Of a stretch of 44,769 nt of DNA, positions 1-44,769 are shown piece by piece (position 1 is the first letter of the stretch; each line of letters begins with the position of its first letter). Source of the DNA: Mustelus asterias (Eukaryota). Made by a program: the position numbers and the translations under genes. The DNA is taken from assembly GCF_964213995.1 (NCBI RefSeq), contig NW_027590623.1, positions 186,001 through 230,769 of the forward strand. Reading direction: 5' to 3'. The notes beneath the pieces are model-generated. The model was not told the DNA's origin, made no database searches, and saw nothing but the letters and a program-made list of their open reading frames with translations.

Positions 1-287
1 AACATTTTGGTCCGTGGAAAAGTGCAGTGTGTAAAAAGCTGAAGATGTTTCCATTTCACATCTTCCTGCTTTGGGGAAATGGGAGTTATCTTTGCATTTA
101 CAAGGATATGGGGAGGGAGGTGTTTGAATGGACATTCAGCTTTTTGGGTGATTAAAGTGTTAATTTGTTTCCAGAAGCTGTTTACAGTGATTGTCCCGAG
201 AGATTGTATTGTTTCAGTGATGTCGACGTCTCCAATACTTCAGACAGAGGAAGGAAACAATATACAAAAGGAAAGATTGGGGGAATC

Positions 288-492
288 ACTACATTGAAGG
301 TGTGAGGCCTCATCACTCTCTGTCTGGTTTTGTTCTGAAATCTTTACATTTTTAAACACTGAAATCTCTTGCCCTTGTTGGGAATATCACTGCGGTTTGA
401 GAAAAGCAAACACTGATCCCACACTAAACACCCCCCCCAACACAGGACTGAGCAGAGAGTGTGAAATGTGACTGGTGTCAGAGTGGATTGTC
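288..492 (+). repeat. ~205-bp local duplication (second copy 1767-1971)
   Basis: ACTACATTGAAGGTGTGAGGCCTCATCAC...GTGGATTGTC is present at both sites. Confidence 0.9.
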
Positions 493-1119
493 AAACTGAC
501 AGAAGGGATTTGAAAAATCTCTAAATGATTCATTGATTAAAAACTCTAACATTAATGTCCCGCATCATAAACATCTGCTTCATTATTGTATCTTTCTTTT
601 ACAGATCAAGTGATGGGTTGAATTTTGGACGGTGTAGATTTCCCTCAGCTGATTATTAAGATTCCTGATTGACACAAATACAATATCTGCTGTCGGTGAC
701 TCCAACAGTGAAATTCTCTCAGTTTATCATTCTGAATCTGTCACTGAGACAATTGTGGGCGGTAGTTCAGTTTTCAGTGTGAAATGTAGAAGGTAACTTT
801 TGTTGTAATGTAATTGTAGTTAATAGTTTTCCTGTAGTTTAAATCTCAGGTATAAATTAATAACTTTTCTCGTTCCTTGTTCACAATTGTTCATTTCCCG
901 TGATGTTGAGCTCTGGTTTTCTCTTTCTGGTGTCTGGTACAGCTGTACAGATATTGGGCAGCTCAGAGCGGGGCGGGGGGGGGGGGGGGGGTTCTGATCT
1001 CATTGTGAAGCTCAAAGGTCAGATTCACTTTTGTTAACTTTAAAATCAATTTTCCTGTCAAATATTCTCTGAATTTGTAAATAAATATTGAATGGAAAAT
1101 AAAATCTGACTTTGCCAAA

Positions 1120-1697
1120 CTCTCTTTCTGTATTTCTCTGTTGGTGTGTTTATGTGTGTGTCTCTCTGTCTCTATCTCTCTGTGTATCTGTGCGTCTCTC
1201 TGTGTATCTGTGCGTCTCTCTGTGTCTCTATCTCTCTGTGTATCTGTGTGTCTCTCTGTTTCTATCTCACTGTGTATCTGTGTGTCTCTCTGTCTCTATC
1301 TCTCTGTGTATCTGTGTGTCTCTCTGTGTCTCTATCTCTCTGTGTGTCTGTGTGTCTCTCTGTTTCTATCTCTCTGTGTATCTGTGTGTCTCTCTGTGTC
1401 TCTATCTCTCTGTGTCTCTATCTCTCTGTGTATCTGTCTCTGTATTTCTCTGTATCTGTGTCTCTCTCTGTATATTTGTATATTTCACTCTGTCTCTGTG
1501 TTTGTGTCTCTCTCTTTTCTTCTCTCTGTCTCTATTTCTCTGTATCTGTGTGTCTCTCTGTCTCTGTACTTCTCTGGATCTGTGTCTCTCTCTCTGCCTC
1601 TGTGTGTATATCTCTCTATGTATCTGTGTGTGTCTCTCTGTCTCTGCATTTCTCTGTATCTGTCTCTGTCTCTGTGTTTCTCTGTCTCTGTGTGTCT
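1120..1697. repeat. Compound (TC/TG/TA) microsatellite
   Basis: Imperfect TCTCTGTGTATCTGTGTG tracts; source of the spurious S/L/C/V-rich ORFs. Confidence 0.95.
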
Positions 1698-2039
1698 CGA
1701 TGCTAAGGGCCTAGTATTTCAGGCTCTGACCTGAACCCACAATCTCTCTGACTCTGAGCAAAGATTACTACATTGAAGGTGTGAGGCCTCATCACTTTCT
1801 GTCTGGTTTAGTTTTGTAATCTTTACATGTTTAAACACTGAAACCTCGTGCCCTTGTTGGGAATATCACTGCGGTTTGAGAAAAGCAAACACTGATCCCG
1901 CACTAAGCACCCCCCCCAACACAGGACTGAGCAGAGTGTGTGAAATGTGACTGGTGCGAATGTGGATTGTCTTTTAAAAGTGGGTAAGAAACACTTCATT
2001 TTCAAATCTTTACCCTGCTTCTGTAGCGTCTCAGATTCC

Positions 2040-2200
2040 ACCTAATCTGCACATCTTTGGACTGTGGAAGGAAACCGGGGCACCCGGAGGGAACCCACGC
2101 AGACACAGGGAGAATGTGCATACTCAACTCCCAACGGAGAATTGAACCCGGCTTCCTGGTGCTGTGAGGCAGCAGTGCTAAACACTGTCCACCATGTAGC
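2040..2200 (-). mobile_element. HE1-type SINE, partial
   Basis: Reverse of GCACTGCTGCCTCACAGC...GTCTGCGTGGGTT(T)CCTCCGGGTGC; boundaries approximate. Confidence 0.8.
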
Positions 2201-2202
2201 CC

Positions 2203-2372
2203 TATCCCATGTATTGGGACACGGTGAAAAGGTTTGTTTCTTGCACGCTACACAGACAAAACATACCGTTCATAGAGTCCATTCGGGAGAAGGAGAGGAG
2301 AGGGTGCAGAATACAGTGTTGCAGTTACCGATAGGGTATAGAGAAAGATCAGCTTAATGTATGGTAGGTCCA
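2203..2372 (-). mobile_element. 3' tail of a Rex1/Babar-type LINE
   Basis: Reverse-complement homolog of 5445-5580 joined to 5921-5955. Confidence 0.7.
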
Positions 2373-2734
2373 CTCAAAAATTAACATTCTGACCAAACAC
2401 TAAAGCTTTCCACAAAACAAGGCTCACAAATTCAACACCACTTTCCTTTGTCCAGTCTCCCATCATGCTGTGCGCGGAGGCTCTGATCGATGCTAAGGGC
2501 CTAGTATTTGAGGCTCTGAGCTGAACCCACAATCTGTCTGATTCTGAGGGAAGATTACTGCCACTCAGATACAGCTGGCTGCAATATCCCCTTGAAATAT
2601 ATCTGCTGTGTACAGAGCCACATGTTTTTTTTCCCTGTGTCTGCTGTCCTCAAAGAACTATTGAATAATCTAAACATCCGCATTAATGATCACAGAACAA
2701 GGCCAACATGGGGGAATCGAGTATCAGGTTTAAA

Positions 2735-3030
2735 AGTTTATTTATTAGTGTCACAAGTAGGGTTACATTAACACTGCAATGAAGTTACTGTGGAAAATCC
2801 GTAGTTGCCATGCTCTGGCGCCTGTTTGGGCAACTTGGGGAGAATTTAGCATGGCTGATACACCTAACCAGCGCGTCTTTCGAACTGTGGGAGGAAACCG
2901 CAGCACCCGGTGGAAACCCACGCAGACACGGGGAGAATGTACAAACTCCACACTGACAGTGACCCAAGCCAGGAATCAAACCCGGGTCCCTGGCGCTGTG
3001 AGGCAGCAGTGTTAACCACTGTGCTGCCCC
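2735..3030 (-). mobile_element. HE1-type SINE
   Basis: tRNA-like head and conserved body; tail ...AACTTCATTGCAGTGTTAATGTAA...TAATAAATAAAC. Confidence 0.85.
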
Positions 3031-3142
3031 TCATCGAAACATTGTGCAGTTGTGGAATGCACAGGATAGGAGGGATGTGATAGCACTGGAAAAGGTGCAG
3101 AGGAGATTCACCAGGATGTTGCCTGGCCTGGAGAGTTTTAGT

Positions 3143-3437
3143 TCATAGAATCATAGAATCCCTACAGTCCAGAATGAGGCCATTCGACCCATCAAATCTG
3201 CACGGACTCTTACCCAGGCTTACCCCGTAACCCCACGTATTTTCCCGCTAATCCCCCTAACCTATACATCGTGGGACCCTCAGGGCAATTTTGCATGGAC
3301 AATGCACCCGGAGGAAACCCACGCAGACACGGGGAGAATGTGCAAACTCCACACAGACAGTAACCCGAGGCCGGAATTGAACCCGGGTCCCTGGCGCTGT
3401 GAGGCAGCAGTGCTAACCACTGTGCTACCGTGCCGCC
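3143..3437 (-). mobile_element. HE1-type SINE
   Basis: Head GGCGGCACGGTAGCACAGTGGTTAGCACTGCTGCCTCACAGCGCCAGGGACCCGGGTTCAATTCC; GATTCTATGATTCTATG tail. Confidence 0.88.
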
Positions 3438-3604
3438 ACTCGAACTGAAGAGAGATTTTATAGACTGAGGGTGTGATCTTACCACCTGTTGACGCCACAC
3501 TCCCGCTCAGCGAGGTCGGAGAATCTGGTGACCAGCCAAATCTCCTTTCACTGCAGTGGGATGGGAAAATCCTGCCGGCCTGAACAGTGATAAGATTCCA
3601 CCCT

Positions 3605-3980
3605 GGGGTTGTTTTCCGTGGAGCAGAGGAGGCTGAGGGGGAACATGATGGAGATGGATAAGATTATGAGGGACATCGATAGAGTAGACGGGAAGAAAGC
3701 TTTCCCCTTGGTGGTGGGATCAATGACCAGGGGGTATAGATTTAGGGTAAGGGGCAGGAGGTTTACAGGGGATGTGAGGAAAACCTTTTTCACCCAGAGG
3801 GTGGTGGGAGTCTGGAACTCTCTGCCTGAAAGGGTGGTGGAGGCAGAGACCCTCAGAACGTTTAAGAAGTGCTTAGCTATGCATTTGCAATGCCAAGGCT
3901 TACCAGGCCGTGAGCCAAGTTGGGTGATTTGTCTTTGACCGGCACAGATGCAATGGGCCGAAGGGCCTTTTCTGTTCTCT
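3605..3980 (+). mobile_element. CR1-type LINE 3' fragment (continues from 3035-3142)
   Basis: FSVEQRRLRG...RGYRFRVRGRRF...FFTQRVVGVWNSLPERVVEA is a typical CR1 ORF2 C-terminus. Confidence 0.88.
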
Positions 3981-4639
3981 AGACCTCCATTGCTAAAACA
4001 CAACCTCACTGACCCAGCTTCTGGTCATCCATCCAAATCTCTCCCTCCGCAGCTCGGGGACAAATCCTGCCGCGCAATCTTCCTTTGAAGTGGCTTTGGA
4101 CATTTCATTCTCCGTGAGGACTTGTCCGGATAGTGGCTGCTGTTGTTGTGGTTGTCTCAGTGTCAGCTCAGCAACATGGACAACATGTTAGAAATGGCCG
4201 TCTCCCAGTGAGTGTGAGGACAGGGCAGGCTTTGAGCAAGGCCTGGGCCGCTCCCTGAAGGACACAGGGCCACCATTGTGCTTTTTGCTGACAAACAGAA
4301 AGCTTTCACCCCTCTCTCTCTCTCTCTCTCTCTCGTGTCTCATCTCACTCACATTCTGCCTCTTCCATTCACTCTGTGCTGCTTTCTGGAGGAGGCTGCC
4401 AGCTTTATCCGCCACAGAGCATCTGCCAACAAGAACATCAGATGAAACCTTCCATTCCCCAAGTCCCTCTTTCCTCTCTGCTCCTCCCTGGGATGGGAAG
4501 CTGATGGGAAAAGATTTGCAGGGCTCCAGGGACAAGGTGGAGCAGTGGGACTGGCTCGATTGCTCTAGCAGAGAGTCGACACCAGCTGAATGGGCTGAAT
4601 GGCCTCCTTCATTCTGTGGCTATTCTATGGTTGACACAC

Positions 4640-4960
4640 AATAGATAGTCAATATCTTTTCCCAAAGGTAGGGGAGTCTAAAACTCGAGGGCATGGGTTT
4701 AAGGTGAGAGGGGAGAGATACAAAAGTGTCCAGAGGGGCAATCTTTTCACACAGAGAGCGATGAGCGTCTGCAACAAGCTGCCAGAGGTAGTAGTAGAGA
4801 TGGACACAATTTTATCTTTTAAAAAGCATTTAGACAGTTACATGGGTAAGATAGATGTAGAGGGATATGGGCCAAATGTGGGGAATTGGGACCAGCTTAG
4901 GGGTTAAAAGAAAAAGGGCAGCATGACAAGTTGGGCCAAAGGGCCTGTTTCCATGCTGTA
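4640..4960 (+). mobile_element. CR1-type LINE 3' fragment
   Basis: RGERYKSVQRGNLFTQRAMSVCNKLPEVVVE...FKKHLDSYM, followed by a GGGCCAAAGGGCCTGTTTCC tail. Confidence 0.82.
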
Positions 4961-4997
4961 AACATCTGTGACACTATGACAACTTGTCATTTGGGTC

Positions 4998-5978
4998 TCA
5001 ACTTCAAGTTTGTAGGTGTCCAGATCACCAACAACCTGTCCTGGTCCCCCCATGCCGACACTATAATTGAGAAAGCCCACCAACACGTCTACTTTCTCAG
5101 GAGGCTGAGGAAATTTGGCATGTCAGCTACGACTCTCACCAACTTCTACAGATGCACCATAGAAAGCATCCTTTCTGTATCACGGCTTGGTCTGGTTTCT
5201 GCTCTGTCCAAGACTGCAAGAAATTACAAAAGGTCGTGAATGTAGCCCCGTCCATCACGCAGACTAGCCTCCCATTCATTGACTCTGTCTACACTTCCCG
5301 CGGCCTTAGAAAAGCAGCCAGCATAATTAAGGACCTCATGCACACATTCTCTCTTCCACCTTCTTCCGTCAGGAAAAAGATACAAAGTCTGAGATCACGT
5401 ACCAACCGACTCAAGAACTTCCCGGCTGTCCTCAGACTTTTGAATGGACCTGCTACATATTAGATTTATCTTTCTCTACACCCTACCTATGACTGCAACA
5501 CTACATTCTGCACCCTCTCTTTTACTTCTCCCCGATGTACTCTATGAACGGTATGTTTTGTCTGTACAGCATACAAGAAACGGCGGCACGGTAGCACAGT
5601 GGTTAGCACTGCTGCTTCACAGCTCCAGGGTCCCGGGTTCGATTCCTGGCGCGGGTCACTGTCTGTGTGGAGTTTGCACATTCTCCTCGTGTCTGCGTGG
5701 GTTTCCTCCGGGTGCTCCGGTTTCCTCCCACAGTCCAAAGATGTGCGAGTTTGGTTGATTGGCCAGGTTAAAAAATTGCCCCTTAGAGTCCTGAGATGCG
5801 TAGGTTAGAGGGATTAGCAAGTAAATATGTGGGGGTAGGGCTTGGGTGGGGCTGTGGTCGGTGCAGACTCGATGGGCCGAATGGCCTCCTTCCGCACTGT
5901 AGGGTTTCTATGATTTCTTTGAAACAATACTTTTCACTGTATCCCAATATATGTGACAATAATAAATCAAATCAAAAT
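4998..5978 (+). mobile_element. Rex1/Babar-type LINE 3' fragment, interrupted by a SINE
   Basis: FKFVGVQITNNLSWS...AHQHVYFLRRLRKFGMSATTLTNFYRCTIESIL; frameshifted; ends in AATAAATCAAATCAAA. Confidence 0.8.
5582..5920 (+). mobile_element. Full-length HE1-type SINE with GAAAC target-site duplication
   Basis: GGCGGCACGGTAGCACAGTGG...TTCTATGATT, flanked by GAAAC at 5577-5581 and 5921-5925. Confidence 0.9.
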
Positions 5979-6194
5979 CCTCCCAATTCTTTCCTCCACG
6001 ATCGGTCGCAGCATTTAAAGAACACGCCCAGGGCCCAGTGCTGAGTCTGAGGGTATCTGACTGCAGTAAGGTGAGTGATACAGGAGGGTCTCACTGTCTG
6101 AGGGAGGTGAGTCTTAGCCTGGGGTGCGTGAGTGACCCAGGTTAATCTGACACTCCAGGGACAGTTGGAATGGAGCTTTCCCCCGGGCTGTCCC

Positions 6195-6408
6195 CTCCCC
6201 GTGTCTGCGTGGGTTTCCTCCGGGTGCTCCGGTTTCCTCCCACAGTCTGAAAGATGTGCCGGTTAGGGTGCGTTGGCCGTGCTAAATTCCCCCTCAGTGT
6301 AACCCGAACAGGCGCCGGAGTGTGGGCGACTAGGGGATTCTCACAGTAACTTCATTGTAGTGTTAATGTAAGCCTACTTCTGACACTAATAAATAAACTG
6401 AAACTGAA
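6195..6408 (+). mobile_element. HE1-type SINE, 5'-truncated
   Basis: CCCCGTGTCTGCGTGGGTTTCCTCCGGGTGCTCCGG... to TAATAAATAAACTGAAAC. Confidence 0.85.
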
Positions 6409-6477
6409 GGTCAAGGTGCTGCTGTGACAATGCACTCTTGTTTAAACACTCTGCAATGCTGAGACTGGGAGAAGTGA

Positions 6478-6492
6478 CCACCAGGGGGCAGC
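6478..6492 (+). promoter_or_regulatory. CTCF-binding motif
   Basis: CCACCAGGGGGCAGC, essentially the CTCF core consensus. Confidence 0.65.
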
Positions 6493-6599
6493 ATTGCAGC
6501 TTCTGTCCCCCTATTGAAACTGGGATTGTTGCTCCATCTGCTGCACAATCCCAACCCCATCCACTGGGGGCAATCTGGACAATGGCTGCAGACAGACCT

Positions 6600-6920
6600 C
6601 ACTGCGCGTGCGCCGCAATGACACCCACCGCCGGCGGCCATCTTGCGTTGCCAAGGGAGACGGCCAGCGGCCCTATTCCGTTGCCAAGGGAGACGGCGGC
6701 GGCGACCATCTTGCGTTGCCAGGGGAGACGGCATCAATGCGGCGGCGTCCCCGCGCGCTGACCTCTGGGAGCATTCCCGTCCCGCACATGCGCACAGGCC
6801 GCCCCGCCCCCTCGGCTGACCCCCCCCTGTTGTCCCGCCAACGAGCATGGGCCGGAGTGGGCAAGAGGTGACACTGGGAGGAGCAGCCCCCCGGGGAGCG
6901 TTACAGCGACGCCTGGTGGC
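6600..6920. promoter_or_regulatory. CpG-island-like promoter with triplicated X-box (RFX-like), YY1, NRF1 and GC-box motifs
   Basis: CpG-dense; GTTGCCA(A/G)GGGAGAC at 6647, 6680 and 6715; CGGCCATCTT at 6635-6644; TGCGCGTGCGC at 6603 and GCACATGCGCA at 6784; CCGCCCCGCCCC at 6799. Confidence 0.6.
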
Positions 6921-7931
6921 CAGGAAGGGCAATAGCAGCAGCACAGTCTCTGCCCAAAGGCTTCCCCAGTTCAGCTGCTCAGAGACACTGGGAATGTCTT
7001 CAAGTGGAAACTTCAGCTTCTCACATTCACCCCCTGTGTTCAGTCATTGTTTCCTAGACAAAGTAGTGAAGAACATTGGGAGAACATGCTTCCAGCTTAA
7101 GAATTCCACAAAATCAGCAGAATTGTAAAATTATGTCAACTCTTGTACTCTGATGTGAAGAAGTAATTTTATATCATGGGCAGTCCTCATTTATTGGGAG
7201 ACTAAGAGGCGTTACCCAATGACAGGATTGGCTTGTTGCTCAGTGTTGTCAAGAATTGGCCACCGAACAACATTGGTTGTAGCCCAATAACTTTACCTGC
7301 CCCTGCCTGTCTTTCTCTGCGCCTCTGGGTCTCTGTTCACCTCGGTGTCCATCTTGCACTCTCAATATTTTGGCGGCTAATGTCTGTCTCCTCTCTCTGT
7401 GTCTCAAAGCCCCTCTCTCCCTCAACCGTTTTCCAGCAACGTGCAGAATTTAGAACATGCAATTTCTCCCAGTCTCCTATTTCAATAAATTCCCCAAGCC
7501 CCATGAGGGGACAGCTGATATGTTAGCCAAAATATCATCATGACAACTCTGAGGAAAGTTTAAACTTGAAGCAGGTGCACTGAAATCCGACAATCTGTCA
7601 GATAAATGTGAGGTTGGAGTCAAATTTACAACCTTTCGATGTGTGGAGAGAACTTTATTGAGAGTTCGAATCTTAGCAGCATTGCTGTGGTTTCAAATGT
7701 TGTAACACGAATATAGTTTAACAGAAAGGCCTGGAACACTCAAAACAGATAAAGCAATTAATTGATGAGGATTTAGACTGAAGTTCGTATTAGTTCCGTG
7801 CATGGGTCCACCTGAATTTAAGTATATTATAACAAGAATCATGAGAACAAGAAAAAATACAGCAGCAAAATCCTGCAACAAGATCCTTCAGTAATCTGAG
7901 AATTCACTGATCTCCCATTTACCTCACATCA

Positions 7932-7945
7932 CCACCAGAGGGCGA
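7932..7945 (+). promoter_or_regulatory. CTCF-binding motif
   Basis: CCACCAGAGGGCGA, a close match to the CTCF core consensus. Confidence 0.6.
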
Positions 7946-8065
7946 TCCCTCACCGTGTTTTTGTGTTCACTGTTTCAGGAGCGGGTTCCATAACACATGG
8001 ATATGTTGGGGAGCCACAATCCAAGAGAACAGGATGAATTATTCAATTACCCGGTTAAAGGATAG

Positions 8066-8241
8066 AGAGCAGTAATGCAGGAGAACTCTGCTTCAATTGT
8101 TGGAATACACAATGATATGTTACAGAGCAGTAATCCAGGAGAATTGGATTCATTGTTAGATTACACAGTGATATGTCACAGAGCAGTAATCAAGGAGAAC
8201 TGCATTAATTGTTAGAATACACTGTAATATTTACAGAGCAG
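8066..8241. repeat. Diverged ~56-bp minisatellite, 3+ units
   Basis: AGAGCAG recurs at 8066, 8124, 8180 and 8235; the first three continue TAAT..AGGAGAA. Confidence 0.85.
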
Positions 8242-8243
8242 AT

Positions 8244-8875
8244 ATGGATGCTAAATTTGCAGACAACACAAAGATAGGTAGGACGATAAATGATGAAGTG
8301 CGTGTGAAGATACGAAAAAGAAACATAAATAGGTTAAGTGAATTGGCAAAGCTCCGCCAAATTGAGTATAATGTGGTCAAATGTGAAAATGCCCCTATTG
8401 GCAGGATGAATATAAAATACACTTAATATTTAAACGGTGAAAGATTACAAAATTCTGAGGTACAGAGAGATTGGGCTGTCCTAGGGCACGAATCGAAAGG
8501 GGCTAAGGTACAGGTATAGTAATTAATTAAAAACGTCATAAAATATGATCATTCACTACGAGGGGATCTATTATAAAATAGGAAGGGTATGTTTCCGTTG
8601 TACGGGGCATTGGTGAGACCACCACCTGGAGTATTGCGGACAATACGTATCTCCTTATCTAAAGAAAGATGGTAATGCGTTAAAAAACGTTCAGAGAAGG
8701 TTTGCTGTAATAGTATCCAGGTACGTGCGGGTTATCTGTATCCGCGGTAAGAATATTGATGTTGGGTTTGTATCCACTTGAGTTTCGAAGACTCAGAGAT
8801 AACTTCATTGAAACCTTTGAAACCATAAGGGGTATTAACGGTGTGGATGTGGAGCGGCTATTCCCTCGTGTCCGT
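8244..8875 (+). mobile_element. Old degenerate CR1-type LINE fragment
   Basis: AKFADNTKIG (RT FADD-like), ...LGLYPLEFRRLRDNFIETF..., with several stops and frameshifts. Confidence 0.8.
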
Positions 8876-9029
8876 GTTGTAGCTGTACTGGGTATTTCTG
8901 GGTCTTTATATTTCTCGGCGTGTGTATATCTGGGCTCTTGTTTCTGCGTCTGTTCCCAATGCGGTTGTAATGTCCACGGGAGGGCGCTCTCTGATCACTG
9001 ACCGAACATCACAGTTGCCTTCTGCAGAG

Positions 9030-9187
9030 AGTGACTATTTGCAGATATAAAAATGGGTGGGGAAATAAACCCCAGCCAATCGCACCACACCTTGTTGACT
9101 CTTTCAACTTCTCACATTCCAGGTCCGGTACAGAGAGAGATCATTGTTTCCGTTTCTGGAGCTCAGACTGGAACGCTGGGGGTGAAA
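9030..9187 (+). promoter_or_regulatory. Putative V1 proximal promoter
   Basis: TATAAAAA at 9046-9053 and AGCCAATCGCA (CCAAT box) at 9074-9084, upstream of the leader ATG. Confidence 0.5.
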
Positions 9188-9658
9188 ATGTTCCTGATTC
9201 TAGTTATTGCACTGATCCCAGGTCAGTGATTCTGGTCACAGATTGTAAAGTATATCGCAAACCTTGTGCAATTTCCCTTTCCCAGCGCTGTGTGACTATC
9301 GTCTTCCTCTGACTCCTAACCCGCTGTGCGTCCGCTGTTTATTTTCAGAGATGAGCAATGGAGACTCAGTGTTCCAGTCAGAACCAGGAGTTGAAGCAGC
9401 AGAGGGTGAAGATTCAGCAATACCCTGCAGTTACTCTGTGCCGAGTTCAGCTCTACAACATGACCTGTTCTGGTATCGCCAGTATCCACACCGAGCTCCT
9501 CAGTATCTGCTCAGAGCCGATAGTTATGGGTTTACCGATACGGCTCCCGGCTTTGGACACTTCAGCGGGAATCTCAACCAGACACAAAGCACTTTTCACT
9601 TGTCCATGAAAGATTTGAAGATGAGAGACAGCGCCGTGTATTACTGTGCACTGAGACC
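9188..9658 (+). CDS. TRAV: TCR alpha/delta-type V gene segment V1 (leader exon 9188-9221, intron 9222-9348, V exon 9349-9658); apparently functional germline segment
   Basis: Leader MFLILVIALIP+G|GTCAGT; acceptor TTATTTTCAG. Spliced product ...EMSNGDSVFQSEPGVEAAEGEDSAIPCSYS...LFWYRQYPHRAPQYLL...DSAVYYCALRP has the IgSF V-set Cys, WYRQ and YYC hallmarks and is followed directly by a 23-RSS. Alpha vs delta cannot be resolved here. Confidence 0.93.
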
Positions 9659-9697
9659 CACAGTGAGTGAGGCTCCCGCGGGCCTCAGACAAAAAGT
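9659..9697 (+). other. 23-RSS of V1
   Basis: CACAGTG (9659-9665) + 23-bp spacer + ACAAAAAGT (9689-9697). Confidence 0.95.
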
Positions 9698-10084
9698 GAC
9701 GCAGACGTTTCAGGGTCAGAGAAAAAGAGTCGGATCTCAACGAAAATGCGCAGAAAATGAAGGCCACAATACAGCCCCAGCTGAATAATATTCCCCCCAC
9801 TGAGCTCAGCCATTGTCAGTGTTGTGAAATGTCACATTTGCCGTCCTATTATTCCCGGATCAAATCCAACCATTCTCCGACCCCATCCGCACAAAATCTG
9901 CAGATTATCCCGGGTGAATAACTTCCTTAATCTGTACTTAGAAAGATTCTGGATTCGGTGCCTATCTGCCCGGCCACACATTTTAAAAGTGATCTATTGT
10001 CAAATGCAGCCTCAGAATTGGCCCATTTTCAAGTCCGTGGAGCAGAAATAATAACTGCTTGAAATCAGAGCTTTTCTATTTGGG

Positions 10085-10555
10085 GAATAGAGGGGTACAG
10101 TGAAGATTTACCATGCTGATTCCTGGGATGGCAGGTCTGTCATATGACGAGAGATTAAATCCGTTAGGATTATATTCACTGGGGTTTCGAAGAGTGAGGG
10201 GATCTCATAGAAACTTATAAAATTCGAACAGGGTTAGACAGGGTGGATTCAGGAGACTGTTCCCAATGCTGGAATCCAGAACTAGGCGTCATCTTTTGAC
10301 GGTAAGGGATAAACTGAGGTGAAGGGAAATCCCTTCATCCAGAGAGTGTTGAATGCATGGAATTCAGTACCACCGAATGTAGTTGAGGCCAAAACGTTGT
10401 CTGATTTCAAGAAGAAATTTGATATAGCTCTTGGGGCTAAAGGGGTCGAGGGATATGGGCGAGGGGGAAGGGGGATCAGGATATTGAATTCCATGATCAG
10501 CTATGATTACGATGATTGGCGGAGAAGGCTCCTGCTTCTAGTTTCTATGTTATGA
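10085..10555 (+). mobile_element. CR1-type LINE 3' fragment
   Basis: FIQRVLNAWNSVPPNVVEAKTLSDFKKKFDIAL...; TTTCTATG tail. Confidence 0.82.
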
Positions 10556-10649
10556 GTCCGTGAAATATTTCCTGGTGCAGAGTTGAGTGACGACTTATCC
10601 CCGGTACACTTACAGCACTAACTATTGATTATGTTGAGTCATGGCCATT

Positions 10650-10933
10650 AGGATCAACGAGCCTGTCCCGACAACAATCCCACCCAGGCCCTATCCCCGT
10701 AACCCACATATTTAACCTGCTATCCCCTGACACTTAGGCTAATTTTGCGTGGCCAATCCAGCAAACCTGCACAGTTTAGGACTGTGGAAGGAAACTGGAG
10801 CACCTGAGGAAACCCACGCAGACACGGTGAGAAAGTGCAAACTCCACAGAGGCAGTGACCCGAGGCTGGAATCGAACCCGTGTCCCTGGGGCTGTGAGGC
10901 AGCAATGCTAACCACTGCGCCACCGTGTCGCCC
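10650..10933 (-). mobile_element. HE1-type SINE
   Basis: Reverse-strand tRNA-like head GGGCGACACGGTGGCGCAGTGGTTAGC and body. Confidence 0.85.
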
Positions 10934-11182
10934 ATAAATGATTAAATTAGTTTCACTTTTCACCTGAATTAGAAAAAAAGGATCTGCCTTCAGAAAGATT
11001 GATGGACTGAGTTCTGAGGAAAGCGAGTTCACCAGTTAATGAGACAGAATAACTGGTTATGTGGGAGAGAGCAGAGACAGAACAAGGAACTTAGAAATAA
11101 GTTTACGGCCAGGGAAGGAATGTGATTGGAAAGTGCCAGCTATATTAAATCATTAACTAACAGTGATTGCTTCACTGGTTAC

Positions 11183-11506
11183 GGGGCGGCATGATGCCAC
11201 AAGGGTTAGCGCTGCTGTCTCACAGTGTCAGGGACCCGGGTTCAATTCCGGCTTCGGATCACTTTCTGTATGAAGTTTGCATGTTCTCCCCGTGTCTACG
11301 TGGGTCCCCTTCGGCTGCTGCTGATTCCTCCCACAGTCCAAAGATGTGCAGGTTAGGTTGATTGGCCATGCTAAATTGACCCGAGTCTCAGGGGATACGC
11401 AGGGTAAATACACGGAGTTGCGGGAGTGGGGCCTGGGTGGGATTGTGACCGGTACAGACTCGATGGGACGAATGGCCTCCTTCTGCACTGTAGGGATTTT
11501 ATGATT
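11183..11506 (+). mobile_element. HE1-type SINE directly upstream of the V2 promoter
   Basis: GGGCGGCATG...GGGACCCGGGTTCAATTCC...GCACTGTAGGGATTTTATGATT. Confidence 0.85.
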
Positions 11507-11509
11507 CGC

Positions 11510-11673
11510 AGCTGACGTCAGCTCAGGGAGATGAGCCAATCGCAGCACTGAGAAACGCCTCCCAGTTTCCTAATAATAGAAGCTGCCTCTGATCTGAGTT
11601 GACTCTGTGATATAAGACTAGAGGCAGCAACTTATTGTAAACATTGTCGCTGCTTACTGTCCTATCAGGAACC
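11510..11673 (+). promoter_or_regulatory. V2 proximal promoter: CRE, CCAAT and TATA-like motifs
   Basis: Perfect CRE TGACGTCA at 11513-11520 inside the 14-bp palindrome AGCTGACGTCAGCT; AGCCAATCGCA at 11534-11544; TATAAG at 11611-11616. Confidence 0.65.
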
Positions 11674-12111
11674 ATGTGTTCCCTGTGTGCTTTACTGATA
11701 ATAATGGTCACGCTGCCCGGTGAGTCTGAGCTCAAATCCTCAGTGTGTGTTTCATGGGTTATATTTGTTCACTGATTTCTCACACATTCTACATTTTGTT
11801 GCAGGAATCAATGGCCAAGATTCAGTTTCCCAGGACCCGGCTGAATTAACGGTTCAGGAAGGATTGAACGTAACAGTGAATTGTAATTACACAGCAAAAA
11901 ATGCTTTTCCAAATCTCTTCTGGTACATCCAGTATCCCGGGGAAGCTCCGAGATATTTACTGCAGAAATATAGCAGGGGTGGCGGAGAAAAGTCTCCAGA
12001 TTTCCCTGACCGGTTTTCTGCTGATTTGGACAAGGACAAGAAAACAGTTCTTTTAAATGTCACCGGGGTCCATGTCTCTGACTGTGCCGTGTATCACTGT
12101 GCGCTGAGCCC
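11674..12111 (+). CDS. TRAV: TCR alpha/delta-type V gene segment V2 (leader exon 11674-11719, intron 11720-11804, V exon 11805-12111)
   Basis: Leader MCSLCALLIIMVTLP+G|GTGAGT; acceptor TTTTGTTGCAG. V exon GINGQDSVSQDPAELTVQEGLNVTVNCNY...LFWYIQYPGEAPRYLL...DRFSA...SDCAVYHCALSP, followed by a 23-RSS. Confidence 0.93.
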
Positions 12112-12150
12112 CACACTGTTACAGAGGCGCAGTGAGCCCGTACAAAAACC
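12112..12150 (+). other. 23-RSS of V2
   Basis: CACACTG (12112-12118) + 23-bp spacer + consensus ACAAAAACC (12142-12150). Confidence 0.95.
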
Positions 12151-12283
12151 TACAAAGGCAATCTCACCTCCTCTCACTGAATCAGATCTGTGACCTGGAT
12201 TGTGAACTGTTAATACAAACAAAACAATTGTATAACATAGAGTTAGTCCGAATGTTCTCATTCCATGGTGCTGAATGTGCCAT

Positions 12284-12351
12284 TCTTGTTTAAACACTCT
12301 GCAATGCTGAGACTGGGAGAAGTGAACAACAGGGGGCAGCATTGCAGCTTC
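12284..12351 (+). repeat. 68-bp paralog of 6436-6503 with a degenerate CTCF motif
   Basis: TCTTGTTTAAACACTCTGCAATGCTGAGACTGGGAGAAGTGA(ACAACAGGGGGCAGC)ATTGCAGCTTC matches 6436-6503 with two substitutions in the CTCF core. Confidence 0.85.
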
Positions 12352-13162
12352 CATTTTACTATTATTCCTTCCAAAGTGGATAACCTCACACTTACCAACG
12401 CTATACTCCATCTGCCAGATCCTCACCCACTCACTTAGCCTATCCAAATCTCTCTGCAGACTTACCGCATCCTCCACGCAATTCACTTTCCCACTCATCT
12501 TTGTGTCATCCGCAAACTTTGTTACCCAACACTCGGTCCCCTCCTCCAGATCGTCTATGTATATGGTAAATAGTTGAGGCCCCAGCACCAATCCCTGCGG
12601 CACGCCACTAGTCACCAACTGCCAACCAGAAAAGCACCCATTTATTCCAACTCTCTGCTTGCTGTTGGATAGCCAATCCCCAATCCACGCTAACACTTTA
12701 CCCCCAACTCCGTGCACCCTAATTTTCTGCAGCAACCTTTTGTGAGGCACCTTATCGAACGCCTTCTGAAATCCAAAAACACCACATCCACTGGTTCCCC
12801 TCTGTCAACCGCACTCGTTACATCTTCATAAAAATCCAGCAAATTCGTCAAACACGACTTTCCCTTCATGAATCCATGCTGCGTCTGCTTGATCAAACCA
12901 TTTTTTTCCAGGTGTCCTGCTATTTCTTCCTTAATGATGAATTCCAGCAATTTCCCAACTACGGACGTTAAGCTAACCCGGGCTGTAGTTACCCGCCTTT
13001 TGTCTACCTCCTTTTTTCAACAGTGGTGTCACATTAGCTGTTTTCCAATCAGCCGGCACTTCCCCAGAGTCCAGTGTATTTTGATAAATTTGATAAATTA
13101 CAACCAACGCATCCTCTATTACTTCTGCCACTTCTTTCAGTACCCTGGGATGCATTCCATCT
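12352..13162 (-). mobile_element. CR1-type LINE reverse-transcriptase fragment (frameshifted)
   Basis: QHGFMKGKSCLTNLLDFYE...SGVPQGLVLGPQLFTIYIDDL...KFADDTK, split over three frames. Confidence 0.93.
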
Positions 13163-13163
13163 C

Positions 13164-13637
13164 TTAGTCAAAACATCTACCTCATAAGAAGTGACAGAAC
13201 AATGAATGGTCTGAGATATTTCCATATGATGTTCTCTCAATTTGTAATTTTGCATTCTGTCAAATCCTCTTTCAGAGTGGAAATATAGCTTGCCTCCCCA
13301 TTGGACTGCTGATCCAATCAGTGCCAAACAGGGAAAAGCAGCAAAGATCAATATCTCCAATGAAATATCCAAGAAAACAGCACAGGAGAGACGGGTCAGA
13401 GTGCGAACAGCACAGGAAAACTGTGGGTGGGGCTACCATCGGCAGTGTGGTGACCGCTAGGATTTATCTGCAAGGAGCTGAACTCAATAACAATGTCAAA
13501 TTGGAAATTCTGTAACTTTGCCTCTCTATATGAGAGGCAGCTGAATGTCCATTCCACACTGCGGACCAGCATTCTTGCACCAGGAGTATCGGATTAGTAA
13601 GTGATTCAGTACAAAGCGAAATCCTCATCAGTGATGT
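13164..13637 (-). pseudogene. Orphan V promoter + degenerate leader exon (copy 1 of a 474-bp direct repeat)
   Basis: Near-identical to 14970-15443 (offset 1806). Aligns with the V3 5' region; leader-like ATA-TGG-AAA-TAT-CTC...=(I)WKYLRPFIVLSLLM vs V3 MVNYLTPILIILSLL. No V exon follows; it abuts a CR1 fragment. Confidence 0.65.
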
Positions 13638-13639
13638 TT

Positions 13640-13940
13640 GGACCTGGGTTCGATTCCCGGCTTGGGTCACTGTCTATGTAGAGTTTGCACATTCTCCTCG
13701 TGTCTGCGTGGGTTTCCTCCGGGTGCTCCGGTTTCCTCCCACAGTCCAAAGATGTGCGGGTTAGGCTGATTGGCCATGCTAAAATTGCCCCTTAGTGTCC
13801 TGGGATGTGTAGATTAGAGGGATTAGCGGGTAAAATATGTAGGAATCTGGGGGTAGGGCCTGGGTGGGATTGTGGTCGGTGCAGACTAGATGGGCCGAAT
13901 GGCCTCTTTCTGTATTGTACGGTTTCTATGATTTCTATGA
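13640..13940 (+). mobile_element. HE1-type SINE, 5'-truncated
   Basis: GGACCTGGGTTCGATTCCCGGCTTGGGTCACTGTC...TTTCTATGATTTCTATG. Confidence 0.88.
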
Positions 13941-14173
13941 GAAAGGCATCGAAAACGAAAAAAAAAGGTGTTGCAGTATCTCAGATCGATATTGCAAATG
14001 TAAGCTCCGACCATTAACTGATGTAACTGCAACTGGACCACACCAGTTGCCTTTTTTGAGTGTTGTCTTTTGTTGCAATGTTAAGAATCTCCGTCACTCT
14101 CTCTGTGGAAACTGAATTACCCGCGTGTGTGCGCGCGCACCCTGCTGGGCACTAACTGGAACTGCCAGTGTGG

Positions 14174-14213
14174 GGTTTTTGTACGGGATTCGCTATATCT
14201 CTGCAGCAGTGTG
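14174..14213 (-). other. RSS of V3 (24-bp spacer)
   Basis: Minus strand: CACACTG (14213-14207) + 24-bp spacer CTGCAGAGATATAGCGAATCCCGT + ACAAAAACC (14182-14174). Confidence 0.9.
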
Positions 14214-14711
14214 GGCTTCATGGCACAGAAGTACACGGCGCTGTCGGAAATCAGTGTGTTACTGATCGTCAGCTCGCTAGTCTTGTTCTTTTTCTCAAAT
14301 TTGGAAGAAAATCGATCATTGAGGTCGGTGTTCCTTTGTACATTCTCTCCAATAAGCTGAAACATGTAAACTGGAGCTTTCCCGGGCTGCTGACTGTACC
14401 AGTACACATTAGGGCTGGAATAGCTTGTTTTCAAAGTGCAGGTTAGTGTGACATCATTTTCCTCTTTAACCTTTATTCCAGGATCCAATTGTTCCACTTC
14501 GTCTTGGTGGCTCCATTCTAACAGAAACAACAGCAATATGACAATCAGAGTTAGCCTCAGATTAAACGATACAATTATCATCATCACTATTGTTTTATCA
14601 ACAAGAATATCTGGGTTACAGCAGTCAAGAGGAGCTTGTAGTTTTACTGGGAAGAAAATGCTTACTGAGAAGTGAGAGAATGATGAGGATGGGAGTGAGA
14701 TAGTTCACCAT
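14214..14711 (-). CDS. TRAV: TCR alpha/delta-type V gene segment V3 (leader exon 14711-14666, intron 14665-14518, V exon 14517-14214)
   Basis: Minus-strand leader MVNYLTPILIILSLL+A|GTAAGC; acceptor GTTTCTGTTAG. V exon WSHQDEVEQLDPGIKVKEENDVTLTCTLKTSYSSPNVYWYSQQPGKAPVYM...DRFSS...SDSAVYFCAMKP, followed by an RSS. Confidence 0.92.
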
Positions 14712-14935
14712 GATGCTTCCTGAGTCTGTAACTCTGCAATGGGAGAAATCCTGTCAGAGACAGAAAGACACTGTTCCACTGCACTGCTGATCCAACCAAT
14801 GAGAGGAATGGAGCAGCGGCAGCAATCCGTCCAATCACGAGAGCAGAAAACGGAAGTCGCGGGCGGGGATGCAGTAGACAAAATATTGAGTGACGTGTGC
14901 GGCAACTTCAGCTGCACCCGGAACGGAAAGAGCGA
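14712..14935 (-). promoter_or_regulatory. V3 upstream promoter region
   Basis: Read on +: CCAAT at 14796 and 14831, ETS core CGGAAGT at 14851-14857, GC box GGGCGGGG at 14861-14868, CRE-like TGACGTG at 14891-14897. Confidence 0.55.
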
Positions 14936-14969
14936 GACTTCCAGCTATAGTGCGGGGGAGGATGGTTTT

Positions 14970-15443
14970 TTAGTCAAAACATCTACCTCATAAGAAGTGA
15001 CAGAACAATGAATGGTCTGAGATATTTCCATCTGATGTTCTCTCAATTTGTAATTTTGCAGTCTGTGAAATCCTCTTTCAGAATGGAAATATAGCTTGCC
15101 TCCCCATTGGACTGCTGATCCAATCAGTGCCGAACAGGGAAAAGCAGCAAAGATCAATATCTCCAATGAAATATACAAGAAAACAGCACAGGAGAGACGG
15201 GTCAGAGTGCGAACAACACAGGAAAACTGTGGGTGGGGCTACCATAGGCAGTGTGGTGACAGCTAGGATTTATCTGCAAGGAGCTGAACTCAATAACAAT
15301 GTCAAATTGGAAATTCTGTAACTTTGCCTCTCTATATGAGAGGCAGCTGAATGTCCATTCCACACTGCGGACCAGCATTCTTGCACCAGGAGTATCGGGT
15401 TAGTAAGTGATTCAGTACAAAGCGAAATCCTCATCAGTGATGT
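14970..15443 (-). pseudogene. Orphan V promoter + degenerate leader exon (copy 2 of the 474-bp direct repeat)
   Basis: Direct repeat of 13164-13637; the leader start codon position reads AGA. Confidence 0.65.
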
Positions 15444-15679
15444 GGATTGAAAATGGGACCGAATAGCTGAGCAGCCGGATTGGAGAGGTCCTGAATTAAT
15501 GTACAAGGGAACAGAAAAAGCTTTAATGTTTACGTTAAAGAGTGGGAAAGGAAATGTGCACAATTTCCATAAATCAGCAGGCAAGGACAGTCTGGAACAA
15601 ATAGGCAGAGAAGGAGCAGCACGGTAGCACAGTGGTTAGCACTGCTGCTTCACAGCTCCAGTGGACCTGGGTTCGATAA

Positions 15680-16262
15680 GTGGAAGCAACGTTCAGGTCA
15701 CACAGGTTCCAGGCTATGACCGTCTCCAAAAGAAGAGGATCTGACGAACTTTCCTTGATATTCAAAGGCATTACCATCTCTGAATCCTCCCCTCTGCTCC
15801 CCCCCTTCCCCTCCCCCACCCCCAACAACATCCTGGGAGTTGACCGAAAACTGAACTGGACCGAAGAATATGAATACCGTGGCTACCGGAGCAGATCAAA
15901 GGTTAGGAATCCTGTGGCGAGTAACTCACCACGTGACTCCCCAAAGCCTGTCCACCATCTACAAGATACAAGTCAGGGGTGTAAATGGAATGCTCCCTAC
16001 TTGCTGGATCAGTGTAGCTCCAACAACACTCATTAAGCTCGACAAGATACAGGACAGGGCAGTCCGCGTGATTGCGACCCATTCAATAAACACCCATTCC
16101 TGTCACCACCGACGAACAGTGGCAGCTGAGTGCAACACCTCCGGATATACAGCAGCAACTCAACAAGGATTTTTAGGCAGCACAATCCGAACACACGGCC
16201 ACTGCCATGTAGGAGGACAAGGGCAGCATTCACATGGGAACACCTCAATCTAGCGGTTCCCT
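15680..16262 (+). mobile_element. Degenerate non-LTR retrotransposon fragment
   Basis: NILGVDRKLNWT.../NTVATGADQRLGILWRVTHHVTPQSLSTIYKIQVR...LDKIQDRAVRVI resembles a LINE ORF2 post-RT region; clade uncertain. Confidence 0.7.
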
Positions 16263-16795
16263 TCCAATTTAAGTTAAGAATTCTTAGTTTCAATACGTGT
16301 CAAGTGTTCATTGTGTTAACTTAAGTCACATTCTACCGAACTTTTTCTAACTCTTTCCGAGTTGATATTTTTGTTTCAGTACTGTAACATTGAGAGATGT
16401 TTAATCGGGCTGTTGTCATTATTAGGATTTGCCTCAGCAGGCGGGCATCAGTTTACACTGTCGACTGATATTTCAAACCAATGATGATTGGTTCCTTTGC
16501 CCCAAGTGTTCTTTGAAACATCAGAACAAGAATACAACTAGTTCAAGGCTCCCTGCAGCATTTTGTATTCTCAATGTTAGTGCCGAGTTCCCGGTGATCC
16601 GAAATAAACAACAGATAATTCTTCCCTGGCACAATGAATGTAACAATCAGGCGTAATCTGTGAACGATTGTAGATCGTGTCTGTGTGAATTGTGGTCGGG
16701 TTTGCGCTGACAGCAAAGTATTGACGTGTCAGTGTATGACCCGCTGTGAGAAACACCTCTCGACAGACAGCAGCTGTGACCCAGAAACCTGCCGC

Positions 16796-16834
16796 AGTTT
16801 TTGTACGAGTATTTCACTCGTTCTCATCAATGTG
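16796..16834 (-). other. 23-RSS of V4
   Basis: Minus strand: CACATTG (16834-16828) + 23-bp spacer + ACAAAAACT (16804-16796). Confidence 0.9.
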
Positions 16835-17079
16835 AGACTCTGTGCACAGTAATAGACCGCGGTGTCAGGCAGCAGCAGCATCGACATAGCCAATCGGTAC
16901 AACTTGTCTAACTGCTGGGCTGAATCAGGAAATCGGGTGCCAGCGAAATCCGCCTTTAATTCAAAACCGCCGTTCTTGTCTCTCCGGACTGCAAACTCGG
17001 GCTGTCTGCCTGGATATTGACGGTACCAGAATAAATAATAGGCATCGTCGGTATAGGTGCAGATTAAAGTGACATCCCC
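16835..17079 (-). CDS. TRAV: TCR alpha/delta-type V gene segment V4, 5'-partial (leader and start of FR1 lost in repeat/gap)
   Basis: GDVTLICTYTDDAYYLFWYRQYPGRQPEF...DTAVYYCAQS; open frame with both Cys and WYRQ, followed by a 23-RSS. Functional status unknown. Confidence 0.85.
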
Positions 17080-17977
17080 CTTTGCCCCCCCCCTCCTGGG
17101 CTTTGCCCCCCCCCTCCTGGGCTTTGCCCCCCCCTCCTGGGCTTTGCCCCCCCCCTCCTGGGCTTTGCCCCCCCCCTCCTGGGCTTTGCCCCCCCCTCCT
17201 GGGCTTTGCCCCCCCCCTCCTGGGCTTTGCCCCCCCCCTCCTGGGCTTTGCCCCCCCCCTCCTGGGCTTTGCCCCCCCCCTCCTGGGCTTTGCCCCCCCC
17301 CTCCTGGGCTTTGCCCCCCCCCTCCTGGGCTTTGCCCCCCCCCTCCTGGGCTTTGCCCCCCCCCTCCTGGGCTTTGCCCCCCCCCCTCCTGGGCTTTGCC
17401 CCCCCCCCTCCTGGGCTTTGCCCCCCCCCCTCCTGGGCTTTGCCCCCCCCCCTCCTGGGCTTTGCCCCCCCCCTCCTGGGCTTTGCCCCCCCCCCTCCTG
17501 GGCTTTGCCCCCCCCCCTCCTGGGCTTTGCCCCCCCCCCTCCTGGGCTTTGCCCCCCCCCCTCCTGGGCTTTGCACCCCCCCTCCTGGGCATTGCCCCCC
17601 CACCCCTGGGCATTGCCCCCCCCTCCTGGGCATTGCACCCCTGGGCATTGCCCCCCCCGCTTGCCCGCCCCGCTTGCCCCCCCCCCCGCTTGCCCCCCCC
17701 CCGCTTGCCCCCCCCGCTTGCCCGCCCCCCGCTTGCCCGCCCCCCGACATCCCGCCCCCCGACATCCCGCCCCCCGACTGCCCGCCCCCCGACTGCCCGC
17801 CCCCCGACTGCCCGCCCCCCGACTGCCCGCCCCCCGACTGCCCGCCCCCCGACTTCCCGCCCCCCGACTTCCCGCCCCCCGACTTCCCGCCCCCCGACTT
17901 CCCGCCCCCCGACTTCCCGCCCCCCGACTTCCCGCCCCCCGACTTCCCGCCCCCCGACTTCCCGCCCCCCGACTTCC
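17080..17977. repeat. C-rich tandem repeat with a drifting unit (~21 bp CTCCTGGGCTTTGC(C)n changing to 15 bp GACTTCCCGCCCCCC) running into a gap
   Basis: Directly visible; possibly an assembly artefact. Confidence 0.9.
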
Positions 17978-18599
17978 NNNNNNNNNNNNNNNNNNNNNNN
18001 NNNNNNNNNNNNNNNNNNNNNNNNNNNNNNNNNNNNNNNNNNNNNNNNNNNNNNNNNNNNNNNNNNNNNNNNNNNNNNNNNNNNNNNNNNNNNNNNNNNN
18101 NNNNNNNNNNNNNNNNNNNNNNNNNNNNNNNNNNNNNNNNNNNNNNNNNNNNNNNNNNNNNNNNNNNNNNNNNNNNNNNNNNNNNNNNNNNNNNNNNNNN
18201 NNNNNNNNNNNNNNNNNNNNNNNNNNNNNNNNNNNNNNNNNNNNNNNNNNNNNNNNNNNNNNNNNNNNNNNNNNNNNNNNNNNNNNNNNNNNNNNNNNNN
18301 NNNNNNNNNNNNNNNNNNNNNNNNNNNNNNNNNNNNNNNNNNNNNNNNNNNNNNNNNNNNNNNNNNNNNNNNNNNNNNNNNNNNNNNNNNNNNNNNNNNN
18401 NNNNNNNNNNNNNNNNNNNNNNNNNNNNNNNNNNNNNNNNNNNNNNNNNNNNNNNNNNNNNNNNNNNNNNNNNNNNNNNNNNNNNNNNNNNNNNNNNNNN
18501 NNNNNNNNNNNNNNNNNNNNNNNNNNNNNNNNNNNNNNNNNNNNNNNNNNNNNNNNNNNNNNNNNNNNNNNNNNNNNNNNNNNNNNNNNNNNNNNNNNN
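17978..18599. other. Assembly gap
   Basis: Run of N. Confidence 1.
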
Positions 18600-18824
18600 C
18601 CCGACTGCCCGCCCCCCCGACTGCCCGCCCCCCCGACTGCCCGCCCCCCCGCTTGTTCCCCCCCCCCCCCCGCTTGTTCCCCCCCCCGAGCTGTCCCCCC
18701 CTCTCAGACCCGCCCTGACCAATTCCTCTGAGACCCTCCAGTCCCACCAGGATTTCACCCCCCCTCCCCCCAAATCCCAGCCCTATCCATAGGGGCCCCT
18801 CCCCAGCTCCTGAACTCCTGTCCC

Positions 18825-19160
18825 CAAACCCCACCCCCACCGACAGACCCAAACCCCACCCCCACCGACAGACCCAAACCCCACCCCCACCGACAGACCC
18901 AAACCCCACCCCCACCGACAGACCCAAACCCCACCCCCACCGACAGACCCAAACCCCACCCCCACCGACAGACCCAAACCCCACCCCCACCGACAGACCC
19001 AGCCCCCACCGACAGACCCGAACCCCACACCCACCCCCACCGACAGACCCGAACCCCACCCCCACCGACAGACCCGAACCCCACCCCCACCGACAGACCC
19101 GAACCCCACCCCCACCGACAGACCCGAACCCCACACCCACCGACAGACCCAACCCCCACT
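18825..19160. repeat. 25-bp minisatellite (CCCCACCCCCACCGACAGACCC[A/G]AA)n
   Basis: About 13 near-perfect units. Confidence 0.93.
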
Positions 19161-20137
19161 GAGCCTAATCCCCCCCGACTCCTGAACCCACTCCCAATCC
19201 TAAACCTGCCGCACTCAATCTCTCACCCCCAAATTCCCCTCTCCCCTCCAGGTTCCCCACCCCCCAAAACCCCCTTTAAATCCCCACTGCCCAAACCCAC
19301 TCTCAGTCCCTCCACTTAAACCCCTCTGAACCTCCCCTCTGCCCAATCTCTCTCTGCCCCTCCTCCCGATCCTCTCTGCCCCTCCCCCTGATCCTCTCTG
19401 CCCAATCTTCTCCAATCCCAATTCCCCCCCCCCCCCCCCCACTCCAGCCAAATCTGTTGTCCCTCCTCACAATCCCTCTAAATCTCCCGATCCTTCCCTC
19501 TGAGCCCCGTACCCCGCTCCCCCACTGCCCAAACCATCTTCAAAGCCCCCCGGCTGAATATCCCTCTAAGTTCCCCTCTTTCCCCCCACCCCTCTCAACC
19601 TGGCAAATTCCCACTCCCTGTGAACAGCCTCTGGACTGACAGATCCCCCCCCTTCTAATTAGTAACCCCCCCCCCCCACCCCCCCCCCACCACACATCTA
19701 TCCCCGTCCACCACCCCCCTGTAAACAGCTCCTGGTGGAGTTGGATGTGGAAACTCTGCCCATTTTAAACATTAACGTTCAAACGACTAATTCCCCTGAC
19801 ACTGAGCAGCCTGTGTTATAACATCCCGCACCCCCATCCTGTACAACAGACCCCCTGTCTGATTCCCCCCCCCCCCCTCAATTGCCCCCTTTCTCTGATA
19901 ACCCCTGACTCTGGTCAGCCTGTGTTATAATATTCCCCCCTCTTGTACAACAGCCTCCCCCACCAGCCCCTTCCCTCTCTGTCTAATAGCCCCTGGCTCT
20001 GAACAAGCCCCTGTATTACACACTCCCCCCTTTCAGCAGTGCTGAATCCCTCTGAATTGCCCCCGATTCCCTCCCTCTGCGTTCCTGGGCCTTTGCTGCT
20101 TGTGAACAGCAAACCCGTGATCTGGCCCGTCCCCCAC

Positions 20138-20830
20138 GAGAGAGCAGAGAGGGAGATAAGAGGCAGAGAAGCAGAGAGATATAGAGATGGAGTTAGAGAG
20201 AATGCTACTGTAATTCAGACAGAATGATTCACAGAGAGAGGGAAGCAGAGATCAGATACAGAGAGAGATAAGAGGCAGAGAGATATAGAGATGGAGATAG
20301 GATGCGACTGTAATTCAGACATTGATTCACAGAGAAGGGAGGGAGCAGAGATAAGAGACAGAGATATAGAGATGGAGTTAGTGAGGAATCTGCTGTGATT
20401 CAGACAATGATTCACAGAGAGAGGGAAGCAGAGAACAGATAGAGATATAGAGACAGAGGATGCTACTTTAATTCAAACAGACTGAGTCAGGGGGAGGCAG
20501 AGATAGAGAGAGGGGGAAGCAGAGAGAGATAGAGAGAGTCAAGCAGATAGCTAGAGAGATAAGACAGAGAAGCAGAGTTAAAGTTCAAATTTTATTCGTC
20601 ACAAGTAGGCTTACATTAACACTGCAATGAAGTTACTGTGAAAAGATGGAGATAGAGAGAATGCTGCTGTACTTCAGACAGAATGAGTCAGAGAGGGAGC
20701 AGAGATAGATAGAGCGAGAGAGAGATGGAGAGGAGGCTGCTGTGATTGAGATAAAATGATCCACAGAGAGGGAGAGAGAGATGTGCAGAGAGGCTGAGAT
20801 ACAAAGTGAGATGTCGAGATAAATAGAAAG
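20138..20830. repeat. Degenerate AG-rich tandem repeat (~90 bp)
   Basis: Recurrent GATATAGAGATGGAG...TGTAATTCAGAC...GATTCACAGAGA. Confidence 0.75.
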
Positions 20831-22046
20831 TGGGGCTTTGGCAAGACAGTGACAAAGTTTCAGAGAGAGAGTGAAAGATAGAGAGAATGAGAGAAAAGGG
20901 AGAAAGATGCTGCCATTTTGAGAGGCTGAGGTATAAAGGATGGGGAGAGACAGGGATTGGAAAGATGTGGAGAAACAGTTCTGAGGATGGGGGAGTTGCA
21001 CAGACAGAGCTTCAGGGAGAGGGATTGAAATCTGTGGGATTACATTGGAGCAGGGATCACTGGGAATACCCCCTCCCCCTGACACACAGACCACTAACCC
21101 TCCGTGTAAAAGCCCCACCAGTCTATCTGTGAATAAAAATGAACGACCAAGACACGGGGACTTTTATTAATATTTTTCTCTCTGGTTATAGCTCTTGTCC
21201 GAGGATTCCTCACGGCAAAACTATTCGCTCTCTGCATCGCCAAAGTTTCCAAAGGAATTCTCCTTGGAAGAGAGAAAGAGAAAATAAAGTGAAATTTGAT
21301 TAAACACAAAACAAAAGCTGATTATAAACAATAAAAGGCACAGCAAGATCCCAGGACTTGCTGAAATTCACAATCTCACTGGGGGAGGTGGGGGAAACAT
21401 TCATTTTCACCTCCTCATTATTAAACCCTGACAAAATGGGAACACGTTTCAAATGCAATGAACTTCCAACTGCCTCCTGACTGTCCCGATATTGAATTTA
21501 TTAAACACATCAAAGCATTCTGGGGGCTTTACTCCAGAGACAGGCCAGTGAAAAAACACAGGAGGCCCCAATGAAGTTCCCACTTCTATCAGTCACCTCT
21601 CTCCCCTCACTCTGTTTCTCCCTCTCCGTCTCTTACACACTTCCCCCCAGATCTCTATCTGTCCAATACCCCGTCTCTGCTCCTGTCTCTGGATAACCTG
21701 TCCTGATCTCTGCTCTGTTTCTCTATCTCGAGGCGAATCTGGATTGAAATGCTCTCTCTAAGTTTCTGTCTGACCGTTTAAAATAAAACTCACAATCAAA
21801 AGGGAAATGAGAAGGGGGCGGGAGCTGGAAAATCCACAATCCCACCCTGAAGCGGCTGCTTCACATTTTATTGAACCATTGAATTCAGCCACTTAAACCC
21901 TGTTGGGGAATTAAGCGAATGCAAAAGTGCTGCTGAGATTTAGGCCGTGAAGTGAGGCCTAGTCACAGAGGCTGCATTATTCCTCCGGTAGAAAGAACAA
22001 ACCCCCCTCTCTCCCACCCCCCAGTTAAACAGAACAATCTTCTCCA

Positions 22047-23180
22047 TCCACACCCACAAATCCCAGCGCCCTGTCTAAAAACACAAGCAGGACTCTGGGA
22101 TTGAGAACAAGCCTTTCCCCCAGGCTCAGGAATTTGAATTTCAGCTCCCTCTCCCTCCCGAGTGCTTCACAGTGAGAGAGAGAGAGACTGGGAATGCTGC
22201 AATCAGGATCCCACAGGGAGTCCCACACTGCAGGAGGACACCCCCCCCACCCCCAGAGCCTCTGTCTCTATCCCCCTACCCCCCCTCCACTGAGCCCCCC
22301 CACACTCCCCACCCATTCTCTGTTCCTCTCTCTCTACCCCACCCTCCTTCCTCTCCATCTTTTCATGTTTAAAGTGTGGGGCGCTGTCACAGTGCAGGGA
22401 ATATGGGGCGGGGAGGAGGGCACAGCAAGATCCCACACACAGTCTGAGCAGGGCTAGATACAAAGTGATTTTTAAGTGAGGATTGGGCTAAAGTGAGTGG
22501 GCAATGAGGGAACCACACTTCTCCCTCTCTCTCCCTCGCTCCCCCCCTCCATCTCTTCCCCCACCCCAAATAAAAATAATGACAAGTCACTCCAGGATTG
22601 GGGCTGTTTGTACATTCAATATGAACAGGGAACCTTCCACTTCGAGCACAGTCACACCTCTCTCTCCCATTCCCTCTGTCTCTCGCTGTTTCTTTCTCTC
22701 TGCCTGTTTCTCTGCCTCTATCTCTGAACCTGTCCAGCCCCCTCTGTGTCTCTTTTGCTTTCCCCCCAGATCTATATATATCCAAACCCCATCTCTGCCC
22801 CGGTCTCTCCTACTCTGGATAATCTGTCCTGATCTCTGCTCTGTTTCCCCGTCTGGGGATGAATGGGGATTAAAATGCTCTCTCTGATAAGTTTCTGTCT
22901 GACCGTTTCAAATAATGACGTGTTGTGGGCCACGTTTGCTATTTCTCAGTGATTTCCATGGGGAAATGGGGAGGGAAGCTCCTCCTGCAAAGCCACATCT
23001 CTCTCTCACTGCAATGTGGCAGCAGCCAGATTCCAATATCTTTATATTGGGAAAAAATCTTTTCAAACACAACAGCACAGATTCAGCCTCAGTCACACAG
23101 CCGCTGGTTACAAATCCCACCTTCTGGGAGGCTGTGAGTGAGGGTCTTTTCCCCAGAGACTGGGGAGCTGGGCTGTGAGT
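22047..23180 (+). repeat. Segmental duplication unit A (second copy ~25468-26740; partial copy ~24808-25180)
   Basis: Long near-identical stretches, mirrored by duplicated ORFs in the track (e.g. SISEPVQPPLCLFCFPPRSIYIQTPSLPRS...). Confidence 0.9.
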
Positions 23181-23524
23181 GCAGAGCAGAGGACCCCCCC
23201 CCTAACCCACCCCGCCCCTCCAGTGTGTCTCCTCTCCCTGCCCCTCTGCCTTTGATCTCCCTCTGTTACCCTCCCTTTCTCTCTCCCTCCCTGATAACTC
23301 ACAATCAAAGGAGAAAGATGGGAGAGAGAGATACAGCAGGAAAACCCACAATCACATCCCCAATCCGATGGATTTAAGCGGCTGCTGCAGGTTTTATTCG
23401 GCTGCCTTTCTCTCTCTCTCTGTCTTTCTCTCCTTCCCCCCCTCCCTGTCTTTCTCTGTCTCTGTCTGTCTTTCCCTCCCTCCCTGTCTCTCTCTTTCTC
23501 TCTCTCTGTCTTTCCCTCCCTGAA

Positions 23525-24330
23525 ATTAAATCAAAAAAATTCACATTGGTGTTTTCCTTCACATTTGATTGAAAGGTGAAATATAGACAGGAATGTCTGG
23601 GGAGAGAGAGAGGGGAGGGGTGCAGAGATTGGGAAGAACGCTGGAGAGACAGAGACAGGGAAATTATGAACCCTCCATCCAAATAGAAATTCCTGGGAAA
23701 AGAGAGAGGAGAATCTGGAGTCACACAGCACAGAAACAGGCCCTTCGGCCCACCAGGTCTATGCTGGCCATCAAATCCCAATCTATACTCCCCCCATTCC
23801 CCAGCACTTGCTGCACAGCCTACGATGCCTCGCTAATTTAAGTGCTTTAATTTACCCGACCCCCGTTTCCACTTTCTTTCCTTTGAACCCACTTTGCGGT
23901 CCGTGAGCGAGATTTTGTTTAATAAAGTGTGGTCGCTGTTGCAGTGCGAGCAAAGGCCACAGGCCCAGTGTGTGCACAGCAAGATCCCACAACAGCAGCA
24001 GCAACAATGTGAACCTGAATCAGATGGGACACAGTCCTCCCCAACACACCCCCAACACTCTCGCCTGCTGTGAGCCCCCTTCCCCACTCACTACCCTGTG
24101 TGTGTGTGTGTCTGTGTGTGTATCTGTCTGTGTGTTTGTGTGTGTCTCATCCCAAATTTTCAGAAAGGGTTGAACTCCCTCTTAAAACGAAGCCAAACCC
24201 TTTTTAAAACACAATCTCTGTGGTGCTCTGGAAGATCCCAGAAGGTGCAGTTCGCTGTGTTGTGTGTTTTAATTTGGGAAATGTTTATACAGAGGGAGAG
24301 TGAGGCAGAGAGGGGCTGAGGCAGTGAAAT
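23525..24330 (+). repeat. Segmental duplication unit B (second copy ~29437-30220)
   Basis: AATTCACATTGGTGTTTTC...GAATCTGGAGTCACACAGCACAGAAACAGGCCCTTCGGCCCACCAG...GGGGCTGAG is shared between the copies. Confidence 0.88.
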
Positions 24331-26957
24331 CCACCCCCCCCCCTCGCCCCGGGACCCTCAGAATTGAATCATAACGTGTAGGGCCACACGGGGGCACAGT
24401 GGTTGGCGCTGCTGCCTCACAGCTCCAGGGACCCGGGTTCAATTCCCGGCTCGGGTCACTGTGATCCTGTGTCTCTTCCCCCACCCCCTCACTGCACCTC
24501 ACCCACTGCACCCCCACAAACCTCACCTCTTGCTTTCTTTTCCAGTTTTCCCCCTCTCTCTCTCCCACTCCCTCCATCTTTCTCTCTCACTCCCTGTCTG
24601 CCTTTCTCTCTCTCTCTCCGTCCATCTTTCTCTCTCTCCCACTCCCTCCATCTTTCTCTCTCTCTCCCTCACACTGTTTCTCTCTCTCTTTATCCCTGCC
24701 TGTCTCTCTCTCTCTCACTGTCTTTCCCCCTCTTTCTCTCTCTCTCTCTCTCTGTCTTTCCCTCTCTCTCTCTTTCTCCCTCCCTCCCTGTCTTTCTCTT
24801 TCTCTCTCAGAGACTGGGAATGCTGCAATCAGGATCCCACAGGGAGTCCCACACTGCAGGAGGACACCCCCCCACCCCCAGAGCCTCTGTCTCTGTCCCC
24901 CTACCCCCCTCCACTGAGCCCCCCCACACTCCCCACCCCTTCTCTGTTCCTCTCTCTACCCCACCCTCCTTCCCCTCCATCTTTTCATGTTTAAAATGTG
25001 GGGCGCCGTCACGGTGCGGGAAATATGAGGAGGGGAGGAGGGGGGACAGAGCATGAGGGCACAGCAAGATCCCACACACACAGTCTGAGCAGGGCCAGAT
25101 ACAAAGTGATTTTTAAATGAGGATTGGGGTAAAGTGAGTGGGAAATGAGGGAACCACACGTCTCCCTCTCTCTCCCTCCACACGAGAGACCCCCAGATCC
25201 TGTGTCTCTTCCCCCACCCCCTCACTGCACCCCCCACAAACCTCACCTCTTGCTGCCCTTTCCTGCTCTCCCTCACTCTCCCCTCTCTGTCTCTCTCTCC
25301 CTTTCTCTCTCTCCCCCCCTCTCTGTCTCTTTATCTCTGTCTCTCTGTAATATGGTTATGAAGCTGCATATATAAGGTTAAAGATGTGGTGTTTGAGAAA
25401 TGTAAATATTGAAAAGAAATGCTGAGAAAACCAAAACGAACCATCCAGCGTTGTGTCTTTAGAAAGCCACACCCACAGATCCCAGCGCCCTGTCTAAAAA
25501 CACAAGCAGGACTCTGGGATTGAGAACAAGCCTTTCCCCCAGGCTCAGGAATTTGAATTTCAGCTCCCTCTCCCTCCCGAGTGCTTCACAGTGAGAGAGA
25601 GAGAGAGAGACTGGGAATGCTGCAATCAGGATCCCACAGGGAGTCCCACACTGCAGGAGGACACCCCCCCCCCCCACCCCCAGAGCCTCTGTCTCTATCC
25701 CCCTACCCCCCTCCACTGAGCCCCCCCACACTCCCCACCCATTCTCTGTTCCTCTCTCTCTACCCCACCCGCCTTCCCCTCCATCTTTTCATGTTTAAAG
25801 CATGGGGCTCTGTCATAGTGTGAGGAATATGGGGCAGGGGGACAGAGCATGAGTGCACAGCAAGATCCCACACACAGCTTGAACAGGGCCAGATACAAAG
25901 TGATTTTGAAGTGAGGATTGGGGTGAAGTGAGTGGGAAATGAGGGAACCACACGTCTCCCTCTCTCTCCCCTCCATCTCTCCCCCACCCCAAATGAAAAT
26001 AATAAGTCACTCCAGCATTGGTGCTGTTAGTACATTCGATCTGAACTGGGAACCTTCCACTTCGAGCAGAGTCCCACCTCTCTCTGATTCCCTCTTTCTC
26101 TCGCTGTTTCTCTCTCCCTCTATCTCTGAACCTGTCCAGCCCCCTCTGTGTCTCTTTTGCTTTCCCCCCAGATCTATATATATCCAAACCCCATCTCTGC
26201 CCCGGTCTCTCCTACTCTGGATAATCTGTCCTGATCTCTGCTCTGTTTCTCCGTCTGGGGATGAATGGGGATTAAAATGCTCTCTCTGATAAGTTTCTGT
26301 CTGACCGTTTCAAATAATGACGTGTTGTGGGCCACGTTTGCTATTTCTCAGTGATTTCCATGGGGAAATGGGGAGGGAAGCTCCTCCTGCAAAGCCAGAT
26401 CTCTCTCTCACTGCAATGTGGCAGCAGCCAGATTCCAATATCTTTACAACACATCAAATATGAGGAAAATATATTTTCAAACACAACAGCACAGATTCAG
26501 CCTCAGTTACACAGTCGCTGTTTCTAAATCCCACCTTCTGGGAGGCTGTGAGTGAGGGTCTTTATCTCAGAGTAAAGTAAAAAGTAAAGTTTATTTCTTA
26601 GTCACAAGTAAGGCTTACATTAACACTGCAATGAAGTTACTGTGAAATTCTCCTAGTCGCCACACTCTGGCGCCTGTTAATGCACCAGAGTGGGTTAATG
26701 CACCGAACCAGAGACTGGGGAGCTGCTGGGCTGTGAGTGCACAGCGGAGGCTCCCCCCCCGCCCCCCTCTAACCCACTCCCCTCCAATCTCTCTCCTCTC
26801 CCTGCCCCTCTGCCTTTGCCCTCTCTCTCTCTCTCTCTGTTACCATCCCTTTCTCTCTCTCTCTCTCTCTCCCTCCCTGATAACTCACAATCACGGGAGA
26901 AAGATTGAAGAGAAAGAGATATAGCAGGAAAACCCACAATCACATCCCAAATCCAAT

Positions 26958-27412
26958 GAAAGGGTTGACCAGGATGTTGCCTGGTATGGAGGGTATTGGC
27001 TGTGAGGAGAGATTGAATAAACTGGGATTGTTCTCCCTGGAAAGACGGAGGCTGAGGGACGACCAGCTGGAAGTTTATAAAATTATGAGGGGTGTGGCGA
27101 GGATAAACAGTTGGGAGCTTTTTGCCAGGACAGAAATGATAATTACAAGGGGAACAAGTTCAAGATAAGGGGGAAAGGTTGAGTGGAGATGTGCGGGGAA
27201 GGTTTTTACACAGAGGGTGGTGGGGGCCTGGAATGCGCTGCCAAGTGAGGTGGTCGGGGCAGATACATTAGTGACATTTAAGACTTATCTGGATAGACAC
27301 ATGAACAAACGGGGTAGAGAGGGATACAGGCCATTGGTCTCGATAGGTAAACATGATCGGCGCAGGCTTGGAGGGCCAAAGGACCTGTTCCTGTGCTGTG
27401 CTGTTCTTTGTA
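26958..27412 (+). mobile_element. CR1-type LINE 3' fragment
   Basis: LTRMLPGMEGIGCEERLNKLGLFSLERRRLRDD...VYKIMRG; VVGAWNALPSEVV...FKTYLDRHM. Confidence 0.88.
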
Positions 27413-28679
27413 TTAAAGTGGCTGCTGCAGGTTTTATTCGACCGTCGAGTCCCATCGATTTAAACACAGGCACTGTTTGGAAAAGGAGCAAAATGCAAAA
27501 GCCTTCCTGAGGTTAGGCCTGGGATTGAGGCCTGGTCACAGAGGCTGCATTATACATCCTGGACAAAGAACAGGTTCCCCAGGCCCCGGGCAGTTCACCA
27601 GAACAATCCCCTCCAGCCCCGAAACCTCCCGGACAGGGCCTGGGAGGAGGGAGGGGGGAAAAGGGAACCAGTGCTTCCCCCACCCCCTGTCCCCTTCCAC
27701 CCTCCCCTCACACCACACGCAGCCCCCATTACAGAATCACAGAATCCTACAGTACAGAAGGAGGCCATTCGGCCCATCAGGTCTACACCAACCACATTCC
27801 CATCCAGGCCCCATCCTCATTACTCCATGTGACTCTTTCTCTCTCTCTGTCTCCCTGTCTCTCTCTCTCTTTGTGTGACTTTCTCTCTGTCTCTCCCGAT
27901 CTCTCTCTCCCTGTCTAATATTGTTATGAAGTTGCGTATATCAGGTTAAAAATGTGGTGTTTGACAAATGTAAATATTGAAAAGAAATGCTGAGAAAACC
28001 AAAACGAACCATCCAGCGTTGTGTCTTTAGAAAGCCTGTGTCTCTGTGCTGGGGATTTTAAACTGCAGAAAGCAGGCTGCAGAACACAACTTTACAACAT
28101 TTGTGTCCAAAGCAGCAGCCAGAGTCCCAGCAGAGCAAAACAGGCTTTGAACTGGACCAATGATTTTAAAACAAGCTCTCAAACGCACACAACCAATTGC
28201 ATTCAAATTGGGGCGTTGGTGACAGCCTCAAGCCACTCAAATTGCAGGAATACTGTGAGGAAATTCTGGGTATTTAAACCCGGGACAGGGGGAAATAACG
28301 GGGAGGGAGCGACCTTGCTGCCTCTTTAGATTGAAGGGGGGAGAGTCTGATACTGAATCCTGCAGTAATATATACAGCTTCATCACATCACCATCTAAAT
28401 AGAAGCAGAAACCAACTCAGAAAGTATTCCAGACCCAAGCAGCAGAAGAAAGTTCACACTTCCAACAGACGCCTGGTATTATATTATTCGAGGGTGACTC
28501 TATTCTGTAATGATTTATTTCATTATTCCTGAGTGAGTCTTGTCATTGGAACAGCATTCTATTGGGGAGTTTATTCAGTTTGTTCATTGTTTTAATAAGG
28601 TTGTCACCCAGTCTAAATTAAAGACCTGTTAGTTGTTCCTGATGGAGAGAGTGTCAGATCTTGCTTTAATTTACCAATT

Positions 28680-28852
28680 GCTCCCACAGTCCAAAGCTGT
28701 GCGGGTTGGGTGGATTGGCCGTGTTAAATTGACCCTAGTGTCAGGGGGATTAGCAGGTTAAAAGTGTGGGGTCATGGGAATAGGGCCTGATTGGGATTGT
28801 GGTCGGTACAGACTAGATGGGCCGAATGGCCTCCTTCTGCACTGTAGGGATT
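28680..28852 (+). mobile_element. HE1-type SINE 3' half
   Basis: CTCCCACAGTCCAAAG...GGCCGAATGGCCTCCTTCTGCACTGTAGGGATT. Confidence 0.8.
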
Positions 28853-31800
28853 GAATGTCTAAAACCAGTCGCTTCCTCCTGTCTCTCACACACTTATTTA
28901 AGATTACGAGGCGAGGTGTATCCCTTTAGGGGGTTACAAAATAGCGCAGAGGGAAACATCACCTCAGAGTGGTAACAATATTTATAATCCCACAATCACA
29001 CACCCACCCTCCCTTAGTCAATGAATGAATGATTCAAATGACAATGAAGGTAATTCTGCACAGCAAGATCCCACTGCCAGTCCCACAGTGGAGGAGGACA
29101 CCCCCAGACTCTGTGTCTCTTTCCCCCTGCCCCTCCTGAGACCCTCTCACACCTCCCCCACCCCCTCTCTGTTTAGCTCTCCCTCCATTTCTCTATCTCT
29201 CTCTCTGCCTCCTCCGCCTCCCCAACCCTTCTCCTTCCCCTCAATCTTTCCTGTTTAAAGTTCTGCTCACGGTCACAGTGCGAGGAATAGGGAGCCAGAC
29301 CCACCTGTGTGCACAGCAAGATCCCACACACACACAACCTGGTGAGGGCCAGATTAAATAAATGTTGTGGGTGAGGACTGCAGGAGAGTGTGTGGGAAAT
29401 GGGATCCACTCCTCTCTCTCTCTCTCTCTCTTCCCAAATTAAATTGACAACAATTCACATTGGTGTTTTCTTAAACATTTTAATGAAAGATGAAATATAG
29501 ACAGGAATGTCTGGGGAGAGAGAGAGGGGAGGGGAGGGGTGCTGGGATTGGTAAGAACACTGGAGAGACAGAGACAGGGAAATTCTATACCCCCCCCCCC
29601 CCCATCCAAATAGAAATTCCTGGGAAAAGAGAGAGAAAAGAATCTGGAGTCACACAGCACAGAAACAGGCCCTTCGGCCCACCAGCTCCATGCTGGCCAT
29701 CAAAACCCAATCTATCCTCCTCCCATTCCCCAGCACTTGCTCGAGAGCCTACGATGCCTCGGTGATTAAAGTGCTTGAATTTATCCGACCCCTTTTCAAG
29801 CTTTTTCCTTGAACCCACTTTGCGGTCCCTAAGCCAGATTTTGTTTGAAAAGAAAACGTGTGGGCGCTGTTGCAGTGCAGGCAAAGGCCACAGGCCCAGT
29901 GTGTGCACAGCAAGATCCCACAGCAGCAGCAATGTGAACCTGAATCAGATGGGACACCGTCCTCCCCCCACTCCTCCCCCACTCTCTTGCCTGCTGTGAG
30001 CCCCCTTCCCCACTCACTACCCTGTGTGTGTGTCTGCATCATCCCAAATCTCCAGAAAGGCCGGAACTCCCTCTTAAAAGTAACCCTTTTTAAAACTAAA
30101 ATCCCTGTGGTGCACAGCAAGATCCCACAAAGTGCAGTCAGCTGTGTTGAGCGTTTTTTAAATTTGGGAATTGTTTATACAGAGTGAGGGAGCCAGAGAG
30201 GGGCTGAGACAGTGAAATCCCTCTCTCAGGACCCTCAGAATTAAACTGGAGACCCTGTCCCTCACTGAAACCCCCCCTCCCTCTAACAGCCTGTGTCTCT
30301 CCCCCTGCATAGAATCCACAACTCCAGCTGTTTCCATCCCTCCCTCTTCCTCTCTCTCCCTGCCTCTCTGTCTCCATCTGTTTCTGCTCGAGAAGAGACA
30401 GGGAGAGAGAGAGACGGGGAGAGACAGAGATAAAGCGAGAGAGACAGATATTTGATAATTAATTGTGTATGGTCGCATGATTGAGTGTGGTTTAATTTGG
30501 TGATTTTTTTTATACAGAGAGGCAGAGAGAGAGGTGAAGACAGTGACATTCTCCCCCTGGCACCCTCGCAAGTTCAAAGACACAAAAGCTGCAGACACTC
30601 ACACACACAAACTGGGTTTGGTAAGTTTTCCAATCTCTGCAGCTTCCCATGTGGCCCAGGGTTTGAATTGAAATTTAAAAGCACCTTGGAGAGACTGCAG
30701 GATTTTTGAGTTGAGTTTCTCCCCCCGTCACCCTGTAAATATAAAATAGAAATTCCTGGATTAAAATATTCCCTTGGACAGAGCAGAGGGAATGTGTGAG
30801 TGGTGTGTGTGTCTGAGACCTGGGCTGGATTTGGGAATATCTGCCTGCTGAAGAGGGTCAGTGAAACCATCCTGGCTGAATATCTCATCGCTAAAGAGTC
30901 ACAGAGAGAGATATCTGATCAATAAATGTGTTACTGAACCCACTCTGGATGCTCCCTCTATCTCTGTCTTTCTCACTAACTTCATTGCAGTGTTAATGTA
31001 AGCCTTGTGACACTAAGAAATAAACTTTAAATCTTTCAACTTTAAAAACTCTCTCTTTCTGTCTCTCTCAGTAACTGCAGCGTTAATGTAAGCCTTACTT
31101 GTGACACGAATAAACAAACTTTAAATATCCTCTCTGTCTCTTTCTGTCTCTTTATCTATGTCTCTGTCTCTGTGTGTCTCTGTCTCTCTCAGTAACTTCA
31201 TTGCAGTGTTAATGTAAGCCTTACTTGTGACACTAATAATCAAACTTTAAAACTTTCAACTTTAAAACCTCTGTCTGTGTGTCTCTGTCTCAATTCAGAC
31301 ACTAGTTCAGTGCCAGGTTGAGAGGGGGTCAGTATTGAGCAGAGTGGGGGGCAGTTTGATACAAAGTTTGCAGAAACTACAGCGAGTGTTTGTAAACATG
31401 TTGGGGTTGTGGAAAGGTCAGTGTGTAACAAGCTGAGGGAAGGTGTTTCCACTTCACATGTGGCTACTTTTTGACAGAGTTACCTTTGCATCTACAGGGA
31501 GCTCTGAAGCCTCATGGCTTTCTGCCTGCCTCTGTTTGAACAGTTTAATATGTTTCAGCACTGAGACCTCTGGCCCTTGTTGGGAATATCAGTCTCCCAG
31601 AATACCAGTATACCTGACTGCCCACCTCCCCGCCCGCCAACCCCAGCCCCCAACCCTGTGTGTGTGTTGTCCCAAGTCTGGAGACTTCCCCACAGTCCCC
31701 TGAAAGGTTTAAACTGCCTCTGAGAAAACACCCCTTTTTAAAACAAAATCCCCAGCAAGATCCCACAAGGTGCAGTCAGCTGTGTTGAGTGTTTTGTAAT

Positions 31801-31889
31801 TTGGGAAAAGTTTATACAGAGAGAGAGAGAGAGGCAGAGAGGGGCTGAGACAGTGAAATCAAACCCCCCGGGACACCCAGAATGAAAAT

Positions 31890-34800
31890 TACACAGCACA
31901 AAATCCCAGGATTGCCCCTTTCCAGGTTTTACTGAGAGATTGTCCAACTAAATATTAATTCCTGGGAAAAAGAGGGAGAGAGAGAGATTAAAGAGAGGCA
32001 GATAGAGGAAGGAAATGGAGAGAAAAGCAGAGAGAAATAGACAGAATGGGGGAAAAGCTGTGGAGAGGATGAAATGAAAATCTGAACATCTGTTAACTGA
32101 ATTGTAAAGGCCTCTGTGAATTTTATTCAACAATTAGGTTCATTGCTCTGTCTCCGACCCCTGTTATTTTAGATTTAAAGCAAACTTATAGACAGTTTCA
32201 TACATAATTTAGTCTTTGCCACCCACCAAAGGGTTAACGTGTTCGTGACTAATTACAAAGCCGGGATATTTTAACCCCAGGGTTTCAAACTCCAGCCCCC
32301 CCTCCCCACAATCGAATCCGAGGAAGCAAGATTAAAATTAAACCTGGATCAGGATAATAAAGAGACAACAACTCACATGCGGCCTATAGAACAGGCTTCA
32401 GTCCATCCATCCTCCTCTGGAGAAAAGCCCCTTGTCCAAGGATTCCGAGTCCCGTTGCAGTCTTCAAAATTCAAATTCCTGGGGAGAAGAGAGAAAATAG
32501 TTAATTAAAATACAAGAAAATATTTAAATTAAATAGCACAAGAGCCCAGGATTCCCCTTCTCAGATTTTACTGAGAGATTGTCTAACTAGATATGAATTC
32601 TTGGGGAAAAGAGAGAGAAAATTAATTAAATACAAGAAACCATTGAAATTAAATCTCACCAAAACGCAGGATTCCCCCTTCTCAGTTACACAATCTCTCA
32701 GAAACATCAGAATGGCATGAACAGAGAGAGAGAAGTCTACAAACAGAATCTCCTAAAACTGAATTCAAATATCCACAACCCCCCAGTCCATCCCTGTCTC
32801 CCTCTCAGACTCCAGGAGCTGCTCATCTCCCTCTTTCAGTTTGGGAAGGGGCTGCTGATTCCTTCGGGACACTTTTTAAAATCGCCCTCCCGGGATTGAT
32901 TTCTACAACTCCCTCCATCTCCCTTTCACTATCTCCCTCTCTTTTCTCCCTCTGCTCCTGTCTCTCTCACTCAGTGTAAAGATGGATGTTCCTGTCTGGA
33001 TCCTTGTCCCTGTCCCCTCTCTTTCTCACTCGTTGTCTCTGTCCATAGCTGTTTCTTTCCCTCTCTCTCATGTACTCTGCATTGAAATGAGCGATGCCAT
33101 ATTCCTGTCTCCCTGTTTACAATAACACAGTTTTTGTTGATTAAAGGTTTAAAGAGACACAAAGGAAGATGGAGCCAGAGAGAGACATTCTGGAGAGTGA
33201 TAGACAGATATGGAAGAATGCTCGAGAGAGAGAGAGAGAGAGACATTCTGGAGAGTGATGGACAGATATGGAAGAATGCTCGAGAGAGGGAGAGAGAGAC
33301 ATTCTGGAGAGTGATGGACAGATATGGAAGAACGCTCGAGAGAGAGAGAGAGAGAGACATTCTGGAGAGTGATAGACAGATATGGAAGAATGCTCGAGAG
33401 GGAGAGAGAGACATTCTGGTGAGTGATGGACAGATATGGAAGAATGCTCGAGAGGGAGAGATGAATGGAAAGAAACAGGAAGGGAGAGAAAGCTGAAGAT
33501 AGGGGAAAAATACTGGAGAGAGAGAGAGAGAAAAGCAGAGCGAAATAGAATGGGGAAGAAAGCTGCAGAGGGGAAGATAAATGTAAAGGCTGAACTTCAG
33601 AAAATTGAATTGTAATGTCCTCTGTGAATCTTATTTAACATTCGGGTAAATCACTCTCTCCCACCCCTGTTATTTTGGATTTGCATCAAACTTTTAGACA
33701 GTTTCATATTACAGATATTTAATTTACTCTTTGCCACCCAGCAAAGGGTTAACCTGTTTGTGACGAATTGCAAAGCCGGGATATTTTAACCCCAGGGTTT
33801 CAAACTCCACCCCACCCCATCCCACAATCGAACCAGGATTGGTTCATCCGAGGAAGCGAGATTAAAATTAAACCTGGATCAGGGTAATAAAGAGACGACA
33901 ACTCACATGCGGCCTATAGAACAGGCTTCAGTCCATCCATCCTCCTCTGGAGAAAAGCCCCTTGTCCAAGGATTCTGAGTCACATTGCAGTCTTCAAAAT
34001 TCAAATTCCTGGGGAGAAGAGAAAATAATTAATTAAAATACAAGAAAATGTTTAGCACAAGAGCCCAGGATTCCCCCTTCTAAGATTTCACTGAGAGATT
34101 GTCCAACTAAATATTAATTCCTTGGGAAGAGATCGAATATAATTAATTTAAATACAAGAAAATGTTTAAATTTAATACACAAGAGCCCAGGATTCCCCTT
34201 TCTCAGTTACACAATCTCTCAGTAAAATCTAAATATTAATTCTTGGGTAAAAGAGAGAGAAATATATTAAAATACCAGAAAATGTTTAAATTAAATAGCA
34301 CAAGAGCCCAAGATTCCCCCTTCTCAGATTTTACTGAGAGATTGTCCAACAAAATATTATTTCCTGGGAAAAAGAGGGAGAGAGAGAGGGAATAAAAAAG
34401 AGAGACAGATAGAGGAAGGAAAGGGATGGAGAGAGAGAAAGCAGAGAGGAAATAGACAGAATGGGGGAAAAGCTGCAGAGAGGACGAAATGAAATTTTGA
34501 ACTTCTGAAAACTGAATTGTAAAGGCCTCTGTGAATTTTATTCAACAATTAGGAACAGCGGTCTGTCTCCCATCCCTGTTATCTTGGATTTAAAACAAAT
34601 TGAGACAGTTTCATATCACAGACATTTAATTAACTCTTTGCCACCCACCTAAGGGTTAATGTGTTTGTAACTAATTGCAAAGCCGGGATATTTTAACCCC
34701 AGGGTTTCAAACTCCAGCCCCCCCACCCCACAATCGAACCAGGACTGGTTCATCCGAGGAAGCGAGATTAAAATTAAACCTGGATCAGGGTAATAAAGAG

Positions 34801-36050
34801 ACGACAACTCATTTGCAGCCTATAGAACAGGCCTCAGTCCATCCATCCTCCTCTGGAGAAAAGCCCCTTGTCCAAGGATTCCGAGTCATGTTGCAGTCTT
34901 CAAAATTCAAATTCCTGGGGAGAAGAGAAAATAATTAATTAAGGTACAAGAAAATGTTTAAATTAAATAGCACAAGAGCCCAGGATTCCTCCTTCTAAGA
35001 TTTCACTGAGAGATTGTTTAACTAAATATGAATTCCTTGGGAAGAGATAGAATATAATTAATTTAAATACAAGAAAATGTTGAAATTAAATAGCACAAGA
35101 GCCCAGGATTCCCCTTTCTCAGTTACACAATCTCTCAGTAAAAGCTAAATATTAATTCTTGGGTAAAAGAGAGAGAAATATATTAAAATACCAGAAAATG
35201 TTTAAATTAAATAGCACAAGAGCCCAAGATTCCCCCTTCTCAGATTTTACTGAGAGATTGTCCAACAAAATATGACTTCCTGGGAAAAAGAGGGAGAGAG
35301 AGGGAATAGAAAAGAGAGACAGATAGAGGAAGGAAAGGGAGAGAAAGAGAGAAAGCGGAGAGAAATAGACAGAATGGCGGAAAAGCTGCAGAGAGGACAC
35401 AATGAAAGTCTGAACATCTGAAAACTGAATTGTAAAGGCCTCTATGAATTTTATTCAACAATTAGGAACAGCGCTCTGTCTCCCATCCCCTGTTATCTTG
35501 GATTTAAAACTAACTTTCAGACTGCTTCATATTACAGATATTTAATTTACTCTTTGCCACCCAGCAAAGGGTTAACCTGTTTCTGACTAACTGCAAAGCC
35601 AGGATATTTTAACCCCAGGGTTTCAAACTCCAGCTGCCCCCCCACACCCCACAATCGAACCAGAACTGGTTCATCCGAGGAAGCGAGATTAAAATTAAAC
35701 CTGGATCAGGGTAACAAAGAGACAACTCACATGCGGCCTATAGAACAGGCTTCAGTCCATCCATCCTCCTCTGGAGAAAAGCCCCTTGTCCAAGGATTCC
35801 GAGTCCCATTGCAGTCTTCAAAATTCAAATTCCTGGGGAGAAGAGAAAATAATTAATTAAAATACAAGAATTCTTTAAATTAAATAGCACAAGAGCCCAG
35901 GATTCCCCCTTCTCAGTTACACAATCTCTCAGTAAAATCTAAATATTAATTCTTGGGGAAAGAGAGAGAAAATAATTAAAATACAAGAAAATATTTAAAT
36001 TAAATAGCACAGCAAAAAACCCAGGATCTCCTCTCAGTGACACAATCTCT
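31890..36050. repeat. ~910-bp tandem array, 4 units, with an internal ~120-bp AT-rich subrepeat; first interval lengthened by other sequence
   Basis: Marker TTGCCACCCA at 32216, 33731, 34638 and 35554 (spacings 1515, 907, 916). Confidence 0.9.
33179..33460. repeat. ~58-bp minisatellite, 5 units
   Basis: AGAGACATTCTGGAGAGTGAT[A/G]GACAGATATGGAAGAA[T/C]GCTCGAGAG(AG)n. Confidence 0.92.
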
Positions 36051-37355
36051 CAGTAACACCCAAACACAACAAGTCAGTTGTAAAGCAGAGACTAAAGAGA
36101 TTGAGACATTTCCCTCCCTGTGTGTTTCTCTCTCTCTCTCTCTATTCCACTCTCATTCAGATCTCGCTCCCTCTGATATGAAACATTAAATCTGGATCAG
36201 GTTAATAAACAGACACAACTCACTCGGGATGAAGCCTGAGCAACAGGCCTCAGTCAGCCCTCCCTCTGGAAGAAGCTCCTCTCCCTCATCCTGGTCACAA
36301 ACATTCCCGTCCTTTGGATCCTCGACACATCCCCAGTTTTCAAAATTCCTCAGGAGAAAAAGAGATAAAAATTGGTTAAAAAGAGAGAGAAAAAGAGACA
36401 AGGCCATTTTAACAATAAGACACACAACATATCACAGCGAGGAGTCCAGCATTTCCATTCAAGTCCATTCAGCATCATGTCCACACAAGCAAAGCACAGG
36501 TAAAAACGCAGATTGAGACACACACACTGAATCAGAGTGGGAATGTTTTCAGTGCAGGGGGATTATTGGTGTGGAGACTGAAGGCTCTCAGATTCACATT
36601 TATCCTGAGTGTGCTGGATGCAAACCCCACCCTGAGTCTCTGACATGTCTGCAATGTCTGTCTCTCTATTGAGATGCTAATTCACCCCCCCTCCCCCTCT
36701 CACCCCAGAGGAGTTTGTGGCAATGTCAGACTGACTATTGATATGTTAATGCAGGGAGGCAATGGATTCTGCAATCTCCTGCCTTTAGTTTCTTTAGTTT
36801 AGTTTCAAAGTTTATTTCTTTTCCCCTGTAGGTCGTGTTCGTCCATTTCAAAAACCCCCTGACCCCCCCACAGCAGCCCTGAAAATCCTTGCAGCCGCTC
36901 CCCACAACCCAGCGAGTGGAGGGGGAATGGGGATGTGTGAGTGAGTGGATTGGGGGGATTGTGTCAGTGTGTGTCTGTCTATCCCCCCCTCTCTGCTCAC
37001 ACTTCCTGCCCAGCCTGCTGAAGACAGGGAAAGAATGGGAGTTGAACAAAGCCTCCTCTCTGCCTCCATTTTCAAAGGATTTGCCCCTTTCTCACACCAG
37101 TTTTGTCCATTGAGCTGTCCCTATCAATTGGAAAAAAGTTTTATTTATCTCGCTGTGAGATATGAAGTCACTAATTACTAAATACAGACAAAAACATCCC
37201 ATTATGAGACACGGAGCTTCAATGGGATTTTAAACTGAAATCCTCGGATGTCAATTCCTGAGGTTAAAAGTTTCTAATTCATTAATTTGGATTAAATTAA
37301 AACCGGCCAGTATATTCTCACCAGCTGCTTTCTGTTAACTCTCCCCCTTATCACC

Positions 37356-37650
37356 GGTGGTTAGCACTGCTGCCTCACAGCGCCAGGGACCCGGGTTTGA
37401 TTCCCGGCTTGGGTCACTGTCTGTGCAGAGTCTGCACGTTCTCCCCGTGTCTGCGTGGGTTTCCTCCGGGTGCTCCGGTTTCCTCCCACATTCTGAAAGA
37501 TGTGCTGGTTAGGGTGCATTGGCCGTGCTAAATTCTCCCTCAGTGTGACCCGAACAGGCGCCGGAGTGTGGCGACTAGGGGATTCTCACAGTAACTTCAT
37601 TGCAGTGTTAATGTAACCCTACTTGTCACACTAGTAGATAAACTGAAACT
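37356..37650 (+). mobile_element. HE1-type SINE
   Basis: GGTGGTTAGCACTGCTGCCTCACAGCGCCAGGGACCCGGG...AACTTCATTGCAGTGTTAATGTAA. Confidence 0.9.
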
Positions 37651-37654
37651 TAAC

Positions 37655-38040
37655 ACTCATGCACTGTCCTGCTCGCACTCACTCACTCTTATACACTTAC
37701 TCACTTTGTACACTCACTCCCTATTACACACTTACACACACACACTCAAACACACACACATCTCACACACACATTCACTCTCTCGGAAACACTCGCTTTA
37801 ACACACTCTCATCAACACACACATAAATACTCCCTCACACGCTCTCACACACACTCACATTCACTCACTCCACCCCCCCGCTCATTACACACTCACTCAT
37901 CTCTCCCTTGCACACACACTCAGTCTATCTTTCATACACACACTCACACGAGGTATTCATACACACACTGTCACACTCTCTCTCACACTCACACACACAC
38001 ACACTCTCTCACACACACTCACTCTCTCTCACACACTCAC
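37655..38040. repeat. CA/CT-rich low-complexity tract
   Basis: Imperfect (CA)n/(CT)n. Confidence 0.85.
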
Positions 38041-38583
38041 NNNNNNNNNNNNNNNNNNNNNNNNNNNNNNNNNNNNNNNNNNNNNNNNNNNNNNNNNNNN
38101 NNNNNNNNNNNNNNNNNNNNNNNNNNNNNNNNNNNNNNNNNNNNNNNNNNNNNNNNNNNNNNNNNNNNNNNNNNNNNNNNNNNNNNNNNNNNNNNNNNNN
38201 NNNNNNNNNNNNNNNNNNNNNNNNNNNNNNNNNNNNNNNNNNNNNNNNNNNNNNNNNNNNNNNNNNNNNNNNNNNNNNNNNNNNNNNNNNNNNNNNNNNN
38301 NNNNNNNNNNNNNNNNNNNNNNNNNNNNNNNNNNNNNNNNNNNNNNNNNNNNNNNNNNNNNNNNNNNNNNNNNNNNNNNNNNNNNNNNNNNNNNNNNNNN
38401 NNNNNNNNNNNNNNNNNNNNNNNNNNNNNNNNNNNNNNNNNNNNNNNNNNNNNNNNNNNNNNNNNNNNNNNNNNNNNNNNNNNNNNNNNNNNNNNNNNNN
38501 NNNNNNNNNNNNNNNNNNNNNNNNNNNNNNNNNNNNNNNNNNNNNNNNNNNNNNNNNNNNNNNNNNNNNNNNNNNNNNNNNNN

Positions 38584-41500
38584 TGTGTCTCCCTCTCTCT
38601 GTGTCTCCCTCTCTCTGTGTCTCCCTCTCTCTGTGTCTCCCTCTCTCTGTGTCTCCCTCTCTCTGTGTCTCCCTCTCTCTGTGTCTCCCTCTCTCTGTGT
38701 CTCCCTCTCTCTGTGTGTCTCCCTCTCTCTGTGTGTCTCCCTCTCTCTGTGTGTCTCCCTCTCTCTGTGTGTCTCCCTCTCTCTGTGTGTCTCCCTCTCT
38801 CTGTGTGTCTCCCTCTCTCTGTGTGTCTCCCTCTCTCTGTGTGTCTCCCTCTCTCTGTGTGTCTCCCTCTCTCTGTGTGTCTCCCTCTCTCTGTGTGTCT
38901 CCCTCTCTCTGTGTGTCTCCCCCTCTCTGTGTGTCTCCCCCTCTCTGTGTGTCTCCCCCTCTCTGTGTGTCTCCCCCTCTCTGTGTGTCTCCCTCTCTCT
39001 GTGTGTCTCTCCCTCTCTCTAACTCTCCCTCTCTCTGCCTCTCCGTCTCTCTGCCTCTCCGTCTCTCCCTCTCTCCGTCTCTCCCTCTCTCCGTCTCTCC
39101 CTCTCTCAGTCTCTCCCTCTCTCAGTCTCTCCCTCTCTCAGTCTCTCCCTCTCTCAGTCTCTCCCTCTCTCAGTCTCTCCCTCTCTCAGTCTCTCCCTCT
39201 CTCAGTCTCTCCCTCTCTCAGTCTCTCCCTCTCTGTCTCTCCCTCTCTCAGTCTCTCCCTCTCTCAGTCTCTCCCTCTCTCTGTGTCTCCCTCTCTCTGT
39301 GTCTCACTCNNNNNNNNNNNNNNNNNNNNNNNNNNNNNNNNNNNNNNNNNNNNNNNNNNNNNNNNNNNNNNNNNNNNNNNNNNNNNNNNNNNNNNNNNNN
39401 NNNNNNNNNNNNNNNNNNNNNNNNNNNNNNNNNNNNNNNNNNNNNNNNNNNNNNNNNNNNNNNNNNNNNNNNNNNNNNNNNNNNNNNNNNNNNNNNNNNN
39501 NNNNNNNNNNNNNNNNNNNNNNNNNNNNNNNNNNNNNNNNNNNNNNNNNNNNNNNNNNNNNNNNNNNNNNNNNNNNNNNNNNNNNNNNNNNNNNNNNNNN
39601 NNNNNNNNNCCACTCTTTATCTCTGTCTCTCTCTTTCTGTCTCTCTCTTTCTGTGTGTCTCCCTCTCTGTGTCTCCCTCTCTGTGTCTCCCTCTCTGTGT
39701 CTCCCTCTCTGTGTCTCCCTCTCTGCGTCTCCCTCTCTGCGTCTCCCTCTCTGCGTCTCCCTCTCTGCGTCTCCCTCTCTGCGTCTCCCTCTCTGCGTCT
39801 CCCTCTCTGCGTCTCCCTCTCTGCGTCTCCCTCTCTGCGTCTCCCTCTCTGCGTCTCCCTCTCTGCGTCTCCCTCTCTGCGTCTCCCTCTCTGCGTCTCC
39901 CTCTCTGCGTCTCCCTCTCTGCGTCTCCCTCTCTGCGTCTCCCTCTCTGCGTCTCCCTCTCTGCGTCTCCCTCTCTGCGTCTCCCTCTCTGCGTCTCCCT
40001 CTCTGCGTCTCCCTCTCTGCGTCTCCCTCTCTGCGTCTCCCTCTCTGCGTCTCCCTCTCTGCGTCTCCCTCTCTGCGTCTCCCTCTCTGCGTCTCCCTCT
40101 CTGCGTCTCCCTCTCTGCGTCTCCCTCTCTGCGTCTCCCTCTCTGCGTCTCCCTCTCTGCGTCTCCCTCTCTGCGTCTCCCTCTCTCTGCGTCTCCCTCT
40201 CTCTGCGTCTCCCTCTCCTGTGTCTCCCTCTCCTTGTGTCTCCCTCTCCCTGTGTCTCCCTCTCCCTGTGTCTCCCTCTCCCTGTGTCTCCCTCTCCCTG
40301 TGTCTCCCTCTCCCTGTGTCTCCCTCTCCCTGTGTCTCCCTCTCCCTGTGTCTCCCTCTCCCTGTGTCTCCCTCTCTCTGTGTCTCCCTCTCTCTGTGTC
40401 TCCCTCTCTCTGTGTCTCCCTCTCTCTGTGTCTCCCTCTCTCTGTGTCTCCCTCTCTCTGTGTCTCCCTCTCTCTGTGTCTCCCTCTCTCTGTGTCTCCC
40501 TCTCTCTGTGTCTCCCTCTCTCTGTGTCTCCCTCTCTCTGTGTCTCCCTCTCCCTGTGTCTCTCCCTCCCTGTGTCTCTCCCTCTCTGTGTCTCTCCCTC
40601 TCTGTGTCTCTCCCTCTCTGTGTCTCTCCCTCTCTGTGTCTCTCCCTCTCTGTGTCTCTCCCTCTCTGTGTCTCTCCCTCTCTGTGTCTCTCCCTCTCTG
40701 TGTCTCTCCCTCTCTGTGTCTCTCCCTCTCTGTGTCTCTCCCTCTCTGTGTCTCTCGCTCTCTGTGTCTCTCCCTCTCTGTGTCTCTCCCTCTCTGTGTC
40801 TCTCCCTCTCTGTGTCTCTCCCTCTCTGTGTCTCTCCCTCTCTGTGTCTCTCCCTCTCTGTGTCTCTCCCTCTCTGTGTCTCTCCCTCTCTGTCTCTCCC
40901 TCTCTCTGTCTCTCCCTCTCTCTGTCTCTCCCTCTCTCTGTCTCTCCCTCTCTCTGTCTCTCCCTCTCTCTGCCTCTCCGTCTCTCTGCCTCTCTCAGTC
41001 TCTCCCTCTCTCAGTCTCTCCCTCTCTCAGTCTCTCCCTCTCTCAGTCTCTCCCTCTCTCAGTCTCTCCCTCTCTCAGTCTCTCCCTCTCTCAGTCTCTC
41101 CCTCTCTCAGTCTCTCCCTCTCTCAGTCTCTCCCTCTCTCAGTCTCTCCCTCTCTCAGTCTCTCCCTCTCCCTGCGTCTCCCTCTCCCTGCGTCTCCCTC
41201 TCCCTGCGTCTCCCTCTCCCTGCGTCTCCCTCTCTGCGTCTCCCTCTCTGCGTCTCCCTCTCTCTGCGTCTCCCTCTCTCTGCGTCTCCCTCTCTCTGCG
41301 TCTCCCTCTCCTGTGTCTCCCTCTCCTTGTGTCTCCCTCTCCTTGTGTCTCCCTCTCCCTGTGTCTCCCTCTCCCTGTGTCTCCCTCTCCCTGTGTCTCC
41401 CTCTCTCTGTGTCTCCCTCTCTCTGTGTCTCCCTCTCTCTGTGTCTCCCTCTCTCTGTGTCTCCCTCTCTCTGTGTCTCCCTCTCTCTGTGTCTCCCTCT

Positions 41501-44500
41501 CTCTGTGTCTCCCTCTCTCTGTGTCTCCCTCTCTCTGTGTCTCCCTCTCTCTGTGTCTCCCTCTCTCTGTGTCTCCCTCTCTCTGTGTCTCCCTCTCCCT
41601 GTGTCTCTCCCTCTCTGTGTCTCTCCCTCTCTGTGTCTCTCCCTCTCTGTGTCTCTCCCTCTCTGTGTCTCTCCCTCTCTGTGTCTCTCCCTNNNNNNNN
41701 NNNNNNNNNNNNNNNNNNNNNNNNNNNNNNNNNNNNNNNNNNNNNNNNNNNNNNNNNNNNNNNNNNNNNNNNNNNNNNNNNNNNNNNNNNNNNNNNNNNN
41801 NNNNNNNNNNNNNNNNNNNNNNNNNTGCCTCTCTCAGTCTCTCCCTCTCTCAGTCTCTCCCTCTCTCAGTCTCTCCCTCTCTCAGTCTCTCCCTCTCTCA
41901 GTCTCTCCCTCTCTCAGTCTCTCCCTCTCTCAGTCTCTCCCTCTCTCAGTCTCTCCCTCTCTCAGTCTCTCCCTCTCTCAGTCTCTCCCTCTCTCAGTCT
42001 CTCCCTATCTCAGTCTCTCCCTCTCCCTGCGTCTCCCTCTCCCTGCGTCTCCCTCTCCCTGCGTCTCCCTCTCCCTGCGTCTCCCTCTCCCTGCGTCTCC
42101 CTCTCTGCGTCTCCCTCTCTGCGTCTCCCTCTCTCTGCGTCTCCCTCTCTCTGCGTCTCCCTCTCTCTGCGTCTCCCTCTCCTGTGTCTCCCTCTCCTTG
42201 TGTCTCCCTCTCCTTGTGTCTCCCTCTCCCTGTGTATCCCTCTCCCTGTGTCTCCCTCTCCCTGTGTCTCCCTCTCTCTGTGTCTCCCTCTCTCTGTGTC
42301 TCCCTCTCTCTGTGTCTCCCTCTCTCTGTGTCTCCCTCTCTCTGTGTCTCCCTCTCTCTGTGTCTCCCTCTCTCTGTGTCTCCCTCTCTCTGTGTCTCCC
42401 TCTCTCTGTGTCTCCCTCTCTCTGTGTCTCCCTCTCTCTGTGTCTCCCTCTCTCTGTGTCTCCCTCTCTCTGTGTCTCCCTCTCTCTGTGTCTCCCTCTC
42501 TCTGTGTCTCCCTCTCTCTGTGTCTCCCTCTCCCTGTGTCTCTCCCTCTCTGTGTCTCTCCCTCTGTGTCTCTCCCTCTCTGTGTCTCTCCCTCTCTGTG
42601 TCTCTCCCTCTCTGTGTCTCTCCCTCTCTGTGTCTCTCCCTCTCTGTGTCTCTCCCTCTCTGTGTCTCTCCCTCTCTGTGTCTCTCCCTCTCTGTGTCTC
42701 TCCCTCTCTGTGTCTCTCCCTCTCTGTGTCTCTCCCTCTCTGTGTCTCTCCCTCTCTGTGTCTCTCCCTCTCTGTGTCTCTCGCTCTCTGTGTCTCTCCC
42801 TCTCTGTGTCTCTCCCGCTCTGTGTCTCTCCCTCTCTGTGTCTCTCCCTCTCTGTGTCTCTCCCTCTCTGTGTCTCTCCCTCTCTGTGTCTCTCCCTCTC
42901 TGTGTCTCTCCCTCTCTGTGTCTCTCCCTCTCTGTGTCTCTCCCTCTCTGTCTCTCCCTCTCTCTGTCTCTCCCTCTCTCTGTCTCTCCCTCTCTCTGTC
43001 TCTCCCTCTCTCTGTCTCTCCCTCTCTCTGCCTCTCCGTCTCTCTGCCTCTCTCAGTCTCTCCCTCTCTCAGTCTCTCCCTCTCTCAGTCTCTCCCTCTC
43101 TCAGTCTCTCCCTCTCTCAGTCTCTCCCTCTCTCAGTCTCTCCCTCTCTCAGTCTCTCCCTCTCTCAGTCTCTCCCTCTCTCAGTCTCTCCCTCTCTCAG
43201 TCTCTCCCTCTCTCAGTCTCTCCCTCTCTCAGTCTCTCCCTCTCTCAGTCTCTCCCTCTCTCAGTCTCTCCCTCTCCCTGCGTCTCCCTCTCCTGCGTCT
43301 CCCTCTCCCTGCGTCTCCCTCTCCCTGCGTCTCCCTCTCCCTGCGTCTCCCTCTCTGCGTCTCCCTCTCTGCGTCTCCCTCTCTCTGCGTCTCCCTCTCT
43401 CTGCGTCTCCCTCTCTCTGCGTCTCCCTCTCCTGTGTCTCCCTCTCCTTGTGTCTCCCTCTCCTTGTGTCTCCCTCTCCCTGTGTCTCCCTCTCCCTGTG
43501 TCTCCCTCTCCCTGTGTCTCCCTCTCTCTGTGTCTCCCTCTCTCTGTGTCTCCCTCTCTCTGTGTCTCCCTCTCTCTGTGTCTCCCTCTCTCTGTGTCTC
43601 CCTCTCTCTGTGTCTCCCTCTCTCTGTGTCTCCCTCTCTCTGTGTCTCCCTCTCTCTGTGTCTCCCTCTCTCTGTGTCTCCCTCTCTCTGTGTCTCCCTC
43701 TCTCTGTGTCTCCCTCTCTCTGTGTCTCCCTCTCTCTGTGTCTCCCTCTCTCTGTGTCTCCCTCTCTCTGTGTCTCCCTCTCTCTGTGTCTCCCTCTCCC
43801 TGTGTCTCTCCCTCTCTGTGTCTCTCCCTCTCTGTGTCTCTCCCTCTCTGTGTCTCTCCCTCTCTGTGTCTCTCCCTCTCTGTGTCTCTCCCTCTCTGTG
43901 TCTCTCCCTCTCTGTGTCTCTTCCTCTCTCTGTCTCTCCCTCTCTCTGTCTCTCCCTCTCTCTGTCTCTCCCTCTCTCTGTCTCTCCCTCTCTCTGTCTC
44001 TCCCTCTCTCTGCCTCTCCGTCTCTCTGCCTCTCTCAGTCTCTCCCTCTCTCAGTCTCTCCCTCTCTCCCTCTCTCAGTCTCTCCCTCTCTCAGTCTCTC
44101 CCTCTCTCAGTCTCTCCCTCTCTCAGTCTCTCCCTCTCTCAGTCTCTCCCTCTCTCAGTCTCTCCCTCTCTCAGTCTCTCCCTCTCTCAGTCTCTCCCTC
44201 TCTCAGTCTCTCCCTCTCCTGCGTCTCCCTCTCCCTGCGTCTCCCTCTCCCTGCGTCTCCCTCTCCCTGCGTCTCCCTCTCCCTGCGTCTCCCTCTCTGC
44301 GTCTCCCTCTCTGCGTCTCCCTCTCTCTGCGTCTCCCTCTCTCTGCGTCTCCCTCTCTGCGTCTCCCTCTCCTGTGTCTCCCTCTCCTTGTGTCTCCCTC
44401 TCCTTGTGTCTCCCTCTCCCTGTGTCTCCCTTCCCTGTGTCTCCCTCTCCCTGTGTCTCTCCCTCTCTGTGTCTCTCCCTCTCTGTGTCTCTCTCTCTGT

Positions 44501-44769
44501 GTCTCTCCCTCTCTGTGTCTCTCCCTCTCTGTGTCTCTCCCTCTCTGTGTCTCTCCTCTCTGTGTCTCTCCCTCTCTGTGTCTCTCCCTCTCTGTGTCTC
44601 TCCCTCTCTGTGTCTCTCCCTCTCTGTGTCTCTCCCTCTCTGTGTCCTCTCCCTCTCTGTGTCTCTCCCTCTCTGTGTCTCTCCCTCTCTGTGTCTCTCC
44701 CTCTCTGTGTCTCTCGCTCTCTGTGTCTCTCCCTCTCTGTGTCTCTCCCTCTCTGTGTCTCTCCCTCTC
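38584..44769. repeat. CT-rich 14-18-bp satellite with block structure, interrupted by gaps (39310-39609, 41693-41825; preceded by gap 38041-38583)
   Basis: Blocks of CTCTCTCAGTCTCTCC, CTCTCCCTGCGTCTCC, CTCTCTCTGTGTCTCC and CTCTCTGTGTCTCTCC. Confidence 0.97.

Follow-up and report, generated by a model that had tools for sequence, protein, structure and literature searches.

What do four dissimilar TCR alpha/delta-type V segments of the shark Mustelus asterias, packed into about 8 kb and facing each other in pairs, belong to? The window analyzed here, a stretch of 44,769 nucleotides, is the end of the unplaced 230,769-base scaffold C591 (scaffolds are given by C numbers). On sequence grounds, we assign a probability of about 0.85 to the reading that segmental duplication, both direct and inverted, produced an array of 22 V in mixed orientation whose last members are these four, and that V1–V3 are likely ordinary germline TCR alpha/delta V genes for distant 12-RSS Jalpha segments.

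Anatomy of the four V segments

The V segments, their signals and the adjoining minisatellites were as follows (window positions).

9188..9221, +, V1 leader exon, 34 nt, phase 1, GT donor
9349..9658, +, V1 exon, open frame, TCR alpha/delta-type V-set domain
9659..9697, +, V1 RSS, CACAGTG-23-ACAAAAAGT
11674..11719, +, V2 leader exon, 46 nt
11805..12111, +, V2 exon, open frame
12112..12150, +, V2 RSS, CACACTG-23-ACAAAAACC
14174..14213, −, V3 RSS, CACACTG-24-ACAAAAACC, 24-nt spacer
14214..14517, −, V3 exon, open frame
14666..14711, −, V3 leader exon, 46 nt
16796..16834, −, V4 RSS, CACATTG-23-ACAAAAACT, altered heptamer
16835..17079, −, V4 remnant, pseudogene lacking a leader and the start of framework 1
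17080..17977, no strand, GC-rich minisatellites of 21-bp and 15-bp units, at the V4-truncating breakpoint

All four exons matched the Pfam V-set family PF07686 (E = 2.7e-13, 1.5e-16, 2.3e-15 and 5.7e-07 for V1 to V4), and motif reading found the conserved Cys, Trp and Cys of this domain in each. V1 and V2 lie on the plus strand and V3 and V4 on the minus strand, each exon followed by its RSS, so that the pairs face each other as a sequence-only reading had described. The RSS spacers were 23, 23, 24 and 23 nt, within the allowed 23 (±1). Four such RSSs were observed in region 9000–17100, compared with a mean of 0.005 (maximum 1) in 200 shuffles of this region in 2-base blocks. The earlier count of four V exons with 23-type RSSs thus stood for domain and RSS in 4/4, but V3 has a 24-nt spacer and V4 is a truncated pseudogene. 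The 24-nt spacer is a trait of the V3 family, common to its members on C591, C546 and C436; together with two mismatches in the V1 nonamer, it may lower use of these segments.

V1–V3 have intact gene anatomy, with a split leader, a GT-AG intron and a spliced open frame. V4 lacks its first ~15 residues, being cut at 17077–17080 by the 21-bp GC minisatellite; a run of N follows the minisatellite. A sister of V4 on C986 retains the whole exon but has lost the leader ATG, the donor and the acceptor, and the upstream letters of the copy on C315 are the same as those of the C986 copy. Because V4 has no leader or exon start and its sister has lost its splice signals, only three of the four segments (V1–V3) look functional from their sequence.

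Pairwise identity among V1–V4 was 32–38%, and they formed four separate clades in a tree of V sequences of the M. asterias genome, in agreement with the proposal of four divergent families. In PDB searches, the best single-domain matches of V2 were TCR alpha chains; for V1 and V3, multi-domain antibody constructs outranked TCR chains, and TCR chains were absent from the best 60 rows for V4. None of 139 candidate longer database proteins contained V2. The V sequence itself cannot decide between alpha and delta. The alpha/delta-type identity nevertheless holds, as indicated by the V-set domain, the RSS, and the occurrence of the same families beside Jalpha-Calpha and a delta cassette.

The C591 array and its duplicated modules

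No J, D or C was found in the window, as had been noted, and 0 of 105 window frames outside the V exons had an Ig-family Pfam match; only a LINE reverse-transcriptase fragment and ALKBH8_N were matched. The ALKBH8_N match sits in repeat-like DNA.

1..7061, no strand, left spacer duplicon, partial copy of a ~22-kb C591 tandem unit
12350..13161, −, LINE reverse-transcriptase fragment (RVT_1, E = 3.5e-17)
13164..13637, no strand, second copy of the V3-upstream stretch, ~97–98% identical to 14970–15446, with no V behind it
27950..33100, no strand, right spacer duplicon, full-length or near full-length at 17 other places

Inside the window, no other V occurs within 9 kb to the left or 27 kb to the right of the cluster. 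C591 as a whole carries 22 V-like exons (14 plus, 8 minus; five convergent neighbor pairs). Because 18 of these lie outside the window, at C591:120.6–177.0 kb, the closest 9 kb left of the window start, the isolation claimed for the cluster is an artefact of the window. A stop was found in the aligned part of 3 of the 22, and no D, J or Cdelta was found in the 231 kb of C591 scanned. Neither flank is the unrelated DNA it was taken for: each is a duplicon that recurs on other scaffolds with V segments. The left one is 95–97% identical to C546:11867–18686, C546 being the scaffold of the larger Jalpha-Calpha unit, which starts with this duplicon; copies of the right one are mostly on scaffolds that also bear V arrays.

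Within C591, the V1+V2 block repeats C591:117132–123519 in direct orientation at 97.6% identity, V1 has three copies in cis (~97.5%), and a 6-kb inverted duplication (97.4%) joins 146963–153036 to 171503–177568. The whole block from 7 to 17 kb is collinear on C986 (98.4–98.8%) and C315 (98.0–98.6%), and C1151 and C387 likewise carry the V2 and V3 parts next to each other, facing in the same order. Copies of the V2 module alone, which stops at window ~13161, were found at no fewer than 13 places, and copies of the V3 module, which begins at ~13164, at no fewer than 7; both counts come from the 40 of 21421 candidates that were scored. The end of the LINE fragment (~13162) is the joint of the two modules, where copies stop at query 1562 or begin at query 1565. 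As judged by these boundaries, the four-V block is a patchwork of separately duplicated modules, and its facing arrangement would be a by-product of module shuffling. A designed inversion cassette was ruled out by the same boundaries.

The facing arrangement, or the many copies, could also reflect misjoins or uncollapsed haplotypes in the assembly. The assembly has many unplaced scaffolds and near-identical scaffold pairs, and V4 is broken off at a minisatellite with a run of N behind it. However, the three full block copies differ by 1.2–2% and one inserted repeat, the V1 copies stand in cis, and the Calpha units described below differ by 13–21% in DNA. We regard an assembly artefact as very improbable, and since the same four-V block is collinear on two other scaffolds (98–99%), the misassembly raised by the sequence-only reading does not explain it. 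Haplotype duplication can inflate counts twofold at most, and the V4 cut may itself be a join. Some scaffold pairs are near-identical, for example C850 and C71:12.27 Mb (99.89%).

Candidate J and C partners in the genome

Strict V-end+RSS matches number 553 in the genome, one strict V-end pattern having matched only one family (6 matches), and the V-like exons are put at several hundred to about a thousand. The search for J and C on other scaffolds that had been suggested revealed two paralogous Jalpha-Calpha units, at C71:18.37–18.42 Mb (36 J) and C546:137–242 kb (140 J). The frame of the C exon on C71 was read by eye, motif scans being uninformative. The two Calpha share 73% protein and 79–87% DNA identity, which rules out the second as an allele. 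Neither C546 nor the 186 kb upstream of the J cluster on C71 yielded a Cdelta or a D. C546 carries 10 V (7 plus, 3 minus) 74 kb upstream of its 140 J and Calpha, three of them 91–93% identical to V3, and none of the 28 V3 relatives at ≥89% is on C71.

V segments with 23-RSSs cannot join each other and require a 12-RSS partner (12/23 rule); V–V joining was ruled out on this basis. The partner of V1–V3 would be a far-off Jalpha with a 12-RSS, to which RAG would join the segments of one orientation by deletion and those of the other by inversion; inversion retains the intervening DNA. The earlier argument that one pair must invert and the other delete thus remains valid if the segments are used in cis. 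C591 would lie close to the C546 unit in the chromosome region of the antigen receptors, and that unit would be the main partner of its V segments. Because C591 is unplaced, we can only infer its linkage and distance to any J.

We further examined delta-type C genes. Scaffolds with V segments also hold, scattered among them, 19 Cdelta exons with a C1-set domain (Pfam), which fall into at least 10 distinct groups. J segments lie upstream in 17 of 18, several units contain NAR-TCR cassettes, and an alpha/delta-type transmembrane exon was present in both Cdelta units checked in DNA and in all four NCBI models read. A D was found in the delta unit at C71:7.12 Mb; the Cdelta closest to the C71 Calpha is 6 Mb away on C71. 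Since a PDB search with Cdelta returned only Ig matches, the delta label of the 19 exons rests on this anatomy and on what we take to be the organization of shark TCRdelta and NAR-TCR. A representative protein search with Cdelta returned 40 unnamed proteins, without copy numbers for other sharks.

On C436, a V1+V2 copy corresponding to window 6453–12286 (97–98%, same direction) lies 15–30 kb upstream of a cassette of NAR-V, D, J and Cdelta, which makes a delta chain also a possible partner. The same V families are linked to Jalpha-Calpha (C546) or D-J-Cdelta (C436). That they mainly feed the delta chain, joining the 12-RSS of D in a neighboring mini-cluster, seems unlikely to us, though worth keeping in view: this copy and the scattering of Cdelta among V-bearing scaffolds favor it, as does the sharing of V between alpha and delta in 5/7 delta families of the nurse shark in the portion of that report consulted (PMC5931798), whereas the 231 kb of C591 are free of D, J and Cdelta, and among J-rich scaffolds that share its families and flank the alpha unit C546 comes closest. 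A delta partner is compatible with the alpha reading rather than exclusive of it.

The linkage on C546 and C436 also bears on the suggestion that the block is an orphon, a dispersed V island cut off from J that is decaying or serves only as a conversion donor. The empty flanks within the window, the dead V4 and the unplaced state of C591 fit such an island, but C591 holds 18 further V-like exons, few of its 22 have a stop in the aligned part, and the families and flanking duplicons are common to J-C-bearing scaffolds, same-family V lying upstream of both the 140 Jalpha with Calpha and the delta cassette. We therefore consider an orphon improbable.

A single-Calpha translocon with D-J-Cdelta directly before Jalpha was not what the genome contained: there are two Calpha, and the 19 Cdelta lie elsewhere. 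Given the two Jalpha-Calpha units and the 19 delta-type C exons, the delta genes of M. asterias likely sit in antibody-like mini-clusters. Going by sequence, we give slightly better than even odds to a wider picture, in which the alpha/delta locus would be broken into an Ig-like layout of at least 10 functional delta/NAR-TCR mini-clusters with their own J and Cdelta, two long-diverged delta-free Jalpha-Calpha units and a shared pool of about a thousand V in both orientations over >15 Mb, to which the window would contribute one slice. A literature search found no earlier description of a two-Calpha/many-Cdelta layout, key nurse-shark work being outside its reach.

Comparison with known loci

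The sequence-only reading had allowed that the arrangement would be ordinary if already annotated in orthologous shark loci, and it is. Mixed-strand TRAV with convergent neighbors are tabulated for Chiloscyllium punctatum in Supplementary Table 2 of Giorgetti et al. 2023 (PMC10322711), as far as that source was covered, and for white shark, epaulette shark and stingray in Table S1 of PMC12227049; in white shark, a plus/minus V pair is 0.8 kb apart. Since such arrays are already annotated, the facing four-V block is what shark TCR alpha/delta V arrays normally look like and carries little weight. In the portion examined, the C. punctatum TRA locus also has convergent pairs a few kb apart, a long J cluster and several scaffolds, and of the 53 V rows that precede the J cluster of the plus strand, 20 (8 plus, 12 minus) carry a mark for transcription. 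Because reads were mapped with 5 mismatches allowed and scaffolds were concatenated, these strand labels are no proof of inversion. This portion has one TRAC, and the V/J/C rows total 318, unlike the two Calpha units and larger V pool of M. asterias.

The elasmobranch antigen-receptor complex, AgRC (Flajnik et al. 2025, PMC12227049), in the part consulted, likewise has V of both TCR alpha/delta and NAR-TCR dispersed over megabases, on either strand. According to its Table S1, white shark, catshark, stingray and epaulette shark have a single TCRalpha C gene apiece and no more than one delta C, which adjoins TCRalpha in catshark and stingray, in contrast to the two alpha units and 19 Cdelta of M. 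asterias, 6 Mb from Calpha at the closest on C71. A search of the elephant-shark supplement found no description of the TCR locus. In the sections covered, the AgRC paper calls TCR alpha/delta a translocon and the review PMC6795676 calls shark TCR genes translocons, only Ig genes forming mini-clusters. If true, the layout surrounding the window would break this rule of single-translocon shark TCR genes, pose an allelic-exclusion problem akin to that of shark IgH, and be of interest to comparative immunologists. As the two Calpha differ at a quarter of residues, they are separable in reads, so that V-to-J range, inversion frequency and locus exclusion are testable by 5'RACE.

In the parts of the reports consulted, salmonid TRA/TRD (PMC8559430) has hundreds of TRAV (239 in salmon) and rearrangement by inversion, but V mostly in one orientation and a single TRDC and TRAC in one cluster. 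The newt Pleurodeles waltl (PMC12698447), an amphibian, has TRA1/TRA2, TRD uncoupled from TRA and expressed inverted V groups, but one or two TRDC units, no D and no NAR-TCR. Multiple complete TCRdelta/NAR-TCR cassettes would be a direct genomic parallel of delta and IgH: the shark IgH mini-clusters, as described in the available part of PMC6795676, encode antibodies but resemble the M. asterias delta units in their repeated V-D-J-C cassettes, some germline-joined.

Four facing V segments and their scaffold

Four V-set exons were detected in the window by Pfam profile match, each with an RSS.

RSSs of the four V exons (window positions)
9659, plus strand: V1 RSS, spacer 23
12112, plus strand: V2 RSS, spacer 23
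14213, minus strand: V3 RSS, spacer 24
16834, minus strand: V4 RSS, spacer 23

The mean chance expectation for such sites was 0.005 (200 shuffles). V1, V2, and V3 had a leader, a GT-AG intron, and a spliced open frame. V4 started within framework 1, at a GC minisatellite, and its exon was whole in the sister copy on C986. Because this complete exon has lost leader ATG, donor, and acceptor compared to two relatives with normal signals (relatives' leader as deduced), V4 is judged a pseudogene whether cut, as in the window, or whole. The sequence-only reading, four V exons with 23-type RSSs, was thus partly confirmed: exons, RSSs, and the facing of V1/V2 (plus) and V3/V4 (minus) stood, but not the V3 spacer or an intact V4. 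Its interpretation was partly supported. The strong divergence it described was reflected in identities of 32–38% and four clades in a tree. TCR alpha chains were the top single-domain PDB matches of V2; V1 and V3 matched such alpha chains or delta chains of TCR at ranks below multi-domain antibody constructs, and no TCR was among the best 60 PDB rows for V4.

The block was collinear on C986 (98.4–98.8%) and C315 (98.0–98.6%), so the facing arrangement is real and misassembly was not borne out. A 300-base repeat in the window copy was absent from both sisters, which carry two further V beyond V4, where the window copy stops. Thirteen copies ended at window ~13161 (V2 module) and seven started at ~13164 (V3 module), in 53 matches from 40 scored of 21421 candidates. 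From these ends, the arrangement is read as not special: two independently duplicated modules joined at a LINE fragment. A V2 relative (92%) was found in 13 equal-scoring copies, one per scaffold (C71:15164842; C87, C89, C104, C105, C154, C165, C166, C242, C261, C356, C469, C1203), which suggests a large, recently amplified unit. Another (80%), at C24:38776885 on a large chromosome apart from other matches, is a candidate true orphon.

The cluster's isolation was an effect of the window. Unplaced scaffold C591, whose end (186001–230769) is the window, carried 22 V-like exons from 120.6 to 203.1 kb, 14 on plus and 8 on minus, three with a stop in the aligned part; neighbours converged in 5 pairs and diverged in 4. 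The lack of D/J/C in view held for the whole scaffold, on which none was found. Among the matches listed, the V1+V2 block was a 97.6% direct copy of C591:117.1–123.5 kb, 147–153 kb and 171.5–177.6 kb formed an inverted duplication (97.4%), and the V-empty left flank repeated part of a ~22-kb tandem unit. This unit, with a 52-bp satellite, occurred in about four tandem copies at C591:28.7–118.3 kb, plus window 1–7061; no Pfam gene was found in its part within the window. Nor were the flanks unrelated to V DNA: the left matched C546:11.9–18.7 kb (95–97%), and a 5-kb right-flank piece was repeated (96–99%) on many scaffolds also with V matches. Window 31886–37500 held degenerate ~900-bp repeats with 121-bp units, common to other V-bearing scaffolds, without Pfam match among the frames scanned.

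Candidate Jalpha-Calpha partner units

RAG pairs a 23-RSS V with a 12-RSS J or D. A V oriented away from the J direction would have to rearrange by inversion, by which the chromosome retains its unused V and J for secondary rearrangement; the window V copies may rearrange thus, inversion included. Such retention was argued for salmonids in the available part of PMC8559430.

The scan for 12-RSS J and TCR C, proposed with the sequence-only reading, was negative on C591 and located J and Calpha elsewhere. A J-with-RSS pattern search of the assembly matched C71:18.39 Mb, and the Calpha search gave two strong matches of 47, C71 (18.419 Mb) and C546:240153, 73% identical.

Jalpha-Calpha units
C71:18.366–18.432 Mb: 36 J (35 distinct; few more by looser scan) and Calpha
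C546:137–242 kb: 140 J (121 distinct) and complete Calpha

C546 also carried 10 V, seven on plus and three on minus. C71 18.18–18.52 Mb showed no V, D, or Cdelta, and no Cdelta or D was found upstream of either unit in the DNA examined. One J-RSS family had 28 matches, 9 on C71, 19 on C546, and 0 elsewhere. The units were collinear at 79–87% DNA identity, which is too low for alleles; on this divergence they are considered paralogous. NCBI models labelled Mustelus asterias matched the C546 Calpha exon at 99–100%, and a third was the C71 gene. V3 had 44 relatives, 28 at at least 89%, all on small scaffolds, three on C546 and none on C71. These relatives and the shared left flank make the C546 unit the likely partner of the window V.

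At C71:18366453, 4 kb ahead of the first Jalpha, a 12-RSS preceded a J-like stretch without FGxG, possibly a pseudo-J. Eleven near-identical minus-strand V lay in tandem at C71:19.364–19.397 Mb (~2.5 kb spacing), 0.95 Mb downstream of Calpha and oriented back toward the J cluster.

Cdelta-type genes

Among the weak Calpha matches was another type of C, present as 19 copies with open frames, 82–100% identical (116 candidates scored), which we take to be Cdelta from unit anatomy and from what is known of shark TCRdelta and NAR-TCR. Three were on C71 (7.14, 11.04, and 12.27 Mb) and 16 on unplaced scaffolds; against PDB, they gave Ig matches only, no TCR. Among 18 of the 19 examined, 13 exon sequences were distinct, with splice signals intact, and 17 of the 18 had an upstream 12-RSS J. 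Grouping copies >99% identical over 10 kb gave 10 groups, or 12 loci if at most two alleles exist per locus.

The exons belonged to V-D-J-C mini-clusters, of which several included NAR-TCR cassettes. The C71:7.09–7.14 Mb unit comprised four V, one 12/23 D, and three J, together with exons for C1, the connecting peptide, and the transmembrane segment; on C436, the unit had NAR-V, D, J, supporting V, two J, and C. NAR-V plus a second V was the layout of three of four NCBI models inspected, these delta-type models being labelled alpha-like or uncharacterized. The C436 supporting Vdelta (213417–213766) ended with extra bases and the same RSS as the C71 unit's free D, and appears germline-joined to a D segment. 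A pair of IgH-like V exons at C71:7100161–7102684, one of them interrupted by stops, lay upstream of Ddelta and resembled TAILV or IgW V. At C8:50.17–51.09 Mb, weak Calpha-search matches formed a set of 22 C1-type exons, near-identical and on both strands at about 25–50 kb spacing, probably a light-chain mini-cluster array.

Published loci and the V pool

In the available part of Suppl. Table 2 of Giorgetti 2023 (PMC10322711), Chiloscyllium punctatum TRAV lie on both strands, as in the M. asterias arrays; 20 of 53 V rows ahead of the plus-strand J cluster are marked transcribed (8 plus, 12 minus; scaffolds concatenated). In Table S1 of Flajnik 2025 (PMC12227049), the TCR alpha/delta V of white shark, epaulette shark, and stingray lie on both strands across megabases; one plus/minus pair, in white shark, is separated by 0.8 kb. 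The facing four-V arrangement by itself is therefore ordinary, as the sequence-only reading had allowed were such loci already annotated. The portion of Flajnik 2025 consulted also notes V exons between IgH clusters.

In the same table (PMC12227049), each species has a single alpha C and no more than one delta C, based on automatically predicted genes, among which some C may have been missed; the M. asterias assembly holds two Calpha units and 19 Cdelta exons. Shark TCR genes are described as translocons in the review sections available (PMC6795676), and newts have two TRA loci with TRD separate, according to part of PMC12698447; excerpts of PMC1845163 and PMC3964593 served as NAR-TCR background only. 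In the literature searched, mostly as listings and lacking key nurse-shark work, neither several Cdelta clusters nor a pair of Calpha units was described for a shark. The surrounding architecture, seen in the assembly at the genomic level only, varies the known elasmobranch antigen-receptor complex.

A strict V-end+RSS pattern matched 553 times in the assembly (267 plus, 286 minus; control 0). Since six regions holding 72 V-like exons yielded 31 of them to this pattern, the assembly may by extrapolation contain ~1,200, fragments included, a figure that haplotype duplicates could halve. In the available part of PMC5931798, 17 germline V were judged a small part of the pool. Among 100 listed of the 553, 54 were on C71 between 4.5 and 19.4 Mb (22 on plus, 32 on minus), 19 on C87–C89, and 27 on C7, C18, C22, and C24; by end motif, these 27 are probably gamma and beta V, apart from one probable chance match. 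Matches of other types, on mixed strands of two or three chromosomes at C22 (1.25, 53.0–53.1 Mb), C24:52.55–52.83 Mb, and C7:140.6 Mb, probably represent TCR beta and gamma and are possibly duplicated.
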